Shown piece by piece: positions 1-64,000 of a stretch of 64,000 nucleotides of DNA. The position numbers and the translations under genes were made by a program. The notes beneath the pieces were generated by a model. The model worked only from the letters and a program-made list of their open reading frames with translations. It ran no database searches and was not told where the DNA came from. Source of the DNA: an uncultured Candidatus Saccharibacteria bacterium. Its GTDB lineage: Bacteria > Patescibacteriota > Minisyncoccia > Phycocordibacterales > GWA1-40-21. The stretch spans positions 62,767 through 126,766 of the forward strand of contig CAZMNX010000002.1 of NCBI GenBank assembly GCA_964567825.1, written 5' to 3'. Numbering within the stretch: the stretch's first letter is position 1; the number at the start of each line of letters is the position of its first letter.

Positions 1-170
1 TCTCCACTTTCTTCACAGGGATAGTAAAAACATGATTCTATTTGCGGATCGCAGGGAGCAAAACCATAAATTTGATAGTCTTTAGTCCAATATTTATACA
101 AAGTTAAACCAACGGACCCGATTAGGAGAAGGACAAATATAAATATGAGTATTTTTGATTTTCTGTCCAT
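1..170 (-). CDS. partial N-terminus of membrane-anchored hypothetical protein (gene continues past window edge)
   Basis: ATG at 170 on minus strand; translation MDRKSKILIFIFVLLLIGSVGLTLYKYW... with N-terminal TM segment; open to coordinate 1. Confidence 0.35.
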   Translation of the reverse strand, partial: MDRKSKILIFIFVLLLIGSVGLTLYKYWTKDYQIYGFAPCDPQIESCFYYPCEESG

Positions 171-187
171 ATGTAAAATCAATTATA

Positions 188-853
188 TCATAAAAATCCA
201 TAAATTACCTTAATTACCCAAATGACAGCCTGCATCAAAACACTCCAGACCAAACAGCCAAAAATAGTGCTGGCGACGAAAATAATGTAATCTCTCTTGT
301 CTAATTTATCAAATTTACCGTGTCTTAGAAAAATAGTGGTAATAAAAGAATCCTGCCATGTTGATAAAGTGACGAAAGCAAATATGTCATTCTTATTCAA
401 TAACCAAATCATTAATTGGAGAAATTTAGCGGGGATATACAAGCTAAATCTTTTTAAAAGATTCTGATGGTTACTGACTTCATGGACCCAAAGATGACCT
501 TTAGCTTTAATACTTTCAATTTCATTTACCCCAAACCAATCTACTTTTTTCTTTTGATACCAAAGAAGAATTATGAAATTATTAATCAAAGCCATGACTA
601 TCAATATCAATATTCCCGCAAAACCATAGAATGCCTGTAGTAAGGGCCAAAGTATAAAATCCACCGCAAAGTTGTAGGCCTCGTATATTCCCCATCCGGA
701 CATCACCTGAACCGCCCGTCTCCAATTTTTAGATACTAAAAAAACAATAATTCCTAGAATTATTATTCCCCCAATTATCCATAACATGTCGTTTGTCATC
801 AAAATAATAATAACACATATAACTGAATAATGCCGACTTTTTCTAATACCCAT
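188..853 (-). CDS. polytopic integral membrane protein, function unknown
   Basis: 221-aa ORF with several long hydrophobic segments; no recognisable catalytic motif. Confidence 0.5.
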   Translation of the reverse strand: MGIRKSRHYSVICVIIILMTNDMLWIIGGIIILGIIVFLVSKNWRRAVQVMSGWGIYEAYNFAVDFILWPLLQAFYGFAGILILIVMALINNFIILLWYQKKKVDWFGVNEIESIKAKGHLWVHEVSNHQNLLKRFSLYIPAKFLQLMIWLLNKNDIFAFVTLSTWQDSFITTIFLRHGKFDKLDKRDYIIFVASTIFGCLVWSVLMQAVIWVIKVIYGFL

Positions 854-957
854 CCTGATTGAACTTAGGGGTAATTTATCTTGACAGATTCATATTTAAA
901 TGTAGTATGAAATAAGGTTTTTGCACATTAACATGCTAGATAGAAAGGAGCGTATTT

Positions 958-1386
958 ATGAAATTGGAAACTAGTTTCTACATTATCAAGCCCCATGGTT
1001 TGATATTTCTTGCGGAAGTCAGAGCAATGATCCAGGATGGTGGCCTAATCATCTCAGAAAGCAAGAGACTGATTATGCCGTATTGGGCTCTAGAGACCAT
1101 TTACTCTGACCTTCCAGAGAGATACAGGAGCGCAGTTTTCAAGCCTTTTGCCGACACGTCTGTTGAAGTTGGACTTGTGGTTGGAGAAAATGCCGTTGAT
1201 ACACTTCTTCAAATCGCAGGCACAGAACTTGATCCTGTTGATTGTGCCCCCGAAAGTATACGCTTTAAATTCGGAGGGCGAGGATCATTTATGATCGATG
1301 GAGTTAGATATTACAAAAATATCATCCATCGATCCAGGGACAGGATGGAGGCGAAAAAAGACGTTGATGTCTTCCGTATGTTATAA
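958..1386 (+). CDS. nucleoside diphosphate kinase-like protein (divergent)
   Basis: FYIIKP N-terminal motif, VVGENAV block and conserved NIIHRS (catalytic His position) align with the NDK family pattern FSIIKP / LEGENAV / NGTHGSDS. Confidence 0.55.
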   Translation: MKLETSFYIIKPHGLIFLAEVRAMIQDGGLIISESKRLIMPYWALETIYSDLPERYRSAVFKPFADTSVEVGLVVGENAVDTLLQIAGTELDPVDCAPESIRFKFGGRGSFMIDGVRYYKNIIHRSRDRMEAKKDVDVFRML

Positions 1387-1459
1387 CACCCAAGCAACAA
1401 AATGTTTGGGTGTTATTCTATTTCCAGGAAATCTTAAACTTAAACATTATAGGAGTTAA

Positions 1460-2350
1460 TTAACTAACTTCTAGATAAGCTCTAATATTATCTATAACCT
1501 TTTTACTCAGCTTTTCTCTGGCTTCTACCGTTATTCCAGCTATAATTTCTGTATATATAAATCTTTCCAAATCACCAAGTTTTTCTTTTATCTCAGGTTG
1601 GTAATCTCTTATTAAAAAATTATTTTTATTTCCAAGCCATAGTCGGATAGCATCAATATCTTGATAAATATTTCCTAGGCAGGTATCAACGATAATCTTA
1701 CCATTACCTATTTTTTCTAGTTCGTCTTTTCCAATGATCTTAGTATTTTTAGGAACATGCATAGATATAATGTCACTCTCTTTAAGTAAATCATCAATGG
1801 ATGAATATTGAACTCCTTTTTTTTCCCACTCTGTCTTTCTGGATTTACTGTAATACAAGACTCTCATTTTAAAACCTAAAGCTATTCTAGCAACCTGTTG
1901 TCCAACTGCTCCTAAACCAACAATTCCTAATGTTTTTGAACTAAGCTCACAAGGCTCATTTCTCCATATATGTTTACCAAATCCCCTAAAAAGATTGAGC
2001 AGTTGAGCAAAAATATATTCAGCCGTACCGTCATCGCCATAGTCTATAACATTTTTAACAACTATATTGTGTCTCCTTACTGCTTCTAAATCAATATTCG
2101 ACAAATTTGTTCCACAAATTCCAATATACTTAAGATTCGGAGTATGTTTTAAAACTAAAGAGGTTATCGTTGAGTGCCAATTTCCCAAGATAGCATCAGC
2201 ATCCTTAATCCTTTGATAAATTTCTGTTTCATCTTCTGTATCAGAGTTAGGATAAATAACACGTTCATTTGAATAATGCTGGATTAATTCTTTAGCTTCC
2301 TCGGTGATCTTAATTGTGTTGATCACAGCTATTTTTTTAAATTTTTTCAT
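1460..2350 (-). CDS. D-isomer-specific 2-hydroxyacid dehydrogenase (NAD-binding)
   Basis: GIVGLGAVGQQVARIA Rossmann motif and catalytic-domain layout typical of the glycerate/phosphoglycerate dehydrogenase family. Confidence 0.8.
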   Translation of the reverse strand: MKKFKKIAVINTIKITEEAKELIQHYSNERVIYPNSDTEDETEIYQRIKDADAILGNWHSTITSLVLKHTPNLKYIGICGTNLSNIDLEAVRRHNIVVKNVIDYGDDGTAEYIFAQLLNLFRGFGKHIWRNEPCELSSKTLGIVGLGAVGQQVARIALGFKMRVLYYSKSRKTEWEKKGVQYSSIDDLLKESDIISMHVPKNTKIIGKDELEKIGNGKIIVDTCLGNIYQDIDAIRLWLGNKNNFLIRDYQPEIKEKLGDLERFIYTEIIAGITVEAREKLSKKVIDNIRAYLEVS

Positions 2351-2384
2351 ATTATATTTTTATGGTGTTTATTAACACAATACG

Positions 2385-3614
2385 TTATGCTGTTATAATT
2401 TCAAACCTCTCGTATACTTTTAACATTCTACTTAAGACTTCGTCCGCAGTTTGCCCAGTGATTTGAACCCACCCAGAACAACTTGTGTATTGTCTTTTTG
2501 ATTCAACAACATCTCCAATCTTATATGTGACATTACCATCGATTACTCCGGTAAGACTACTTAGATCTTGATAGGAAGAAATTTTAGTGATAACTCCATT
2601 GGTCAACGGTAAAAACATGTCGCCAACACATTGCCGACCATTAAGCGGAAGTGGTTGGATTTTTCTTCCAACCATAATGTCGACCAATAAAGAACAAACA
2701 TCTACTCCAAAAGCAAGACTTTGATTTGATAACATATGGTCCCCAGGAGTCCGCCATGCAAATTCACAAATTATAGGCTGTCCTTGAGAATCAACAAAAA
2801 ACTCAATTTCGATATATCCATTTTTTAGACCAAGAGTACTAATTATATTTTGAGTTATTTTTCTTCCATCAAACCTAATGTTCTTGGGATCTTCTGCAAC
2901 GGTGATCTGAGCAAACTTCTCTTTCTTTTCTGCAAAACTGAGATTGGTGTATGGGAGCCATGTAAGAAAAGTCCCCACAACTTTACTATCTTGTATTAAA
3001 GAATCAAAACTCCAAATCAAATATGGACAGTATGTTTCTGCAATAAATCGCCCTGTAGAATAATCAAGACTAAGAGCTTCTAACTGGCCCTTGCTTTCAA
3101 TCCTATAGACCTCCTTTGATGATAGTCCCTTACGCCACTTAACTATAAAAGGGAAACCGTCATGTTTTTCGGCAAATTTTAGCGCATCATCTATGGAATT
3201 TAGTTCTTGATAAGACACTGTTTGGTATCCAAGCTCCTGCAATTTATCTTTCATTACTGCTTTGTCCCTTACACATCGAGCTTGGTATTCGTTCAATGCA
3301 CCTGAGAGACCAAGCAACGAAGCAAATCTCTGAACCACCTCCTGATTATATTCGGAGTCATTATAGAAATAATCAACCGTAATTTTACTTTTGGTACAGA
3401 ATATTCTAAACCTTTCAACTTCATGTTCTATGGTCTCTGTTTTGTCAAAGATAAAACAGGGGATGTCAGATGTCGCATTGAGATGAGTTTGACTAAAGAA
3501 CATATTTTGCTTAAATCTTAATAAAACCAAGCTAATGGTTCTATTTGACGCTACACTCTTTGAAAGCGTGTTTTCATACTCCTCTACAAAAAGAAGTGTC
3601 GGTTTATTAATCAT
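2385..3614 (-). CDS. ATP-grasp domain enzyme (carboxylate-amine ligase-like)
   Basis: FPFIVKWRKGLSSKEVYRIES and IEIEFFVDSQGQPIICEFAWRTPG blocks match the ATP-grasp fold; 409 aa. Confidence 0.6.
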   Translation of the reverse strand: MINKPTLLFVEEYENTLSKSVASNRTISLVLLRFKQNMFFSQTHLNATSDIPCFIFDKTETIEHEVERFRIFCTKSKITVDYFYNDSEYNQEVVQRFASLLGLSGALNEYQARCVRDKAVMKDKLQELGYQTVSYQELNSIDDALKFAEKHDGFPFIVKWRKGLSSKEVYRIESKGQLEALSLDYSTGRFIAETYCPYLIWSFDSLIQDSKVVGTFLTWLPYTNLSFAEKKEKFAQITVAEDPKNIRFDGRKITQNIISTLGLKNGYIEIEFFVDSQGQPIICEFAWRTPGDHMLSNQSLAFGVDVCSLLVDIMVGRKIQPLPLNGRQCVGDMFLPLTNGVITKISSYQDLSSLTGVIDGNVTYKIGDVVESKRQYTSCSGWVQITGQTADEVLSRMLKVYERFEIITA

Positions 3615-4063
3615 GGCATATTAGAAAATATTTCTTTTATTTTTTCTGACGTTTCTGGCAACTGGTTATCAAAGAGTAAATAATTTTTTAAATCACCATA
3701 AGAAACCCACTTATAAGTTCGTACCTCACCAGGGTTTGGGATTATGGTCTTTTCATCACCAACAAACCTGAACCCAAAGAAATATCGTTCTGAGCCTTCA
3801 TATTCAATCCCGTCACGATTCATCTTTATTTCCTTGAATTTAAACCTGACAGGAATATCACTCTGGCCCATGATCTGAAGATTTTTTTCCTTAATTCCTA
3901 ATTCTTCATTTAACTCTCGGTACACAGCATCTTTTAATGATTCTTTCTGTTCAACTCCGCCCCCGGGTATTGCAAAATATTTGTCTTCAAAAGACTCTAG
4001 ATTAACCAAAAGAAACTCGTTCTTTTTATTTATGACAATGGCTGAAACTCCTTTTCTATACAT
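3611..4063 (-). CDS. NUDIX hydrolase
   Basis: Canonical Nudix box GGGVEQKESLKDAVYRELNEELGI (GX5EX7REUXEEXGU); 4-nt overlap with upstream gene (operon coupling). Confidence 0.8.
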   Translation of the reverse strand: MYRKGVSAIVINKKNEFLLVNLESFEDKYFAIPGGGVEQKESLKDAVYRELNEELGIKEKNLQIMGQSDIPVRFKFKEIKMNRDGIEYEGSERYFFGFRFVGDEKTIIPNPGEVRTYKWVSYGDLKNYLLFDNQLPETSEKIKEIFSNMP

Positions 4064-4080
4064 AATTTTTATAAATTTAT

Positions 4081-4965
4081 TTATACTATTAATGACTTAA
4101 GAAGAATAGAGGTCGCTTTCTTTTTCATATTTTCTGGTATGAACCTGAAAAATAAATCAGGGTCAATTAATTCTACCTCTAAAATTTCATAACTGGTGTT
4201 AAACCTTAAAAAATCAACTCTACATATATTAGGGAAGCCACCAAACTTCTTTAGGAGAAATACTTTTAATGTATCTACTTCTTTTTTTATAAACTTTGGT
4301 AAGTTGATAGACTTTATATAAACCGGATCTAATTTTTCACTAAAAATTCCCGGAAACCTCTTTACGCCATATAAGACTATACCGTCAATTATAACAACAG
4401 AAATTTCTCCAGTCAATATGTCTGGTCTATAGGGCTGTGCAATAAAATCGAGTTGTCTATTTTGTTGCAGTGAGGTGATAAGAGTTTTATTGTTTCCTGT
4501 CTCATCATATTTAAAAGTCAGATAACCGCTTTCTGAAATACGAGGCTTAATAACCAGCGTGTCTGTTTTCAATGTTTTTTTTGTTTGTAATACCATACCT
4601 CTAATCTCAGATACTTTTTTTGTACTTTTGAAATTAAAGAGCACTGTGGGGACTACGCTCATGTTTTTTAATTCATGTAAGTATTTATGCTTATCAATAT
4701 TCCAAAGGATAAAATCATAGTCGTTTATTAGTCTAATGTTCTTTTTCTTAAGCATCGATATTTTCTTCAAAAAATCTCGATAATGTAAATTATACCCCCA
4801 AATACTTTTTAAAAGTACCACATCAAAAGGTTTGGCTATTCTTACAGCATCTTTTAGAGTAACAATTTCGCATAAAAATCCCTTATTTCTATAGGCGTCA
4901 CGTATATAAGCATCTTCTAAGATTTTCCCTACATACTTTTCTGATGAGGCAATATATATTTTCAT
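4081..4965 (-). CDS. ATP-grasp family protein (RimK / glutathione-synthetase-like)
   Basis: LVIKPRISESGYL ATP-grasp loop, RVDFL and EVELID metal/ATP motifs; 294 aa. Confidence 0.55.
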   Translation of the reverse strand: MKIYIASSEKYVGKILEDAYIRDAYRNKGFLCEIVTLKDAVRIAKPFDVVLLKSIWGYNLHYRDFLKKISMLKKKNIRLINDYDFILWNIDKHKYLHELKNMSVVPTVLFNFKSTKKVSEIRGMVLQTKKTLKTDTLVIKPRISESGYLTFKYDETGNNKTLITSLQQNRQLDFIAQPYRPDILTGEISVVIIDGIVLYGVKRFPGIFSEKLDPVYIKSINLPKFIKKEVDTLKVFLLKKFGGFPNICRVDFLRFNTSYEILEVELIDPDLFFRFIPENMKKKATSILLKSLIV

Positions 4966-6587
4966 ACTAATAATTCTATGGATGATTTGAGGCGTAGAAA
5001 AGATTTCAGTAAATCTTCATACGCACCAAAAGCGATAGTCACTCTTGCGATTAGTTGATTCTGATTGGGCCAGCAAAACGCTCTACCAGTTAATAGTTTA
5101 ATATTGCCAGATGTATACAAAAATCTTAGCAAGGTTGTATCATCAGTTATCCTAAATTCTTTATATGATTTCCCGAGTAATTTACTTAAATCTAAAAGTA
5201 TAAAAAATCCTGACTCTGGATCAAGTACTATACTGACATCTTTAATACCACTCATAGTTTTTTTAATATCAAAAATAAGTTTGTTATTCTTAATGATCTT
5301 ATTAAGCAGTCTTCTTTCTTCTTTATTAAGATTATCAGCTCCTATAATAATAGCTTTTGCAAAGATGTACCTTTCATAATATTTCCTAGTAATAACGGTA
5401 AAGTACTTCTCTCTTTCCATAAGAGAAGTATGATCAGTTAAGAAAACTGCACTCATGGCAGCCGACTGTAATAATGACAATGAATCCAGGCTCTGAAATA
5501 TTTTATCTCTTATTAAGGAGATAATCGCCTCGTTAGCAATAACCATGCCCGACCTTAAGCTAGCTAACCCGTAAGATTTAGAAAGAGAATGTAGTGTTAT
5601 TGTATTATTAAAATGACCCTTTAAGCTACAGATTGGCAGTGCAGTTGAATTTCTATTAAATTCTAAACCAGAATAAGCCAAATCATCAATAATAAATACA
5701 CCAGCCTCATTGCAAATATTAGAAATTTCTAACAACAACGACCTGTCTTTTTTACTATACACAACACCTGTCGGGTTGTGCGGATTTAAATTAAGAAAAG
5801 CAGAAACTCTTGGTGGTATATCAGAACGTCTAAAAACATATTTCGCCCTATTTATATCGTAATCTCGCTTAAGTTCATCATTTGTTTTAATAATAAGTTG
5901 CTTAAGCTCTTTAGGATTAATTTTCCAATCATCAAGACTTCTAAGCGGTAAGAGTCTAACTTCTCCTCCAATCCTCTCTGGTATAAAGGCAAAAAGTCCA
6001 TAATTAGGAGCCGTCATAATGACCACATCACCATAATCCAGTATTGCTTCCATAACAAAGGTAAAAGCTTGTGTGCTTGAATGAGTAAAAATAATATTAT
6101 TCTCACAAATTTCTAAATCATGAGAGATTTTAAAGTATTTTATAATAGGCACTTTGTCCTCGCTATATCCAGCGGCTAATTGATAATCAGAAAGTATTCT
6201 ATTTTTCAAGGCCTGTTTTATACTCTTAGTACAACTACCAAAAGGATTAAAGCGTGCAGGACTTCCAACTCCCAATCTAACTTTATCCACAACAGGATCT
6301 TTAAAGCCTTTTATAAGGAGGTTTGTGGAAAGACTGTAATCATCATACACTCTAGCCGCTTCTTGTATCTCAGTAGATTTCCAAGAGTTCAAAAGTGTAT
6401 TACCTAAATGAGGTAGTCCACCGTAAAATAACCTGTTGACCTGGTTTGATGGGTACATTCGTACTACAGATCGTATGGACTTAGGAAGATTCTTGTTTCT
6501 TATGATTTTTTGTTTATTATTATTAACCATGATATGCACACCAGCATACCATAAACCATCAATATAGTCTATACCAGTTGAAATCAC
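4962..6587 (-). CDS. PLP-dependent aminotransferase, class I/II, with ~150-aa N-terminal extension
   Basis: LSKSYGLASLRSGMV PLP-lysine motif, NPHNPTG motif; 541 aa; overlaps neighbours by 1-4 nt. Confidence 0.75.
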   Translation of the reverse strand: MISTGIDYIDGLWYAGVHIMVNNNKQKIIRNKNLPKSIRSVVRMYPSNQVNRLFYGGLPHLGNTLLNSWKSTEIQEAARVYDDYSLSTNLLIKGFKDPVVDKVRLGVGSPARFNPFGSCTKSIKQALKNRILSDYQLAAGYSEDKVPIIKYFKISHDLEICENNIIFTHSSTQAFTFVMEAILDYGDVVIMTAPNYGLFAFIPERIGGEVRLLPLRSLDDWKINPKELKQLIIKTNDELKRDYDINRAKYVFRRSDIPPRVSAFLNLNPHNPTGVVYSKKDRSLLLEISNICNEAGVFIIDDLAYSGLEFNRNSTALPICSLKGHFNNTITLHSLSKSYGLASLRSGMVIANEAIISLIRDKIFQSLDSLSLLQSAAMSAVFLTDHTSLMEREKYFTVITRKYYERYIFAKAIIIGADNLNKEERRLLNKIIKNNKLIFDIKKTMSGIKDVSIVLDPESGFFILLDLSKLLGKSYKEFRITDDTTLLRFLYTSGNIKLLTGRAFCWPNQNQLIARVTIAFGAYEDLLKSFLRLKSSIELLV

Positions 6588-7627
6588 TACTCTACAATTA
6601 AATTTGGGGGAACATGTAGTTCTTCAAAAGTTAATTTATATTTGATAGTTTGTTTACCCATTAGAGATAATATAGTATTTGCAATATCTACTTTTGTCGG
6701 GTAGTAAGACTCAGTGAGTATTGTTGAGGTAGGTACTGGAACATCAGGACAAAAAAGTGAAACTGGAGCGTTCTTCAAATACATCAGGTGTTTTTCCGCA
6801 ACTTTTGCGATAACATCTGAGCCAACACTAAAAGCATGATTAGTGGTATCAATTGTGATAAGTCGACCAGTTTTTTTTACTGATTTAAAAATAGTTTCGT
6901 AATCTATCGGATTTATGGAAACAAGATCTATAAGTTCCACGTCAACATGACCACTAATCAACTCTAAAGCTTCATACGCCGCAATCAAACCATCCCCATA
7001 AGAAACAATTGTGAGATCCGCACCTTTTTTTACCACAACAGCTTTATCGAGTGGTTCATCATATAGTTCGGTTGGCACATCTTGTCTCAAGGAGAAAAGC
7101 CAGCGTGGTTCCAAAATGACCACAGGATTTTTATCACGGACTGCAGAGATAAGTAAACCCTTTGCCATACGTGGAGTAGAAGGAATCACAACTTTAAGAC
7201 CAAGTGCGTTTCCAAAAAGTGAATAGAGTGCTTGTGTATGTTGTGGGCCTTGGCCCCATTGTCGACCAATATTAATCCTAAATACAATAGGCACCGAATG
7301 TCCGCCGCCGAACATATAATTCCATTTTGCCGCTTGTGTAAATATCTGATCGGCTGCAAAGAGTGCGAACTCAACCCTACCATGATGCACAATGGGGTGA
7401 AGACCAGTTATCGCTGCACCGACAGCCATTCCCGTTACAGCATTTTCTGATTGTGGTGTTTCAATTATACGGGAAGGATATTTTTCCTTAAGTCCAGCTG
7501 TTGTTCCGTCTGCACCATTTTTATATGAAACTTCTAGACCCATAACAATAACATCCTGATCTACCTCCATCATTTGGTCTGTAGCTTCTTTAATTGCTTC
7601 AGTATATGTAATAATTCTATTAGACAT
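6587..7627 (-). CDS. 2-oxoacid (acetoin/pyruvate-type) dehydrogenase E1 component beta subunit
   Basis: Transketolase-like pyrimidine-binding and C-terminal domains (GLEVSYKNGADGTT, IPSTPRMAKGLL). The ORF-track start at 7714 overlaps E1 alpha by 95 nt. The start is likely the ATG at 7627, giving the coupling overlap ATGTCTAA with the E1 alpha stop. Confidence 0.85.
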   Translation of the reverse strand: MSNRIITYTEAIKEATDQMMEVDQDVIVMGLEVSYKNGADGTTAGLKEKYPSRIIETPQSENAVTGMAVGAAITGLHPIVHHGRVEFALFAADQIFTQAAKWNYMFGGGHSVPIVFRINIGRQWGQGPQHTQALYSLFGNALGLKVVIPSTPRMAKGLLISAVRDKNPVVILEPRWLFSLRQDVPTELYDEPLDKAVVVKKGADLTIVSYGDGLIAAYEALELISGHVDVELIDLVSINPIDYETIFKSVKKTGRLITIDTTNHAFSVGSDVIAKVAEKHLMYLKNAPVSLFCPDVPVPTSTILTESYYPTKVDIANTILSLMGKQTIKYKLTFEELHVPPNLIVE

Positions 7628-8612
7628 AAAGGTTGGTATATAAGCTTTTTTTATTTGGAAATGGTGACTTTTCAGCAAAAATAATAGCATCAATAACAGT
7701 TTTTTTAATATCATCTTCCATAGCAGTAATTTCCTCTTCGGAAACTCCTGAAGCCAGAGTTTCTCGTCTCATTCTGACTACTGAATCTTTCTCTTTTCGC
7801 TGTTCTACTGTATCTTCCTCACGAGTTTCCTCCTCAAAGGCTGGCCCACTGTGTGCCATGTGACGGTAGGTCATACATTCGATGAGGGCAGGTTTGCCCG
7901 CACGTACTTCGGTGATAAGATCTCTGGTTTTTATGACCACGTCGGAATAATCATTCCCATCAGCCTTTATATATCGTACTCCAAACCCAGCAACGATCCT
8001 TTCGGTATTGTGAGATACTGATCGCCGTTCCCAAAGACGGGTATTAATGGACCGAAGATTATTTTCAAGTACGATAAGTAACGGCAGCTTAAAAAGTGTT
8101 GCCAAATTTAAAGACTCGTAGATACCCCCCTCCTCAAATGCACCGTCGCCTAAGAAAACAACTGTTACCGAATCACTCTTGTGATAATTTTGTTCAAAGG
8201 CACTACCACAGGAAAGCGGTAAAGCACTTGAGAGAATTGGTGTTGAGCCAATAAAATTAACTGATTTATCAATCAAGTGCATTGATCCGCCCTTACCGTG
8301 TGACGAACCATATTCCTTTCCAAGCAACTCGCAGACCATTTTCTTGAGATCTCCTCCTTTAGCAAGATAGTGTCCGTGTGATCGATGATTTCCCATCACA
8401 CGGTCATCTTTGTGTAGCGCATCGCAGACACCTACAGCTACCGCTTCTTGACCAACATAAAAATGGACAAGACTCAATATCTTATTCTTAAGGTAATAAA
8501 AAGCTATTTGTTCCTCCGCTGTCCGAATAAGGAACATCTTTTTATAAGCGTCTAATAACATAGACTCAATTCTATTGAAAATGACACTTTTGTCAATCAA
8601 AATTGAACCCAA
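7620..8612 (-). CDS. 2-oxoacid dehydrogenase E1 component alpha subunit (TPP-dependent)
   Basis: TPP-binding GDGAFEEGG...LENN motif and YRHMAHSGPA E1-alpha signature. Confidence 0.85.
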   Translation of the reverse strand: MGSILIDKSVIFNRIESMLLDAYKKMFLIRTAEEQIAFYYLKNKILSLVHFYVGQEAVAVGVCDALHKDDRVMGNHRSHGHYLAKGGDLKKMVCELLGKEYGSSHGKGGSMHLIDKSVNFIGSTPILSSALPLSCGSAFEQNYHKSDSVTVVFLGDGAFEEGGIYESLNLATLFKLPLLIVLENNLRSINTRLWERRSVSHNTERIVAGFGVRYIKADGNDYSDVVIKTRDLITEVRAGKPALIECMTYRHMAHSGPAFEEETREEDTVEQRKEKDSVVRMRRETLASGVSEEEITAMEDDIKKTVIDAIIFAEKSPFPNKKSLYTNLYV

Positions 8613-8640
8613 CAGGCTGTATTTTTACTGGATTGTTTGA

Positions 8641-9156
8641 CTAACTTTTATCTTTAGCTAAATCCAAAACTTTACTTACAAACTCGCTTTTACCACTAAT
8701 ATAAACATCCTTTCCTGAAGGATCATTCTCTAGCAAATTTTCTTTTAATTTTTGATACTCGTCTCTAAAATCTGGGTGATTTCTCAAATAATCTCTAAAT
8801 ATAATCTGTCGTTCCCAAAAATTTCCTCTATCCTTATAAGCAATAGAAAGGTGAAATTTTGTAGGGTTACCTTTCCTGAATAAGTGCCTTTCTCCACTGG
8901 AATTTAATTTGTCATAAGAATATCCAAATTTCTCAAGTGGTTTAATAAAGGAATCTCCATCCTCTCTTTTTTCTATCAGAACAACAATGTCAATAATTGG
9001 TTTTGAAGATAATCCAGGAATAGAGGTGCTACCAATATGCTCAATGGCAATAGCCTTATTACCAAATATTTCTTGTAATTTACCTTTTTCTGTCTGAAAC
9101 TTATCTTGCCAGGATAGTTGATAAGAGACTAGGGTTGTATGTGATAAATCTGTCAT
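8641..9156 (-). CDS. GrpB-family (nucleotidyltransferase-fold) protein
   Basis: HIGSTSIPGLSSKPIIDIVVLIE matches the GrpB/UPF0157 signature. Confidence 0.7.
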   Translation of the reverse strand: MTDLSHTTLVSYQLSWQDKFQTEKGKLQEIFGNKAIAIEHIGSTSIPGLSSKPIIDIVVLIEKREDGDSFIKPLEKFGYSYDKLNSSGERHLFRKGNPTKFHLSIAYKDRGNFWERQIIFRDYLRNHPDFRDEYQKLKENLLENDPSGKDVYISGKSEFVSKVLDLAKDKS

Positions 9157-10136
9157 TAGTGTTTAATTATTGTAATATTTTTTCTCCCAGTATCTATACT
9201 AGCTTCTCCACCAATAGGAAAAGTAATTATTGGACTAGTGTGGCCAAAATCAACATTGGCAATTACAGGAATATTTTTTAATTCAGCTTTATTTTTAATA
9301 ATCTTAATTAATTTTTCACTAGCCATCTCAGTTGCTTTCTGAAATCTACCAATCACTACGCCTTTTACTCCTTTGAAATCCGGCAGATGAATAAGAGATT
9401 GCAAGTTTCGATCAAAGTCCACATATTTTGAAGTATCATCGTCCTCTAAGAATAAAATTGAACCCTTTAGATTTGGCATATATTCCGTTCCTTGAAGCAG
9501 ATTAAATGTACAAAGATTTGCTCCGAGAATAGTTCCGGTAGCTTTACCTTTATTTATTATAAGCCAACCATCATTTTTAATCGGGTTTCTTCTATCCTGA
9601 TCCATATACCAAGCATCATCTGTCCATTCTTTAGAGGGTGTAATTTCAAAGCAATCATTCTCCACTAAGCATTTCGTAAAATAATCCATTGTATACTCAA
9701 AATGCAATTTTTGACCGAAAGTTGACCAAGCTGGACCAGAATAGGTCACCAACCCAGTTTTAGCAAAAATAGCATTTTGCAAAGCGGTAGTATCAGAGTA
9801 ACCGATAAATATTTTCGGATTATCCTTTATAATGTTCCAATCAATATATTTTAAGAGCTGATTACAGTTAAAACCACCAATAACGGTAAAAACGGCTTTA
9901 ATATTTTTATCGAGAAAAGCCTTATGCAAATCTGCCACCCTAGACTTTATCGATGATGAACCGAAGTTATCAGTCTCTTCTACATTCTTACTAAAGGATA
10001 TTCTTAAACCTAAATCCATAAGCCGATCATTGGAGATCTTCCTGTTGGCTTGGGAAATAATAGAAATGGAGTGAGATGGCGCTATAATCCTTATTTCATC
10101 ACCTTTTTGTAATTTTTTGGGATATATCTTTTTCAT
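9156..10136 (-). CDS. LD-carboxypeptidase (peptidase family S66, LdcA/MccF-like)
   Basis: GDEIRIIAPS N-terminal motif and catalytic-Ser context GYSDTTALQNAI typical of S66. Confidence 0.75.
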   Translation of the reverse strand: MKKIYPKKLQKGDEIRIIAPSHSISIISQANRKISNDRLMDLGLRISFSKNVEETDNFGSSSIKSRVADLHKAFLDKNIKAVFTVIGGFNCNQLLKYIDWNIIKDNPKIFIGYSDTTALQNAIFAKTGLVTYSGPAWSTFGQKLHFEYTMDYFTKCLVENDCFEITPSKEWTDDAWYMDQDRRNPIKNDGWLIINKGKATGTILGANLCTFNLLQGTEYMPNLKGSILFLEDDDTSKYVDFDRNLQSLIHLPDFKGVKGVVIGRFQKATEMASEKLIKIIKNKAELKNIPVIANVDFGHTSPIITFPIGGEASIDTGRKNITIIKH

Positions 10137-10166
10137 AGGCCCATATTAGCACAAAACCAGCTTATG

Positions 10167-10448
10167 CTAAATAGGCTTAATTTCTATCCCATAAATCCCA
10201 AATTTAGGGATGTTTTCTTTATACTCTTCAAAAACGGTATTGTATCTTTCAATAGCACCACTGATATCCAAGCCGGAGGACAAAGCATTCCTAGTTCCTT
10301 CCGCCTCTAACATAGATCTGACATCTGGGTAGTGCCTAACGCCTAAAATTTCCACTTTCATCACCTCATTTGTCGTCATGTTGGTAAAAGTAAAAGTGTC
10401 TCCTGATTTTAGATCAACATAAGGAGTTTTATCATAACTGGTCGGCAC
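10167..10448 (-). CDS. small ASCH-like domain protein (tentative)
   Basis: 93 aa; beta-rich sequence with EILGVRHYPDVRSMLEAEG block reminiscent of the ASCH/PUA-like fold; weak. Confidence 0.35.
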   Translation of the reverse strand: MPTSYDKTPYVDLKSGDTFTFTNMTTNEVMKVEILGVRHYPDVRSMLEAEGTRNALSSGLDISGAIERYNTVFEEYKENIPKFGIYGIEIKPI

Positions 10449-10518
10449 TCGAGTTTCTATCTTTTTTTTCCAGCTTTTATGGCTTTAAATGGCCTATCTA
10501 ATAAATTTAAGTTGTAGT

Positions 10519-10998
10519 TCATTTTATTTTACTTAAGATTAATTTGACAGTTTCCTCTGGTGTTTGGTCAGTGTTATCAATTATCTCTCCAAAACTTGGC
10601 TTATGAATGCCAGTATCGTAATGGTGCTGGATTCTCTGTCTTTCCCAGTCGGTTAATTCTCTAGTACCTCTATTTGTCAGAGTTTTTTCTAGCTTTGGTG
10701 CCAAAGTAAAGACATGCGTCTCAATATCCAGATCCTTTAGACCAGCAACAAAATAATCGTAATTCTTTTGAGACAGTGGGTATGGGACAATAACATTCAG
10801 ACCCCTAGCTATAAAATTTCTAATAGTTGTGAGGGCGTTTTCGAGGTTTAAGGGGATAGCTTCATCTATAGGCATCCACTCTATCATTTCGTGAAAGGCG
10901 TCTATCTCCATCAGTGCCGTTTTAGGCAATTCTTTTGCTAAGAGTTTTGCCACCGTGCTTTTACCAGAATTTATTGAGCCGTTTAAAAATATAATCAT
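10519..10998 (-). CDS. P-loop kinase-like ATPase (AAA_33 / TmrB-like)
   Basis: Walker A GSINSGKST at N-terminus; 159 aa, size and layout typical of small nucleotide/antibiotic kinases. Confidence 0.55.
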   Translation of the reverse strand: MIIFLNGSINSGKSTVAKLLAKELPKTALMEIDAFHEMIEWMPIDEAIPLNLENALTTIRNFIARGLNVIVPYPLSQKNYDYFVAGLKDLDIETHVFTLAPKLEKTLTNRGTRELTDWERQRIQHHYDTGIHKPSFGEIIDNTDQTPEETVKLILSKIK

Positions 10999-11002
10999 AT
11001 TA

Positions 11003-11749
11003 TTATTTTAATTTTTTTAATAATCTCAAACTTTGCCTAATAAATTCAGTAAAATCTTTTTTATTAACTACTAAATCTTCATAAAGATTTTCCAATAATT
11101 TTGATAAAAATTCACCATTTATTTTCAGCTCCTTGTGTTTGGGATAATAACCGTAATATTTTGGAATATTGAGGGCGTTTATTATTCTATCATCGCAAAG
11201 AATAATCACAGCTAACATCTCACTCAAAATCCATTCTTTATGTGGGCTTTCATATTTTTCTCTGCTTATCTCCGGAAATTCTTCTTTAAGCTTTTTGAAA
11301 AATAAAAAATGTGATATTTCATGAGCAATAGTTTTATTTGGATTTTTATGATCCGGTGGTATGGAGAAGCTCCAGTTATCAAGAAAACGTGGGCAGATTG
11401 GATTGATTGAAATATAAGCGGTGATTTCTTTTTCTAGATAATTTGTTTGAATTATCTCAAATAATTTTTCTAAAGTTTCTTTTTCTACTTTTTGCCAATT
11501 ATTTTTTACTAGTAATAGTCCTTCATTAATTTTAGAACCAAGTTCCTGTCTTATATTAGTAATTTCTTTCTTGATAGATTGTTTTCTCTTGTCCTCATTC
11601 TCCATTTTCTTAATTTCTAAAAACTGGGGGTATTTTTTAGTTATCACATCACTCCAATCTTCAGCCAAAAAGCCTAGCAACATTTCGGTTTCTAGATCTA
11701 GTGGCATTTGTTTGAAGATTACTTTTGGAAGAGTATTTTCTATCGTCAT
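11003..11749 (-). CDS. putative HExxH zinc metallopeptidase-like protein
   Basis: Single HEISH motif in 248-aa soluble protein; otherwise no clear family. Confidence 0.4.
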   Translation of the reverse strand: MTIENTLPKVIFKQMPLDLETEMLLGFLAEDWSDVITKKYPQFLEIKKMENEDKRKQSIKKEITNIRQELGSKINEGLLLVKNNWQKVEKETLEKLFEIIQTNYLEKEITAYISINPICPRFLDNWSFSIPPDHKNPNKTIAHEISHFLFFKKLKEEFPEISREKYESPHKEWILSEMLAVIILCDDRIINALNIPKYYGYYPKHKELKINGEFLSKLLENLYEDLVVNKKDFTEFIRQSLRLLKKLK

Positions 11750-11750
11750 A

Positions 11751-12374
11751 TTATTCTAATTCTTTTAAAAGTTTCAAAGATCTCTCCAAAAGATAATCTC
11801 CACCCTCACCCCAATCAAAGTATCTTTTGTAATTCTTTGGATCTATTAATTCTATCTTATTAATATCGCCATCCGGATCAGAGATAAAATCACCATATGG
11901 TTCAACTAGACAAAAAGATCTGGTTTGAGTGACGATACCTTGTGGTTCAGAAATTTGAATGAAACCAATAGGAATCTGTTTAATAACTTTCATATTTGTT
12001 TCTTCTTTTACCTCTCTTATAACAGCTTCTTCAATCGTTTCTCCAGCTTCAACTGCTCCGCCTGGTGGAGTCCAATAATTCTTCTTATCAGACCAGACGA
12101 CAACCATTTTTCCTTTATAAAAACAAAAAGCGTGAACACCTTGAACCTTAATATCTTTTAATTCCGAAAAATCATTACTGCCAGAATAGGTATAATCCAA
12201 CATTTGACCACTACGGTTTTTCAACTGAGATTTAAATGGTAATAATTTTTTGACTAGTTCCTGCCAATTTTCCACTCTGATAACTTTAGGTAAAAATTGA
12301 TTGAATTCTCGAACCTCTTTTTCCTCGGGTTGAAAGAGGAATAATTTCGAAACAGTTCCAATCATATAACTCAA
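11751..12374 (-). CDS. NUDIX hydrolase (C-terminal part of a disrupted HAD-NUDIX gene)
   Basis: Nudix box GGAVEAGETIEEAVIREVKEETNM; reading frame is open for ~105 codons upstream of the annotated ATG. Confidence 0.8.
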   Translation of the reverse strand: MSYMIGTVSKLFLFQPEEKEVREFNQFLPKVIRVENWQELVKKLLPFKSQLKNRSGQMLDYTYSGSNDFSELKDIKVQGVHAFCFYKGKMVVVWSDKKNYWTPPGGAVEAGETIEEAVIREVKEETNMKVIKQIPIGFIQISEPQGIVTQTRSFCLVEPYGDFISDPDGDINKIELIDPKNYKRYFDWGEGGDYLLERSLKLLKELE

Positions 12375-12731
12375 AACCTCTAACCGATCATCAACAAAAT
12401 AGGTAATATTATTTTCTCTGCAGATTTTCTCTTTCTCGCTTCGTTCTTGGCAGAAGAAGACATTTTCTGTTTTTATACCTATTTTGATATAAAAATCATT
12501 ATCATCAAGCCAAGCTAAAATCTTTTCTCTGGCCCAAGCGGTACATTTAGATATTAAAAAAATATCACCATGAAATTTCTCATCATTAAGTTTCCTTAAA
12601 CAATCAAAAACATCATCTGTCGCTGGAATGGTGGAATACCTTTCCTCTAATAATGTCTTATCTTCTTTATCTACTAAACGATGATTAATAATTACATTTC
12701 AAATATCTACACCTAAGGCTTCCTTTTTCAT
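12375..12731 (-). pseudogene. N-terminal HAD-like (NT5C-type deoxyribonucleotidase-like) segment in frame with the NUDIX ORF, interrupted by in-frame TGA at 12699-12701
   Basis: ATG at 12731, then MKKEALGVDI-TGA-NVIINHRLVDK... The stop sits at the second Asp position of a DxDxV HAD motif I. An ITYFVDD HAD motif IV-like block lies further on. There are no further stops until the NUDIX domain. Confidence 0.45.
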
Positions 12732-12895
12732 AAAGTTAAAGATAGCACAAGAAAAGACTTTTATAAATCCTAAAACACAAAAGCACCCAATTGGGTGCTT
12801 TTGTGTTTTGAATACCGCTCTCAGCGGGTATGCTTTCTCCGGTTAGACCTTGGGCTTCGTTCGACGCGACTCGTGCGCTCGAACCTCGCTCAAGT

Positions 12896-12969
12896 TGGCT
12901 GGGAGACTTGGAATCGAACCAAAATTAACGGCTTCAAAGGCCGCTGTCCTACCGTTAGACGATCTCCCA
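12896..12969 (-). tRNA. tRNA-Gln (anticodon TTG)
   Basis: Minus-strand cloverleaf: acceptor TGGGAGA/TCTCCCA, anticodon stem GCGGC/GCCGT with loop CTTTGAA, T-loop TTCGATT, encoded CCA. Confidence 0.8.
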
Positions 12970-13042
12970 ATAAATAGCGAAAAGCTGATAGCTTTGCTAT
13001 ATAAGCACTAGAATACGTTAAAAATTAGACTTTTTCAAGTGT

Positions 13043-13070
13043 TTGACAACTCAAATCTGCTTGCTATAAT
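13043..13070 (+). promoter_or_regulatory. near-consensus sigma70-type promoter TTGACA-N16-TATAAT (extended -10 TGcTATAAT) reading toward the 3' end of the MazF-like gene
   Basis: TTTGACAactcaaatctgcttgcTATAAT on plus strand; no plus-strand CDS downstream, only two hairpins. Confidence 0.45.
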
Positions 13071-13083
13071 CACAGTGATTATG

Positions 13084-13130
13084 GGCTTCGGCCTCCGAGA
13101 AATCCCGCTTTGGCGGGATTTCGTTGTTTA
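13084..13130. terminator. tandem hairpins (GGCTTCGGCC; AAATCCCGC-tttg-GCGGGATTT) between convergent units; likely bidirectional terminator
   Basis: Perfect 9-bp stem at 13100-13121 followed by cgTTgTTTaTaaT on plus strand and lying just 3' of the minus-strand MazF-like stop. Confidence 0.55.
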
Positions 13131-13526
13131 TAATATACCTCTAACCATATAAGCGATTTTTTCTAGTAGTGCTTGATAATCCCCTTCTTTAATTGTACCA
13201 ATCTTTCGAAATAATCTTTTTGAACTAACCGACTTGATTTGCGATAAGCAAGAATTATAGGTTTTATCATCTTCGCCATTAACATTAAAGTAATACTTAT
13301 TGTCTCTATCTTGAGTAGTAGTTGGAACAACCAGGGCCATGTATTTATTAAATTTCCTAACAATTATGACTGGTCGCAAGAATAACTCGTGTTTTCCATC
13401 AATCTCGACACCAATATTCGTACCGATAATACACCACCAAACTTCCCTTTCATAAAAAAGAACAATATCGTCAATTTGTTGAGTTTCCTTTTTCTTGTTA
13501 TTCCAGAGATCAAAATCTTTTTCCAT
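13128..13526 (-). CDS. PemK/MazF-family endoribonuclease toxin homolog (no adjacent antitoxin ORF seen)
   Basis: EREVWWCIIGTNIGVEIDGKHELFLRPVIIVRKFN...ALVVPTTTQ matches the MazF/PemK pattern (G..G.E..G..RP.lV...N...V.P.T.Q); only 66 nt separate it from dnaX. Confidence 0.75.
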   Translation of the reverse strand: MEKDFDLWNNKKKETQQIDDIVLFYEREVWWCIIGTNIGVEIDGKHELFLRPVIIVRKFNKYMALVVPTTTQDRDNKYYFNVNGEDDKTYNSCLSQIKSVSSKRLFRKIGTIKEGDYQALLEKIAYMVRGIL

Positions 13527-13592
13527 AGCGGCGGTATTCTAGCACGCAGGTAAAAAACCAAGATTTAGGGCTGTGTATAAATGAACCGAGGT

Positions 13593-14621
13593 TTAGCCTA
13601 GAATTTTAGTCAGTGCCAATTCCAGCACCAACTCAGGAATATACGCCTTGCTGACCATATCATAATACGAAAGCAAAAGAAGAAGACTGTCGGAGTTAAT
13701 CTTACTCCCCTTTTTGTCTGCCAAGGTTTTAAGGAAAGTGAAATCCGTGTCCGTCATCTCCTCTTTAAACTTTTCCTCCGAAGATTTCAAGTGGCGCATT
13801 AAAAGCACGGCGCGGATTTTAGCGAGGATTAATTTGAAATATAGTAATGTATCAATATTCGATTCTGAGGCTTCGGAAATGGCCTTGAGACCAAGTTCTA
13901 AATTATTTTCATCAATCGATTTTATAAAGCTATTCACCAATTCCGCCTTCGGCGCGCCAGTAACCAAAATCACCTCCTCGGCGGAGATTTTTTTATCTTT
14001 AGACGATCCGATAATCTTCTGCAAAATGCTTTGCGCATCACGGAAGGAACCATCGGCCAGTAAAGCAATGAGTTCGGCCGAAGCCGGTTCCAAAACGAAA
14101 CCCTCTTTTTTAGCAATAGCTAAAGCTACTTCTTTTAACACTTTTTGATTTGGTTTCTTGAAGGAAAAAGTTTGGCAACGAGAAATCACCGTCTCAGGAA
14201 TTTTGCTTTCTTCAGTTGTGGCCATAATGAAGACGACATGAGCGGGTGGCTCTTCCAGGGTTTTAAGTAAAGCATTCCAAGCCGATTTTGATAGCATATG
14301 GGCCTCATCTAAAATATAAACTTTGTATTTGGATTCAAACGGCAAAGTGTTTACCGATTCATTGAGCGCACGAATATCATCCACCCCGGTATTCGAGGCG
14401 GCATCGATTTCATTTATATCACTGGCGCTTGTTCCTATTTCATTTGCAAAAATGCGGGCCACGGAGGTTTTACCAGTTCCACGAGAACCGGAAAAAATAT
14501 AAGCATGAGCGATATTGCCCTGCTCAATCGAAGATTTTAAAACTTTAACAATATGATCCTGCCCCAAAACATCGGAGAATTTCTTGGGGCGATATTTACG
14601 ATACAAGGCTTGGTCGGACAT
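13593..14621 (-). CDS. dnaX: DNA polymerase III subunit gamma/tau (short form)
   Basis: YRPKKFSDVLGQ, AYIFSGSRGTGKTSVARIFA Walker A, ILDEAHMLS box; 342 aa. Confidence 0.85.
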   Translation of the reverse strand: MSDQALYRKYRPKKFSDVLGQDHIVKVLKSSIEQGNIAHAYIFSGSRGTGKTSVARIFANEIGTSASDINEIDAASNTGVDDIRALNESVNTLPFESKYKVYILDEAHMLSKSAWNALLKTLEEPPAHVVFIMATTEESKIPETVISRCQTFSFKKPNQKVLKEVALAIAKKEGFVLEPASAELIALLADGSFRDAQSILQKIIGSSKDKKISAEEVILVTGAPKAELVNSFIKSIDENNLELGLKAISEASESNIDTLLYFKLILAKIRAVLLMRHLKSSEEKFKEEMTDTDFTFLKTLADKKGSKINSDSLLLLLSYYDMVSKAYIPELVLELALTKILG

Positions 14622-14648
14622 GAAAGTAGTATAACAAAATTTTCATAT

Positions 14649-14692
14649 AAAAAAAGGTCGGCCCAACCTAGAGCAAGCTCACGGTTGGGCCG
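14649..14692 (-). terminator. rho-independent terminator (CGGCCCAACC...GGTTGGGCCG + T8 on minus strand)
   Basis: 10-bp perfect stem followed by TTTTTTTT, 30 nt upstream of the dnaX start codon. Confidence 0.65.
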
Positions 14693-14880
14693 ATGTACGT
14701 AACGACATCGTCGTCAGTCCAGATGGGCCGGTTCACGGCGTAACCCAGATTGAGATTCATGAGACGGTGTTCCGCATTGTGGTCGGATAACCGAGTCCTC
14801 GTCGTCGCTAGTACCACGAAAATGATCAACTGTTATTAGTTTATACCTATTGTATATAAATTGCAAATAAAAAGTAGGCT
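14693..14880 (-). ncRNA. candidate structured small RNA (GC-rich, ~60% GC, ends at the terminator above); identity unresolved, SRP/4.5S RNA considered because of the position upstream of dnaX
   Basis: ~190-nt GC-rich intergenic tract between dus stop (14882) and the terminator. It contains multiple internal complementary segments (cgtcgtc / gacgacg) and no RBS-preceded ORF. I could not locate the SRP domain IV GGAA/AGCAG motif by eye. Confidence 0.25.
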
Positions 14881-14881
14881 C

Positions 14882-15868
14882 CTATTTCTCAAGAGTTTTT
14901 AAATAATCCAAAGTAATCGACTCAATTTCTGCATAATTGTTAGCCTCCATTAGTTTAACCCGCAGCTCTTTTGCCCCCTCCCATCCACTAACGTAAGCTT
15001 TAAAATGTTTTTTCATCACCGCAAAATTTTTACTGCCCGTTAAAGTTTTTTCAAAAAGTTTGGCATGCTCCAGCATGATCTTCAATTTCTCGGCCACTGT
15101 TATTTCTTTTTGATCGGGATTAAATAACCACGGCTTACCAAACGCTCCCCGACCGATCATAATACCGTCACAACCAGTTTCTTCACACTTCCTCCTGCCG
15201 TCGTCAGTATCTTCGACATCCCCATTTCCAATAACTAAAATTTTTCTAATTCTTTCATCCGGAGAATTTTTTATTAAATCTACAACTTTCTTCACGTCTA
15301 CCCAATGCGCCGGCACGTCCGACATTTCTTTTTTAGTTCGGGCATGAATAGTTAGTGCCGAAATATCTTCCTTAATCAACTCTCCAATCCAATCCTCGAT
15401 TTCGATTTTACTAAAACCAATTCGCGTTTTAACTGACACAGGAATATCCTTGCCAGTAGATTTTACTCCCGCTAAAGCTGAACGAATTATTGAGCGAGCT
15501 AATTTAGGAGTCTTAATTAAAGCGGCGCCCGCCCCTTGCTTTAAAACACTTTTATCAGGGCAACCCATATTAATATCAATGCCGTCAAAACCCAGCTTGG
15601 CAATAAAGGCACAAGCTTTTTCAATATTTTCCGGATTAGCACTAAAAATCTGCGCCACAATTGGTCGTTCTTTCTCGGAATATCTAAGCATAGGCATTAA
15701 TTTTTCCTTACCACGTGAGCATAAGCCATCAGCCGAAACAAATTCCGTCCATAACACATCAGGCTTGCCGTATTTAGCAAACATTGCCCGAAAAGGTGCA
15801 TCCGTCACATCGGCCATCGGCGCTAAGCAGAAAAATGGTTTGTTTTTTAACTTGTGCCAAAAATTCAT
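14882..15868 (-). CDS. dus: tRNA-dihydrouridine synthase
   Basis: CLAPMADVTDAPFR and FMN-binding TIM-barrel motifs (GIDINMGCP, HARTKK). Confidence 0.85.
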   Translation of the reverse strand: MNFWHKLKNKPFFCLAPMADVTDAPFRAMFAKYGKPDVLWTEFVSADGLCSRGKEKLMPMLRYSEKERPIVAQIFSANPENIEKACAFIAKLGFDGIDINMGCPDKSVLKQGAGAALIKTPKLARSIIRSALAGVKSTGKDIPVSVKTRIGFSKIEIEDWIGELIKEDISALTIHARTKKEMSDVPAHWVDVKKVVDLIKNSPDERIRKILVIGNGDVEDTDDGRRKCEETGCDGIMIGRGAFGKPWLFNPDQKEITVAEKLKIMLEHAKLFEKTLTGSKNFAVMKKHFKAYVSGWEGAKELRVKLMEANNYAEIESITLDYLKTLEK

Positions 15869-15896
15869 TTATTCAACATATCATTACTTTTGATAT

Positions 15897-15925
15897 TTGA
15901 CAAGTCTACTGTAATCTGCTATACT
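15897..15925 (+). promoter_or_regulatory. sigma70-type promoter TTGACA-N17-TATACT for GC-rich cassette 1
   Basis: tTTGACAagtctactgtaatctgcTATACT, about 45 nt upstream of the SD-preceded GTG start. Confidence 0.55.
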
Positions 15926-15973
15926 ATCATTCTCGGTAAGAATTTCGAATAAGTTCATTGAAGGAGGCACAAC

Positions 15974-16180
15974 GTGACGAAGCTACATATAAACCCGATT
16001 CGGTTCGGGCGAGACGAAGATGGTTTCTACTGGGTTGGCGGGGTGGTTCTGGGCGTCGTCGCTCTGGCCATGGCGCTTGTCCTTGTATTGGTACCGGCAA
16101 TTCGGACCGACACAGCAATCGGTATCAACCTGCTGACCGGTGCACTCAGCGTCGCGATGTTCAACCTGGTCGGCACCTGA
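15974..16180 (+). CDS. small (68 aa) membrane protein, GC-rich cassette 1
   Basis: GAAGGAGG SD 6 nt before GTG; product MTKLHINPIRFGRDEDGFYWVGGVVLGVVALAMALVLVLVPAI... with 1-2 TM helices; ~62% GC against ~38% flanks; own terminator. Confidence 0.5.
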   Translation: MTKLHINPIRFGRDEDGFYWVGGVVLGVVALAMALVLVLVPAIRTDTAIGINLLTGALSVAMFNLVGT

Positions 16181-16201
16181 TGAAGGTGTGCGGCGACACG
16201 A

Positions 16202-16239
16202 AGGCGGGCTTCCAAACGGAGGCTCGCCTGTTCTTTTGC
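16202..16239 (+). terminator. intrinsic terminator (AGGCGGGC...GCTCGCCT + GTTCTTTTG)
   Basis: 8-bp stem (one mismatch) then U-rich tract directly after the stop of the 68-aa ORF. Confidence 0.6.
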
Positions 16240-16243
16240 CAAA

Positions 16244-17071
16244 TTATTTACCCTTCTTCCCTATTACAATCTTATCGCCAAAACGTAAGTCAATATAATT
16301 AATTTTATCAGCACCAGCAACTAAATCTAATTCCCCGGCTTTAATCGCGGTGAATAAATTTTGAAATGCCAAATCAAAAGCAACTTTACTATTAAAAATA
16401 ATGACCGGCCCCGACTCGAGATAGAAACGATAATCAAAGTTATCGAAAGACACGGCCAGCACACGCAAATTATTTCGATCTAGTAGATCAACTAAACCGT
16501 AAATCTGTTCGTAAGTATTTGTTTCCAGAAAAAAACTACCGATCGAGCTGGTGGCGGCCAGTGGCCCATAACCTCGAACAAAAATATTATTTGAAAAAGT
16601 TGAAGCCTCGTTATAAATATAACCGGTTTTATCTACCAAAAAACAAGTTTGTTCTTTTTCCTTATAATCATTACCGCACCAAACTGAATGAGGTCTTCGT
16701 TCAGTAATCTTGACCGTGATCTCTTGCCACTTGGTCCAAGAAATTTTTACGGTATTTATTGTTTTCAAATTATTTAGCAAATCAGCCTTGATTTGAAACC
16801 GAGGGAAAATCAGAAAATTACGTCGAGAAAAAAGCCCTAAATAACGCCCGGAAAGGTCCGCATTAACGAGCTCTAAAACTTCGGCATTAGAAACCGCAGC
16901 ATTACCGGAAATTTTTATATCTTTAATAACAATCTCATCCTGACCAGAGACAATCGCTAAACTAATTAAAATAATCAGCAGTAAAAATAGAACAATAACA
17001 AAACGAACCCAAAAAAGACGTCTCTTTTTTGCTCTCACTGTCGAAGGACCTAAATTAGGATTTCTTTTCAT
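16244..17071 (-). CDS. ftsQ: cell division protein FtsQ/DivIB-like (N-terminal TM + POTRA)
   Basis: Basic N-terminus, single TM (FVIVLFLLLIILISLAIV), then IKDIKISGNAAVSNAEVLELV POTRA-like block. Confidence 0.65.
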   Translation of the reverse strand: MKRNPNLGPSTVRAKKRRLFWVRFVIVLFLLLIILISLAIVSGQDEIVIKDIKISGNAAVSNAEVLELVNADLSGRYLGLFSRRNFLIFPRFQIKADLLNNLKTINTVKISWTKWQEITVKITERRPHSVWCGNDYKEKEQTCFLVDKTGYIYNEASTFSNNIFVRGYGPLAATSSIGSFFLETNTYEQIYGLVDLLDRNNLRVLAVSFDNFDYRFYLESGPVIIFNSKVAFDLAFQNLFTAIKAGELDLVAGADKINYIDLRFGDKIVIGKKGK

Positions 17072-18338
17072 TCACGATAACACTTTTACCCATATACTTT
17101 TGCAACACTTCTGGCACTTTAATCGAACCGTCGGCTTGCTGATAATTTTCTACCACCTGAATTAAAATTCTAGGAGTGGCCAGAGCGGTATTATTTAAGG
17201 AATGAGCGAAACGAGTTTTACCATCGGAATCTTTATAACGAATATTCAAACGGCGATTTTGAAAATCATGGAAATAAGAACAAGAATGAGTCTCTCGATA
17301 CTTCATCGCCGCTGGTGACCAGGTTTCAATATCATACTTTTTAACCTGACCCAAACCCAGATCTCCGCCACAGTTGACCACCACATGATAAGGTAATTTC
17401 AAGGCTCGCAAAATCTCTTCCGCATTTTCGCGTAATTCTTCATGATGACGAACGGAGGTTTCGTGATTAGCCTCACATAAAATCACCTGCTCAAACTTCA
17501 TAAATTCATGCACTCGATACAAACCCTTCACATCTTTACTGTGGCTACCTGCTTCGCGCCTAAAAGCCGGTGAAAAGGCAATAACTTTTTTCGGTAAATC
17601 TTTAGAATCTAGAGTTTTATCGGCAAAATAACTCATGGCGCTAACTTCGGCCGTACCAGCCAAATATTCTCCATCTTGAGTTTTATATAGATCATCCTCA
17701 CCTTGAGGCAAATAACCAGTACCGAGCAGGGTTTCGCGGCGAACAAGCGAAGGCACAATCATTGGTTGATAATCTTTTTTCTGCTCCCTAAAATATTCCA
17801 TCACAAATTGCCATAAAGCATATTCCAATAAGGCGCCGTCGTTTTTTAAGATATAGCCACGAAAACCAGCAATGCGAGTACCGGCCTCAAAATCTACCAT
17901 GTCTAAATCTTCCATTAATTTAATATGGTCTTTAACGGGAAAATCAAATTTAGGAATTTCGCCCCAAACACTGTATTCAACATTAGCCGAATCATCAGGA
18001 CCTTCCGGTACCGACATATCTGGCACGTTTGGCACCTGTAGCATCAGAGTTTGCCACTTCTTCATCACCTCTTTTAATTCCTCATCGCCTTTTTGCATGG
18101 CCTCCTTCACCGATTTCATCTCTGAAATTAGTTGGGATTTTTTGGTTTGATCAGCCTCCTTAACCACGCTTTCACTAAAACGATTCTGCTCCGCTCGTTT
18201 ATTTTCAATCAAACTAAGTAATTCTTTTCTTTTATCATCCACCCGTAGTAGTTCTTCAATATCCACAACCAGATTCTTCTTTTTGGCTCCGGCCTGAACG
18301 ATGTCCTTATTCTCTCTAATGAATTTTATATCTAACAT
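17055..18338 (-). CDS. serS: seryl-tRNA synthetase
   Basis: MLDIKFIRENKD start, coiled-coil N-domain, class II motifs (FRREAGSHSKD, GLYRVHEF, NTALATPR). Confidence 0.9.
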   Translation of the reverse strand: MLDIKFIRENKDIVQAGAKKKNLVVDIEELLRVDDKRKELLSLIENKRAEQNRFSESVVKEADQTKKSQLISEMKSVKEAMQKGDEELKEVMKKWQTLMLQVPNVPDMSVPEGPDDSANVEYSVWGEIPKFDFPVKDHIKLMEDLDMVDFEAGTRIAGFRGYILKNDGALLEYALWQFVMEYFREQKKDYQPMIVPSLVRRETLLGTGYLPQGEDDLYKTQDGEYLAGTAEVSAMSYFADKTLDSKDLPKKVIAFSPAFRREAGSHSKDVKGLYRVHEFMKFEQVILCEANHETSVRHHEELRENAEEILRALKLPYHVVVNCGGDLGLGQVKKYDIETWSPAAMKYRETHSCSYFHDFQNRRLNIRYKDSDGKTRFAHSLNNTALATPRILIQVVENYQQADGSIKVPEVLQKYMGKSVIVNEKKS

Positions 18339-18426
18339 GTTAAAAAATTAAGTTAAAAAATGGGTCTGATTTATCCACATTTATATTGGTTTTAATGATA
18401 ACAATTAATGCTAGGATTCACAAGTT

Positions 18427-19320
18427 ATGAAAATCAATCATCCAATGGATCAGGATTTTCCTATTCGAGAATTGAAACCGACAGAATTTCCAAAACAGCT
18501 TTTGGAAATTCCTGAGCCACCAGCTAAACTTTTTATTCGGGGTGAACTACCCGGACCTGAAACTAAATTATTATGCGTGGTTGGTAGTCGTAAATACACT
18601 AATTACGGTAAAGACGTTTGTGAAAAATTAATCGCTGGCTTGCGAGGCTACGACGTCACAATCGTTTCAGGACTAGCAATCGGAATTGACGGCATCGCTC
18701 ATCAAGCGGCAATTAACACTGGACTTAAAACTATCGCCATGCCAGGTTCTGGTTTAGAGGTAAAAGCCATTCACCCATTAGCTCACGTTGGCTTGGCGCA
18801 GAGAATTTTAGAAAGTGGTGGTTGTCTTTTGTCTGAATTTGAACCAGATTTCATGGCCACACAATACAGCTTTCCAAAAAGAAATCGTATTACTGCTGGA
18901 TTGTCGCAAGCGGTTTTAATTATCGAAGCGGAAATAAAATCTGGAACTTTAATTACTTCGAGGCTGGCGACCGAATATAATAAAGATGTACTGACAGTGC
19001 CGGGGAATATTTTCTCTAAAACTTCCGAAGGTCCTCATGCCTTAATCAGACTGGGCGCAACGCCGATTACTAAATCAGAAGAACTGATCGAGGCCCTAGG
19101 CTTTAAAAATAAAAATGAGGAGCCAAGAAATTTAGAACTAGAGTATGCCGAGTGTTCAGACGAAGAGAAAAAAATCATCACTCTATTAAATGAGCCGAAA
19201 ACTCGCGATGAGATCCTGCGTTCATTAGATTTACCGGTTAGTGAGATCAACACTATTTTAACAATTATGGAATTAAAGAGTTTAATTAAAGAAGATTTGG
19301 GTGAAATTAAGCTAATTTAA
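18427..19320 (+). CDS. dprA: DNA processing protein DprA/Smf
   Basis: VVGSRKYTNYG...IVSGLAIGIDGIAHQAAI Rossmann-like DprA core. Confidence 0.85.
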   Translation: MKINHPMDQDFPIRELKPTEFPKQLLEIPEPPAKLFIRGELPGPETKLLCVVGSRKYTNYGKDVCEKLIAGLRGYDVTIVSGLAIGIDGIAHQAAINTGLKTIAMPGSGLEVKAIHPLAHVGLAQRILESGGCLLSEFEPDFMATQYSFPKRNRITAGLSQAVLIIEAEIKSGTLITSRLATEYNKDVLTVPGNIFSKTSEGPHALIRLGATPITKSEELIEALGFKNKNEEPRNLELEYAECSDEEKKIITLLNEPKTRDEILRSLDLPVSEINTILTIMELKSLIKEDLGEIKLI

Positions 19321-19333
19321 AAATGGGTCAGCT

Positions 19334-19362
19334 TTGACACACTCTTAATTTGGGTGTATAAT
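19334..19362 (+). promoter_or_regulatory. consensus sigma70 promoter TTGACA-N17-TATAAT for GC-rich cassette 2
   Basis: cTTTGACAcactcttaatttgggtgTATAATgtggc; shares TTTGGGTGTATAAT-GTGGC with the promoter at 53329-53357. Confidence 0.6.
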
Positions 19363-19402
19363 GTGGCTAGAAGGTTAGAAACTGTCGAGAGAAAGGTTTA
19401 CG

Positions 19403-19834
19403 ATGAAGCTCATTAATCGGCGGTGGATAATCGCCCTAATGCTCGTGTTTGTGCTTGGTGGGGCCGGCTGCGAAGGTGAAGATGAGGATAGCTACAGCAG
19501 CAATCCGAGCTACAACGACCCGCCCTATCAAAACACGACGCGACGGATCCAAGTCCATGTGTTCAACGGCTCGTACGGTTACGTCGATCAGTTCGGCTTT
19601 TGGACCGGCATGGTCCTCGTCGAAATCGAGAAGGCGCCGTACGCCAACCTTCGGCCAGGTGAAAGCACCTACGTTCCGAAGGACCTGTACAGTCACGACG
19701 ATAAACTGGTCCTGCACTTCACAGAGCAGGCATCGGGTATGGTTTGGGAAGTCGCCTTCGGTGATCGCTATCAGTACTACAGCGTCACCCTGCACGGTGA
19801 CGGTCGTCCACCAACTCTCGAACCGCCACCCTGA
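19403..19834 (+). CDS. secreted/lipoprotein-like protein (143 aa), GC-rich cassette 2
   Basis: SD GAGAGAAAGG; signal peptide MKLINRRWIIALMLVFVLGGAGC with Cys at the cleavage region; mature part rich in Tyr/Asp/Pro; ~60% GC. Confidence 0.55.
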   Translation: MKLINRRWIIALMLVFVLGGAGCEGEDEDSYSSNPSYNDPPYQNTTRRIQVHVFNGSYGYVDQFGFWTGMVLVEIEKAPYANLRPGESTYVPKDLYSHDDKLVLHFTEQASGMVWEVAFGDRYQYYSVTLHGDGRPPTLEPPP

Positions 19835-19853
19835 ACCGGTGGCCGAGAAAAAA

Positions 19854-19883
19854 AGGCAAGCGAGTGTGACGCTTGCCTTTTTT
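19854..19883 (+). terminator. intrinsic terminator (AGGCAAGCG-agtgtga-CGCTTGCCT + T6)
   Basis: Perfect 9-bp stem followed by TTTTTT immediately after the cassette-2 stop codon. Confidence 0.7.
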
Positions 19884-19967
19884 AGCACATTTTTTATCTT
19901 CGTTTTTATCCACATTTGCTAAAAAAGTGAAAAGCGTGTAATACTAAAAGCCAAGCAAATAAATTTT

Positions 19968-22187
19968 ATGAAATTATTAATTGTAGAATCCCCCGCTAAA
20001 GCCAAAACCATTTCCAAATATTTGGATGGCAAATATGAAGTAAAAGCCAGCGTTGGTCATATTCGTGATTTGCCAAAAAGTAATAAAAAGGCCATCGATA
20101 TCGAGGGTGGCTTTATTCCACATTATGAAATTAGTCCGGGTAAAGAAAAAATTGTTTCGGAAATAAAAGCCTTGGTAAAAAAGGCCGATGAAGTGCTTCT
20201 GGCGACCGACCCCGACCGTGAGGGTGAAGCAATTGCCTGGCATATAAAAGAGGCGGTGGGTTTGAAAAACGCTAAACGCGTAGTCTTTTATGAAATTACC
20301 AAAGATGCCGTTCAAGAAGCCATTAAGCAACCTCGTGATATTGATGAAAATTTGAGACGTGCCCAAGAAGCGCGCCGCGTTTTAGATCGCTTAGTCGGCT
20401 ACGATTTATCCGGCTTAATTTGGAAGAAAGTTCGTTACGGTTTATCCGCCGGCCGAGTACAATCCCCCGCCCTTCGTATAATAATGGAGCGTGAGCGAGA
20501 AATCCGGGCTTTTATTCCAGAAAACTTTTGGGTAATTAAGGCTAATACTGAAACAATTGCCAAATCGCCACTTGAATTATTTTGTACCGAAGAACCGCGT
20601 GATGAAAAGCTGGTAAATAAAATTTTAGAAATTGGTAAAAAGTCTGATTGGAAAATTACGGATATTTCTGAGACTGAAGCTAAAAGATCAGCCCGTGCCC
20701 CATTCATTACTTCAACTCTACAACAAACCGCTAGCTCCCGTTTAGGCTTCGCTCCATCACGCACCATGGGTGTTGCTCAGAAACTTTACGAGGCGGGCTA
20801 CATTACTTATATGCGTACCGATAGTACTAATTTAAGTAAAGTTGCATTGGCGCAAATTTACAGTACCATCGAGAAAAAATATGGTAAGGAATATTTGGAG
20901 CCACACGTTTTCACTTCGAAAAGTAAAAATGCTCAAGAAGCCCACGAGGCAGTTCGCCCCACTGATATTACCAAGGAATCACTTGGTTTAAATGATGAAC
21001 AAAAAGAATTGTATCAATTGATTTGGCAACGCACCATGGCCTCGCAAATGACCGATGCCAAAATGATGCGGACTAAAATTACTGCAAGTATTGTAGCCGA
21101 GAAGTCGGGGAATTCCTCGGAGCGATTAGGTACTCCGTTAAGCGGAGAGGATTTTCCCGACTTCTCGGCGAACGGTTCCCGTCTTCTTTTCCCCGGCTGG
21201 CTTAAGGCTGATCCTGAAGGTACCGGTGACGATGTTATCTTGCCAAAAGTCGCTGTCGGTGAAAAATTAAAACTTTTAGATTTAACCGCGGAAGGCAAAC
21301 AAACCGAGCCGCCTGGCCGCTATTCTGAAGCTGGATTGATTAAAGAATTAGAAAAAAGAGGCATTGGCCGCCCCTCCACTTACGCCTCTATTATCAAAAC
21401 CATTCAGGACCGTGGTTATGTCGAAAAAATAAACAAAGCCCTAACTCCAACTGATACCGGCGATGTGGTTTCTAGTTTTCTGGAAAAATATTTCATGGAT
21501 TATATTAATGATTCATTTACAGCTGATATTGAAGATAAATTGGATTTGATTGCTGAAGGTAAGGCGGAATATTTAAAAACCCTAACCGACTTTTATAAGC
21601 CCTTTCTTAAGGATGTTAAAGCGAAAGATAAAATGGATAAAGTCACAAATATGGGCGATGCCGATCCGATTCACAAATGCCCAATCTGTGGTGGATCAAT
21701 GATTATCAAACTGGCCAAAAGTGGTAAGTTTTTAAGTTGTGCTAAATATCCTGATTGTGTGGGGGCGAGAAAAATTGATGGTACCGAAATGGAAGGACCA
21801 AAAGAAACTGGTGAAAAATGCCCGGAATGTAAAAATGGTATGCTCGTCGAACGTGATGGTAAGTATGGCCGATTCATTTCCTGCTCAACTTATCCAAAAT
21901 GTAAATATATTAAAAAAGATGCGGAATTAGAAAAGAAAAATAGTACCGGTGTCGCTTGCCCAACTTGCGGCGATGGCTATATGGTGGAAAAACGCGGCCG
22001 CTTTGGTTTATTCTACAGCTGTTCCAATTATCCGAAATGCAAAAATGCAATCAAAGCTAAACCGACCGGCGCCCTCTGTTCCACTTGCGGAGCGCTCATG
22101 ATGGCGGGAACCAAAACTATTCCTGAGCGATGTAGTGTCAAAACTTGTCCCAATCATAATCCACATAAGGTGGGTAAGATTTCCTAA
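19968..22187 (+). CDS. topA: DNA topoisomerase I with C-terminal zinc-ribbon repeats
   Basis: MKLLIVESPAKAKTISKYL TOPRIM start, catalytic YITYMRTDS region, three C4 ribbons near the C-terminus. Confidence 0.9.
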   Translation: MKLLIVESPAKAKTISKYLDGKYEVKASVGHIRDLPKSNKKAIDIEGGFIPHYEISPGKEKIVSEIKALVKKADEVLLATDPDREGEAIAWHIKEAVGLKNAKRVVFYEITKDAVQEAIKQPRDIDENLRRAQEARRVLDRLVGYDLSGLIWKKVRYGLSAGRVQSPALRIIMEREREIRAFIPENFWVIKANTETIAKSPLELFCTEEPRDEKLVNKILEIGKKSDWKITDISETEAKRSARAPFITSTLQQTASSRLGFAPSRTMGVAQKLYEAGYITYMRTDSTNLSKVALAQIYSTIEKKYGKEYLEPHVFTSKSKNAQEAHEAVRPTDITKESLGLNDEQKELYQLIWQRTMASQMTDAKMMRTKITASIVAEKSGNSSERLGTPLSGEDFPDFSANGSRLLFPGWLKADPEGTGDDVILPKVAVGEKLKLLDLTAEGKQTEPPGRYSEAGLIKELEKRGIGRPSTYASIIKTIQDRGYVEKINKALTPTDTGDVVSSFLEKYFMDYINDSFTADIEDKLDLIAEGKAEYLKTLTDFYKPFLKDVKAKDKMDKVTNMGDADPIHKCPICGGSMIIKLAKSGKFLSCAKYPDCVGARKIDGTEMEGPKETGEKCPECKNGMLVERDGKYGRFISCSTYPKCKYIKKDAELEKKNSTGVACPTCGDGYMVEKRGRFGLFYSCSNYPKCKNAIKAKPTGALCSTCGALMMAGTKTIPERCSVKTCPNHNPHKVGKIS

Positions 22188-22286
22188 CTATTGACAGAAG
22201 GCCCAACCCTGTGTAGTGTTAAATTAGATTTAACCTGGTAGCAGATGAAAATCTGCGGGTTAGTGTTCAGTACGTGGAGGTGGTAA

Positions 22287-22787
22287 ATGGAAAGATCAGT
22301 TGGGTTGATTGTGATGATTCAGATCCCGGACGAATCGGCATCTGGATATCACCTCGCTGCGGTTCTTCAGCGGCGTGGGACCTACAGCACAGAAAGAATG
22401 GCTCCGGCCTACTTTCCAGGTTGCCTACAGGTGACCTGTCACGGAAAGCTGGAAGAAGGTGAGGATCCGATCCCTGGCTTGCTCCGTGAGCTTGAGGAAG
22501 AATTGGGTCCCACCTTCATTCCGGGCGCCCTGCGCGAGGTAACGTTCACAAGTACTGAGAAGAAAGAGGTGACAACCTTTGCAACGTTCGTGCCGGCCAG
22601 AATGATCAGGAACATTCGGCTGGGACCAGACTCCGGCGGATTGGAGGTGATCCTAAAGGCGGCGGTCGAGGATATTGTGGAAATAACCCCGGCGTTTAAG
22701 GTGAAGGGACCAGAATTTCGTCACACCCTCGCCATGTTCGAAGACGAAATCAGATCGCTGAAGACGGCCTTCGAAATCCTCGGCTGA
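22287..22787 (+). CDS. NUDIX hydrolase, GC-rich cassette 3
   Basis: SD GGAGGTGG; Nudix box GKLEEGEDPIPGLLRELEEELG; ~60% GC; own promoter-like TTGACA at 22198 and terminator. Confidence 0.6.
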   Translation: MERSVGLIVMIQIPDESASGYHLAAVLQRRGTYSTERMAPAYFPGCLQVTCHGKLEEGEDPIPGLLRELEEELGPTFIPGALREVTFTSTEKKEVTTFATFVPARMIRNIRLGPDSGGLEVILKAAVEDIVEITPAFKVKGPEFRHTLAMFEDEIRSLKTAFEILG

Positions 22788-22815
22788 AGGGCAGATCGAA
22801 CGAATCGATACGAGT

Positions 22816-22860
22816 GGCGTTGGTGAGGTCCCCGCGGACCTTGCCAACGCCGCTTTTTTA
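22816..22860 (+). terminator. intrinsic terminator (GGCGTTGG...CCAACGCC + GCTTTTTTA)
   Basis: 8-bp stem with 20-nt GC-rich loop followed by U-tract after the NUDIX stop. Confidence 0.65.
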
Positions 22861-22906
22861 TTTACCCTAATTTGCCCAAAAGGATTACTAGGTCTATACT
22901 GAATAT

Positions 22907-24397
22907 ATGACCGTCAAAGATATAACCCATCTAATGGATTCGCCGTCGGCGGAGAAAATCGCCTTAATTGAGAAGGCTTATACGACCGCGGAAAAAGCTC
23001 ACAGCGGCGTTAAGCGCAAAAGCGGTGAGCCGTATTTTATCCACGTTTTTGAAACCGCTAAAATTCTAGCGGAGTTAAAAATGTGCGCCGAAGTAATTTG
23101 CGCTGGCCTTTTGCACGACTCAATCGAAGACGGTGTTCTAACTGAAGAAGAAATTAAAAAAGAATTTGGTGATGAAATTTTATTTTTGGTGAATGGTGTT
23201 ACTAAATTAGGAAAACTAAAATACCGCGGCGCCGAGCGACACATGGAAAGCTTGAGAAAACTTTTCGTGGCTTCCGCTCAAGATGTACGAGTGATTATCA
23301 TAAAATTATGTGATCGCTTACACAATATGCGCACCTTACAATTTGTTCGCCCCGACAAACAATACCGAATTGCCCTGGAAACCTTGGAAATTTTCTCCCC
23401 ACTCGCCTATCGCCTTGGTATTCGAAAATTATCACGTGAACTTGAAGACCTATCTTTCCCATACGTTTACCCCAAAGAATATAAGGAAGTAAAAGAGTTG
23501 GTTAAGCTAAAAAGTGCCGAGACCCTACCCCGCCTTGAAAAATTCATGAAGGCCATCAAAAAGGCCTTGGCCGAAGAAAGTATGACGAATATAAATACCG
23601 ACTATCGCTTGAAAGGTCTTTATAGCCTTAGCCGTAAAATTATCCGCAAAGAGGGCGATATAGAAAAAGTTTACGATATTTTAGCCCTCCGTATTTTTAC
23701 CGACACAATTTCTGACTGTTACAAGGCTTTAGGAATAATCCATAGTAAATGGCGACCGCTACCAGGCCGCATCAAAGATTATATTGCAGTCCCTAAACTA
23801 AACGGTTATAAAAGTATTCATACCACCGTCTTTACCGGCGACGGAGCCATTGTCGAAGTGCAAATTCGAACTCACGAAATGCATAAAAATTCCGAATACG
23901 GTATTGCTTCCCACTTAGTCTATAAAAATATGAAAAATTCCGAAAACAAGGAAATGAATTGGTTTACTCAATTTTTACCACGAACTTTAAACCCCTTTGC
24001 TAAATCGGTTGAAGAAAAAGAAACCGCACCGGCCTGGATGAAAGAATTTGCGGAGGCCCATACCGTTTCTGAGGGTGAAGAAATGATGAAAGATTTGAAA
24101 GCTGATTTCTTTAACCAACGAATTTTCACCTTCACGCCGATGGGTGATGTGGTAGATTTGCCAATTGGTTCGACGGTTATTGATTTTGCTTATGCGATTC
24201 ACTCAGACATTGGTAACCATATCTCAAGTGCCATGGTGAATAATAAAATTGCCTCACTCGATATGGAATTAAAAAACGAGGATCAGGTGGAGATTATTAC
24301 CAAAAAATCGGCCAAACCAAATCGTAAGTGGCTCGATTATGCTAAAACCAGTATGGCGAAAAGGTTTATCAAAACCGCCTTAGGAGATAAGTTCTAG
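22907..24397 (+). CDS. rel: bifunctional (p)ppGpp synthetase/hydrolase Rel/SpoT homolog, short form ending after TGS domain
   Basis: HD hydrolase motif (FIHVFE...LLHDSIEDG), synthetase domain (RIFTDTISDCY, GYKSIHT), C-terminal TGS-like VVDLPIGSTVIDFAY; 496 aa. Confidence 0.85.
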   Translation: MTVKDITHLMDSPSAEKIALIEKAYTTAEKAHSGVKRKSGEPYFIHVFETAKILAELKMCAEVICAGLLHDSIEDGVLTEEEIKKEFGDEILFLVNGVTKLGKLKYRGAERHMESLRKLFVASAQDVRVIIIKLCDRLHNMRTLQFVRPDKQYRIALETLEIFSPLAYRLGIRKLSRELEDLSFPYVYPKEYKEVKELVKLKSAETLPRLEKFMKAIKKALAEESMTNINTDYRLKGLYSLSRKIIRKEGDIEKVYDILALRIFTDTISDCYKALGIIHSKWRPLPGRIKDYIAVPKLNGYKSIHTTVFTGDGAIVEVQIRTHEMHKNSEYGIASHLVYKNMKNSENKEMNWFTQFLPRTLNPFAKSVEEKETAPAWMKEFAEAHTVSEGEEMMKDLKADFFNQRIFTFTPMGDVVDLPIGSTVIDFAYAIHSDIGNHISSAMVNNKIASLDMELKNEDQVEIITKKSAKPNRKWLDYAKTSMAKRFIKTALGDKF

Positions 24398-24399
24398 GC

Positions 24400-25365
24400 C
24401 TAGACGACAAAATTATCGACGGAGTACAATTCATCATCATTCTCCTCTTGCTCTTTTTGTTCGGGCGAACGATCGTCAATCAAGGGTTCGGTGTTTGAAT
24501 TCAAAATAGCTTCAGAGGCAATCACCGGCACAGCTGTTTTATTATTTACGGCATCTAAAATCGCGCGCAAATCCTCATTGGAAAAGAAATCAATCATAAT
24601 CTTACCGCCTTTTTCTTTTCTTTCGATATGCACACGCGCCCCCAAGGTATTAGCCAATTTTTCTTCAAGCTCCATAAGTTCTGGATCGGGCATTCGTTCT
24701 GGCTTGCGCACGCGGTCAATCGCAATTTTCCTAGCCGTCATTTCCGCCTCGCGGACCGTCATTTTTCTAAACAACATTTCTTTAAACAAAACGGCCTGTT
24801 CTTCTTTGCGATCGGCGAGCATAAGCAGTGGGCGTGAGTGACCTTCGGAAATTTTACCATCAGTTAAAGCCTGCAAAATTTCTTCCGGCAAAAGCAAAAT
24901 ACGCAAAGTGTTGGAAACATACTCTCGGCTTTTACCAACCTTCTTGGCAATATCGGCATGCTTAAAATGAAACTCATCAGCCAAACGAGCAAAAGCCTTG
25001 GCTCGATCCACCACATTTAAATCTTCACGTTGTAAGTTTTCAATAATCGCTAGCTCTAATTTGAGTTGATCACTTTCCTCTTTATCACGAATCAAAACCG
25101 GCACCTGGGCCAAACCAGCAATTTTCGAGGCGCGCAAACGACGTTCGCCAGAAATCAATTCGTATTCAGTGGCTAAACCACCGTCTTCCTTTTGAATTTC
25201 TTTACGAGTAACCACGAGCGGCTGTAAAATACCATACTGACGAATCGAATCAGCTAAATCTCGAAGCTTAGCTTCTTCAAATTCTTTGCGGGGCTGAAAA
25301 GGGTTAGGAAAAACTTTCTCAATCTCCACCCAAAATATCGAATCATTAAAAAACTGGCTTGGCAT
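24400..25365 (-). CDS. parB: ParB/Spo0J chromosome partitioning protein
   Basis: ILQPLVV...ISGERRLRASKIAGL ParB box, HTH region; no parA gene adjacent. Confidence 0.85.
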   Translation of the reverse strand: MPSQFFNDSIFWVEIEKVFPNPFQPRKEFEEAKLRDLADSIRQYGILQPLVVTRKEIQKEDGGLATEYELISGERRLRASKIAGLAQVPVLIRDKEESDQLKLELAIIENLQREDLNVVDRAKAFARLADEFHFKHADIAKKVGKSREYVSNTLRILLLPEEILQALTDGKISEGHSRPLLMLADRKEEQAVLFKEMLFRKMTVREAEMTARKIAIDRVRKPERMPDPELMELEEKLANTLGARVHIERKEKGGKIMIDFFSNEDLRAILDAVNNKTAVPVIASEAILNSNTEPLIDDRSPEQKEQEENDDELYSVDNFVV

Positions 25366-25425
25366 TCGCCCATTTTAGCACACTTTATTTATTCTCCAAA
25401 ATGAGTTAGAATCATCTTAAATTTT

Positions 25426-26244
25426 ATGAAAGCATTAATAATAAGTGTCGGCGGACTAAGGGGGGCGTATGATGCCGGAGTCGCAACTGCCCTTCTGAGG
25501 AAACTAGGTCCTAAATATTTTGATTCTATTTATATGTCTTCAGTTGGTTCGTTTACGGGCACTTTTTTCGCTGCCAATCAAGCTGATGTGATTGAAGAAA
25601 CTTGGAGAAACCGTGTACACGGTAAACAGTTGATAAATTATTCTAATATTCTTAAAGGAAAAAATATTCTCAATACCGAATACCTTATCGATTTATTCAG
25701 TCAGGGAAAGTGCAAATTGAATTTGGAAAACTTATTCTCATCCGGTATAAAGTTAAATTATATCGTAGAAAACGTAAAAAATGAGTCGGTTGAATATTTA
25801 CAGCCAAAACAAGATAATATATTCACCATAATGCGAGCGGCCACTGCCGTTCCCTTGGCTCATAAACCAGTAAAACTTAACGGCGAAACTTATATCGATG
25901 GCGGCTCCCTTGATCCTCTGCCTATTAGAAAAGCGATTGATGATGGTTACAATGAAATTACAATTATTTATAATAAGTCAATAAAATTTTATAATCGTAA
26001 GCCTCAGAAATATGTCGCGGCCTTTTTCGGTTTATTTGCTACCCCACAAATGAAAAGAATGCTCCGCTTAAGCCGAAGGGAGTTAAAAATTGATGAATAC
26101 ATAATGAAAACTCACAACATAAAAGTAATTAGACCCGAGGTTGCCGTTCCCTTTTTGCTTTTTAATACCAACAAAAAGGTGATCAACCGACTTTTTGACC
26201 TAGGACTAGTTGATGGAAATAAAGCGGCAGAGTCCGGACTGTAA
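25426..26244 (+). CDS. patatin-like phospholipase
   Basis: GGLRGAYDAG oxyanion motif, Ser-region SSVGS and catalytic-Asp DGG motif (YIDGGSLDPLP). Confidence 0.7.
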   Translation: MKALIISVGGLRGAYDAGVATALLRKLGPKYFDSIYMSSVGSFTGTFFAANQADVIEETWRNRVHGKQLINYSNILKGKNILNTEYLIDLFSQGKCKLNLENLFSSGIKLNYIVENVKNESVEYLQPKQDNIFTIMRAATAVPLAHKPVKLNGETYIDGGSLDPLPIRKAIDDGYNEITIIYNKSIKFYNRKPQKYVAAFFGLFATPQMKRMLRLSRRELKIDEYIMKTHNIKVIRPEVAVPFLLFNTNKKVINRLFDLGLVDGNKAAESGL

Positions 26245-26283
26245 ACTTGTCTTTTAATCAAATTTGACTAGAATATGTAGATT

Positions 26284-26365
26284 GCCGGGATGGCGGAATT
26301 GGTAGACGCACACGACTCAAAATCGTGCGAAGAAATTCATGAGAGTTCGATTCTCTCTCCCGGCA
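26284..26365 (+). tRNA. tRNA-Leu (anticodon CAA), type II with long variable arm
   Basis: GCCGGGA acceptor, anticodon stem CACGA/TCGTG with loop CTCAAAA, variable arm, T-loop TTCGATT; CCA not encoded. Confidence 0.85.
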
Positions 26366-26369
26366 CATT

Positions 26370-27254
26370 ATGAATAATAATCCCCCTTCAAAACCGAAAA
26401 TATTGGTGGTTCTTGGACCAACAGCGACCGGCAAAAGTAACTTAGCGGTGAAGCTAGCGAAAAAATTAAATGGTGAAGTGATCAGCGCTGATTCGCGCCA
26501 GGTGTATAAAGGGATGGATATTGGCAGTGGCAAAATTACTAAAAAAGAAATGAAGGGTGTGCCGCATCATCTACTCGATGTCGCTAATCCTAAAAAAGTT
26601 TTTTCTGTCGCCGAGTTTCAAAAATTAGCGGAAAAGAAAATTGCAGAAATTTTATCACGCGGGAAGTTACCGATCGTCTGTGGCGGCACCGGCTTTTACA
26701 TTGATACGCTCGTTTCCGGGCTTCGATATCCCGAGGTAAAAGAAAATAAGAAATTACGCGCTAAACTTGAAAAAAAGAGCACGCCAGAAGTTTTTACTAT
26801 TCTAACGAAACTGGATTCGGCACGTGCTAAAACTATTGATAAACATAATAAAGTTCGGTTAATAAGGGCCATTGAAATCGCCCAGAGCCTCGGTAAGGTG
26901 CCTAAAATTGAGAGCAACCAACCATACGACGCCACCTATATCGGCCTAGATTGGCCAGATTTGACCCTTAAGGAGCGTATAGCGGCCCGCCTTAAAAGGC
27001 GTCTGAAACAAGGTATGGTGGCCGAGGTGGCTCGTTTACGCAAAAGCGGTGTCTCCTACCGCCGACTAGAATTATTTGGTTTGGAGTATAAAAACTGCGC
27101 TTTATTCTTACAAAAGAAAATTACCAAACAACAGCTGATTGAAAATATTTTGAAAGAAAGTTTCCAGTATGCCAAAAGACAAAGAACGTGGTTTAGGAGA
27201 AATAAAAAAATAAAGTGGTATAATGCTAGTGAAATTAATAATATTAAAATATAA
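26370..27254 (+). CDS. miaA: tRNA dimethylallyltransferase
   Basis: P-loop GPTATGKSNLAV and ISADSRQVYKGMDIGSGK motifs. Confidence 0.85.
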   Translation: MNNNPPSKPKILVVLGPTATGKSNLAVKLAKKLNGEVISADSRQVYKGMDIGSGKITKKEMKGVPHHLLDVANPKKVFSVAEFQKLAEKKIAEILSRGKLPIVCGGTGFYIDTLVSGLRYPEVKENKKLRAKLEKKSTPEVFTILTKLDSARAKTIDKHNKVRLIRAIEIAQSLGKVPKIESNQPYDATYIGLDWPDLTLKERIAARLKRRLKQGMVAEVARLRKSGVSYRRLELFGLEYKNCALFLQKKITKQQLIENILKESFQYAKRQRTWFRRNKKIKWYNASEINNIKI

Positions 27255-27256
27255 AT

Positions 27257-27496
27257 ATGCGAAATATAATTACTGAAACTTTAGGTTGGTATGGAGTAGT
27301 GGCGATCGTCGGCGCTTATGCTTTACTCAGTTTTAATGTTATTCACAGTGGATCACTTTGGTACCAAGGTCTAAACTTAACCGGCGCAATTGGAATTGTT
27401 GTTGACGCGCTAGATGATAAAAATACTCAGCCAGCGGTTTTGAATACCATTTGGGCAATAATTGCCTTGATTGCAATCGTAAAAATATTTTGGTAA
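27257..27496 (+). CDS. small 2-TM membrane protein (79 aa), function unknown
   Basis: ATG 3 nt after miaA stop; hydrophobic hairpin GVVAIVGAYALL / IWAIIALIAIVKIFW; weak SD. Confidence 0.4.
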   Translation: MRNIITETLGWYGVVAIVGAYALLSFNVIHSGSLWYQGLNLTGAIGIVVDALDDKNTQPAVLNTIWAIIALIAIVKIFW

Positions 27497-27497
27497 T

Positions 27498-27571
27498 TGG
27501 CGGGAGATAGAGGAATCGGACCCCTAATTTTCCTTTTGGAGAGGAATGTTATACCACTTAACTAATCTCCC
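27498..27571 (-). tRNA. tRNA-Trp (anticodon CCA)
   Basis: Minus-strand cloverleaf GGGAGAT.../ATCTCCC, anticodon stem TTCCT/AGGAA loop CTCCAAA, encoded CCA. Confidence 0.8.
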
Positions 27572-27631
27572 AGCTTCGAAATAGTAACAAAAAAACTAAC
27601 AAAAAACCAGCTACGGGCCGGTTTTTCTGTT

Positions 27632-27790
27632 TTATTTCTTCGCTTCTTTATGAGTAGTATTTTTCTTGCACCATTTGCAGAATTTTTTGAGCTCGATTTT
27701 ACGTTCCACTTTCTTGCGGTTCTTACGAGTCCAATAATTGGTTCTTTTACAGGTTTTACAAACTAATCTGAATAATTGGTCTTGTGACAT
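27632..27790 (-). CDS. rpmG: 50S ribosomal protein L33
   Basis: 52-aa product MSQDQLFRLVCKTCKRTNYWTRKNRKKVERKIELKKFCKWCKKNTTHKEAKK with C4 zinc ribbon and LELKKFC..C...HKE.K L33 signature; below the 60-aa cut-off of the ORF track. Confidence 0.8.
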   Translation of the reverse strand: MSQDQLFRLVCKTCKRTNYWTRKNRKKVERKIELKKFCKWCKKNTTHKEAKK

Positions 27791-27861
27791 ATGATTATTT
27801 ATTGAGTCCTTAATATAGCTTATTTTGAAAAAAAAGGCAAGAATCTCAGGTTAATAAGAAA

Positions 27862-27896
27862 GGGCCTGGGGGCGATCGAACGCACACCCAGGACCC
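27862..27896 (-). terminator. intrinsic terminator-like hairpin (GGGTCCTGGGTGTGC...GCCCCCAGGCCC + TTTCTTATT on minus strand)
   Basis: Lies 3' of the 61-aa minus-strand ORF; shares the GCACACCC(A)GGACCC arm with the hairpin at 28187-28217. Confidence 0.5.
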
Positions 27897-27914
27897 GAAT
27901 TGCTTGGCGAAAGC

Positions 27915-28100
27915 TTACTCGGCTTTCACCTGTTGTTCCACGGCCGGCGGCCAAATCGGCCCACCGCTGAATTTCACCATCCAGTTCACACCCGCATTAA
28001 GACCGATATTGAAAAGGTAGCCGATGACGAAAATCGTCAACGCCAGACCCAGACGCATTTTCCAACTCATGGTCTCCTCCAACATATTCCAGTAGTCCAT
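27915..28100 (-). CDS. small (61 aa) membrane protein, GC-rich cassette 4
   Basis: SD AGGAGGGAGG 6 nt before ATG; one TM (LGLALTIFVIGYLF); GC-rich. Confidence 0.4.
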   Translation of the reverse strand: MDYWNMLEETMSWKMRLGLALTIFVIGYLFNIGLNAGVNWMVKFSGGPIWPPAVEQQVKAE

Positions 28101-28180
28101 CTCAGCCTCCCTCCTAAAGGATCAGTTAATAATAGACTAGCACAAGTAATTAATAGTGTCAAATGAAAAGATCAGTAATT

Positions 28181-28217
28181 AAAAAAGGCCCGGGTGCCAA
28201 CGTGCACACCCGGACCC
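28181..28217 (-). terminator. intrinsic terminator (GGGTCCGGGTGTGCACG...CACCCGGGCC + T6 on minus strand)
   Basis: Hairpin followed by TTTTTT (plus-strand AAAAAA at 28181-28186) 60 nt 3' of the 333-aa ORF. Confidence 0.55.
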
Positions 28218-28277
28218 TCATCGAACGTCATCCCTCACGACGTCCGCCCCAAACGACTAGTAGAAACCTCCTCTCCA

Positions 28278-29279
28278 TCAACCCTTCACGCCGTAACCCA
28301 CCGACGGCTTCCCAAACTTGGGGAAGACCGGAATGAACTCCACCTCGCCCACACCGAGCGGGATGCTCACGGCACCATCTTGGTCCGTGCTCAACGTGAT
28401 CCAGTCATCGGTCTTGCCGACTCGATACTGAACTGCCACCGCTTTTTCGTTTTCGGTGGTGACCATCCGGATCTTGACCGTGAGCGCCTTGGTCAATTGC
28501 AGAATGACGAGCGGCACTTCCCCGTAGCCGTTCTGACTTTGGGGATTGACGAACACGTAGGTCGAGTTCGTCGGCGCCGTGATCATTCCGTTGACGCTGA
28601 AGTTCACGCCTGCGCTCACATTTTCGAGCGGAAGCTCCATCATCTGGTCGAGCGCGAAGATGAAGGTCCCCGACTGGCCCGTTGCCTGATCGTAGGTGTG
28701 CACCACCGTCTCGCCCGACTGACCAGTATACTGGGTTTCGAACCAGACGAGATCCTCGTCATAGCTCGTTTCCAGGTACGCGGGGGGTCCGACGATGTTG
28801 CCCTGCGCATCGCGACGGATGACGTTCGCGGAGGTGACGTTGTCGAAGGCGATTGGAATACGCCAGTACAGGTCGAGATGGGTGTTGAGCGCCCAGCTCG
28901 GTACCTGCCAACCAGTCGGGGTGTTTTCGAGACCCGTATAGTTGCCGCCCATGAAGAGCGGATACCCTTCCTCCGACAGGAGCGTGGTCATCACGCTCAC
29001 CTTGTCCACCGCGGGGTCAGCCACGATGAAGTTCACCGTGTTCGTCCGCAGCGACGCGGCCAAGCGATCGAAGTTGCCCTCCGCATCGTAGGCCATGTAG
29101 CTCGACATCATCACCCCACCGTCGGAGTTCACACTCGACATCGCACGCACGACCGATTGCCGGGCGTAGGCGATGAGGGCCGGCTTGCTTGTGCCGGGCC
29201 ACAGAAGATTCGTCGCGAGGCTCACCTTGGCCGCGAGGGCCAGGACCGTCATCACCATAACCACCTTGATCATCTTCAT
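28278..29279 (-). CDS. secreted protein of unknown function (333 aa), GC-rich cassette 4
   Basis: SD GAGGAAAA; signal peptide MKMIKVVMVMTVLALAAKVSLA. Terminator downstream. The overlapping 384-aa plus-strand ORF is rejected as an antisense shadow ORF. Confidence 0.55.
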   Translation of the reverse strand: MKMIKVVMVMTVLALAAKVSLATNLLWPGTSKPALIAYARQSVVRAMSSVNSDGGVMMSSYMAYDAEGNFDRLAASLRTNTVNFIVADPAVDKVSVMTTLLSEEGYPLFMGGNYTGLENTPTGWQVPSWALNTHLDLYWRIPIAFDNVTSANVIRRDAQGNIVGPPAYLETSYDEDLVWFETQYTGQSGETVVHTYDQATGQSGTFIFALDQMMELPLENVSAGVNFSVNGMITAPTNSTYVFVNPQSQNGYGEVPLVILQLTKALTVKIRMVTTENEKAVAVQYRVGKTDDWITLSTDQDGAVSIPLGVGEVEFIPVFPKFGKPSVGYGVKG

Positions 29280-29337
29280 CTGCTTTTTTCCTCTGCTCTT
29301 TCTTTCTGCATTTATGACTCTTACCGACTCGGACCGA

Positions 29338-29640
29338 TCACAGACTGAACTTCAAGTCCTCCATGTTCATCGTCACCATCGTTCCTTTGTTGCTGGTCGC
29401 CTTCTGGCTACCACCAACCTCCTCCTTCGCCCTCGGTGTCTCCACCGGCGGCGTGTTGGTCTCGGTCGTTTCGATCACTGCGGCCGGCACGGGCTTAACC
29501 CCCACCGATTCTGCCTTCACCGGCGGCGTTTCAGATCGCCGCAAGATGAATACGCAAAGAGCGACTGTCAACCCCAAGGTCAACAGCCACGCGAATGGAC
29601 CTGGTCCAGGCCGACGATCACGATCTTGAATGTTTGCCAT
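29338..29640 (-). CDS. membrane-anchored Pro/Thr-rich protein (100 aa), GC-rich cassette 4
   Basis: SD AGGAGAG 7 nt before ATG; cytoplasmic basic N-terminus, one TM (FAWLLTLGLTVALCVFIL), Pro-rich tail; first gene of a three-gene minus-strand unit. Confidence 0.4.
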   Translation of the reverse strand: MANIQDRDRRPGPGPFAWLLTLGLTVALCVFILRRSETPPVKAESVGVKPVPAAVIETTETNTPPVETPRAKEEVGGSQKATSNKGTMVTMNMEDLKFSL

Positions 29641-29789
29641 TCGAGCTCTCCTACTTTGCCACCATTGTGGACTTGTTTTTCTACTAGTTTCGTTTCAAAA
29701 TGCATTAAAAATAAGGCTTTTGGCCCTATTCTACCCGTCAACAAATATATCACACTTTGCTTAAAATAGCAAGTATCTTTGCCCTTTCA

Positions 29790-30926
29790 TTACCGATAGA
29801 TTCTCTTGATTAACGGGTTGATTCTAGTCACCACTTCATAGGCGCTGCCCTCTAATAAATTAGCAATATCGTCCACGGAAATGAATTCTTTACCCTCGCC
29901 ACCGATAATTGTGATTTCATCCCCCACTTTCACTCCTTTTATATTCGTCACATCTATCATCACAATATCCATACACACTCGGCCTAAAATTTTAGCTTTT
30001 TGACCATTCACAATCACTTGGCCAATACCCGACAAGGCCCGTGGTAAGCCATGCCAATAACCAACTGGCAAAACCGCCACCTTAGTATCACGCTTAAACA
30101 TTTCCGTAAAATCATAACCGATCTTTTTTCCTTTCTTAACTAATTTAACTTCACCCACCAAGGTCTTCCAGGTCAAAGCTAGTTTCAAATTAAATCTTCC
30201 GTTCACAAAAGCTTTGGTTTCCACCGATGGCCATAAACCATACAAGCCGATGCCCACGCGCACCATATCAAAATGAGCTTCGGGGAATAAAATAGTACCA
30301 GACGTAGCACAAGCATGCGCTAAAAATTTTAAACCGACTTTTGTAAAAGCTAATCGCCATTGATTGAAGACATTTATTTGTTCAATCGTATCTTTAGGAA
30401 AAGCCGGATTTTTCGCGGCGGCAAAGTGAGTATACAAACCAACGACTTTAATTTTTTTATTTTTCTTGATTTCCGCCAAAACTTTTTTCATCGACTCCAA
30501 TTGAAAACCATGACGATGCATGCCACTATCAACTTTAATATGAACTCGCAGTGGCGTCTTTAGATTTATTTTTTTTATTTCCTTAAAATACTCAAAATTT
30601 GAAAGAGTGATATCAATATTAGCCTCGGCCGCCTTAGCAATCATTTCTGGCAAAGAATAACCCAAGACTAGAATCGGCACTTTTACGCCTTCTTTTCTTA
30701 AAGTTAGTCCCTCCACCACTGAATCAACGGCCACATAATCTACGCCTAATTTTCCCAATTCATGAGCAAATTCTACCAAATTGTGTCCGTAGGCATTAGA
30801 TTTGACCACCCCCATCAGTTTAGTTTCGGGCGGAATTAGAGAACGAAAAGTGCGATAGTTATGAGCTATCGCCTTTCGGTCCACTTCAATCCAAGTTCTT
30901 AAGCCTTGTCGATCAGACTTTTTCAT
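29790..30926 (-). CDS. alr: alanine racemase
   Basis: PLP-lysine motif VVKSNAYGHN and two-domain layout. Confidence 0.85.
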   Translation of the reverse strand: MKKSDRQGLRTWIEVDRKAIAHNYRTFRSLIPPETKLMGVVKSNAYGHNLVEFAHELGKLGVDYVAVDSVVEGLTLRKEGVKVPILVLGYSLPEMIAKAAEANIDITLSNFEYFKEIKKINLKTPLRVHIKVDSGMHRHGFQLESMKKVLAEIKKNKKIKVVGLYTHFAAAKNPAFPKDTIEQINVFNQWRLAFTKVGLKFLAHACATSGTILFPEAHFDMVRVGIGLYGLWPSVETKAFVNGRFNLKLALTWKTLVGEVKLVKKGKKIGYDFTEMFKRDTKVAVLPVGYWHGLPRALSGIGQVIVNGQKAKILGRVCMDIVMIDVTNIKGVKVGDEITIIGGEGKEFISVDDIANLLEGSAYEVVTRINPLIKRIYR

Positions 30927-31274
30927 TTACAAATTCAAATCGGCCATCGCCTCATCAACTGTCTTGGTCGCCTTACCACCTTCGGTAATCTTATCGCTAA
31001 CCGCGCGCATTTCTGGTCGTAAACCACCCTCTGGTTCGCTAATCTTTAGGTTCACGCGAGAATTATTTTTCATACCGACAACTCGAAGCAAGGTTCGAAT
31101 CGCTTTTGCGGTATTACCCATTCGGCCGATCACTTTACCCATATCAGCAGCATTAACATCGAGAGTTAAGAGCACCCCCATTTCGTCGACAGTTCTAGTA
31201 ATTTTCACACTGGCTGGATTATCTACTAATGCTTTAACGACATAATCCAAAAACTGAGCATCCATTTCTTGCAT
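30927..31274 (-). CDS. KH-domain RNA-binding protein (KhpA/YlqC-like)
   Basis: VIGRMGNTAKAIRTLL (GxxG KH loop) in 115-aa protein immediately downstream of rpsP, as in many bacteria. Confidence 0.75.
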   Translation of the reverse strand: MQEMDAQFLDYVVKALVDNPASVKITRTVDEMGVLLTLDVNAADMGKVIGRMGNTAKAIRTLLRVVGMKNNSRVNLKISEPEGGLRPEMRAVSDKITEGGKATKTVDEAMADLNL

Positions 31275-31342
31275 ATATTTTCTATTTAATTAATAAAACT
31301 AATACCAGACAATTGTAATATAGTGCGCTTTTTTTGTAAAGT

Positions 31343-31364
31343 AAAAAACCGCCCTTTAGGCGGC
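31343..31364 (-). terminator. intrinsic terminator (GGCCGCC-taaag-GGCGG + T6 on minus strand) after rpsP
   Basis: Short GC stem followed by TTTTTT, 5 nt beyond the rpsP stop. Confidence 0.5.
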
Positions 31365-31736
31365 CTTTACTTCTTCTTTCTTTTCTTCGGCTTTTGGCGC
31401 TTCAGCCTTAGGGGCCTCGGCAGCCTTTTTTTCCTCTTCAGTTAGTTCTTTCTTGATTGGGCGTTTCTTTGGTAAAGCATTTACTTTTTTACCGGTAATA
31501 ATTTTCTTGGAAATTAAAAGGTTGCGCATAGTATCAGAAAGTTGAGCACCCTTTGAGATCCAATACTTCACGCGATCAGCGTCCACATTACTATTATTTT
31601 TGGCCTTGCGAGTATCGTGGTTTCCTAGGACCTCTAAAGTCTGGCCACTCTTTGGACCGCGCTTAGAATCCACTAAAACCACACGAAAAGTTGGTTCGTG
31701 CACTCGTCCTACGCGTTGTAATCGAATCATTAACAT
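31356..31736 (-). CDS. rpsP: 30S ribosomal protein S16 with Lys/Ala-rich C-terminal tail
   Basis: MIRLQRVGRVHEPTFRVVLVDSKRGPKSG matches the S16 N-terminal signature. Confidence 0.9.
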   Translation of the reverse strand: MLMIRLQRVGRVHEPTFRVVLVDSKRGPKSGQTLEVLGNHDTRKAKNNSNVDADRVKYWISKGAQLSDTMRNLLISKKIITGKKVNALPKKRPIKKELTEEEKKAAEAPKAEAPKAEEKKEEVKAA

Positions 31737-31773
31737 AGGTGGTATCTTAGCCTAGATTATAAAAATAGTCAAC

Positions 31774-32676
31774 TTAAATCCATTTGGATGAGTCCGGCAT
31801 CAAATCCCCATCTAACGAAAGAATATTCCTGGATTTAAGTTCCTCGACAAGAAGTAAAAAGTTATTATTGTACTTCGGCATATGGGCAACGCCTGAGCCA
31901 AGGGTGTCTGAATACAGCTCGAAATTAAATGAGGAGGACATGCTTCTAATAAAGGCCAGGAAAGAATCGGCCTTGGAAGACAAGATAAATTTAATTACCC
32001 TCATATTTGTTGCAAAGTGTCCGGTTAAAATTATCTCCTTAATACCGTCAAGATTCTTGACCCAGGCGTTATTCATGACACTCTCAATCTCCGGCCCGAC
32101 GTTTGATTTATCCGACTCTAGGGATCCAATATATAAACAATAAAGCTCCTTAACTCCTTGGGTCTTTAAAAAATCCTCAGCCTTCTTTTCAATTGAGCCG
32201 GTAATACGTAAATCATCTATAAATATTACTCTTTTGCCCTTCAAGAGATCTGGAATACTATACAAATGTATATCATCATTCTGTGAAAATCGACTAACTT
32301 TATCAAGTGTACCATAATCCCCCTCAACTAATGTATCATTAAATATTGGCAAAATAGGAATTGGCATTTTACCCAAAAGATCAAGATGATTATTAATTGT
32401 AGTTTGAAAATACTTTGCGATCACCGCTGCACCCTTCGGCACATGTTTATATGGAGCAGTTACAATAACAAAATCTGTTTGATTTTCTGACTCAAGGAAC
32501 AGACTACCGTAGGTTTTTATAAACAACCTAGCCAAATCAACCCCGTATTGAGCGCCGACAATCGTATCACCATACTTAAATCGACTGTATAGTTTTATAT
32601 CAAAAATAGAGCCGTTGATAGTCTGAATGTCGCTGGCAATTACCTTTATTGGATATAGTGATAAATTTTTTTTCAT
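31774..32676 (-). CDS. phosphoribosyltransferase (PRTase)-like domain protein, paralog 1
   Basis: PRPP-binding-like motif GKRVIFIDDLRITGS; paralogous to 33370-34281 (shared YSRFKYG, VIVTAPY/LVLTTSPY, GKxVIxxDDxRITG, PEIExxMN blocks). Confidence 0.55.
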   Translation of the reverse strand: MKKNLSLYPIKVIASDIQTINGSIFDIKLYSRFKYGDTIVGAQYGVDLARLFIKTYGSLFLESENQTDFVIVTAPYKHVPKGAAVIAKYFQTTINNHLDLLGKMPIPILPIFNDTLVEGDYGTLDKVSRFSQNDDIHLYSIPDLLKGKRVIFIDDLRITGSIEKKAEDFLKTQGVKELYCLYIGSLESDKSNVGPEIESVMNNAWVKNLDGIKEIILTGHFATNMRVIKFILSSKADSFLAFIRSMSSSFNFELYSDTLGSGVAHMPKYNNNFLLLVEELKSRNILSLDGDLMPDSSKWI

Positions 32677-33365
32677 TAGATTAATTTAATCAAATCAGAA
32701 ATTCTACTAATAGATTTTACGTCGTTACCTGAATTTGCACTGTCGATGTCAAACAATTGAGCCTGACATCCAGCTTCAATTGCCCCGCGATAATCCGTGA
32801 CAAAATTATTACCAACATGTAATATCTCCCCGGCTTTAATTCCGGCAATTTGTGCTAATGACTCAAACATTCTCGGGTCGGGTTTTCCCGCACCTACTTC
32901 ATCTGAAAATACAGTGTAATCAATAATGTCTAAAAGACCCAAACTCGAAAGCGCATTTCTCATTGTTTTTCCAATAATAAAGCCCGTATTACTCAGTAGA
33001 GCAATCTTGAACTTTTTTGCTTTAATTTCTTTTAAAGTCTCCGGCAAATCCTTCTCGATTAATAGTGGCAGATTCTCTAGAAAAACTGATTCGAAGATAC
33101 TCTTCACTTTATTAATAATCTCCAAATTAGCCTTTTTGCCTGTTAAGCGCTCAATCAAGGTAATTATTCGAACGTCACCAGATAAATCCTGGCCAGTTGT
33201 TTCGGTAATTGTTTCTAGTTCTCGGCCAATGTCCCTGGCGGCATTAGCAATTAACTTTTCATCTAGACTTAATAGTTCTGATAAAAGTTTTGATCTTTTT
33301 ATTTTATTCTCAGGATTACCAACTAAAATAGTGTCCCAGACGTCTAAACTTATAAGTTTAATCAT
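32676..33365 (-). CDS. HAD-superfamily hydrolase (phosphatase)
   Basis: Motif I LDVWDT (DxDx[TV]), motif IV GNNFVTDYRGAIEAGCQA (GDxxxD-like), Rossmannoid layout. Confidence 0.7.
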   Translation of the reverse strand: MIKLISLDVWDTILVGNPENKIKRSKLLSELLSLDEKLIANAARDIGRELETITETTGQDLSGDVRIITLIERLTGKKANLEIINKVKSIFESVFLENLPLLIEKDLPETLKEIKAKKFKIALLSNTGFIIGKTMRNALSSLGLLDIIDYTVFSDEVGAGKPDPRMFESLAQIAGIKAGEILHVGNNFVTDYRGAIEAGCQAQLFDIDSANSGNDVKSISRISDLIKLI

Positions 33366-33369
33366 AATT

Positions 33370-34281
33370 TTAAAAGAAAATAGAAACAGCCGCTTGCCGT
33401 AATAAGAAAGTAAATTGCGAAAATCTTGAAGCTAGGCTAATCTTATTTTCTCTCAACTTTATTTCGTCACGAACCAATGAAAAACCGGCTTGATATTTAT
33501 CCATAAAGCCATAGCCATCATTCACAGATGAAATATAAAGATCAGACAAAACATCGTCGGATATCTTTTTTAGGAAGCTTTTAAGTTCTAGCAAATTACC
33601 CCAAGAGAGAACGAAGCGGCAAACTCGAGCGTTTAAAATATATTCCTCAGGATTTCTCATCAAAGCTGAGAGTCGATCGAGGGAATTAATCTTGGTATGA
33701 TTCATTTTATTTTCAATCTCTGGATCTTTTTTACCAGTTTTAACATCAATTACATAAAGAAAAATTATTTCGGCAACGCCAGATTTTTCCAAATAACTAA
33801 TTGTCTTTTTTTCATGAGCACCAGTAATTCTCGAGTCTTCCACAAGAATAACAGTCTTGCCCTTAACCGAATCTTGATCAACAGAAAGAGAATCTTTCTT
33901 CATATTTATTTCTCGCTCTTTAGCACTCAGTTTTCCAAAGTCACAGGACGGAGCTGATGAACGATTAATTTTTACAAACGGTAAGGCGTTATGGCCACTC
34001 TCTAAAAGCAATTCGTTCAGGAAATAGTGAACATTAACCGCCAATGAGTGAGCTGAGGGTGGAGTATGCCAATATGGTGAAGTTGTTAAAACTAAATTAT
34101 CTTTATTTAAAGTAAGATTTTTAAAAGAGTAAACTTTTAAAAATTCCGCAGCCATCTTTTTTGCAAACTTAATAACCGTTGGCTTGTAACCATACTTAAA
34201 AGTGCTATATTCCTCGAGGTTTAAAAACTCTTTCTTTGTTGATTTATCGAGGGTATAAGCTGAAATTCGTTTGATATTCAT
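33370..34281 (-). CDS. phosphoribosyltransferase (PRTase)-like domain protein, paralog 2
   Basis: GKTVILVEDSRITGAHEKK PRTase motif; first gene downstream of the promoter at 34332-34359. Confidence 0.55.
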   Translation of the reverse strand: MNIKRISAYTLDKSTKKEFLNLEEYSTFKYGYKPTVIKFAKKMAAEFLKVYSFKNLTLNKDNLVLTTSPYWHTPPSAHSLAVNVHYFLNELLLESGHNALPFVKINRSSAPSCDFGKLSAKEREINMKKDSLSVDQDSVKGKTVILVEDSRITGAHEKKTISYLEKSGVAEIIFLYVIDVKTGKKDPEIENKMNHTKINSLDRLSALMRNPEEYILNARVCRFVLSWGNLLELKSFLKKISDDVLSDLYISSVNDGYGFMDKYQAGFSLVRDEIKLRENKISLASRFSQFTFLLRQAAVSIFF

Positions 34282-34331
34282 TATTATTCTGCTACTAGTA
34301 AATCCGTTAAAATCTGGACTTAATGCTGGGT

Positions 34332-34359
34332 ATTATAGCAAATCTATTGGATTTGTCAA
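34332..34359 (-). promoter_or_regulatory. sigma70-type promoter TTGACA-N16-TATAAT (extended -10 TGcTATAAT) driving the PRTase-HAD-PRTase operon; copy A of a duplicated 33-nt element
   Basis: Minus strand cTTGACAaatccaatagatttgcTATAATaccc. The plus-strand 33-mer GGGTATTATAGCAAATCTATTGGATTTGTCAAG (34328-34360) recurs with 2 mismatches at 39497-39529. Confidence 0.6.
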
Positions 34360-34390
34360 GCCTAAATTGACACAATATGGAAATTTAGGC
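34360..34390. promoter_or_regulatory. perfect 9-bp inverted repeat GCCTAAATT-N13-AATTTAGGC abutting the -35 of the promoter above (candidate regulator binding site)
   Basis: Inverted repeat lies immediately upstream (on minus strand) of the -35 hexamer; not followed by a U-tract so unlikely to be a terminator. Confidence 0.35.
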
Positions 34391-34497
34391 AAATAAAGAG
34401 ACCCCCGACCCTCACCGAAACTTGCGTTCAGATGAGAGAAGGGGGCCTCGGGGTTGAATGTACTCTTCCCAGCCTCAGGCTGGGGGTTGGGGCTCGG

Positions 34498-35298
34498 TTA
34501 GGCCACCGCCGGAGCGGGGGCCGCATTGAGCCACTTCACGAGCTCGTCGCCGATGAGCTCCGCATTGAGCTCGTCGTCGGGCTTGCTGGTGAAGGCCGGC
34601 AGGTCGCGAATGATGACCAGGCCGGTATTGTCGAACATGTCGGCGATCTTCTGCAGGAACTTGAACTGGCCGCCCTGGTTCGAGTACGCCAGGAAGAGGA
34701 AGTAGACCTCGTCCCCCCGGCCCTGACTCGCGCGGAGCACCTGCTCCACCCGACCCTCGTCGCTGCAGTCACCGTCGGTGACAAACAGAACCAAGGAGCG
34801 TTCCTTCTTGACCGCCGCCGGCGCCGACGCCGACTGCTGATTCCCGCCACCACCGAAGGTACGGGAGAAGAATCCGCTCTTCCTGGGCGCCGCCGGCTGA
34901 TTGCCGTTCGGCAGCCAGCCGAAGTGACGCAGGTTGGCTTCCAGCACATAGCTGTAGTCCGTCCCGCCGCGGTAGCCCGGCACCTTCTCGATGATTTCGC
35001 GCTTGATGTAGCCCTCAACGTTCGCCGGAGTCACCGTCCCGACATGGTGAACGCGCTGTTCACCGTTCGAGAAGGTGAAGACGTCGATCTCGCCGTTGGC
35101 GTCGAACGTGATCCCCCACGGGATCAGGCGCGTCATCAGATCGTTCGTCATCCCGTCACGATGCTCGTCATCGAACGAGCCGGACACGTCCATGTCCATC
35201 ACGACTTGGGCGCGCAGCCGGCTCAGATCCACACCGAGCTTCGTCAACGTCAAACGCAGACTTTCCGCGGACTTCTGAATGTTCAACTTGATGGCCAT
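34498..35298 (-). CDS. von Willebrand factor A domain protein (TerY-like)
   Basis: MIDAS DMDVSGS and downstream VLFVTDGD vWA motifs; SD AAGGAGTG; GC-rich; 2-nt gap to upstream gene (operon). Confidence 0.65.
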   Translation of the reverse strand: MAIKLNIQKSAESLRLTLTKLGVDLSRLRAQVVMDMDVSGSFDDEHRDGMTNDLMTRLIPWGITFDANGEIDVFTFSNGEQRVHHVGTVTPANVEGYIKREIIEKVPGYRGGTDYSYVLEANLRHFGWLPNGNQPAAPRKSGFFSRTFGGGGNQQSASAPAAVKKERSLVLFVTDGDCSDEGRVEQVLRASQGRGDEVYFLFLAYSNQGGQFKFLQKIADMFDNTGLVIIRDLPAFTSKPDDELNAELIGDELVKWLNAAPAPAVA

Positions 35299-35300
35299 GG

Positions 35301-36389
35301 TTAGGCACTCCTTAATTTTCCGATCACTGCACTGACTAGGTCACCCACCTCACTGACTTGGGTGACACTTGGTTTGTTTCCTCTCCGAGCCAAAAGCTGC
35401 AAAGCAGCCAGGCTGTTGAGCATGGTCGGCACCGTTACCAGTGCCAAGTCTTGCGCAACTTCAATGAGTTGAAGAGGTTGTTCGATTTGTAACTTACGGA
35501 CCGAACTACCGCCGACAATCTCAGCCGTCGTAGCTGTGAGACTCACCACCCGCCCCGAAAGGCGACCAGCAACGTCTCGCTTCCCAATTGATTCCAGGTG
35601 TTCAGCGATGTGCGCGCCAGCCAAAGCCAACGCATTAACCTCATCACCAACCTCTAGGGTGCGGGTCGAGATCAACTCGATTTGCCCCCTCAAGGCCAGC
35701 AACTTCGGAACATCATCACTGATGATCTTCGCAATCTGATCAATCTCCTCTAGTGCCCTTTCGAGCTCTTCGAGTGAATCGACCTCTGCTGAAGATTTCT
35801 TGATCGCTCGAGCGAGGAAACCCTCCCCACCTTTTTGAGCGAACACCTTGTCCAGCTTGATGGAACCTAGGATCTCGATCAGGCGTCCGACACGTCGGCT
35901 AACCTGATTAAGTGTCTCGGAACGCGACAAAGCGAGGACCTCCGACATCAGCCCGCTGTACTGCTTTTGCACTTCCGTGCCCCACATCACAGCGCTCTGC
36001 TCCGTAGCCCTTTCCGCAATGAAGCTTTCGACCAAGTGCACCACGCGCTCGATCGTTTCCACCTTCTGGGTTTTCCCCTGCAAATTGGCACTGGTGATCG
36101 GAATCCTCTTCCGAACTTCACCGATCCCAATCACAGAGGGTTTACCTACCGGCACGATTGCCGGCTTGACCACCGCCTGAACCGTATTCGACGGTATCGC
36201 GGTTGGTTTCAAGTTTTCCACCTTCCCCGGCGTTCCAGGAATGGCGGTCGGCTTGGTGGCCTGCCCTTGCGGACAAACTCCCATCACCGTAGGCTTGATG
36301 GACCCGCCGCCCGACGGAATAACCGTCGGACGACGAATCACTGTTGCTTCTCCCGGCACGAAGCCGGAAGTTTTCTCTCCTCCCGGCAC
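35301..36389 (-). CDS. coiled-coil protein, TelA-like / toxic-anion-resistance-associated (tentative)
   Basis: GTG start with strong SD AAGGAGG; Pro/Thr-rich N-terminus followed by long helical repeats; sits between TerD and the vWA gene. Confidence 0.4.
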   Translation of the reverse strand: MPGGEKTSGFVPGEATVIRRPTVIPSGGGSIKPTVMGVCPQGQATKPTAIPGTPGKVENLKPTAIPSNTVQAVVKPAIVPVGKPSVIGIGEVRKRIPITSANLQGKTQKVETIERVVHLVESFIAERATEQSAVMWGTEVQKQYSGLMSEVLALSRSETLNQVSRRVGRLIEILGSIKLDKVFAQKGGEGFLARAIKKSSAEVDSLEELERALEEIDQIAKIISDDVPKLLALRGQIELISTRTLEVGDEVNALALAGAHIAEHLESIGKRDVAGRLSGRVVSLTATTAEIVGGSSVRKLQIEQPLQLIEVAQDLALVTVPTMLNSLAALQLLARRGNKPSVTQVSEVGDLVSAVIGKLRSA

Positions 36390-36424
36390 TGATGCCTCCT
36401 TTTGTTGGCGTCGTTCTCAGACGC

Positions 36425-37042
36425 TTAAGAGAAGAAGCCGAGGATCGTGTTGAAATCCCCGACGAAACCGCTGCCGACGGCCGCGTAATCCCAGCCGCCC
36501 GTGGCGTTGCGGATCATGCTGCCCATCTGCACGCAGTTGAATGCTCCGAACTCATTCGTGAGCCCGAAGCTGCCGAGAACCTTCCCGGCTTCGTCCTTGA
36601 TCGTAATCGAGGCCTCCTTGACCTCGGTGAACGTGACATTGCGACCCGACTTGTCGTAGATCGTGACGAAGATCGGGATCTCGTTGACTTCCGGCGCAAC
36701 CCGCGACGTGTCAATCGTGATCACTTCATCGACGCCCTGGGACCGACCGTCGCGCTTGTCGCCGGAGTGAAGCAGAGCCCCACACGGCGTACCAAACGAA
36801 CCGTCGGCATTGCGCTTCAAAGCGCCGCCCACCGTGTTCAGGTTGAAAACGCTGAGCACCTTTTCGAGCGTATCGATCTTGGCGCCGCTGCCGTCATTGA
36901 CGCACAGCAACGCATTGGCATCGAGATCGTGGGGCGAATCCCAGGCCAACTCGGCCATGAACTTCCCACCCTTCGACAGGTTGAGGGACAACTTCATCCC
37001 CGCAACCCCATCCTTCTTCAACGGCAAGGACAACTTACTCAT
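36425..37042 (-). CDS. terD: TerD-family stress protein
   Basis: LSLNLSKGGKF...AWDSPHDLDANALL...GALLHSGDKRDG...DEVITID...PIFVTIYD...GGWDYAAVGSG match TerD/TerZ/TerE signatures. The start is likely the ATG at 37042 (SD GGAGAAG), not the ORF-track start at 37105. Confidence 0.8.
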   Translation of the reverse strand: MSKLSLPLKKDGVAGMKLSLNLSKGGKFMAELAWDSPHDLDANALLCVNDGSGAKIDTLEKVLSVFNLNTVGGALKRNADGSFGTPCGALLHSGDKRDGRSQGVDEVITIDTSRVAPEVNEIPIFVTIYDKSGRNVTFTEVKEASITIKDEAGKVLGSFGLTNEFGAFNCVQMGSMIRNATGGWDYAAVGSGFVGDFNTILGFFS

Positions 37043-37121
37043 GACTGCTTCTCCATTTCTGCCTCTCGGCATCGAACTTGCAGCCCTTAACGGGCCGCCG
37101 AACATTTACCACACACAATCA

Positions 37122-38363
37122 TCACAACTGCGCAACTTCCGGCTGACTGGCCGAAAGCTCTGCCAAAACCGCGCGCGCCTTTTGAAAGCGCCCTTTGGCC
37201 TCGGCAAACTTCTTCTGCGTCTCCGCCCTTGCGAGCGAAACCGCTTGATGGATTTCCTCCGTCTCGCGAATGATGCCTTCGATCTGCGCGACTTGCGCCA
37301 GGCGATTCTCGCCCGGTGCCACCGCAGCTGTGACCGACGCATCACGTACGATTTGGCCGCGCGCCCGAATCAAGGTCTGATCCAGACTAGCGGCACTCGA
37401 CGAAAGATTCTGCAGGCTCTTCACCCGCAGGGCGGAATTTACGCTGAGCAGGGTCATCTTGATACTGGCGAAGCGGCTCGAGGCCGTCGTCAAGGTCTCA
37501 CCCAGCGTCGAAACGCCGGCGACCTGAATATCGCGAATGACTTGCTGATCAGCCGGCAACCGCGTGTACACACCCTCCAAGGCCAGTGCCCGGCTCTGAA
37601 GGAACTGGAGTTTGATGTCCAGCTCTTCGATTTCCGAACGAGCCTCAAGGCTGGTGTTTCCACTCAGCGCCTGCTTCCGCTCAGCCACCTGCTGCGTCGC
37701 CTTGGCCACGAAGGCCTCGGCTACCGCCGCAATGAGAGCGAAGTTCTGCCAGTGCACCCGATAGGCCTGCTTCAGCTGTTCGACATTCTGAAGTTCCGCA
37801 ATCAAGCGGGTCACCTCATCCTGCAGTTCAGCCTGAAGCCTGGCCAATTCCTCCGAGAGATCCTTGGTCTTCCCGGAGAGACGGACACGCACTTTTTCGA
37901 GCGTTTCCTGAAGCAGGGTCGCGGGGCTTTTCCCATTAAGCCGGCCGATCAGGCGATTGCCCAAACTCGGCTTGGCCTTCTGGGCCTCCTCGATAATCCC
38001 CTCCAGGTCGGCATCCTTGACTTCCTTCTGCAGGCGGTCAAAGAGCGCAAAAACGGACGCTGCCGTGTTCTTGTCCAGTTTGGCCAAGAAGCCGTCGAGC
38101 GTGGTATTCAAACCAGCCTCGGCCTCCGAACCCAACAGGACAATCTCCTGCCCGTGCATGGTCAGAATGTTCAAACTGGCGAGCATTTGCCCTGCCGGCT
38201 TGAGCTGTTCCTCCGAGATGACAATGGTGCCACCCGAAAAAGGAACTGCTGACGACGCACGAACGAGAGATGTAGATCCAGCCTCGACCACTTCCACCGG
38301 CGCCGTCGTAACGGCACCGAGAACGGTCGGCTTAAAACCCACATTTACTGTCATATAATTCAC
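37122..38363 (-). CDS. TelA-like toxic anion resistance protein (coiled-coil)
   Basis: 413-aa all-helical protein with TelA-like size and heptad repeats, in a TerC-TelA-TerD arrangement resembling known Ter operons; start GTG 38363 or ATG 38354 after SD AGGAGTG. Confidence 0.5.
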   Translation of the reverse strand: MNYMTVNVGFKPTVLGAVTTAPVEVVEAGSTSLVRASSAVPFSGGTIVISEEQLKPAGQMLASLNILTMHGQEIVLLGSEAEAGLNTTLDGFLAKLDKNTAASVFALFDRLQKEVKDADLEGIIEEAQKAKPSLGNRLIGRLNGKSPATLLQETLEKVRVRLSGKTKDLSEELARLQAELQDEVTRLIAELQNVEQLKQAYRVHWQNFALIAAVAEAFVAKATQQVAERKQALSGNTSLEARSEIEELDIKLQFLQSRALALEGVYTRLPADQQVIRDIQVAGVSTLGETLTTASSRFASIKMTLLSVNSALRVKSLQNLSSSAASLDQTLIRARGQIVRDASVTAAVAPGENRLAQVAQIEGIIRETEEIHQAVSLARAETQKKFAEAKGRFQKARAVLAELSASQPEVAQL

Positions 38364-38558
38364 ACTCCTAACTTTTATCTCGCTATTTACTTGTCAAAGG
38401 ACCACAGATCTTGTCTTTTTCCTATGACTCCTCTGCCAAGTATCGTTCGCTTTCACAAGCAAAACCACAATACCTGGGTAGAGGAGGCAAGATTCACCGA
38501 CTTGCCTCAGGAAAATTTCGGGGAGCTTACGCTCCGTTGTTGATGTCAATCGGGTTAG

Positions 38559-39425
38559 TTAGAGTGCCGTCGTCGAGCGCAAATCGCGCAAGGCAACGAA
38601 CAGCTTACGCGCGCCACGAGCCGACATAGTCAGCGGCAGCAGCACGTAGTACAGGACGCGATCCAGGACCTCAAGAATTCGGACACCAACCTTGACGGCG
38701 GGCCCGAGAACTTTTTGGACGATGGTCAATTCACTGTACGCGATGCTTGTCGCGGTGATGATCAGAATGCCGATCATCTTTTGCCAGCTTTCGATCTGGC
38801 AGTGTACACCGCACATTTCGAAACCGAGCTCGGTCAGCAGGATCAGTCCCACGAAACCCACCAGCATGAACGCTGTGTATTTGAGCACGGGGAACCGCTC
38901 GATCAGGCGGATGCAAATTCCCGCCACGAACCGCAGCGCCAAGATGCCGATGAAGACACCGGTGCAGATAACCCACAGACGTTTGTCCAGGGCCACGGCT
39001 GCCACGACGTTATCAATCGACAGCGAGAGATCCATGATCTCGATCTGGATGATCGTGAGCAGGAACCCCTTAACCAGCTTCTTGCCGGTCACACCGTCGA
39101 TCTCTTCTTCGGTCTTCTTGGTCAGATGCTCCGCCGCGAGGTAGAGCAAATAGGCCGCGCCGACGAGCTTCAACCAGTAATTCTGGCTGATGTACGCTGC
39201 CAGTCCGAGACAGATGCCCCGGAAAAGGTACGCGCCGATGATCCCATACCGCAAGGCTTTCTTCTGCTGATGTTTCGGCAAAGCCGAAGCCATGGCCGCG
39301 ATGGCCATAGCGTTATCGACCGAGAGCAAGCCCTCGATGATAATCAGCGAAAAGATGATCGGCAGGGCCGAAACCAACTCAGCCTGACCCGGAATATGGG
39401 CCAAAATGGCATTGATCAGATTCAA
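38559..39425 (-). CDS. terC: TerC-family integral membrane protein
   Basis: TTG start preceded by SD AAGAGGA. Duplicated LSVDNAMAIAAMA and LSIDNVVAAVALD TerC motifs. Several TM segments (about 7). Confidence 0.85.
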   Translation of the reverse strand: MNLINAILAHIPGQAELVSALPIIFSLIIIEGLLSVDNAMAIAAMASALPKHQQKKALRYGIIGAYLFRGICLGLAAYISQNYWLKLVGAAYLLYLAAEHLTKKTEEEIDGVTGKKLVKGFLLTIIQIEIMDLSLSIDNVVAAVALDKRLWVICTGVFIGILALRFVAGICIRLIERFPVLKYTAFMLVGFVGLILLTELGFEMCGVHCQIESWQKMIGILIITATSIAYSELTIVQKVLGPAVKVGVRILEVLDRVLYYVLLPLTMSARGARKLFVALRDLRSTTAL

Positions 39426-39499
39426 GCTTTCCTCTTTCTACCGTTGTTTTGCAACGGATTTTAGACACACAACAATGTCAACTTCACTTTCTAACGGGT

Positions 39500-39527
39500 A
39501 TTATAGCAAATCTATTGCGTTTGTCAA
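39500..39527 (-). promoter_or_regulatory. sigma70-type promoter TTGACA-N16-TATAAT driving terC; copy B of the duplicated 33-nt element
   Basis: Minus strand cTTGACAaacgcaatagatttgcTATAATaccc; the ~75-nt 5'UTR contains hairpin CCGTTG-caaaa-CAACGG before the SD. Confidence 0.65.
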
Positions 39528-39560
39528 GTATAATAGTGACAAAGGAGAAATGTGGGTTAT

Positions 39561-39594
39561 AAAAAAAACGTCTCGCGGGTGGGCCCGCGAGACG
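39561..39594 (-). terminator. intrinsic terminator (CGTCTCGCGGG-ccca-CCCGCGAGACG + T8 on minus strand)
   Basis: Perfect 11-bp stem followed by TTTTTTTT, 28 nt after the DUF4342 stop and just upstream of the terC promoter. Confidence 0.75.
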
Positions 39595-39622
39595 ACAGAA
39601 GCCAGAAGAGCGACGCGGGTCG

Positions 39623-39877
39623 TTACTTCTTCTTCTCAACCGAGATGGTGCAGTCACCGGTGACTGCGACCAGAGCACCGACCGCCGACAGCACCGGCGC
39701 CAAGAGCACACCGGCCATGCCCGCGTAGAGCGGGAAGGTGGCGACCACCTTGCGCGCGCCGTTGCGAACCACCACCTTGCGGACGTTGCCCTCACGAATA
39801 AGATTCCGCAGCGCTTCGAGCGCTTCGGCACCCCGCTTCGTGATTTCCTCAACCACCGTTTTCTTCTTACTCGGCAT
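39623..39877 (-). CDS. DUF4342-like small protein (84 aa)
   Basis: EGNVRKVVVRNGARKVVATFPLYAGMAGVLLAPVLSAVGALVAV resembles the DUF4342 pattern (NVRRLIIR...LEIPLTAG..AGG.L.LFAPVLAALGA); SD GGAAAGGGAAAG. Confidence 0.55.
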   Translation of the reverse strand: MPSKKKTVVEEITKRGAEALEALRNLIREGNVRKVVVRNGARKVVATFPLYAGMAGVLLAPVLSAVGALVAVTGDCTISVEKKK

Positions 39878-39949
39878 CTTTCCCTTTCCAGACCGCTGTT
39901 TAGATCAAGCCCCATGCCTAATCGACAACAGTCTAAGACCAAACTGGTA

Positions 39950-39981
39950 TTATTATAAGCACAATTATTTTAAAAAGTCAA
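39950..39981 (-). promoter_or_regulatory. sigma70-type promoter (TTGACT-N18-TATAAT) for the DUF4342 gene at the right edge of the GC-rich Ter island
   Basis: Minus strand gTTGACTttttaaaataattgtgcTTATAATaatacc. Confidence 0.5.
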
Positions 39982-40023
39982 CAACATCTATACATCTCCC
40001 CTATTTTCTGCTAGAATCACTAA

Positions 40024-41994
40024 GTGAAAGAAAGATACAGAAAACAAGGCAGAAAGGTCCAAAATTCTCCTTCCAAAAAGCCGGAAAAAACTTTAACCGG
40101 AGTCATCAGCGTCAACAGTAAGGGTGTTGGCTATTTTAAGGTGGAAAATGAAAAGATTGATGTGGAAATTCAAACCGCAGATTTAAACAAAGCTTTAAAT
40201 GGCGACACCGTAGTGGTAGCCATTAACGGAAAAAGCCAGCGTGGCCGACCGGCCGGAAAAGTTCTAGAGATAAAAAATCGCGCCAAGAGAAACTTTGCTG
40301 GAGTTCTGCGTGAGGAAAAAGGTAAATTGATCTTGGTACCCGATGATAAGAAAATGTATGCCAATATTTCTATTACCAAAAAAATGGGAAAAGTTGGCGA
40401 CAAGGTTTTGGTTAAAATTACCAAATGGGAAAAAAGTGCCGCTGGCCCGGAAGGTGAAATTATTAAAATACTAGGTAAACATGGCGAGCATAATGCCGAA
40501 ATGCTTTCAATTGTTTTAGAACGCGGTTTTGAGACTGAATTTTCGGAAGCAGTAGAAAAAGAAGCCGAAAAGATCGAGCAAACTGAAAAACCGATTCCCG
40601 CTGCTGAGATTGCTAAAAGAAAAGATTTCCGCCAGACCACCACCTTTACTATTGATCCCAAAACCGCCAAAGACTTTGACGATGCTATTTCGTTTAAAAA
40701 ATTGCCAAACGGCAACTTTGAAATCGGCGTGCATATTGCCGATGTTTCCCACTATGTTCGGGAGGGTACCAATTTGGACAAAGAAGCGTTGAAAAGAGAA
40801 TTTTCAGTTTATATGGTGGATCGTACCGTGCCCATGTTACCAGAAACTTTATCCAACGATATTTGTAGTTTAAATCCAAACGAAGATCGACTCACCTTCT
40901 CCGCAGTTTTTGAATTAGACAAAAATGGTAAAATCTTTAACCGCTGGTTTGGTAAAACAGTGATCAATTCGAATAAAAGATTCACTTATGAAGAGGCTCA
41001 GGAGACTTTGAATAAAAAGACTGGCCAGTATTTTGAGGAATTAAATACTTTAAATGAAATTTCCAAAAAATTAAGAGCCGAAAAAACCAGACACGGCGCT
41101 ATTGATTTCGAACAAGATGAAGTGGTTTTTGATTTAGATGAGAACAATAAACCAGTTCGCATTTATAAAAAGCAAAGATTAGATACTCACAAATTAGTGG
41201 AGGAATATATGCTTTTAGCCAATAAAGAAGTGGCGGAGTTTATTTTCAAGGCCTATAAAAGAGTAAATTCCGACAGCCCTTTCGTTTATCGCATTCACGA
41301 TTTCCCAAATCAGGAAAAAATCGCTCAACTGGCTATTTTCGTGAAGGCTTTAGGTTACAATTTACCGATTGATAAGAAAAACGGCGTAACCGGCAAAGAC
41401 TTGCAGGATTTATTCAGACAGATTGAAGGTAAAGATAATGAGGGCATGATTAAAACCGCGGCGGTGCGTTCCATGGCCAAAGCTATTTATTCCACCAAAA
41501 ATATTGGCCACTTTGGCTTGGCTTTTGAATTTTATACTCACTTCACTTCCCCGATTCGCCGCTATCCCGACTTGCTAGTTCACCGCTTATTATTCAAACA
41601 TCTAAACGATCAGAAATTACCAAAAAGTGAGTGGATTAAATATGAAAAGATTTCCCTGCTTGCCACTGAGCAAGAAGTAAAAGCGGCTGAAGCGGAGCGT
41701 GATTCGAAAAAATATAAACAAATAGAATATATGAGCGAGCGGATTGGCCAAACCTTCGATGGCATCATTTCTGGTATTACCGAATGGGGCATTTATATTG
41801 AAGAAAAAGAAACTCGATCCGAGGGCATGATTAAAATTCGCGATTTAGGAAATGACTATTTCGTCTTGGATCAAAAAAACTATTGCTTAGTTGGTGAAAA
41901 AACCAAACAAAAATTCTCGCTGGGTGATAAAGTAAAATTCAAAATCACGGGTGCTGATTTGGAGAGAAAGACGCTGGATTTAGTGCTAGTGTAA
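40024..41994 (+). CDS. rnr: ribonuclease R (RNB-family 3'-5' exoribonuclease with S1 domain)
   Basis: N-terminal OB folds, RNB catalytic core (TFTIDPKTAKDFDDAISF, HFGLAFEFYTHFTSPIRRYPDLLVHR), C-terminal S1-like. Confidence 0.85.
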   Translation: MKERYRKQGRKVQNSPSKKPEKTLTGVISVNSKGVGYFKVENEKIDVEIQTADLNKALNGDTVVVAINGKSQRGRPAGKVLEIKNRAKRNFAGVLREEKGKLILVPDDKKMYANISITKKMGKVGDKVLVKITKWEKSAAGPEGEIIKILGKHGEHNAEMLSIVLERGFETEFSEAVEKEAEKIEQTEKPIPAAEIAKRKDFRQTTTFTIDPKTAKDFDDAISFKKLPNGNFEIGVHIADVSHYVREGTNLDKEALKREFSVYMVDRTVPMLPETLSNDICSLNPNEDRLTFSAVFELDKNGKIFNRWFGKTVINSNKRFTYEEAQETLNKKTGQYFEELNTLNEISKKLRAEKTRHGAIDFEQDEVVFDLDENNKPVRIYKKQRLDTHKLVEEYMLLANKEVAEFIFKAYKRVNSDSPFVYRIHDFPNQEKIAQLAIFVKALGYNLPIDKKNGVTGKDLQDLFRQIEGKDNEGMIKTAAVRSMAKAIYSTKNIGHFGLAFEFYTHFTSPIRRYPDLLVHRLLFKHLNDQKLPKSEWIKYEKISLLATEQEVKAAEAERDSKKYKQIEYMSERIGQTFDGIISGITEWGIYIEEKETRSEGMIKIRDLGNDYFVLDQKNYCLVGEKTKQKFSLGDKVKFKITGADLERKTLDLVLV

Positions 41995-42002
41995 ACAAAT
42001 AA

Positions 42003-42410
42003 CTAAACAATTATTTGAGTGCAGTGAGCACAACGTTTAGCACTAAGTGGAATTTCACTTTGGCATTCTGGACATTTCCTGGTTGTTGGATCAGCCGGCG
42101 GACCCTTCTTAGAACGATTCACTAGCAGGTTCATTGGTTTAATTACAAAGAAAAACACGGCCGTGGCAACCAGTAAGAAAGAAATTAGGGCATTAATAAA
42201 TTCACCGTATAGAAACTTACTGCCATTGATCGTAAAAGTTAGTCCAGAAAAATCTGGTACACTAGCGATCGCAGCAATCAAGGGGGTTAGAATATCTTTT
42301 ACTAAAGCACTCACCACCGTGCCGAACGCGGCACCGACGACGACACCGACGGCCAGATCCACTACATTCCCTCTTAATAAAAACTGCTTAAATTCTTTTA
42401 GTGTATTCAT
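42003..42410 (-). CDS. mscL: large-conductance mechanosensitive channel with C-terminal CxxC...CxxC zinc-ribbon extension
   Basis: MscL signature EFKQFLLRGNVVDLAVGVVVGAAF; extra C-terminal CPECQSEIPLSAKRCAHC. Confidence 0.85.
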   Translation of the reverse strand: MNTLKEFKQFLLRGNVVDLAVGVVVGAAFGTVVSALVKDILTPLIAAIASVPDFSGLTFTINGSKFLYGEFINALISFLLVATAVFFFVIKPMNLLVNRSKKGPPADPTTRKCPECQSEIPLSAKRCAHCTQIIV

Positions 42411-42422
42411 GGTTCAAGTAAT

Positions 42423-42974
42423 TTATTTCTTTAAATAATCAAGCATGGTATCGGCATCACTAACCTCAAATGGATCGGTTGGGCAATTATTTTTCTTACC
42501 AGCCTCCGCAAATATCTTTTGAATTTTACCGTCCACGACATACATACTATAACGCCAAGAACGATTACCAAACCCTAGATTATCTTTTTTTACCAACATC
42601 TTCATCTTTTTAGTAAACTCGAGAGCGCCGTCTGGCAAGAACTTCACATTTTTAATTTCCAAATCATTAAACCAATTAAGCATAACGAAAGCATCATTTA
42701 CTGACAAACAATAAACTTCATCAACACTTAACTTCTTAAAGTCGGAATATTTAGCTTCGTAACCTGGCAGATGGGTACCAGAACAAGTTGGGGTATAGGC
42801 ACCGGGTAGAGCAAAAACAATTACTTTTTTACCGGCAAAAATATCCTTGGTTGATAAATCTTGCCAATCAAAAATTGGACACACCGAACTACCAGTTTTT
42901 ATAAAATCCTTGTCTAGCAATAAGGTTTTAAAAGTAACCTTGGGGACGGTTTTAATTGTATTATTTTTTTTCAT
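42423..42974 (-). CDS. peroxiredoxin, Prx5-like subfamily
   Basis: Peroxidatic-Cys motif PGAYTPTCS and thioredoxin-fold layout. Confidence 0.75.
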   Translation of the reverse strand: MKKNNTIKTVPKVTFKTLLLDKDFIKTGSSVCPIFDWQDLSTKDIFAGKKVIVFALPGAYTPTCSGTHLPGYEAKYSDFKKLSVDEVYCLSVNDAFVMLNWFNDLEIKNVKFLPDGALEFTKKMKMLVKKDNLGFGNRSWRYSMYVVDGKIQKIFAEAGKKNNCPTDPFEVSDADTMLDYLKK

Positions 42975-42978
42975 AACT

Positions 42979-43245
42979 CTATTCTACCTCAAAAACTTTC
43001 TGTTTAGAAGTCTGACCAGAAATCAGGGTAATTGACGAAGGTGAAGTGTCAAAATAACTGGCTAAAGCTTTAATTATCGCCTCGTTTGCCTTGCCGGCCA
43101 CCGGAGCTTCCTTAACTGATACTTTATAAATCGGTGTATCAATTTTCTTAGCTTTTTCATTACTCAAGCCCAAAGTTGGTTGACTAATTCTCTCAACCTT
43201 TTCTATCCTAGCTTTCGTTTTAGCCTTAACAATTATTCTGACCAT
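42979..43245 (-). CDS. DUF167 (YggU/UPF0235) family protein
   Basis: VKAKTKARIEKV...VSVKEAPVAGKANEAIIKALASYF...ISGQTSKQKVFEV matches YggU pattern. Confidence 0.7.
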   Translation of the reverse strand: MVRIIVKAKTKARIEKVERISQPTLGLSNEKAKKIDTPIYKVSVKEAPVAGKANEAIIKALASYFDTSPSSITLISGQTSKQKVFEVE

Positions 43246-43250
43246 AAAAA

Positions 43251-43502
43251 TTAAAACTCCATTTTATCCCGTTCTTTTTTAACAATCTTATCAAGAACCT
43301 TATTCCAAATGCTTAAATGCCTAGTTAATGGACTAGCAAAAGTGCCAAGAGAAGCTAGAAGTAGAATAACAAAAGCCATCCAGCTAATGCTCACCGGATT
43401 TTTAATGGCGAATAAAATAGCATAAAAGAAAAAATACCAAACTAATAATTCCACTAGCCACCATAAATAATTTTTAGACATAGTTTTATATACTTTAATC
43501 AA
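43251..43502 (-). CDS. small 2-TM membrane protein (83 aa), function unknown
   Basis: Two hydrophobic helices then basic tail; no clear family. Confidence 0.4.
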   Translation of the reverse strand: MIKVYKTMSKNYLWWLVELLVWYFFFYAILFAIKNPVSISWMAFVILLLASLGTFASPLTRHLSIWNKVLDKIVKKERDKMEF

Positions 43503-43567
43503 CTAAAATAGTTCGACCTTTATATCTCAAGTTTATGCCCAAAACGAGCCAAATGCAACGGGACTAA

Positions 43568-44044
43568 TTAATTTAGGATCCAAATAGTATAATTCAAGTA
43601 CGAGGCGAAACTAACCCATAAAATATAGGGTAAAAGCAAATACATAGCAGGCTTAGAAATTCTAGCAAAGGCGATCATCGAAGCCAAAATGGCCAACCAA
43701 AGGAAAGCAATCTCGATTAGGGCTCCACCTGGATTTTGCCAACCAAAAAAGATAATTGACCAAAAAGTATTGAGAATTAATTGCAAAACAAAAATACTTA
43801 GGGCGATTTTTACATCACGACGTCCTAAACCCTTTCGCCAAACCAAAAAAGCGGCAATGCCCATAAGAATAAATAAAGTAGTCCAGACTGGACCAAAAAC
43901 CCAAGACGGTGGATTTAATGGTCCTGTTATCAAACCCGTGTACCAGCCAGGAATTGAAGGGGTGGTAAAAATCGCCCCGATGATTCCCGCCAGCTGCGAG
44001 ACGACTAGCGCAATTACTAATTTGAAAAAGTTATTTATTTTCAT
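43568..44044 (-). CDS. tspO: TspO/MBR (tryptophan-rich sensory protein) family
   Basis: IPGWYTGLITGPLNPPSWVFGPVWTTLFILMG and five TM helices. Confidence 0.85.
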   Translation of the reverse strand: MKINNFFKLVIALVVSQLAGIIGAIFTTPSIPGWYTGLITGPLNPPSWVFGPVWTTLFILMGIAAFLVWRKGLGRRDVKIALSIFVLQLILNTFWSIIFFGWQNPGGALIEIAFLWLAILASMIAFARISKPAMYLLLPYILWVSFASYLNYTIWILN

Positions 44045-44877
44045 TTTGTTTGTTTAAATCCCAAAAGATTATTATTAATAGCGGCTAAAACTTGATCATC
44101 ATGAGCATCGTCAATCATTTGTTCTGGTAAGTCTTTATCCAGTTTAATTTTTGCCAAAATGGCCAGAGTTCGTTCATAAACTTTGGCAACGTCTGGTCGG
44201 CCAATTGATTCGGCATACTGTTTAAATGCCTCAAGTTGAGCAATTATCTCTTCGACCACAATTGCTTGAACAACGTGCATCTCTAGGGCATCTTTATCCT
44301 CCTCCATCCATTTTTCAACCAAATCTATAATCGTTTTTCGATCAGCCCCGATCACCACCCTTGGAATATTTCTTTTTTCACCCTTAAAGCCTAAAGCTTC
44401 AGAAACAAAGTACTTTACGTTAGTTAATATTCCTCGATCTATTTCGTCTTTTATTCGGTCAAACTTCCTTTGTAATTCGTGACTCGAAGTAACATCAATT
44501 GCTAGAGCCAAGTGAGTAACACCTTCATCGACGTCAAGTTCTACAATTGAATCGACACCATTTCTATAATCATCGTATTTTGAAGCCTGTTGTGTCATGG
44601 CTGATTCACCGAGCCAGTTGCTTAATTCAATTTGCTCGTAAACAATCATTTCAAAAACCTTAGCCATTTTACGTAGCATCGCTTCAACCTGCGTGTCCCT
44701 TGCTTCAGATTCCTTAAACTTAAGCTCCATATCGGCAACATATTGCAAGTCGTGTTCAAGGTCCCTGTTATTTGTGAAGTCTTGCATCTTCACAGGATCT
44801 TCAAGTTCCTGAGCTTTCTTAAAGGCATCAGTTAATAAAATATCATCTTCCAAATGGCTCTCAAAAGGATTGCTCAT
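44041..44877 (-). CDS. hypothetical acidic soluble protein (278 aa), translationally coupled to tspO
   Basis: 4-nt overlap with tspO start; no recognisable motif. Confidence 0.45.
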   Translation of the reverse strand: MSNPFESHLEDDILLTDAFKKAQELEDPVKMQDFTNNRDLEHDLQYVADMELKFKESEARDTQVEAMLRKMAKVFEMIVYEQIELSNWLGESAMTQQASKYDDYRNGVDSIVELDVDEGVTHLALAIDVTSSHELQRKFDRIKDEIDRGILTNVKYFVSEALGFKGEKRNIPRVVIGADRKTIIDLVEKWMEEDKDALEMHVVQAIVVEEIIAQLEAFKQYAESIGRPDVAKVYERTLAILAKIKLDKDLPEQMIDDAHDDQVLAAINNNLLGFKQTK

Positions 44878-45001
44878 ATTGCTATAAATTCTAACATAAA
44901 TTTAAAAGAATGGTATTTGACCAAAATCAAATTTTTAGGTAAAGTATTACTAGATCAGTTCGGGTTGAAGAACTCTTAACCCCTTGAGAAGGAAACGTTA
45001 A

Positions 45002-45448
45002 ATGAACGTAACTTTGACAGCAGAGATTGTACACGGAGTAAATGCCCTGGCGCCTCTTGTCGCCGTGGTTCATGAGGTGAATGCACCGGACGGGCTCTTG
45101 CTCGATCACGGCTTCTACCTCGAATTCGGACATGCGGTCCCCCAGGGACTGCACTACGAATTGGAGCTGACCGACCCGACGATCTGGACACATGCCCATC
45201 GGGACATGATCCATCATCGCCAGTCGACACTCAACGAACGTCGCTTCGTGTGCTATCCATTGCCAATGCCAACTCGGGCCAAGGCACGAGACGTCTTCAC
45301 CATCTGGGCGCTGGGAACGGCGTTCACGATGATGCACGGGAAAGACTTCCAGCTAATTCACACCGGCGATAATCTCGCTTTCATGAGAATCATGAGCAAG
45401 ACCTATCACCTGAACGTCGCACACGTTCGTTTCTCCGATCTTCCTTAA
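45002..45448 (+). CDS. hypothetical His-rich protein (148 aa), GC-rich cassette 6
   Basis: Promoter-like TTGACC-N17-TAAAGT at 44917-44945; SD GAAGGAAA; ~60% GC; terminator downstream; plus strand preferred over the overlapping minus ORF because of SD/promoter/terminator geometry. Confidence 0.45.
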   Translation: MNVTLTAEIVHGVNALAPLVAVVHEVNAPDGLLLDHGFYLEFGHAVPQGLHYELELTDPTIWTHAHRDMIHHRQSTLNERRFVCYPLPMPTRAKARDVFTIWALGTAFTMMHGKDFQLIHTGDNLAFMRIMSKTYHLNVAHVRFSDLP

Positions 45449-45467
45449 CCCCGGTCCATTAGGACCC

Positions 45468-45515
45468 AGCCCCGCCGACCATCACGGTCGCGCGGGGCTG
45501 ATTAGTTTATTTCTT
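45468..45515. terminator. bidirectional terminator (AGCCCCGCC...GGCGCGGGGCT flanked by U-rich tracts) shared by convergent genes
   Basis: Nested GC stems followed by GATTAGTTTATTTCTT on plus strand; overlaps the stop of the 40-aa minus-strand gene. Confidence 0.6.
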
Positions 45516-45629
45516 AGCCTTCTTCGCCTTTTTAGCGGCTAAACGAGCGTGCTTGGTTGCCAAGCGCTTCGCTGTCTTGCGAGAACGAGAAGTTTTATTT
45601 TTAATATCTTGTGATGCTCTTTTGGCCAT
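45507..45629 (-). CDS. very basic 40-aa protein (ribosomal-protein-like composition), unassigned
   Basis: MAKRASQDIKNKTSRSRKTAKRLATKHARLAAKKAKKAKK; 18 nt after it lies the next minus gene; below ORF-track cut-off. Confidence 0.3.
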   Translation of the reverse strand: MAKRASQDIKNKTSRSRKTAKRLATKHARLAAKKAKKAKK

Positions 45630-45654
45630 GATATTTAATTTGCTTAATTAATAA

Positions 45655-46206
45655 TTATTTTTTTGAAGCTTTTTTAGCTTTAGCTGATTTTACCACTTTT
45701 TTTTCTTTTACAACAGGCGCTACTTTAACCTCAGCAATTGGAGCTGGAGCCACTTCCTTTTTGGGAGTTGGATCCTGACCTTGCGATTTCAAAATCTTAT
45801 CAAGCTTAATGTTAATCATCGCTAGTTGCGTCTTAATATCATTACTTGAAAAATCATCAGGTGAGGCTACTCGAACCGGAGTACGATAATCAGTTTTATC
45901 ATTAAAACCAGGACGAGGAGCACGTCTTGGCATTGGACCAGAATTAGCGCGATCAGGACCACCATGCTTTACAAAACAATCTTTACAATAGACTGGCTTA
46001 TCACCTGAGGGGCGAAAAGGCACCTTACAATTTTTACCACAGTCAGTACAAATCACATCGTGTAATTCAACTGGACCACGATCGCCACCTTTATCCCAAG
46101 GCTTTCGGCCACCAAAACCACCAGCATTTCGAGCGGCGAAACCACCACCGTGCCCACCGTGACCGCCACCAAATCCGCCACCACCGCCTCGATTAAATTT
46201 TCCCAT
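45655..46206 (-). CDS. Gly/Arg-rich protein with C4 zinc ribbon (CxxC-x(n)-FRP-x(n)-CxxC, YacG-like spacing) and Lys/Ala-rich tail
   Basis: N-terminal GGGGGFGGGHGGHGGGF RGG-like region, CTDCGKNCKVPFRPSGDKPVYCKDCF ribbon, basic C-terminus; likely nucleic-acid binding. Confidence 0.5.
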   Translation of the reverse strand: MGKFNRGGGGGFGGGHGGHGGGFAARNAGGFGGRKPWDKGGDRGPVELHDVICTDCGKNCKVPFRPSGDKPVYCKDCFVKHGGPDRANSGPMPRRAPRPGFNDKTDYRTPVRVASPDDFSSNDIKTQLAMINIKLDKILKSQGQDPTPKKEVAPAPIAEVKVAPVVKEKKVVKSAKAKKASKK

Positions 46207-46626
46207 TATTTTTTTTAATTAAGAATTATTAAATTAGTTCTCTATTCTGCACTATTTTCGTCAAAATAGCAAGACTCTTAGCTATTAGGTTAAGCCAAAT
46301 TATTTTCAGGCCTGAAATAGCCTTATATTACAACACCTATTGACTTATCCCCAGTCAATCCTTGACGGGTCTTGATACCTCTGTAGTATTAATAATATGA
46401 ATAGAAAATATTCACAGCTTAATAAGAACTGGAACACCGACTGCGTCGGCTTTATTGCCATGTCAGTCCATAATCCATTTTTGTTTAGCCGTGATATTTT
46501 TAGAAGCTCGCGCAGAGCATAAAAATCTCCCCCTCTGATTTTAGAAGGATCTCGGCTAAACGAAAGCCGAGATTCTTTCGTATAGCAGTTCTTTGACAAA
46601 CCAAAATCTCAAATGGAGTAAGACAG

Positions 46627-47825
46627 TGAAAGCGAAAAAAATCGTAGCGGCCTATTACCTCATCTCGGCCCTGACAAGTGGCAGTATGGGGTTCATCATG
46701 GGAGTTTACAGCAACTTCCTACGGTCCGGTGGTCTTGATGAATTCTGGGTCAACACGGTGAACGTCATTTATTTTATGACGATCACTCTCTGTGAAATTC
46801 CGACTGGCCTTTTTGCCGACATCTTCGGCCGAAAGAATTCAATCGTTATTTCCTGTCTCTTGGAGGCAGTGTCCTGTGGTGTCTACGGTCTGTCCAGAGG
46901 TTTCGGTGGTTTTGCGATCGCTGAAACAATTGGCGCCGTTGGCCGAACTTTCGCCAGCGGAGCATTCGATGCTTGGTTGGTGGACAGTCTAAAAGCTAAC
47001 GGCGAAGATCACAACATAAAAAAGATCTTCGCCAAACGCAGTTTAATTTCACGAATGGCGGTGATCGCAACGGCCCTAGCGGGAGGCTGGCTTGGCGACA
47101 AAGGACTTAATCTACCCTTCTTCATGAGCAGCTTACTGTTCTTGATTACGGGTTTGATTGTCCTACTTGTTATGAAGGAAAAAAACTTTGTGAGACAAAA
47201 GTTTTCTCTCAAAGCGGGTTTGGTAGAAATGAAACAGACCTGGCAGAAAAGCCTAACCTTCGCCAAGAAGGATTTGAACTTTCGCTTTGTTCTCATTATT
47301 AGCGGGGTGCAAACATTTGCGATGATGGCCCCGAATATGGAATGGCAAAAGCTCTTTTCCAACCTTGGCTTCAGTAACTCGCACAATGGCATCATTGCCG
47401 GAGTAATCAACATAACACTAATGGCTGGAGCGGTGCTGTCGAGCCGGATTGACTGGCTAATAAAGGAAGAAAAAAACCAGATGGTTTGGTCTCAGGTGTT
47501 AATCGGTCTGTGTGTGATCTTGACCGCCACCTGCCATCAAATTTATCCGGTAGTAACTTTCTTCTTACTCCATGAGCTCTGTCGCGGAATGGCTGATCCA
47601 ATCATGGACTCATACGTTCAAAAATGCATCGTCTCACCTAAGGAGAGAGCGACTCTTTCTTCCTTTGGTTCGATGATCAAGCATTTTGGCGGCGCTTTGG
47701 GATTATTGGTCTCCGGTTTGATCGCTAAACTGGCCGGCATAAACGCCGCCTGGATAGTGTCCGGATCGCTCATGATCATTGCTAGCCTTTGGGTAGCAAA
47801 AAATCACGCGCAAAAATCAAAGTAG
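46627..47825 (+). CDS. MFS transporter
   Basis: 12-TM layout with MFS motif GLFADIFGRKNS. The start is likely GTG 46627 (SD GGAGT 8 nt upstream) rather than the ORF-track TTG at 46593. Confidence 0.8.
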
Positions 47826-47861
47826 TAACCAGGGTCGTCCGCTCATACCGGACGACTCTTT

Positions 47862-50147
47862 TTATTTCGCCACCTGAACCGCCTCCTCAAATTGAATAGA
47901 AAGTAATTTAGAAACACCGTCCATCCCCATGGTGACACCATAAATTATTCCGGCCCGAGACATAGTTTCGCGATTGTGAGTAACTAAAATAAGTTGAGAA
48001 TATTTAGATAATTCAGAAATCATATCGCCATATTTCTTAGAATTGGCTTCGTCAAGCGCCGCATCAGTTTCATCCAAGATGATAAATGGTGGCGGATTTA
48101 CCTGAGACATTGCGAACAATAAAGCAATCGAGGTCAGCGCTCGTTCACCACCCGAGAGCATCATGAGACCTTTGATTTTTTTCTTGGGTAAGTTTACTTC
48201 AATATCAATTCCCTCTTCACTTTCTTCTTCGGGCTCTTCCATCACCATTTCACCTTCGTCTTCCGTATTAATTTCCGTATCACTGCGCTTACGCTTTTTT
48301 TCTCGAATCACGTTCAATTTTGCCACTCCGCCACCAAACATTTTACTAAAGAAATCCTGAAACTGAACATTAATTTTCTCGACTCCAGCCTTAAATTCAA
48401 AAATTAATTTATCATCTAATTCCTTTATCAGAGCCAACAATGATTGTGAAGATTTAATCAAGTCTTCTAATTCTCGCGCCAAAAATTCATCACGTTCACT
48501 TACTTCTTTGTATTCCTTAAGGACTTCGTCGCCCGAACCAACACCAGCATCTTCCAAACGAATTTTAATACGTTCAATATTACGTCGACGCTCTTCTTGC
48601 TTTAATCGATCTTCAGTTGCTATCTGTTCATTACTTAAGGAAACGTTACCTTCACCAAAAACGGCGAAATCCTGATAGCGCACTGCCTCCAAGCCGACTA
48701 AAACTCCCGCTTCCGTTAATTCCTGTTTGAAATTAGCCTCATCAATTCTTAATTTCTCTTCTCGGTTATTTAAGGTGGCTAGCTTGGTATTAATTTCATT
48801 CTGCTCGGCCACGATTCTAAACAAAGCTTTTTCCGCATCACGATTCGAATCTTTTTCTTTTTCGATTTCTCCTTGTAGTTGATTATACTGCGCCAGTAAT
48901 TTTCTTTCTTCATCAGTATGTCTCACCAACTGAGTATCCGTTTCTGTTTTCTTCTTTTTCAAACCAACGATTTCTTCTTCCAATTCACGAGTTGAATCTT
49001 GATTTTCTTCGGTCTTATTTTTCTCAATAAAGTTAGCTAGAATCTCCCTAATCTTATTGAAAATATTTTTTATCTTACTGATATCCGATTCGATATTGCC
49101 CTCTTCCAATTCCAACTTAATTGATTTAGCTAAATTCTCGACAGAAGACAATTCCACCATTTTTGATTGGCTGGTTTGAGCGGCCTCTTTTTGTTTTTTA
49201 AGTAAACGATCGAGCGAGATAATTTCTCCCTCAATTCGGCCAATATCACGCATTAAAGAGTCCTTCTGACTTCGTTCCTCACGTAATTTCTTTTCTACCT
49301 CAACAATCTCGTGGCTTTTAGCATCGCGACCGGGAACTTTTTCCAAAACTTCCTTGGCTCGCCTCAATTCATCTTCCAAGGCTTTCAATTGAGCTAATGG
49401 CTCACGTTTTTCATTTTGCAAAACCTCTTTCGTGTATTTTAAATATTCCGATTCTCTTTTAAAATATTCTTGATATAAAACTTTCAAATCATTACGCATC
49501 TCGATCGTCTTTTCGATCTTTTCTACCTGCTTCTTCAAAAATTTAATATGTGGGGCAATTTCACGCCTTAATGATTCGGTCTGCTTGATATTTTCATCAG
49601 TCTTTTCCAACTTGCGGCGGCTTTCCTCTTTCTTATACTGATAGATTTTCAAGCCCAAAGCTTCCTCAATAATTTCACGGCGTTCTTTAATATTCGAATT
49701 CAAAATCTTATCCGCCTCACCCTGAGAAATAATATGATGACCAGACGCGCCGATATGAGCTGAAGCTAGAAGTTCGATAATATCTTTTAAACGCACAGCT
49801 GAACCGTTTATGAAATACTCTGAAACGGAATCACGATGCACCACTCGCTCAATCGAGACTTCATCAAAGTCCAGATTAAGCATTCTTTTGCTATTATCAA
49901 AAACCACCTTAGCCGAAGCGCGATTAGACCGTGCCGCATCCTTACCGCCGTTAAAAATCAAATCTTCTACCCTTTTACCACGCAAAGACTTAATTGATTG
50001 TTCGCCTAACACAAAACGAAAGGCCTCGGCCACATTAGATTTTCCCGAACCATTCGGGCCAACAATGGCCGAAATCGGAGTATTAAAATTTAGGACGCTT
50101 TTCTTGGCGAACGATTTAAAACCGTATATTTCAATGCTCTTAAGCAT
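47862..50147 (-). CDS. smc: SMC-family chromosome segregation ATPase (short, 761 aa)
   Basis: N-terminal Walker A GPNGSGKSNVAEAFRFVLGEQS, long coiled coil, C-terminal LSGGERALTSIALLFAM signature and ILDETDAALDE Walker B; located downstream of rnc as in the conserved rnc-smc arrangement. Confidence 0.75.
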   Translation of the reverse strand: MLKSIEIYGFKSFAKKSVLNFNTPISAIVGPNGSGKSNVAEAFRFVLGEQSIKSLRGKRVEDLIFNGGKDAARSNRASAKVVFDNSKRMLNLDFDEVSIERVVHRDSVSEYFINGSAVRLKDIIELLASAHIGASGHHIISQGEADKILNSNIKERREIIEEALGLKIYQYKKEESRRKLEKTDENIKQTESLRREIAPHIKFLKKQVEKIEKTIEMRNDLKVLYQEYFKRESEYLKYTKEVLQNEKREPLAQLKALEDELRRAKEVLEKVPGRDAKSHEIVEVEKKLREERSQKDSLMRDIGRIEGEIISLDRLLKKQKEAAQTSQSKMVELSSVENLAKSIKLELEEGNIESDISKIKNIFNKIREILANFIEKNKTEENQDSTRELEEEIVGLKKKKTETDTQLVRHTDEERKLLAQYNQLQGEIEKEKDSNRDAEKALFRIVAEQNEINTKLATLNNREEKLRIDEANFKQELTEAGVLVGLEAVRYQDFAVFGEGNVSLSNEQIATEDRLKQEERRRNIERIKIRLEDAGVGSGDEVLKEYKEVSERDEFLARELEDLIKSSQSLLALIKELDDKLIFEFKAGVEKINVQFQDFFSKMFGGGVAKLNVIREKKRKRSDTEINTEDEGEMVMEEPEEESEEGIDIEVNLPKKKIKGLMMLSGGERALTSIALLFAMSQVNPPPFIILDETDAALDEANSKKYGDMISELSKYSQLILVTHNRETMSRAGIIYGVTMGMDGVSKLLSIQFEEAVQVAK

Positions 50148-50185
50148 TGCCCTATTTTAGCAGATTTTAGGCCCAATTTACAATC

Positions 50186-50533
50186 CTAGAAAGAATCTTG
50201 GGGGTCGTTATAAACCGCCCCCTTATTATGCTCATTCAAATCACTAATAAAGTTTTCAATATCTCGATCAGGGGTATCAAAGGGCATATCTTTTAATTTG
50301 CTGTCCTCCAAACCACTGCCAATAAAAAAGTGGCCCATAATAAAATCTCTAATATCGGCCTGCCATTTGTCCCTTAAAATTTTACCTATGTGGAAAACAT
50401 CCTCACTGTGCTTATCCAGCGATTCTAGATTATTACGATACATTCTAGCTTTTGCCTGAGCATGCAAAATTCTCTCTTGCTCATCTGGTGACTGATCACT
50501 AAAGACTAGTGGACTTTCACTACTTATAACCAT
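50186..50533 (-). CDS. hypothetical acidic protein (115 aa) inserted between rnc and smc
   Basis: 10-nt overlap with rnc stop; no motif. Confidence 0.4.
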   Translation of the reverse strand: MVISSESPLVFSDQSPDEQERILHAQAKARMYRNNLESLDKHSEDVFHIGKILRDKWQADIRDFIMGHFFIGSGLEDSKLKDMPFDTPDRDIENFISDLNEHNKGAVYNDPQDSF

Positions 50534-51231
50534 TTTTTTGTTTCCAGAGCTTTGCGGGCGGCCATTTGCTCGGCTTCTTGTTTGCTTTGGCCCTCACCCG
50601 AAGCAATTAATTCTTTGCCTAAATAAACGCCAACCGTGAATCTTTTATCATGATCCGGACCCTCTTCTTTAATTGTTTTATATTGTGGCGTGGTACTTTC
50701 CTTTTCTTGAGCTTTTTCCTGAAACTTACTCTTAGCATCAATCCAACTCTTCTCTTCGATAATCTTATCAATCAAATGGAAAATATTTTTAGAAATAAAA
50801 TATTTGGAAGCATCATAACCTTGATCTAAATAAATCGCGCCGATAATCGCCTCCATGGTATTGGCTAAAATATATTGGCGAGCCTTGCCGGTATCTTTTG
50901 TCTCACCTTTAGATAACAAAAGAAAATCATTCACTTGAATTTTCTGGGCTGCCTCCGACAGGGTGATGGCATTCACCAACGCCGCTCGATAAGCAGTTAG
51001 ATCACCCTCATTACTATCCGGATACTTTTCAAACAAATATTCCGTCACCATGAGTTCCAAAACAGCATCACCTAAAAATTCCAAGCGTTCGTTATGCGAG
51101 GACTCCATTCCCTTGTTTTCATTCAAAAATGAGCGATGAGTGAAAGCGCGTCTTAATAGCTCCTTATTCTTAAAGGTAATGCCGGAGATCTCCTCGAACT
51201 TAGCGAAATCAGGGGTGCTTTTCTTGATCAT
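50524..51231 (-). CDS. rnc: ribonuclease III
   Basis: RNase III signature ERLEFLGDAVLELMVTEYLF and C-terminal dsRBD. Confidence 0.9.
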   Translation of the reverse strand: MIKKSTPDFAKFEEISGITFKNKELLRRAFTHRSFLNENKGMESSHNERLEFLGDAVLELMVTEYLFEKYPDSNEGDLTAYRAALVNAITLSEAAQKIQVNDFLLLSKGETKDTGKARQYILANTMEAIIGAIYLDQGYDASKYFISKNIFHLIDKIIEEKSWIDAKSKFQEKAQEKESTTPQYKTIKEEGPDHDKRFTVGVYLGKELIASGEGQSKQEAEQMAARKALETKKWL

Positions 51232-51244
51232 AAATCTATATTAG

Positions 51245-52153
51245 CTAGTTTTGCAGAGAAATCAAGCTCACGGCCTTAGTAATAAACGGCAAAATATCGC
51301 CGTAAGTTTTAATATCTTGGAGATCAGTTAATTTAAACCAGCGAGCTTCGTCGAGACCGCCGTTATCTTTCTCTAGAGCTAATTCTTTATAATCAGCCTT
51401 AGCTAAAAAGTAAGCTACTTGTTTACGAATTTTACCTTTCTCGGGATGATTGGCGACATACTCATTGCGACCAATTTCATCCAGCACCTGAACGTCCAGG
51501 CCTATTTCTTCTTTTATTTCTCTCTTAGTACCCTCTTGCTCATTTTCCTCAGCTTCTAATCGCCCCTTGGATAAAGTCCAATAGCCAAAAACATCATGAA
51601 CTAGAGCCAGATAATAGTGGCCATCATTTTGAGCATAAACGACGGCTCCGCCCAATCTTTCAATTGGCATTTGCTCATAAGGAATATCGGCAATAGCTTT
51701 TTTCTTTTTCGGCGAAACAGCATCTTTATCTGGCTCACCTAATTCTTTATAAACCGAGCCCAAAACTCCGTTCACAAATTTACTGCTCTTTTCACCACCA
51801 TAGTTTTTGGATAATTCGATTGCTTCATTTATAGCCACCTTAGCTGGTACTTCTTTAGAATCAGCAAAAAGTAATTCGTATAAACCGATGCGCAAAATAT
51901 TTCGATCAATAATAGAAATTTTATCTAATGGCCAATCGGGTGCCGCCTTTTCAATCACTAAATCAATTTCTTTTCTTTTCTGTAAAACACCGTTTAAGAG
52001 AGAGTTAACAAAATTATTATCAATAACATCGTTGGCAAATTCCGCCGCATTACGCAAAAGGATCTCTTCAGATTCGTTTTCTGGAGTATTTCGAAAATCA
52101 AGCTCAAAGAGAGATTGAAGGACTATGGATCTTGCAATGTGCCTATTTGCCAT
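51245..52153 (-). CDS. nusB: NusB antitermination factor fused to a C-terminal NUDIX hydrolase domain
   Basis: N-terminal ~140 aa NusB (RSIVLQSLFELDF...VPAKVAINEAIELSK) then Nudix box GRLEAEENEQEGTKREIKEEIGL. Confidence 0.75.
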   Translation of the reverse strand: MANRHIARSIVLQSLFELDFRNTPENESEEILLRNAAEFANDVIDNNFVNSLLNGVLQKRKEIDLVIEKAAPDWPLDKISIIDRNILRIGLYELLFADSKEVPAKVAINEAIELSKNYGGEKSSKFVNGVLGSVYKELGEPDKDAVSPKKKKAIADIPYEQMPIERLGGAVVYAQNDGHYYLALVHDVFGYWTLSKGRLEAEENEQEGTKREIKEEIGLDVQVLDEIGRNEYVANHPEKGKIRKQVAYFLAKADYKELALEKDNGGLDEARWFKLTDLQDIKTYGDILPFITKAVSLISLQN

Positions 52154-52263
52154 TTAAATAACTGATCATTAACTTAACTGGTGAAAATTATATACTAAAC
52201 CAGACAAAAAAACAAACAATATTTAAAAATCCCCAACCATTTCTTTTGGAGGGGATTCTTAAT

Positions 52264-52491
52264 TTATTTAGTAGCTTCTTTCTTTGCTTTGAGTTTCTTC
52301 TCCGCCTTAGCAATTTTAGCACCAACATCAATGACCACTCGGCCATTGTATTTGCCGCAGTTCAAGCAAACCTTATGATTTAGTCTTTTAGTACCACAAT
52401 CTGGACAAACAGAAAGATCCGCCGCCTTTAAAGCATGATGGGATCGAACGCTCCCACGCTGGGAACGATTATGTCGCATGTGATTTACCAT
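52264..52491 (-). CDS. rpmF: 50S ribosomal protein L32 with C4 zinc ribbon
   Basis: MRHNRSQRGSVRSHHALKA L32 N-terminal signature, CPDCG...CLNCG ribbon; true start may be ATG at 52479. Confidence 0.75.
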   Translation of the reverse strand: MVNHMRHNRSQRGSVRSHHALKAADLSVCPDCGTKRLNHKVCLNCGKYNGRVVIDVGAKIAKAEKKLKAKKEATK

Positions 52492-52604
52492 GAGGGCTAT
52501 CTTAGCATATTAGAGATAAAAAGCAATATTCAAGCAGCTAAAGAGGCCGTCCACATTCCTGTGTCCGGCCTCTCGTCAAGAACTTCGTTCAATCCTCCTC
52601 GTGC

Positions 52605-53240
52605 TTAATCCATGAACTGAATCGGGCAATTTCCGCGACCCATCATGGCCTGCTGGCTGTGCGGATTCCGGAGAATCTCTCCGTACCGGCGCTGCACCGG
52701 CTCGAACTGTCTCGCCAGATGCTTCAGCACCCGGAAGAGAACGGCCCGATGAAAAGGCTGTCCGCGCTCGAGCATCCGCTGCCAGAGCTCGCCTGCCTCC
52801 ACAAACTCCGGAACACCCAAGAGCTCATCACCCTTTTCCCACTTCGGCTGCTTGCGCAGGCGCGAGAGACTCTCCGGGCTCAGCTTCATAACGAACACGC
52901 ACTTGTCGTGCCATTCCGCCTCCTTGTCGGCATCGCCAGGGACCCGACTCACCAGGGACGGCAGCGGTTCGCCAGCTGCATCGCGCGGACCGAGCGCTTG
53001 AATGTCGAAACCCTCCGGATTGTCCGGGGTCTCGCACAACTCACGCACGACACCGTTAGCCGCCGTCATCCAGCGGGTCTCGCCCGGTTCTCCGCCCTCC
53101 GTCGGGAATTTCCACGAACTGAATGGCTGACGGCCCGGACGATGCTTCGTATACACGAAAGCGATCATTTCGATCTCGCCGGGATTCTTACCCTTACGGA
53201 TGACCACCATGGTGGCCGCATGACTGATCTTCTCGCTCAT
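52605..53240 (-). CDS. NUDIX-like fold protein (degenerate Nudix box), GC-rich cassette 7
   Basis: WKFPTEGGEPGETRWMTAANGVVRELCE resembles W.FPGG.E.GE...AA.RE..EE with an insertion; SD GGAG 7 nt before ATG; ~62% GC; plus-strand overlapping ORF rejected. Confidence 0.4.
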   Translation of the reverse strand: MSEKISHAATMVVIRKGKNPGEIEMIAFVYTKHRPGRQPFSSWKFPTEGGEPGETRWMTAANGVVRELCETPDNPEGFDIQALGPRDAAGEPLPSLVSRVPGDADKEAEWHDKCVFVMKLSPESLSRLRKQPKWEKGDELLGVPEFVEAGELWQRMLERGQPFHRAVLFRVLKHLARQFEPVQRRYGEILRNPHSQQAMMGRGNCPIQFMD

Positions 53241-53328
53241 CGCGATCTCCGATCCTCGATTGCTCGAGTGTTTCGAACGTTGTTGTCATAGGTTTACCCA
53301 CACGGGAAACCTAACCTACCTGCCACAA

Positions 53329-53357
53329 TTATACACCCAAAGGGGTAAAATGTCAAG
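53329..53357 (-). promoter_or_regulatory. consensus sigma70 promoter TTGACA-N17-TATAAT for cassette 7, overlapping the rnhB stop codon
   Basis: Minus strand cTTGACAttttacccctttgggtgTATAATtgtggc; shares TTTGGGTGTATAAT..GTGGC with the cassette-2 promoter. Confidence 0.6.
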
Positions 53358-53976
53358 GATTTAAAAAGCGGCGACGGTGAATCGCCGAAATACCCTTACT
53401 TTTCAAAGCTTTATAATGTGCTTTAGTCCCATAACCTTTATGTTTTTCGAGGTCATAGCCGGGATACCTTTTGGCTAGCTTAATCATTAAAGTATCCCTC
53501 GTCACCTTCGCGACAATCGAAGCAAGTGCGATTGCCAGCTCCTTTTCATCACCTTTAATTATCGTCTTTTGATTTTTATACTCCGCTGGCGCTTTTAATC
53601 CCCCATCCAACAGCACCAAACATTCATTTGGTTTCTTTTCTAAATATTTTAAGGATTTACTTAATGCTCTTTTAATCGCAAAAGTTAAACCCTTTTGATC
53701 AATCACTTTATTACTTTCAAAACTGACTTTATATAAAATATTTCCCTTTTCTTTTTCAGAATTTATTTTCTCTAACCACTTCACTCGTTGCAAATGCGAC
53801 AATTTTTTCGAATCGCGAAGCTTCTTCGTCCTGAGTCTGACGAGAGGACTAAAATTACCAAAATTGTTTTTATTGAGCTTTGGTCCTAAACACAGGGCAC
53901 ACACCGCCACCGGCCCGGCCAAAGGTCCGCGCCCCACTTCGTCGATACCGATAGTATATTTAAATTTCTTAATCAT
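53353..53976 (-). CDS. rnhB: ribonuclease HII
   Basis: IGIDEVGRGPLAGPVAVCAL catalytic DE motif region. Confidence 0.85.
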   Translation of the reverse strand: MIKKFKYTIGIDEVGRGPLAGPVAVCALCLGPKLNKNNFGNFSPLVRLRTKKLRDSKKLSHLQRVKWLEKINSEKEKGNILYKVSFESNKVIDQKGLTFAIKRALSKSLKYLEKKPNECLVLLDGGLKAPAEYKNQKTIIKGDEKELAIALASIVAKVTRDTLMIKLAKRYPGYDLEKHKGYGTKAHYKALKSKGISAIHRRRFLNP

Positions 53977-55064
53977 TAAAACTGAATGGGGCCCTGCGGA
54001 GAAAGCAATTCAACAGATTTTATAGAATCATACTGAGTAAGCGTATCCTTCAAGACTGATAATAAATGTGAACTCTCACAACTACTCAGAGAACCGATTG
54101 GCTTACCCGCCTTAGTCAAATTACTTTCCAACATGACTTTGGCTACACCGTTTACGATAGTTACTGATTTATAAGAACCATAAGTGTATAATTCTTCAGC
54201 AAAAAGAATCCTTAAGGAGGTATCGGTCACCGTGGTAGTTTTAGGAATTTTGTAAAGTGCCTTGTGAGTGACACTACAGCTATTGGTTGCGACTTGGGCT
54301 TTGTCTTGAATATACAGAATTAAATCCATAAATTCTACAGGAGTAATAGTTGGCGCCAGCTTTAGAGAATCTAAAATCTGATTCATTATCATCTCTTCTT
54401 GTGAGGGTAAAATGACACCGGGAAGGCTCAAATACTTTTGTTTATCCATGATCGCGTCACTAAGCTCGGTAATAAGTGAACGAGTAATTACCAGCGTCTG
54501 ATTAATGGAGGTAGGAAAATAATATATAAGAGAACCACAACCCTCTACTCCAACCTGAATTTTGTAACCACTTAAAGAATTAGTTTTGAAAGGATTACTG
54601 TAAACATAGCTTTCTCCTGGGGAAGCACTACTTTGTAGTAAACTGCTTAGGTTTTGATTGAAAAGTTGAAAAGAAACATTAAAATCAGTCAACCTTTCAA
54701 GGACTGTTCCATCGCCCTTAAAGTCACATGGGTCCATATGTTTAAAAGGCACTGAGTGTTCAAGCACAACTTTTCCACTAACCTGTTGCATCGAAAGTAA
54801 GGTAGGATATTCAAATTGTAAACCCGCACTATTATATTTCAAATTAGCAGCCTTGGGGCAAACAAACTCACACTTCGGTCCGCTACGACCAACATAGGAA
54901 CCATCAGGACATTGTTTAGCGTCCATGGTACAGGCAATAGGTGTATCGAAAACAGCTGGAGCCTCAGCCTTTTTATCAACAAATATATAAACTCCGCCAC
55001 CAATTATTAAAATAGCAATAATAACTACTAATAAAGAAACGATAAAACCTTTGGTATTCTTCAT
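53976..55064 (-). CDS. secreted/membrane-anchored Cys-containing protein of unknown function (362 aa)
   Basis: N-terminal TM/signal anchor FIVSLLVVIIAILIIGGGVYIF, Cys-rich region CTMDAKQCPDG...CEFVCP. Confidence 0.45.
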   Translation of the reverse strand: MKNTKGFIVSLLVVIIAILIIGGGVYIFVDKKAEAPAVFDTPIACTMDAKQCPDGSYVGRSGPKCEFVCPKAANLKYNSAGLQFEYPTLLSMQQVSGKVVLEHSVPFKHMDPCDFKGDGTVLERLTDFNVSFQLFNQNLSSLLQSSASPGESYVYSNPFKTNSLSGYKIQVGVEGCGSLIYYFPTSINQTLVITRSLITELSDAIMDKQKYLSLPGVILPSQEEMIMNQILDSLKLAPTITPVEFMDLILYIQDKAQVATNSCSVTHKALYKIPKTTTVTDTSLRILFAEELYTYGSYKSVTIVNGVAKVMLESNLTKAGKPIGSLSSCESSHLLSVLKDTLTQYDSIKSVELLSPQGPIQF

Positions 55065-55081
55065 GGCTCAATTATACGCCC

Positions 55082-55753
55082 CTATTGGTTTTTTCTCCAC
55101 TCCTCGATCTTTTTATGATTACCCGACAAAAGCACGGGTGGCACTTTATATTTCTTGCCTTTATAAATTAAGACCTCTGGGCGGGTGTACATTTCCGAAC
55201 TGGCAACTCGTTCTTCCTCGCGTGAAGCAAAATTACCGAGCACCCCTTCAATCTGCCGCGCTACGCAGTCGGCGATAATCATGGCTGGTAATTCCCCGCC
55301 GGTCAGCACAAAAGGTCCCACCGAAATTTGTTCGGCTTTGAAAATTTTAATTACACGAGAATCAACTCCTTCATATCGTCCGCAAATTATAATAATATCA
55401 TTATACTTTTTTGAAATATTTTTAGCATAAACTGTATCAAACTGTTTACCCGACGGAGACAGAAAAATAACTTTTGCTTTATTTTTAATTTTAACCTTCC
55501 TTAAAGCCGCTTCAATTGCTTTAATCATCGGCTCCGCTTGCATGACCATGCCCGGACCACCACCGTACGGTTTATCGTCCACCCGCAAATATGGTTTGGC
55601 ATTTTTCTTTTGACCAGCGGTTGGCTTTACATAGTCTCGAGGGTTATAAAAATTAAATTTAATCTTCCCCTCCTTCTGCGCCCGCGCCAAAATCGACTCA
55701 TTTAGATATGAGTCAAACATCTCGGGAAATAAAGTGATGATGTGAAAATTCAT
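55082..55753 (-). CDS. trmD: tRNA (guanine37-N1)-methyltransferase
   Basis: MNFHIITLFPEMFDSYLNESILARAQ SPOUT/TrmD signature. Confidence 0.9.
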   Translation of the reverse strand: MNFHIITLFPEMFDSYLNESILARAQKEGKIKFNFYNPRDYVKPTAGQKKNAKPYLRVDDKPYGGGPGMVMQAEPMIKAIEAALRKVKIKNKAKVIFLSPSGKQFDTVYAKNISKKYNDIIIICGRYEGVDSRVIKIFKAEQISVGPFVLTGGELPAMIIADCVARQIEGVLGNFASREEERVASSEMYTRPEVLIYKGKKYKVPPVLLSGNHKKIEEWRKNQ

Positions 55754-55789
55754 AATCTCAATCTATCAATTCAGACCAGCAAAGTAAAG

Positions 55790-56239
55790 CTATTTATTCT
55801 CCCAAGCGGAAACAACTGCCAAGGATTCGGCTTCCAATTCCGGAATCTGAACGATTTCAATCGGCCGAAGAAGACTCTGATTAATATCCGAAGTGTTATA
55901 GTGTCCGCCATAATATTCTGGTGATACTTTTTCTTTAGCACAAGCAAAAACTATTCTAGAAATTCCTGCCCACATCGCCGCGCCAAAACACATGAGGCAC
56001 GGTTGCATCGAAGCATACAAAGTAGCACCAGTTAAATTTCCTGAATTAATATTTTTAAAAGCATCACGGATAGAAACCATTTCACCGTGGCAGGTTGAAT
56101 CTTTGAGCAAGTTACCGACAGAAATTCCCGCACCGATAATTTTCCCGTTTTGCACCACAATCGCTCCCGCCGGAAAGCCACCAGCCGCCACCGATTCCCT
56201 GGCTTTCTCTATTGCTTTGAGTAGAAATTCTCGGTCCAT
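55790..56239 (-). CDS. CMP/dCMP-type zinc deaminase (tRNA adenosine deaminase TadA-like)
   Basis: HGEMVSIRDA (HxE) and PCLMCFGA (PCxxC) zinc-binding motifs. Confidence 0.75.
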   Translation of the reverse strand: MDREFLLKAIEKARESVAAGGFPAGAIVVQNGKIIGAGISVGNLLKDSTCHGEMVSIRDAFKNINSGNLTGATLYASMQPCLMCFGAAMWAGISRIVFACAKEKVSPEYYGGHYNTSDINQSLLRPIEIVQIPELEAESLAVVSAWENK

Positions 56240-56312
56240 GATATATCAAATCTATCAAACTGAGCTTGGTTAGTAAAGTGACTTTACCCCTCCACCCTAG
56301 ACACTATATATT

Positions 56313-57032
56313 TTATCTAATTATCACCGACTTAAAAAAGTTTTCTTGAAAATTGGTTTGTTTTCTTATTTCTTCATCGGAAATATTATCTATTTCTTTT
56401 GGAATAATCACCAATTTATCATCGTCGTCATTGGTTCTATGAATTACGGCCACACATTTGCCTTTATAATTTTCAATAGGTTCATCAATTTCTAAAACAT
56501 AAGCGTCTAACTCTTCCCCATCCGGCGATAAGGTATTCGGAACAAAGCCATAGTTAGAATCATAAATAAAATTATGTTTAGGATGTTTTGAACCCTTCGG
56601 ACGGTCAATTTTAATTTCAACAATTTTTCCCAAGTAAGATTCGGCTTTATTTATGACTCCGGCAATCTCAAATATTAATTTACTTACCTCGTCATCTTTC
56701 TTCCAAACAACAATACTCTTTCTAAATATTTCAGCCTGAAATAAATCTGGCTTACCACCAGCAATTTCTCTTAACTTCTCAATAGATCTAATTACAATAT
56801 TATATTCCTTCCCATTATATTGATAAACATATTCTCCTTTTGTATACTTTTTTTCCACATCGATCGGTAATATAAAAAGAAGATCAATATCGGAATCTGA
56901 CCGATTAGTGCCCTTGGCAACCGAACCATACAAAATAATTGCTTTTAGGTAACCTTCAATGTCTTGGTACCACAGCTCGCTTATGATTCTTTTTTTTAGA
57001 AAATCCTTTATTAATTCTTGATACTTTTCCAC
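56313..57032 (-). CDS. Pol-beta-superfamily nucleotidyltransferase fused to an inorganic-pyrophosphatase-like C-terminal domain
   Basis: N-terminal LYGSVAKGTNRSDSDIDLLFILP (GS...DxD NTase motif). The C-terminus NYGFVPNTLSPDGEELDAYVLEI...KLVIIP parallels the family I PPase motif YPxNYGYIxxTLxxDGDPxDVLV, with partial substitution of the Asp cluster. Confidence 0.6.
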   Translation of the reverse strand: MEKYQELIKDFLKKRIISELWYQDIEGYLKAIILYGSVAKGTNRSDSDIDLLFILPIDVEKKYTKGEYVYQYNGKEYNIVIRSIEKLREIAGGKPDLFQAEIFRKSIVVWKKDDEVSKLIFEIAGVINKAESYLGKIVEIKIDRPKGSKHPKHNFIYDSNYGFVPNTLSPDGEELDAYVLEIDEPIENYKGKCVAVIHRTNDDDDKLVIIPKEIDNISDEEIRKQTNFQENFFKSVIIR

Positions 57033-57082
57033 CTAAAAAGTATAGCACAAACTAACTGAGTTAATGAAAAGCAGAGTGATTT

Positions 57083-57721
57083 CTACTTTAGTACTTCAAT
57101 AATAGGATGTCCCAAATGAATACCTCCAGTTAACTCATCTTTAAGAATCTCAAGATTTCCTTTTAGATCTTTACGTTCTGATCTGTTGAGAAATAATTTG
57201 TTACCTCTTTTCTCAAACACAATTTGAGGGGCACCATCGTTTTCTCTTACAAGATTAAGTTCGAAAGGACTAACTTCCAGTCCGTATTCAGTTACTGTCA
57301 CTACCTCACCTGGACGATACTCACCATCATTTTCTTTCAACAACTCTACAAGCCTATCTACTTCTCCTTGAGAAACAAAAAACAATTCTCTCATAATCGG
57401 TTGAAATTTAAAATGGTTACCCTCCCCGCTCATGAATTCATGTTGATCGGGTATCATCTTTGCTCTTAAGGTTTGTCCGGTTACTAGTTGAAAGTAAGTT
57501 GAACCATTAGCGGTCTTAAATACTCGGTTAAATCTTTCCTTTTCTAATGAAAGTTGAGTAACAAATTCTTCGCGTATTTTTGAAATCGCTTTTACGACCT
57601 CGCCATTATCTAGAACAGTATATTCATTTTCACGTAAATTATCCAGCCTCAAAGAAAGTTCCTCCAAACTCACGGGCGCCAGCTCAACTGTTTCTTGCCG
57701 ATTACTACTTGAGTTATCCAT
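57083..57721 (-). CDS. hypothetical protein (212 aa)
   Basis: ORF-track start at 57772 would overlap tRNA-Tyr; internal ATG at 57721 (MDNSSSNRQ...) avoids this; no motif. Confidence 0.4.
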   Translation of the reverse strand: MDNSSSNRQETVELAPVSLEELSLRLDNLRENEYTVLDNGEVVKAISKIREEFVTQLSLEKERFNRVFKTANGSTYFQLVTGQTLRAKMIPDQHEFMSGEGNHFKFQPIMRELFFVSQGEVDRLVELLKENDGEYRPGEVVTVTEYGLEVSPFELNLVRENDGAPQIVFEKRGNKLFLNRSERKDLKGNLEILKDELTGGIHLGHPIIEVLK

Positions 57722-57745
57722 AATATAAAAAATTTTCTTATTAAG

Positions 57746-57831
57746 TGGTGCGCCGAGTTGGACTCGAACCAACGATGCCCATTGGGCCGCAGATTTACAG
57801 TCTGCTGGAATAGCCGCTATCCGATCGGCGC
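57746..57831 (-). tRNA. tRNA-Tyr (anticodon GTA), type II with long variable arm, CCA encoded
   Basis: GCGCCGA acceptor, anticodon stem GCAGA/TCTGC loop CTGTAAA, variable arm GCCCAATGGGC, T-loop TTCGAGT. Confidence 0.8.
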
Positions 57832-57871
57832 ATATTGCGACCTACACACTCTATCAGATTTTAGAGACGAA

Positions 57872-60577
57872 TCAAGCGCTCCCTTTCCCCGCCTTGGTTA
57901 GGGCGGGGTGGTGAGTCTGCGAACCGGGGCGGTTGTTCTTCCCTTTCACCTCAAAAGTAAACTCCTTATTTTTTTGATCAACATTGATAGTGCCGCCGGC
58001 CGAAACGCCGCGAGAGATCATCAGTGATGCCACGGGATTGAGAATTTTATTTTGAATCAAGCGCTTTAAAGGACGAGCGCCGTATTGTGGATTGTAGCCT
58101 TCTTTAGCTAGGTACGAAACCACTTCTTTACTAATCACCAATTTAATTTCTTTTTCTTCTAGGCGTTTACGGACAATATCAAGCTGAATATTCACGATTT
58201 CCGCCACCGCTTTTTCACTCAAAATATCAAAGATAATAACATCGTCCAAACGATTCAAGAATTCCGGACGGAAATGCTCTTTGAGGGCGCGAGTCACTTT
58301 ATCCTTCACATCTTCATATTCAGCTTTTTTGGTTTTATCCATACTGAAACCAATTTCTTCCATTTTATCGATAAACTGTGCTCCGATATTTGAGGTCAAA
58401 ATAATTACTGTATTTTTAAAGTTAACCACGCGGCCTTTAGCATCCGTTAAATGACCACTGTCCAAAACTTGAAGCAAAATATTAAAGACTTCTGGATGAG
58501 CTTTTTCGATTTCATCAAAAAGAATAACTGAGTATGGGCGATGTCGCACCATCTCGGTCAAATTTCCCCCTTCTTCATAACCAACATAGCCAGGTGGTGA
58601 GCCAATCAGTTTAGAAACAGCGTGGCGTTCCATAAATTCCGACATATCCACGCGAATAAGCGCTTTATCATCATCAAACATAAATTCGGCTAAAGCTTTG
58701 GTTAATTCTGTTTTACCGACGCCAGTTGGACCCAAGAAAATAAATGAGCCAATCGGTCTATTTGGATCGGCGATGCCAGCGCGAGAACGCTTAATAGTGT
58801 CTGAAATTTTCTGCACGGCTTCGTCTTGACCAATAATTCTTTTCTTCAGCTCCTCTTCCATTCGATTAAGTTTTTCGGCTTCGGCTTCGAGCATTCTTTT
58901 TACCGGTACACCAGTCCAACGCGAAACAATATCGGCAATATCTTCTTCGCCAATCTCCTCCTTGAGCATACGGCGTGAACTTTGCAATTGCTTTAGGCGC
59001 TTAATCTTGGTAGCCAAATCTTTTTCCATTTGAGGAATTTTACCGTAACGAATTTCCGCGGCCTTCGCTAAATCTACCTTCACTTCAGCCGCCTCGGCTT
59101 CGATCTTGGCCTGCTCCAAGCCTTTTTTCAGAGCTTTAATTTCCACAATTGTCTCCTTCTCGTTTTTCCATTTTAATTCGATTTCGGAAGTTTTTTCTTT
59201 GAAATCCGCAATCTCTTTCTCAATTATTTTCACGCGCGCTTTAGCTTTTTTGCCGCCAGCGGCTGCTTCTTTTTTCAAAGCCTCACGTTCGATTTCCAAA
59301 CGTAAAACTTTACGATGGGTTTCTTCCAAAATCGGTGGCATATTTTCCAAAGAAATTTTCAAAGCCGATGAAGCCTCGTCGATCAAATCGACGGCTTTGT
59401 CTGGCAAAAAACGATCCGTAATATAGCGTGAACTTAAATTTACCGCCGAGATAATCGCATCATCAGTAATGCGCACACCGTGATAGAGTTCATATTTATC
59501 TTTCAAACCACGTAAAATTGCAATGGCATCTTCGATCGAAGGCTCACTTACGTAAACAGACTGAAAACGACGAGTTAAGGCTGGATCTTTTTCTATCTTC
59601 TGAAATTCCTTGGTGGTCGTAGCACCAATGGTTCTAAATTCCCCACGGGACAAAGCCGGCTTGAGCATATTCGAAGCATCAAGCGACCCTTCGGCCGAAC
59701 CCGCCCCGACAATGGTGTGGATTTCATCAATAAAAACAATAATTTTACCTTCCGATTTTTCTATTTCTTTTATAATATTTTTTAAACGCTCCTCAAATTC
59801 ACCGCGATATTTTGTTCCGGCAATCAGAAGCCCCATATCCAGTGAAACTAATTCTTTATCTTTAAGTGATTCGGGCACATCACCCTGAGACATTCTTAGG
59901 GCCAAGCCTTCGACAATAGCAGTTTTACCCACCCCGGCTTCACCAATCAAAATCGGATTATTTTTTGTGCGGCGCGATAAAATTTGAATGATGCGAGAAA
60001 TTTCATTATCCCGACCAATAACCGGGTCAAGTTTATTCTCCTTGGCCATCTTTGTTAGGTTCCTGGTATATTTAGAAATCGCCCGTAACTTTTTAACGGC
60101 TGGGACCTCACCATTATTGTTAGTTTTAAATTCAGCTAAAACTTTAATAATCTTCACTCGATCAATCTTGAATTTAGCGAGAATTTCTCGAGCCGGGCTT
60201 GGTACATCTAAAACACCGATAAATAAGTGCTCGGTGGAAATAAAATCGTCTTTCAATTCAGCTGCCACCTTGCCGGAAGCCTCAATTACCTGAGCCAGCT
60301 CGGGTGTTAAATAAATCTGCATCGCCGGCGAAGAAATATTAGCCTGGGTAGTCGTACCGTCAATAATATCTAGAAGTGAATCGGTTAGCAGTATGACGTC
60401 AATTTCTAGGCGATCAAGAATAGACGAAACCATGCTTTCCTCTTGCATAATTAAGGCGATCAAAAGATGCACCGGATTCACATGATTTTGGCCGCGCTCA
60501 ATGGCTAATTCATGTGCTCGGCGAATGACTTCCTTGGCCTTAGTTGTAAAATTATTGAACGGAGGCATAACTGACAA
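57872..60577 (-). CDS. clpB: ATP-dependent chaperone ClpB
   Basis: Clp N-domain, two AAA+ modules ([15 protein letters not shown]; [15 protein letters not shown]) separated by a long coiled-coil M-domain. Confidence 0.9.
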
Positions 60578-61436
60578 TTTCTTGTTTTAAAATATTCGAT
60601 GGTAAAAAGTTGAATTGGGTTGAAAGATTTGAGCTAACACGAATACCAACGACTTCACCATAAAGATTCAACAATGGACCGCCTGGTAAACTATCAGTTA
60701 AATTAATGTTTGTCGAGATACCAACGATTTCTCTTTTGACCGGAACCGTGGTGGTAGCGGTTGTGCTAGTAGCAACGGTTTCATTTTTTCCTTCAGTATC
60801 TACAACACTGGAAACGATGCCGGTCGAAACAGCGTTACGGGTATCACCACCCCAAGCAATAACCGTCTGACCAAGTTTCAAACTATTTGAATCAGAAAAA
60901 CTAACTGGCACAAACACCATTGGGCTTTTTTCATCCTGAATTACCTTTAGGAAATAAAACTTTAGGCCTTCTTTTTTAACCAAAACTGTTACTTTATTGA
61001 ATTTAACACCGTCGAGTGAAATAACATATTTGCCTTGTGGATCAAGGAAAATATCACCCGTGGCAATCAAGCCATCCTTAGAGACTAAAGTACCCAAACC
61101 AACAAAGGTTCTCGGTGCCACGTCCCCGCCGTCTGTAACATCGGAATAAATTCGAACGATACTATTTTTATTTTTATCAACCGATTCAACAATCTTATCG
61201 TCCTCCTTGACCACCACGGTCTCACGAGTGACCACCGCAGCCGAATTACTAGCCGCTGGAGCCGTAACCACTTTTTCAATAGTTCTTTCTACCACGCGGT
61301 TAATTGTTTGGGTGACGCCAGCTGGCGCTTGATCCATGAGGGCCACAGTCACAATGCCGGTGGCAATAGACGTGACAAAGCTCACCAATAAGGTGACTAG
61401 GACGATCTGTTGTTTAGTGAGTTTTTCCATATCCAT
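60552..61436 (-). CDS. membrane-anchored trypsin-like serine protease (HtrA/S1C-like, no PDZ)
   Basis: N-terminal TM; TDSLPGGPLLNLYGEVVGI parallels the GNSGGPL active-site Ser region. Confidence 0.55.
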   Translation of the reverse strand: MDMEKLTKQQIVLVTLLVSFVTSIATGIVTVALMDQAPAGVTQTINRVVERTIEKVVTAPAASNSAAVVTRETVVVKEDDKIVESVDKNKNSIVRIYSDVTDGGDVAPRTFVGLGTLVSKDGLIATGDIFLDPQGKYVISLDGVKFNKVTVLVKKEGLKFYFLKVIQDEKSPMVFVPVSFSDSNSLKLGQTVIAWGGDTRNAVSTGIVSSVVDTEGKNETVATSTTATTTVPVKREIVGISTNINLTDSLPGGPLLNLYGEVVGIRVSSNLSTQFNFLPSNILKQEIVSYASVQ

Positions 61437-61459
61437 AGTAAACTTATTATAGAACTTTT

Positions 61460-62650
61460 TTAGGAAAATGCAAATTTTTGTTTTTGAACTTCTTTTTTAA
61501 GAATTGTGACAACATAATTGATATCTTTTCTAGAAATATTTTCAGCCAAAGAAAATCGTAAGCTAGTTTTAGCTCGCCAGTTTTCCCCACCCAAGGCTCG
61601 CACCACAAAGGATTCTTCAGCATCACGTTCGCAAGAACTTTTGGTTGAGCAAACGATTCCCGCTTCATCTAAGCATAAAACCAAAAACTCGGAATTAATA
61701 TTTGAAACAGAAATGTTTAAATTATTCGGCAACCTTTTTTCTAAATCGCCATTTAAAATTACGCCGGGGATTTTTGCTTGAACATTTTGCCAAAAATAAT
61801 CTCTAACAACTTTCACTTTTTTATTATTCTTAATCCAATCTTTTCTGGCTAATTCAAAAGTTTTGGCCAAACCAACAATCAATGGTACGTTTTCTGTTCC
61901 CGATCTTAAACCTTTTTCTTGGCCTCCTCCAAAAAGCACTGGCGAAATTTCCAGATTAGCTTTTTTAAATAACACTCCCACCCCTTTTGGCCCATTCATC
62001 TTTTGGCCATCGAGGGTCATCAAATCTACTCCCAACTGATTCACGTTTAAATCGAGCCACAGCCCGGCCTGACTAGCATCAGTGTGAAAAAGTGGAGAGG
62101 ATTTTCCTAATAGGCTTTTCCTAGCGTGCCTGATTTCCTTAGCAATTTCTCGAATTGGTTGAACGGTACCAATTTCATTATTAGCATAACCAACTGAAAC
62201 CAAAATTGTATTCGGTTTAATTAATTTTCTTAAATCCTTCACTTCAACGATCCCACTTTCTTTAACTTTTAAATAATCAACTTTAGCTCCCCTTCGCTCT
62301 AATTCTTTAAAACATTCCGTAACCGAGCTGTGCTCAATATTAGTAGTAATAAAATGAAAATCAGATAATTTAATTTTATGCTGTTTTAGCAAGTAATTAA
62401 CAACTCCAATAATCGCCAGATTATTTGATTCTGTACCCCCAGAAGTAAAAATAACCTCGTTTGGACGCCTTAGTAGACTGTCAGCAATTGTTTTCCTGGC
62501 TTTTTCTACGGCTTGCCTAGCGATTACCCCTCCTTTTGTGATGGCGCTAGGATTACCAAAGTTTTCAGTCCAATAGGGTTTCATAGCCAAAATAACCTCC
62601 GGGCGAACTGGAGTGGTCGAAGCATTATCTAAATAAATCATTTTAGCCAT
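61460..62650 (-). CDS. cysteine desulfurase (class V aminotransferase, NifS/IscS-like)
   Basis: IYLDNASTTPVRPEV start region, PLP-Lys HK motif, catalytic SCERD loop. The ORF-track start 62761 would overlap the divergent DUF4446 gene, so the ATG at 62650 is preferred. Confidence 0.8.
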   Translation of the reverse strand: MAKMIYLDNASTTPVRPEVILAMKPYWTENFGNPSAITKGGVIARQAVEKARKTIADSLLRRPNEVIFTSGGTESNNLAIIGVVNYLLKQHKIKLSDFHFITTNIEHSSVTECFKELERRGAKVDYLKVKESGIVEVKDLRKLIKPNTILVSVGYANNEIGTVQPIREIAKEIRHARKSLLGKSSPLFHTDASQAGLWLDLNVNQLGVDLMTLDGQKMNGPKGVGVLFKKANLEISPVLFGGGQEKGLRSGTENVPLIVGLAKTFELARKDWIKNNKKVKVVRDYFWQNVQAKIPGVILNGDLEKRLPNNLNISVSNINSEFLVLCLDEAGIVCSTKSSCERDAEESFVVRALGGENWRAKTSLRFSLAENISRKDINYVVTILKKEVQKQKFAFS

Positions 62651-62717
62651 AAACGCATCATATATAAAACCTTGTCCCTTTGCAAATCGGCGCAAATACT
62701 GTATAATCCCTAACTGT

Positions 62718-63188
62718 ATGACGTTTGAAATATACATCTTAGGCGCCTTGGCGCTGGTCATAGTTATTCTCTTTATTTGGATAATATGGCTTCAAAATAA
62801 ATTGGGGAAACTACTAATTGGCAAAACAAAAAATCTTGACGATTCTTTTGCTCTATTAGAAAAAGAAATAACTGATTTTAAAAAGTTTCGAACCATCGCC
62901 GAAGCCACTTTCAAGAGCAACGATGCTCGCTTAAAGAAAACTGTGTCTGGGGTAGAAACAATTCGTTTTAATCCGTTTAAGGGTGACGGCTCAGGCGGCA
63001 ATCAAAGCTTTGCCACCGCCTTCTTAAATGAGGAAAAAAATGGCGTCGTTATTTCCAGCATGTATTCACGCGATCACGTTAGTGTTTTTTCCAAGCCAAT
63101 CAAAAATATGAATTCTGAACAGGGTGAATTAACCGCCGAAGAAAAAGAAGCTTTATATAAAGCGAGCGAAGCAACCAAAACAAAATAA
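62718..63188 (+). CDS. DUF4446-like membrane-anchored protein
   Basis: N-terminal TM then RFNPFKGDGSGGNQSFATAFLNEEKNGVVISSMYSRD resembling DUF4446 (FNPF...GGDQSF...NGVVISS). Confidence 0.5.
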   Translation: MTFEIYILGALALVIVILFIWIIWLQNKLGKLLIGKTKNLDDSFALLEKEITDFKKFRTIAEATFKSNDARLKKTVSGVETIRFNPFKGDGSGGNQSFATAFLNEEKNGVVISSMYSRDHVSVFSKPIKNMNSEQGELTAEEKEALYKASEATKTK

Positions 63189-63228
63189 AATGAACGTTTT
63201 TCGTTTAAATTTAATTTCCACAAATCAA

Positions 63229-64000
63229 TATGGACAAAGCGAATGCACAAAAGCAAATCGAACGTCCGCCCGTGATCTGCATCATGGGGCATATTGACCA
63301 TGGTAAAAGCACACTCCTAGATTACATTCGTAAAACTAATATTGTCGATAAAGAAGCTGGCGGTATTACTCAAAAAATATCAGCCTATGAGGTCGTACAC
63401 AAAGGTAAAAAAATTACCTTCCTGGACACCCCCGGCCATGAAAGCTTCTCGAAAATACGCGAGCGTGGCGCTAGTGCCGCCGATATTGCTGTTCTGGTGG
63501 TGTCAGCCGAAGACGGCGTTAAAAAGCAAACACTTGAAGCAATGAAATGCATCAAGGACAGCGAGACACCTTTTATTGTAGCGATTAATAAAATTGATAA
63601 ACCCGGAGCCGATATCGAACGAACCAAAGTTAATTTAGCCGAAAACGAAATCTATTTGGAAGGTTACGGCGGCGAAACCCCCTTCGTGCCGATTTCCGCT
63701 AAGACCGGCCAAGGAGTTGATGACTTACTAGACTTAATGCTTTTAGTAGCTGAAATTGAAGAATTAAAAGGTGATACTGGTAAAAACGCCGAAGGTGTAA
63801 TCATTGAGGCCAACCTGGATAAGAAAAAAGGTATTTCCGCCACCATGATTATTAAAGACGGCTCTCTGAAAAATGGGATGTTTATTACGGCAGGAAAGGC
63901 TTTGGCTCCAATTAGAATTGCCGAGGACTTTTTGGGTAAAAAAATCACTGAGGCCACCTTTTCTTCTCCGATCCGAATCATTGGCTTTGATGAATTACCG
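63229..64000 (+). CDS. infB: translation initiation factor IF-2 (short N-terminus), 5' part; continues beyond window
   Basis: G-domain motifs IMGHIDHGKSTLLD, DTPGHESF, NKIDK directly after start; open to window end. Confidence 0.85.

Follow-up and report, generated by a model that had tools for sequence, protein, structure and literature searches.

The two 33-nt promoter elements that lie 5168 bp apart (start to start) in the window, the 64-kb stretch of Candidatus Saccharibacteria DNA analysed here, are probably one strong housekeeping promoter that was recently copied or homogenised, an arrangement that would bring both halves of one Ter/PRTase gene cluster to matched expression. Copy A reads GGGTATTATAGCAAATCTATTGGATTTGTCAAG (34328–34360) and copy B is the variant GGGTATTATAGCAAATCTATTGCGTTTGTCAAG, located at 39496–39528 rather than at 39497–39529, where the initial annotation had placed it when it reported the near-identical repeat. 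The copies are identical at 31 of 33 positions, the two mismatches being adjacent spacer bases, and they share 14 of the 16 spacer bases as well as the ACCC that follows the -10 element. Identity drops to background directly beyond about 33–38 nt, at edges that are those of the core promoter.

That the resemblance is not a coincidence, as had been argued, was borne out by 100 dinucleotide shuffles, none of which contained a match to the 33-mer (none is expected by chance). No third copy with three or fewer mismatches is present in the 64-kb window, the spacer motif alone has no additional copy above chance there, and a 26-mer searched in the JGI metagenome contigs gave 0 matches, and no regulon could be drawn from these searches. 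The layout itself is real, because the flanks of copy A were found again, at 100% identity over 9683 bp, in contig L001 of a Logan assembly, and one contig of GCA_041445565.1 repeats the DUF4342-TerC order that surrounds copy B (gene order only). An assembly artefact was ruled out, the repeats being shorter than reads and their junctions being present in other assemblies. With just two copies in 64 kb, both heading operons, the element does not have the character of a dispersed repeat of the REP or MITE type. A search of viral contigs with a 22-mer of the spacer gave two related phage contigs containing TTGACAAAATCAATAGATTTGC with no -10 element, which was judged to be chance, and a phage origin was rejected, megablast of positions 33000–41000 against phage records having given no match. 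The features of the region are as follows.

31774–32676, minus strand: second PRTase gene (PF15610), with rpsP 37 nt further on
32676–33365, minus strand: HAD-family phosphatase gene (Pfam HAD, 2.7e-16)
33370–34281, minus strand: ComF-like PRTase gene (PF15610), first gene after promoter A (leader about 43 nt)
34328–34360, minus strand: promoter copy A, with -35 TTGACA at 34354–34359, 16-nt spacer AATCCAATAGATTTGC, TG at -15/-14, -10 TATAAT at 34332–34337, then ACCC
34361–34389, minus strand: second hairpin or palindrome, GCCTAAATT-N-AATTTAGGC, directly next to copy A's -35 and absent at copy B
34389–34449, minus strand: long GC-rich hairpin (34398–34449) then UCUUUAUUU, probably the intrinsic terminator at which the terC...vWA unit ends, shortly before copy A
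34498–35298, minus strand: vWA (TerF-C-terminal-like) gene, closing the GC-rich unit (Pfam vWA-TerF-like, 8e-20)
35301–36389, minus strand: TelA-like gene (weak Pfam TelA match, 2.4e-4, under the gathering score)
36425–37105, minus strand: terD-family gene (Pfam TerD, 4.5e-21)
37122–38363, minus strand: gene X, an ORF of 413 aa, in the same position in all related clusters
38427–38514, minus strand: conserved structured RNA motif between terC and X, within the predicted transcript from copy B
38559–39425, minus strand: terC, a YkoY-type TerC membrane protein gene, first after promoter B, with a TTG start preceded by AGAGGA
39496–39528, minus strand: promoter copy B, with -35 TTGACA at 39522–39527, spacer AACGCAATAGATTTGC, -10 TATAAT at 39500–39505, then ACCC
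39569–39594, minus strand: intrinsic terminator of canonical form (11-bp stem, T8) at the end of the DUF4342 gene; copy B has its -35 40 nt downstream of it

Both copies match the consensus hexamers at 12 of 12 positions, with a 16-nt spacer and a TG before the -10 element (TTGACA-16 nt-TGcTATAAT), and the -35/-10 pair, spacing and extended -10 on the minus strand are thus as first described. Hexamers near TTGACA and TATAAT at a distance of 16–18 nt are the mark of the sigma70 type, and from this architecture we predict that A and B act as strong sigma70-type extended -10 promoters. Perfect sites of this kind occur five times in 64 kb against 0.07 expected. The alignment score of A with B is 20, that of every other promoter pair in the window is at most 9 (median -1), and the remaining eight near-consensus promoters have spacers unrelated to those of A and B; TTGACAA and TGCTATAAT are each seen again in other window promoters. 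The initial annotation had allowed that dozens of similar copies would reduce the element to a generic consensus, and the window holds nothing of that sort. Both copies are intergenic, in regions of 197–216 nt, and co-oriented with the downstream gene; the operon start codon follows 50–75 nt downstream and a terminator-like hairpin lies directly upstream. In the spacer the palindrome GCAA-N5-TTGC is found in copy B alone and CAAATC-N5-GATTTG in copy A alone, the two base differences falling precisely in the palindrome arms, and a GTCA-N9/10-TGAC dyad overlapping the -35 is present upstream in both copies and inconsistent in relatives. The suggestion that a spacer palindrome serves as an operator therefore finds no support, since the palindrome differs between the copies in its very arms and nothing of it is conserved in relatives.

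The copies had also been taken to drive the PRTase operon and terC, and the upstream hairpins and downstream start codons agree with this; the operons, however, are not unrelated but are two halves of one conserved cluster, so that shared control is to be expected. TerC (Pfam 6e-48, also matching TIGR03716 YkoY), TerD, the vWA protein and, weakly, the TelA-like protein co-occur with the HAD gene and two PRTase genes (PRTase_3, 1.6e-34 and 7.7e-43). No Pfam or NCBIfam family was matched by gene X, and its candidacy as a TelA paralogue was dropped for want of significant similarity. The terC leader of about 65–70 nt (39426–39495) contains a short hairpin, CCGUUGcaaaaCAACGG, and the 137-nt intergenic RNA holding the GC-rich hairpin upstream of copy A has a folding z of -4.7. 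Rfam scans, run on the entire window, on seven related loci and on 34200–40100 (E<=1), returned tRNAs, one SAM riboswitch in L008 and one chance match only; in these scans a yybP-ykoY riboswitch was absent before terC. The RNA motif between terC and X is new and supported by covariation; a candidate P4 'switch' helix is missing in L011 and L012 and was dropped from the proposed structure.

A search for related loci with a single PRTase query on genome contigs gave nothing, an alignment-based repeat gave five Saccharibacteria-type loci and three distant ones, and the PRTase alignment against JGI metagenome contigs gave one locus. The eight-gene Ter/PRTase cluster is present in at least eight Candidatus Saccharibacteria lineages; six further Saccharibacteria lineages have the same eight genes contiguous as one block. 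No close relative, with more than about 70% protein identity, was found, and a literature search found no paper on Saccharibacteria mentioning tellurium resistance. No two lineages have the cluster in the same genomic surroundings. The Ter module precedes the PRT module in the window, whereas the order is PRT then Ter in six other lineages. The swapped order (vWA then PRT1) is also found in L016/L017, where PRT1 is 63% identical to that of the window and the promoter spacer is different, and the swap must therefore be much older than the identity of A and B. A 78-aa ORF between vWA and PRT1 in L016 was considered as a homologue of the DUF4342 gene of the window and showed no similarity to it.

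The contrast between a low-GC PRTase half and a GC-rich terC half, already pointed out in the initial annotation, is real and is persistent at third codon positions. GC-rich DNA runs on past copy B into DUF4342, and the same contrast is found in relatives without bracketing repeats. Verrucomicrobia-like organisms were rejected as recent donors of the GC-rich half: their TerC is 53–58% identical but solitary, and no donor cluster was found.

PRT1, terC or both are preceded by TTGACA/TATAAT-type sites in about seven other lineages (L002, L003, L006, L008, L011, L012, L016, L028), and in L003, L008 and L011 these sites are the sole ones with at most one mismatch in 10–20 kb. Their spacers all differ from those of the window, those of the closest relatives included (L016 P1, L028 P2), and L002 and L023, with 85% DNA identity, already show 5 differences in the 16 positions of the P1 spacer. 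Given such fast change, the identity of 14 of 16 spacer bases between A and B implies a very recent common origin or active homogenisation. L008 has a twin pair of its own, identical at 30 of 33 positions with one insertion and one deletion, whose spacer is unlike that of the window, and the promoters of L011 are partly twin, with ATAGATAG after the -35 common to both; in L003, L006, L012 and L002 the P1 and P2 spacers are dissimilar. Similarity of P1 to P2 within a genome exceeds that across genomes (permutation p ~0.001; 0.008 without the window), which together with the L008 twin is a hint that selection may keep the two promoters alike, as opposed to one isolated accident. No palindrome or spacer motif is kept across the relatives beyond TTGACAA and AT-richness.

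According to the reading that we prefer, copy B would start a terC-[structured RNA]-X-terD-telA-like-vWA transcript ending at the terminator hairpin, and copy A, right after that terminator, would start a PRTase-HAD-PRTase transcript that may read on into rpsP. Within a single stress-response cluster of the Ter type, the B unit would be the membrane/sensor half and the A unit the half devoted to the biosynthesis of a 'nucleoside-like metabolite'. Near-identity including the spacer would have come about by promoter duplication, replacement or short-tract gene conversion within this lineage, with the effect that both halves have the same strength and the same response. That the copying was recent, and by which mechanism it took place, is what we infer from the two sequences, their uniqueness and position, the conservation of the cluster and the lineage-specific spacers. 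A conversion tract within 33 bp of homology lies at the lower limit for RecA-type recombination. Twin promoters are an ordinary way to co-express two operons.

A somewhat unlikely alternative is that the spacer, perhaps with the ACCC, is an operator through which a dedicated regulator switches both halves, the identity being kept by selection and the site co-evolving with its regulator in each lineage. The extent of the identity, which spans the whole core promoter and ends at its edges, fits this, as do the twin or partly twin pairs of L008 and L011 and the excess of within-genome similarity; perfect consensus promoters are, besides, often held in check by repressors. In three or four related lineages a TrmB-family regulator heads the cluster and GTCTAA palindromes occur in both promoter regions, but GTCTAA is not contained in the 33-mer, and tblastn with two TrmB proteins found no trmB or other regulator homologue in the 64 kb. 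The motif kept across lineages, TTGACAA, is found in unrelated promoters too, and an old conserved operator is contradicted by the different spacers of the closest relatives and by the palindromes that differ between A and B. The dissimilar P1/P2 spacers of four lineages also speak against an operator, and the fast evolution of the P1 spacer (L002 versus L023) appears to favour recent copying or homogenisation over a shared regulator. More speculatively, and in our view rather unlikely, concerted evolution may link the two promoters of the cluster, so that they resemble each other within a genome and differ from one genome to the next (the window, L008 and partly L011), either because a lineage-specific factor reads the spacer or because twin promoters are portable recombination sites. 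If so, such a factor would couple the membrane half to the biosynthetic half, or the recombination sites would let modules be excised, swapped or lost; the PRT-Ter and Ter-PRT orders look as if recombination from promoter to promoter had produced them, and so do the TrmB-terC junctions.

The repeats could also be the scar of a rearrangement that set terC...vWA upstream of the PRTase module, for example by Campbell-type insertion of a circular promoter-plus-Ter segment. They do bracket exactly one promoter plus the Ter module, their homology ends sharply, the Ter-then-PRT order is opposite to that of six lineages and the context of the cluster varies from lineage to lineage. This origin is nevertheless distinctly improbable, as the swap in L016/L017 comes with another spacer and so far predates the A/B identity, L008 has twin promoters and no swap, and no recombinase lies in or adjoining the segment. 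It is extremely improbable that A and B are alike by chance or as instances of a generic strong-promoter consensus: TTGACA, TGnTATAAT and AT-rich spacers are commonplace, and parts of the element recur in the window as noted above, but within the 64 kb the 14 spacer bases and four downstream bases are common to A and B alone, the shuffles gave no match and the spacer search no further copy above chance.

Recent copying or homogenisation of one promoter would mean that, in a CPR bacterium with a reduced genome and few regulators, two operons of one system may be coupled by the same very strong promoter, and A and B provide a concrete sequence pair for Saccharibacteria promoters, whose architecture is little studied. 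The context outweighs the repeat: a compact Ter/PRTase cluster conserved across Saccharibacteria, holding an unreported, covariation-supported leader RNA and a long-lived codon-position-3 GC contrast between its halves, is a good entry point to the function of Ter systems.

Among known systems, the attL/attR sites of integrative elements resemble the repeats in being short direct repeats around a compositionally distinct segment of 5.2 kb. They were rejected as an explanation, since the bracketed segment and its neighbours comprise ter genes, DUF4342, PRTase and RNase R with no recombinase or integrase, a tRNA target is missing, the repeat looks like a working promoter, and the GC-rich composition carries on past copy B. 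Sigma70 extended -10 promoters share with A and B the perfect hexamers, TG at -15/-14, AT-rich upstream sequence and a position after a terminator and 50–75 nt before the start, whereas their optimal spacer is 17 nt rather than the 16 nt found here, and a duplicated spacer is no property of the class. In the concerted evolution of repeated promoters (rrn P1/P2, gene conversion), paralogous promoters within a genome are likewise more alike than orthologous ones between genomes; here, unlike there, the copies are only two, the tract is a mere 33 bp or so, the two promoters precede genes that are not paralogous and no conversion has been documented. A linkage of these Ter gene families (terC/terD/telA/vWA together with PRTase, HAD and other biosynthetic genes) was described by Anantharaman, Iyer and Aravind (2012; PMID 23044854, via PMC8115787). 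Relative to the neighbourhoods as represented in that account, ours is compact, with eight genes, lacks terZ/A/B/E, ATP-grasp and TerY-kinase/phosphatase genes and includes an unclassified protein X and an unreported leader RNA, but it has the same TerC, TerD, TelA-like protein, TerF-type vWA protein, two PF15610 PRTases and HAD, arranged as a membrane unit and a biosynthetic unit.

The predicted 33-nt promoter ahead of the PRTase operon (copy A) is present again ahead of terC (copy B), where it differs only in two neighbouring plus-strand bases, 23–24, with CG in place of GA. This near-identical pair was recognised in the initial annotation, which placed copy B one base too far to the right. 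No third copy with up to three mismatches occurs in the 64-kb window. Read on the minus strand, both copies have the form CTTGACA-16 nt-TATAAT-ACCC, with TGC directly before the −10 hexamer. The surrounding features, between 39877 and 31774, are listed below in their order along the minus strand.

Features around the two promoter copies in the window
From 39877, minus strand: DUF4342 gene
39569–39594, minus strand: textbook intrinsic terminator, between DUF4342 and copy B
39496–39528, minus strand as promoter: copy B
39426–39495, minus strand: terC leader (~65–70 nt), with only a short CCGUUGcaaaaCAACGG hairpin left
Downstream of copy B, minus strand: terC, YkoY type
38364–38558, minus strand: terC–X intergenic region, 195 nt
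38427–38514, minus strand: structured RNA motif within that region
Next, minus strand: gene X, unclassified, 413 aa
3′ of X, minus strand: terD
3′ of terD, minus strand: TelA-like gene (weak match)
3′ of the TelA-like gene, minus strand: vWA gene, TerF-type
34389–34449, minus strand: long GC-rich hairpin and U-tract, between the vWA gene and copy A
34361–34389: small second hairpin, the palindrome GCCTAAATT-N11-AATTTAGGC with 9-bp arms, abutting the −35 of copy A
34328–34360, minus strand as promoter: copy A
Downstream of copy A, to 31774, minus strand: ComF-like PRTase (PRT1), HAD phosphatase and second PRTase (PRT2), in that order
After the second PRTase, minus strand: rpsP

Both copies follow terminator hairpins and precede operons, so that each is placed as a promoter opening an independent transcription unit should be. 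The palindrome at 34361–34389 has no counterpart beside copy B and could be an additional operator or a second terminator-like hairpin. As judged by a 240-nt pairwise alignment around each copy and by a repeat finder, the identity between A and B falls to background just beyond ~33–38 nt. The copy A junction recurs in an independently assembled Logan contig (9683 bp at 100% identity), and a contig of GCA_041445565.1 repeats the gene order at copy B (rnr fragment, DUF4342, TerC, X, TerD). A 26-mer of the repeat had no match in JGI metagenome contigs. Two related phage contigs from IMG/VR (L024 8290–8311 and L025 2806–2827) contain TTGACAAAATCAATAGATTTGC, which resembles the −35 and spacer of the 33-mer; the −10 hexamer is missing and the resemblance is probably a coincidence.

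The two operons are not unrelated; they are halves of one cluster. All eight genes are contiguous in six lineages (L002/L010/L023, L003–5/9, L006/7, L008/18–20, L011 and L012 among the numbered related loci), in the order PRT1-HAD-PRT2-TerC-X-TerD-TelA-like-vWA. The relatives' proteins are 35–62% identical to those of the window in both halves, and contiguity at this level of identity indicates that the cluster is old and that the operons belong to one system. Few homologues of the first PRTase were found (11 protein clusters), and the related loci from GTDB genomes are Candidatus Saccharibacteria. The genomic neighbourhood differs in every lineage compared, which suggests that the cluster moves as a unit. 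In the window (31774–39425) the modules are reversed, Ter then PRT. The swapped vWA–PRT1 junction is also found in L016/17, the closest PRT1 relative (63% identity), and the closest TerC relatives (L021, L022, L028) have a non-PRT gene, TrmB or an HD-domain gene, before terC, so that the swap is ancient relative to the promoter identity. In the relatives PRT1 and terC each have their own near-consensus promoter (P1 and P2, respectively), in 10–20 kb of L003, L008 and L011 no other site comes within one mismatch, and the cluster is therefore predicted to be habitually under two very strong promoters. In L003 (9947–10000) just 8 nt separate the end of the −10 from the ATG of PRT1, suggesting that the PRTase operon mRNA there is leaderless or nearly so.

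Within the window, the likeness of A and B goes beyond a generic strong-promoter consensus. The 64 kb contain only ten TTGACA/TATAAT sites that allow no more than one mismatch, of which five are perfect against 0.07 expected. Among the ten, the spacer is common to A and B alone, and this pair has an alignment score of 20, compared with at most 9 (median −1) for the other promoter pairs. The window holds no extra copy of the spacer motif above chance, and none of 100 dinucleotide-preserving shuffles gave a match to the 33-mer, so that generic consensus or chance is a most improbable source of the likeness. It is also improbable that the twin copies are a scar of rearrangement, given the age of the module swap; moreover, a separate twin pair (TTGACAAATTG-ATATATATAAGCTATAATAGTA versus TTGACAAATTGCATATA-ATAAGCTATACTAGTA, 30/33) is present in L008 despite canonical gene order, so that the swap alone does not account for the twin state.

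A lineage-specific regulator reading the spacer is conceivable, and we consider it rather unlikely. The L008 pair, whose spacer is a different one, is consistent with such a regulator, as are the ATAGATAG that follows the −35 in both L011 promoters and a permutation test, on promoters chosen by hexamers with some subjectivity remaining, in which P1 and P2 were more alike within than across genomes (p ~0.001; 0.008 without the window). A conserved operator, however, does not fit the spacers, which differ in all lineages compared, closest relatives included (spacer regions TTGACAAAAAAGATATATGGGTGTATAAT in L016 P1 and TTGACAAGATATTTGTATATGCTATAAT in L028 P2). The spacer palindrome suggested earlier as an operator, GCAA-N5-TTGC, is present in B alone and the better palindrome, CAAATC-N5-GATTTG, in A alone, the two A/B differences being precisely those that convert one into the other. 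In the comparison of L002 with L023, at 85% DNA identity, the P1 spacer is mismatched at 5/16 positions. Since spacers can drift this fast, the 14/16 agreement of A and B points to a very recent common origin or continuing homogenisation. We therefore favour, as the probable explanation, recent copying or homogenisation of the promoter in the window lineage, the functional outcome of which would be co-expression of both halves.

Features of related loci (TrmB, TrmB gene and dyad sites; hairpin, terC leader with hairpin; RNA, structured RNA motif)
L002: TrmB 4863–5621, 5640–5675, 8401–8425, 8515–8535; hairpin 8560–8750; RNA 9680–9756, 11817–11893
L003: RNA 13539–13614
L006: RNA 5696–5768
L008: RNA 7666–7740
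L011: hairpin ~4470–4640; RNA 5557–5644
L012: RNA 13920–13999
L021: TrmB 89–850; hairpin ~1150–1330
L022: TrmB 3–311; hairpin ~560–700; RNA 1607–1681, 3661–3736
L023: TrmB 2970–3725; hairpin ~6680–6870; RNA 7799–7875, 9927–10003
L028: RNA 2572–2611, truncated

In L002/L023 the first promoter is immediately preceded by a TrmB-family gene, which in L021 and L022 lies ahead of terC; its product has 75% identity between L002 and L021, above the conservation of the cluster's own proteins. GTCTAA/TTAGAC dyads (e.g. TGTCTAACTGTTATTAGACA) are found in both promoter regions of the TrmB loci and are kept between L002 and L023. Judged from sequence, TrmB and the dyads are likely a cluster-specific repressor/operator pair in this subclade. 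The 64-kb window has no TrmB homologue and a single TGTCTAA (39461–39467, in the terC leader); the pair is a lead for one subclade and is no evidence on the 33-mer. The terC 5′ leaders of L011, L021, L022, L002 and L023 share a long conserved hairpin, the arms of which, UUCGUUGGAGC...GCUCCAACGAAUCC in the first three and GAUUUGUUAGAGC...CUCUAACAAAUC in L002/L023, are compensatory variants. When L002 is compared with L023, identity is ~99% in the leader and 85% in coding DNA. TerC matches TIGR03716, the "riboswitch-switched YkoY" type, and no match to the yybP-ykoY riboswitch was found at the terC leaders.

The structured RNA between terC and X is made up of a hairpin, GGGCAAG[UCCGUUAAU]CUUGCCC, followed by a 12-bp stem inside a CUCU/AGAG helix and, after that, a conserved GUUCGUUGACAACUUCAACCAC ahead of the X start codon. 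Compensatory changes occur in 15 of its 23 base pairs, and 91.7% of cells are paired versus 37–58% in slid controls. The covariance model (R1) retrieved copies outside its training set, namely the second copy in L022 (67.7 bits) and the truncated one in L028. In L002, L023 and L022 the second copy lies ahead of the TelA-like gene. No Rfam family matches the motif, which is a candidate cis-regulatory leader of the Ter genes, riboswitch or attenuator.

The two halves also differ in GC3, which is 0.61–0.85 in terC, X, terD, telA-like, vWA and DUF4342 (34498–39877) versus 0.30–0.41 in the PRTase/HAD set and the adjoining housekeeping genes (31356–34281, 40024–41994). It is high too in the ORFs at 28278–29279 and 29338–29640, and the intergenic DNA of the GC-rich half is AT-rich. 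A search identified no donor for this half. The same contrast is present in the L002, L003 and L006 clusters, with proteins just 35–62% identical to the window's, and is thus not simply un-ameliorated recent transfer. There is arguably more novelty in the RNA motif and the GC3 contrast than in the repeat itself.

Copies A and B are predicted from their sequence to be ordinary sigma70-class promoters, slightly unusual in that the spacer is duplicated and the twin state is seen again in a second lineage. The cluster is recognisably of the known Ter type. Anantharaman, Iyer and Aravind (2012; PMID 23044854), according to the summary in PMC8115787, linked the same protein families and proposed a TerC-centred membrane complex together with a PRTase/HAD pathway making a nucleoside-like metabolite.

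Follow-up and report, generated by a model that had tools for sequence, protein, structure and literature searches.

A single gene on the minus strand of the window, the whole 64-kb stretch of DNA that was analysed, encodes a 239-aa protein in which a minimal Pol-beta-type nucleotidyltransferase (NTase) domain is joined to a short, hairpin-less family I inorganic pyrophosphatase (PPase) domain, referred to as a mini-InPase. The first-pass annotation had proposed that one protein carried an NTase and a PPase-like domain, and this was supported by Pfam matches above the gathering scores for both halves and by AlphaFold models with agreeing folds. The three motifs that it quoted were all located in the protein, namely YGSVAKGTNRSDSDIDLLFILP (aa 35-56), NYGFVPNTLSPDGEELDAY (aa 160-178) and IHRTNDDDDKLVIIP (aa 197-211).

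Gene and locus

The fusion gene (56313..57032, minus strand) is complete, with a GTG start and a stop codon after 239 aa, and is read in one continuous frame without internal stops or frameshifts. Contig L001 (1869 nt), from an independent Logan assembly, was 100% identical to positions 55909..57777 of the window, and an identical protein (P0001) was present in public collections. A frameshift or assembly artefact joining two genes was therefore ruled out by the continuous frame together with the identical contig.

The GC content of the gene was 31.7%, compared to 41.1% for the window, and its setting was one of housekeeping genes (trmD, a tadA-like gene and clpB). The gene had been placed between the tadA-like gene and tRNA-Tyr/clpB. 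Those genes are indeed nearby; however, an unannotated 229-aa ORF (57083..57772) intervenes upstream before tRNA-Tyr (57746..57831) and clpB (57872..60577), leaving the tadA-like deaminase and this orphan ORF as the neighbours of the fusion gene. No Pfam, PADLOC or PHROG match and no Rx4-6H motif was found in the 229-aa ORF. It was rejected as a functional partner since no homologue was present at any related locus.

The nucleotidyltransferase half

The NTase domain (aa 1-128; 56649..57032, minus strand) has helices at its N-terminus, followed by the NTase core and one C-terminal helix. It matched PF01909 (NTP_transf_2) with 40.2 bits against a gathering score of 21 and PF18765 (Polbeta) with 36.3 bits against 26.9, and its AlphaFold model had a pLDDT of 91. 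The active-site motif YGSVAKGTNRSDSDIDLLFILP (56865..56930, minus strand), which includes G36-S37 and D48-x-D50, aligns to the GS...DxD of 9xbd_E, kanamycin NTase and MNT. Across 119 family members, G36, S37, S47, D48, D50 and P56 were invariant, with E60, T64, G66-E67-Y68, N78, R82-S83 and E85 as further invariants of the family. All of the NTase invariants G36, S37, K40, D48, D50, E67, N78, R82 and S83 are found in the window protein. Based on the Pfam matches and the intact G36-S37 and D48-x-D50, the earlier identification of this half as a Pol-beta NTase was upheld.

The family to which this half belongs normally occurs as stand-alone proteins of ~130 aa in CPR bacteria and DPANN archaea. 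Stand-alone NTases of 126-140 aa from these groups were 60-70% identical to the domain, and other members are fused to NUDIX and HIT. One stand-alone relative was observed directly downstream of a SMODS/DncV-like gene cluster.

Foldseek matches to the NTase half included ANT(4') (6un8/1kny) and HalB (9dbj), the best being the aminoglycoside ANT(4') enzymes, and the profile alignment with ANT(4') reached past the GS/DxD motif. The Pol-beta core with its GS and DxD motifs is thus common to the window NTase, MntA, HalB and ANT(4'). Only this core aligned to 1kny/6un8, however; the second, substrate-binding domain of the ANT(4') kanamycin nucleotidyltransferase is absent and the PPase domain comes next instead. 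Every ANT model of NCBIfam scored far under its cut-off, the best with 18.7 bits against 340, and the same was true of MntA_antitoxin (NF047752; 36.4 bits, cut-off 60) and HalB (26.7 bits, cut-off 190); no NCBIfam family cut-off was reached. The window NTase is part of a separate, well-conserved CPR/DPANN family. Unlike MntA, the antitoxin of type VII toxin-antitoxin pairs, and HalB of the Hailong system, the window NTase has no HEPN or HalA partner. In agreement with the earlier annotation, no HEPN gene with the Rx4-6H motif adjoined it, and none was seen beside stand-alone relatives in five genomic contexts. A HEPN-MNT toxin-antitoxin pair was rejected in view of the missing partner and the sub-threshold scores. 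Membership of a defence system was likewise rejected, PADLOC and PHROGs having yielded generic NTase-motif matches alone.

The pyrophosphatase half and its relatives

The mini-InPase domain (aa 130-239; 56316..56645, minus strand) matched PF00719 (Pyrophosphatase) with 34.7 bits (gathering score 23.5), and the match was partial, aligning aa 154-232 with profile positions 31-111 of 153. The profile search thus agreed with the original proposal of a family I PPase in the C-terminal half. The top 21 phmmer matches among PDB sequences were all inorganic pyrophosphatases (best 4xel, E 2.4e-6). The structure prediction that had been suggested as a check recovered the OB-like beta-barrel of family I PPases: the domain-only AlphaFold model had a pLDDT of 94.3 and a pTM of 0.88, and the top 50 PDB fold matches from Foldseek were all family I PPases, with query-normalised TM values of 0.55-0.71. 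The NCBIfam equivalog for inorganic diphosphatase (NF002317) gave 27.9 bits, below its cut-off of 200. The stand-alone proteins P0021 and P0022 were 80% identical to the domain.

The domain was aligned by hhalign to E. coli PPase, the sequence of the latter being verified as 1FAJ. The segment DRPKGSKHPKH (aa 143-153; 56574..56606, minus strand) begins with D143-R144, corresponding to E. coli D42-R43 in the phmmer alignment to 5tea, and continues with a clade-specific basic insert (K149, H150, K152 and H153). In 194 domains, D143, R144 and H150 were conserved at 99-100% and K152 at 95%. Within NYGFVPNTLSPDGEELDAY (56499..56555, minus strand), Y161 corresponds to Y55, D171 to D65, E173 to D67 and D176 to D70. 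The second acidic cluster, IHRTNDDDDKLVIIP (56400..56444, minus strand), contains the clade-specific invariants H198-R199, followed by N201 or D202 at the position of D97, D204 at D102 and K206 at K104. The D97 equivalent is ambiguous as the loop is two residues shorter.

The acidic metal-binding cluster D65/D67/D70/D97/D102 is therefore kept with one conservative change, the Glu at the D67 position, which is found in 96% of the short PPase family. The earlier description of this cluster as partly substituted holds to that extent. The phosphate-binding set (K29, R43, Y55, K104, Y141 and K142, with E20/E31) is incomplete. R144, Y161 and K206 were retained, as was Y157 at the position of Y51, while nothing in the PPase half aligned with E. 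coli residues 1-37. Y141 was matched to F233 by eye rather than by a tool alignment, and no conserved Lys was found for K142. Invariants peculiar to the short clade are H150, K152, H198, R199, Q229, E230 and R239. In its fold (TM 0.55-0.71) the domain resembles canonical family I PPases (E. coli Ppa, 1FAJ/1INO; M. tuberculosis Rv3628, 4z70), with which it also has in common the NYG motif, the D65/D70/D97/D102 cluster, R43, Y51, Y55 and K104. It differs in its length (110 versus 160-180 aa), its SKHPKH insert and H198-R199 pair, and its fusion to a second enzyme. Judged from sequence, the PPase half is not canonical, with the E20/K29/E31 segment missing and Y141 and K142 not conserved.

Among the closest systems is that of Iyer et al. 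2017 (J Bacteriol; Iyer, Burroughs, Anand, de Souza and Aravind; PMC5512222), in which a hairpin-less type I InPase clade is described computationally from phage polyvalent proteins and from cellular relatives linked to NUDIX and GNAT. The present domain fits that description in that it starts at the D143-R144 strand, lacks the N-terminal beta-hairpin of the family I barrel, has NUDIX as its top partner, and associates promiscuously, by fusion or as a neighbour, with NUDIX, GNAT and P-loop kinases. It differs from the phage versions, to which it is weakly similar, in being cellular (CPR) and mostly stand-alone.

The ~110-aa module is very conserved and was found in at least 508 of 185,579 GTDB species representatives, a set that does not include the source genome. 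Its spread is patchy over bacterial and archaeal phyla, at 55-80% identity. It stands alone at ~55 of 80 species-representative loci and is elsewhere fused to unrelated domains on either side; 34 of 35 fusion relatives also matched PF00719. NUDIX was the commonest fusion partner (12 of the 35 scanned fusion proteins), and others were GrpB, CYTH, P-loop kinases (CPT/zeta-type), glyoxalase/bleomycin-resistance, S51, C39 and YbaK domains. Several of these partners (the P-loop kinases, glyoxalase, S51, C39 and YbaK) release no PPi, an observation that runs against a role in PPi clearing.

NUDIX also topped the list of immediate neighbours (19 of 144), the counts for all other families being small and taken without a background model. 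The company that recurred in distant lineages, including Saccharibacteria and other CPR, comprised NUDIX, GNAT, Peptidase_S51, Peptidase_C39_2, S66, GrpB, CYTH, APH, Maf and Lactamase_B, with genes of these arrays overlapping by a few bases. Maf and CYTH adjoin Saccharibacteria fusions. The module was also found on plasmids, for example in Priestia, Listeria and Clostridium acetobutylicum, and the peptidase E-InPase-GNAT trio of this company was also carried by a Priestia megaterium plasmid. Only three weak phage records (~40% identity) and weak BFVD fold matches (E of at least 4e-3) were obtained, and a phage origin was rejected.

The search for the same fusion in other genomes, as had been suggested, was successful but showed it to be rare: of 1.84 billion cluster representatives, just one cluster at 50% identity had the NTase-InPase architecture. 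A 242-aa Saccharibacteria clade (P0002-P0020, L005) carries the fusion. One relative, P0017, has the two domains in reverse order. Both halves of the window protein clustered with stand-alone proteins rather than with the 242-aa clade, pointing to a second, independent fusion, so that the architecture probably arose at least twice. A conserved pair of unfused genes was also sought and rejected. At 79 InPase loci, stand-alone or with other fusions, the flanks contained no NTase of this family, and the stand-alone NTases examined had no InPase beside them.

In the literature searched, nothing besides Iyer et al. 2017 was found on an NTase-PPase or NUDIX-PPase enzyme, and no experimental paper on members of the two families. 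The short PPase module and its tendency to fuse with nucleotide enzymes had already been described computationally in PMC5512222, the accessible text of which does not name a minimal Pol-beta NTase as a fusion partner. The specific NTase pairing appears to be undescribed, in line with the first-pass annotation, in which the architecture was not recognised as a known one.

Candidate roles of the fusion

The reading favoured here, which we judge to have an even chance of being correct, is that of an accessory, bifunctional enzyme in which PPi arising from the nucleotidyl transfer is cleared by the PPase half. The NTase half would use an NTP to attach an NMP to an acceptor, setting PPi free; the InPase half would bind divalent metal via its retained Asp/Glu cluster and hydrolyse the released PPi in cis. 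This removal would lift product inhibition and pyrophosphorolysis, drawing the transfer forward. We infer that either half is catalytic, that the second acts on PPi and that the two are functionally coupled, and the reading as a whole is based on the domain calls, the folds and the active-site residues, all present in the NTase half and largely kept in the PPase half. It is also based on the repeated linkage of the same two families (the 242-aa clade, the window protein and the reversed P0017) and on the fusion or adjacency of the mini-PPase to other PPi-producing families (NUDIX, GrpB, CYTH and Maf). The low GC content, patchy distribution and plasmid occurrence suggested the accessory status.

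Two precedents further point to PPi clearing. In PMC5512222, the clearing of PPi for NTases and polymerases is one of the roles proposed for the InPase clade. Fusions of ATP sulfurylase to inorganic pyrophosphatase were reported in stramenopiles and haptophytes by Patron et al. 2008 (PMC2275785) and read as pulling an unfavourable PPi-releasing reaction. There too, an enzyme of nucleotidyl or adenylyl transfer that releases PPi is covalently tied to a PPase, although the NTase fold is another one, the hosts are eukaryotic and the acceptor is known (sulfate). The coupling would be optional, given that the unfused families are not neighbours, and the full-length AlphaFold model (pTM only 0.62) gave no defined interdomain geometry supporting channelling.

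Alternatively, the mini-InPase may act not on free PPi but on a phosphoanhydride in a molecule that resembles a nucleotide, for example triphosphate, an aminoacyl-nucleotide or an antibiotic or signal of nucleotide type. In that case the protein would be part of a detoxification or nucleotide-processing set, with the NTase modifying the same or a related small molecule as in ANT-like drug nucleotidylation. This alternative, whose idea of a nucleotide-like substrate was also raised in PMC5512222, is possible but clearly the less probable of the two. The recurrent gene company in distant lineages and the trio on the Priestia megaterium plasmid match it, as do the module fusions to CPT/zeta-type kinases, glyoxalase/bleomycin-resistance, S51 and C39, the fusions of the NTase family to NUDIX and HIT, and the ANT(4') fold match and profile alignment. 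The clade's own invariants, absent from canonical PPases, and the missing K29, E31 and K142 are also consistent with it; together with the loss of E20, they mean that the substrate of the PPase half could differ from PPi. The neighbour counts apart from NUDIX are small and have no background for comparison, however, the ANT scores and the absent second domain argue against an ANT-like enzyme, the window gene lies among housekeeping genes rather than in such an island, and the metal cluster is exactly as in a PPi hydrolase. A wider and slightly more tentative proposal is that the module, rather than being a PPi scavenger, cleaves phosphoanhydrides as part of a set of small enzymes that is widespread and spreads horizontally (NUDIX, GNAT, S51/S66/C39 peptidases, HIT, CYTH, GrpB, small kinases and NTases). 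Such a set, found in CPR, DPANN, gut Clostridia and on plasmids, might make or dismantle nucleotide-conjugated small molecules, for example antibiotics of the nucleotide or aminoacyl-nucleotide type, or nucleotide signals, and the NTase-InPase might process a compound of this kind in two steps.

It is unlikely that the fusion is mechanistically meaningless, the mini-PPase being a general PPi scavenger, possibly the main soluble PPase of a cell with a reduced genome, joined by loss of a stop codon to any small gene that happened to adjoin it in a compact genome. The largely stand-alone occurrence of the module, its fusion to unrelated domains on either side and the overlapping array genes would suit such an accident, and the 64-kb window contained no other PPase in the search made. 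This NTase family was nevertheless joined to the module at least twice, and once in permuted order, and the partners are strongly biased to nucleotide and PPi-producing enzymes. The detection of the module in only 508 or more of the 185,579 representatives and on plasmids of larger-genome bacteria also speaks against a housekeeping PPase. It is very improbable that the NTase half serves as an antitoxin of the MNT type in a type VII (HEPN-MNT) toxin-antitoxin or defence module resembling MntA/HalB, with the PPase supporting adenylylation of a partner protein. MntA_antitoxin and HalB were the best NCBIfam matches, PADLOC gave motif-level matches to PDC-S09, PDC-M05A and CD-NTase models, and one relative adjoins the SMODS/DncV-like cluster; against this, the scores were far under the cut-offs, the 229-aa neighbour has neither a HEPN match or motif nor a homologue at related loci, and the stand-alone relatives had no HEPN beside them in the five genomic contexts.

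To our knowledge, a ~110-residue module, if an active PPase, would fall below the size of any characterised soluble PPase. The fusion represents no new category, as the two domain families were known before, and so were the promiscuous fusion of the short PPase and the concept of joining a PPase to a PPi-releasing enzyme. As a natural NTase-PPase fusion, it would offer a clean test of whether PPi removal in cis speeds nucleotidyl transfer and could be used as a compact blueprint in enzymatic nucleotide chemistry. For the CPR/DPANN NTase family, the fusion partners InPase, NUDIX and HIT are at present the sole clue to its role.

Gene integrity and surroundings

The protein pairing a minimal Pol-beta nucleotidyltransferase (NTase) with a hairpin-less inorganic pyrophosphatase domain (InPase) is encoded by a single ORF of 239 aa with a GTG start (window 56313..57032, minus strand). 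A Logan contig from an independent assembly (L001, 1869 nt) was 100% identical to window 55909..57777, and an identical protein (P0001) was present in protein records, so that a frameshift joining two genes, or another assembly artefact, was ruled out. The motifs quoted in the first-pass annotation were located at aa 35-56, 160-178 and 197-211.

The gene is surrounded by housekeeping genes. In transcription order, the run on the minus strand comprises clpB (57872..60577), tRNA-Tyr (57746..57831), an orphan ORF of 229 aa (57083..57772), the fusion gene, a tadA-like deaminase gene (55790..56239) and trmD (55082..55753). The downstream neighbour had therefore been placed correctly, but on the upstream side the orphan ORF precedes the fusion gene and separates it from tRNA-Tyr and clpB. 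Pfam, PADLOC and PHROG searches of this ORF gave no match, an Rx4-6H motif is absent, and homologues were found in none of the related or fetched loci. Since its listed TTG start overlaps tRNA-Tyr, the true start is probably the ATG at ~57721.

The GC content of the fusion gene was 31.7%, alike in both halves, compared with 41.1% for the window; among 720-nt windows, it ranks in the bottom 3.7%. Just 5' of the GTG start (57033..57060), the minus-strand sequence is TGCTATACTTTTTAG, in which an extended -10-like TGnTATACT box lies only ~6 nt before the start codon and a clear Shine-Dalgarno sequence is lacking. The box was absent from the list produced by a promoter scan. From its position, the transcript may be leaderless or near-leaderless.

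Identity of the two domains

Pfam searches gave matches to NTP_transf_2 (40.2 bits, gathering score 21) and Polbeta (36.3 bits, gathering score 26.9) within aa 20-115, and to Pyrophosphatase (PF00719; 34.7 bits, gathering score 23.5) at aa 154-232, the latter covering only profile positions 31-111 of 153. The full-length AlphaFold model (pLDDT 91.4, pTM 0.62) contained two domains, an alpha/beta NTase (aa 1-128) and a beta-barrel plus helix (aa 137-239), which Foldseek matched to ANT(4') kanamycin nucleotidyltransferase and HalB, and to family I PPases, respectively. When aa 130-239 were modelled alone (pLDDT 94.3, pTM 0.88), the top 50 PDB matches were all family I PPases (query-normalised TM 0.55-0.71), and the first 21 phmmer matches among PDB sequences were likewise family I pyrophosphatases (best 4xel, E 2.4e-6). 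Both domain assignments originally made by eye were thus confirmed.

Residues 1-127 shared 45-70% identity with 97 proteins, nearly all stand-alone 'predicted nucleotidyltransferases' of 126-140 aa from CPR bacteria (Moranbacteria, Paceibacterota, Staskawiczbacteria) and DPANN archaea. The invariants of this family are all kept (F11, W21, Y35-G36-S37, K40, S47-D48-x-D50, P56, E60, G66-E67-Y68, N78, V80, R82-S83 and E85). The top sequence-level match of the family profile was 9xbd_E, an uncharacterised NTase-domain protein (E 6.8e-7), followed by mostly motif-level matches to kanamycin NTase, MNT, ANT(3'')(9), LinB, HalB and MntA. Other fusions of the family, all metagenomic, involved NUDIX (P0223), HIT (P0268), a CxxCxxCC domain (P0096) and a GrpB fragment (P0186). 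In Moranbacteria GW2011_GWC2_37_8 (L086/L087 1..3402), a stand-alone family gene lies ~240 bp downstream of a four-gene string whose first gene is SMODS/DncV-like_NTFase/AGS_C (CBASS-type cyclase-like).

For the C half, a 36-sequence alignment of the InPase module was compared by hhalign with E. coli PPase (identical to 1FAJ), and phmmer alignments supplied further correspondences. D143-R144, Y157, N160-Y161-G162, D171, E173, D176, D204 and K206 correspond to E. coli D42-R43, Y51, N54-Y55-G56, D65, D67, D70, D102 and K104, while D97 corresponds to N201 or D202. Across 194 domains these positions were 96-100% conserved, except N201 (85%). The acidic cluster, described earlier as partly substituted, departs from E. 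coli at the D67 position, which is Glu across the clade; the D65, D70 and D102 equivalents remain Asp. E. coli residues 1-37, including E20, K29 and E31, have no counterpart in the module. With the C-terminal helix aligned by eye rather than by tool, an invariant Phe (F233) takes the place of Y141, and the residue at K142 is variable. Invariants peculiar to the clade are H150 and K152 (in a conserved SKHPKH insert), H198-R199, Q229-E230 and R239. Because the metal core is retained but the E20/K29/E31 segment, Y141 and K142 are missing, and the NCBIfam inorganic diphosphatase equivalog scored 27.9 bits against a cut-off of 200, the C half is, by sequence, a family I PPase superfamily member and not a canonical PPase. 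Its metal-binding core points to an active phosphoanhydride hydrolase, and the rebuilt phosphate-binding periphery would be compatible with more than one substrate.

Distribution of the module and origin of the fusion

The C half was 56-80% identical to more than 1000 proteins, and the module was encoded at at least 508 loci (one genome per GTDB species). Carriers included Patescibacteria (Paceibacterota, Saccharibacteria, Gracilibacteria and others), Clostridia, gut Alphaproteobacteria and Bacilli, and among archaea Woesearchaeota and Methanosarcinales. Plasmids of cultured bacteria also carry it, labelled 'inorganic diphosphatase', for example C. acetobutylicum pSOL1 and those of Priestia megaterium (peptidase E - InPase - GNAT), Listeria and Phaeobacter; only three phage records matched, at ~40% identity. 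At one locus (L015 5995..7314, Alphaproteobacteria MAG RGIG6619), an in-frame stop within the matched region could reflect a pseudogene, a sequencing error or recoding. In passages of Iyer et al. 2017 (PMC5512222) dealing with this domain, hairpin-less InPase domains are described as components of phage polyvalent proteins, and related copies as fusion partners or neighbours of NUDIX, GNAT and TmrB. The C half belongs to this clade.

In ~55 of the best 80 of these loci the module was a stand-alone protein of 111-138 aa. Partners in 35 scanned fusion proteins were NUDIX (12), AAA_33/CPT/zeta-type kinases (6), glyoxalase (4), Pol-beta NTase (3), GrpB and Peptidase_S51 (2 each), with C39 and YbaK also represented; a CYTH match in P0023, the closest InPase relative, was below threshold. 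NUDIX was also by far the commonest immediate neighbour (19 of 144, ~75 genomes), followed by Radical SAM (6), S66 and GNAT (4 each) and S51 (3). Saccharibacteria fusions lie in tight same-strand strings with CYTH, GNAT-NUDIX, NUDIX, APH, Maf, a Lactamase_B family protein, Peptidase_C39_2 and Peptidase_S51, and P0023 is near NUDIX, GNAT, S51 and GrpB. The company of S51 (peptidase E), InPase, GNAT and NUDIX recurs in Bacillales plasmids and several CPR lineages (L094 3220..5292, Priestia megaterium plasmid NZ_CP071471.1; L091 2528..4252; also L002 and L004), which hints at a mobile functional gene set.

The fusion itself is rare. Among 5.8 billion clustered proteins, a 242-aa NTase-InPase protein sharing 54-62% identity with the window protein formed only ~20 clusters; one of 1.84 billion 50% representatives (P0008) covered both halves, and just one of the best 80 of the at least 508 loci (185,579 species genomes) carried the full fusion (L005, Saccharibacteria). 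Each half of the window protein was nearer to unfused proteins than to this 242-aa clade (N half, 61-64% identity to unfused NTases in one comparison and 63-70% for the closest relatives in another, versus 43-57%; C half, 80% versus 56-66%). Neighbour-joining trees of these short domains, which carry no support values, placed both outside the clade, the InPase domain with P0021/P0022/P0023/L006 and the NTase domain with P0121/P0122. Together, these observations favour an independent second fusion event over one ancestral fusion followed by several fissions. A metagenomic protein of 248 aa (P0017) has the reverse order (InPase aa 5-114, NTase aa 123-248), and its 75% identity to L005 suggests a permuted derivative. 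Unfused genes of the two families were looked for as neighbours and not found.

Possible function

The evidence fits best with a bifunctional accessory enzyme, whose NTase half would release PPi and whose mini-PPase half would hydrolyse it. This reading is favoured by the intact catalytic cores, the repeated joining of the two families in both orders, the strong bias of InPase partners to PPi-producing enzymes (NUDIX, Maf, CYTH, GrpB, NTase) and the precedent of ATP sulfurylase-PPase fusions (PMC2275785). Against it stand the missing K29, E31, Y141 and K142, partners that make no PPi, and the non-adjacency of the two families when unfused. Both PPi clearing for NTases or polymerases and action on a nucleotide-like substrate are proposed in the InPase passages of Iyer et al. 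2017 (PMC5512222). The latter is the main rival: the module would cleave a nucleotide-like compound within a detoxification or nucleotide-processing gene set, consistent with the repeated association with NUDIX/GNAT/S51/S66/HIT/kinase families and with the clade's own invariant residues.

Considered less likely than these two readings were a fusion of no functional meaning, with the module acting as a general PPi scavenger, and a toxin-antitoxin role. On the latter, the lack of a HEPN partner, remarked on at first pass, agrees with the absence of an Rx4-6H motif from the 229-aa neighbour, and no HEPN gene was found beside stand-alone NTase relatives in five contexts. The two domain families and the promiscuous short InPase clade were already known, as was the rationale for joining a PPase to a PPi-releasing enzyme, and databases hold the protein under both Pfam labels. 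The pairing with this CPR/DPANN minimal NTase, and its apparent recurrence, appear undescribed, and the ~110-aa PPase appears not to have been characterised experimentally.

Two further minus-strand ORFs in the window showed NUDIX similarity. An ORF of 211 aa (52605..53240) scored below threshold (16.4 bits, gathering score 21.1) and gave no Rfam match; set between the genes for ribosomal protein L32 and rnhB, in a stretch of 54-59% GC against ~41% for the window, it looks like a foreign insertion. In a 302-aa protein (51245..52153), a NusB domain (123.6 bits) at the N-terminus is combined with a NUDIX domain (49 bits) at the C-terminus, an arrangement that we read as an unusual NusB-NUDIX fusion.
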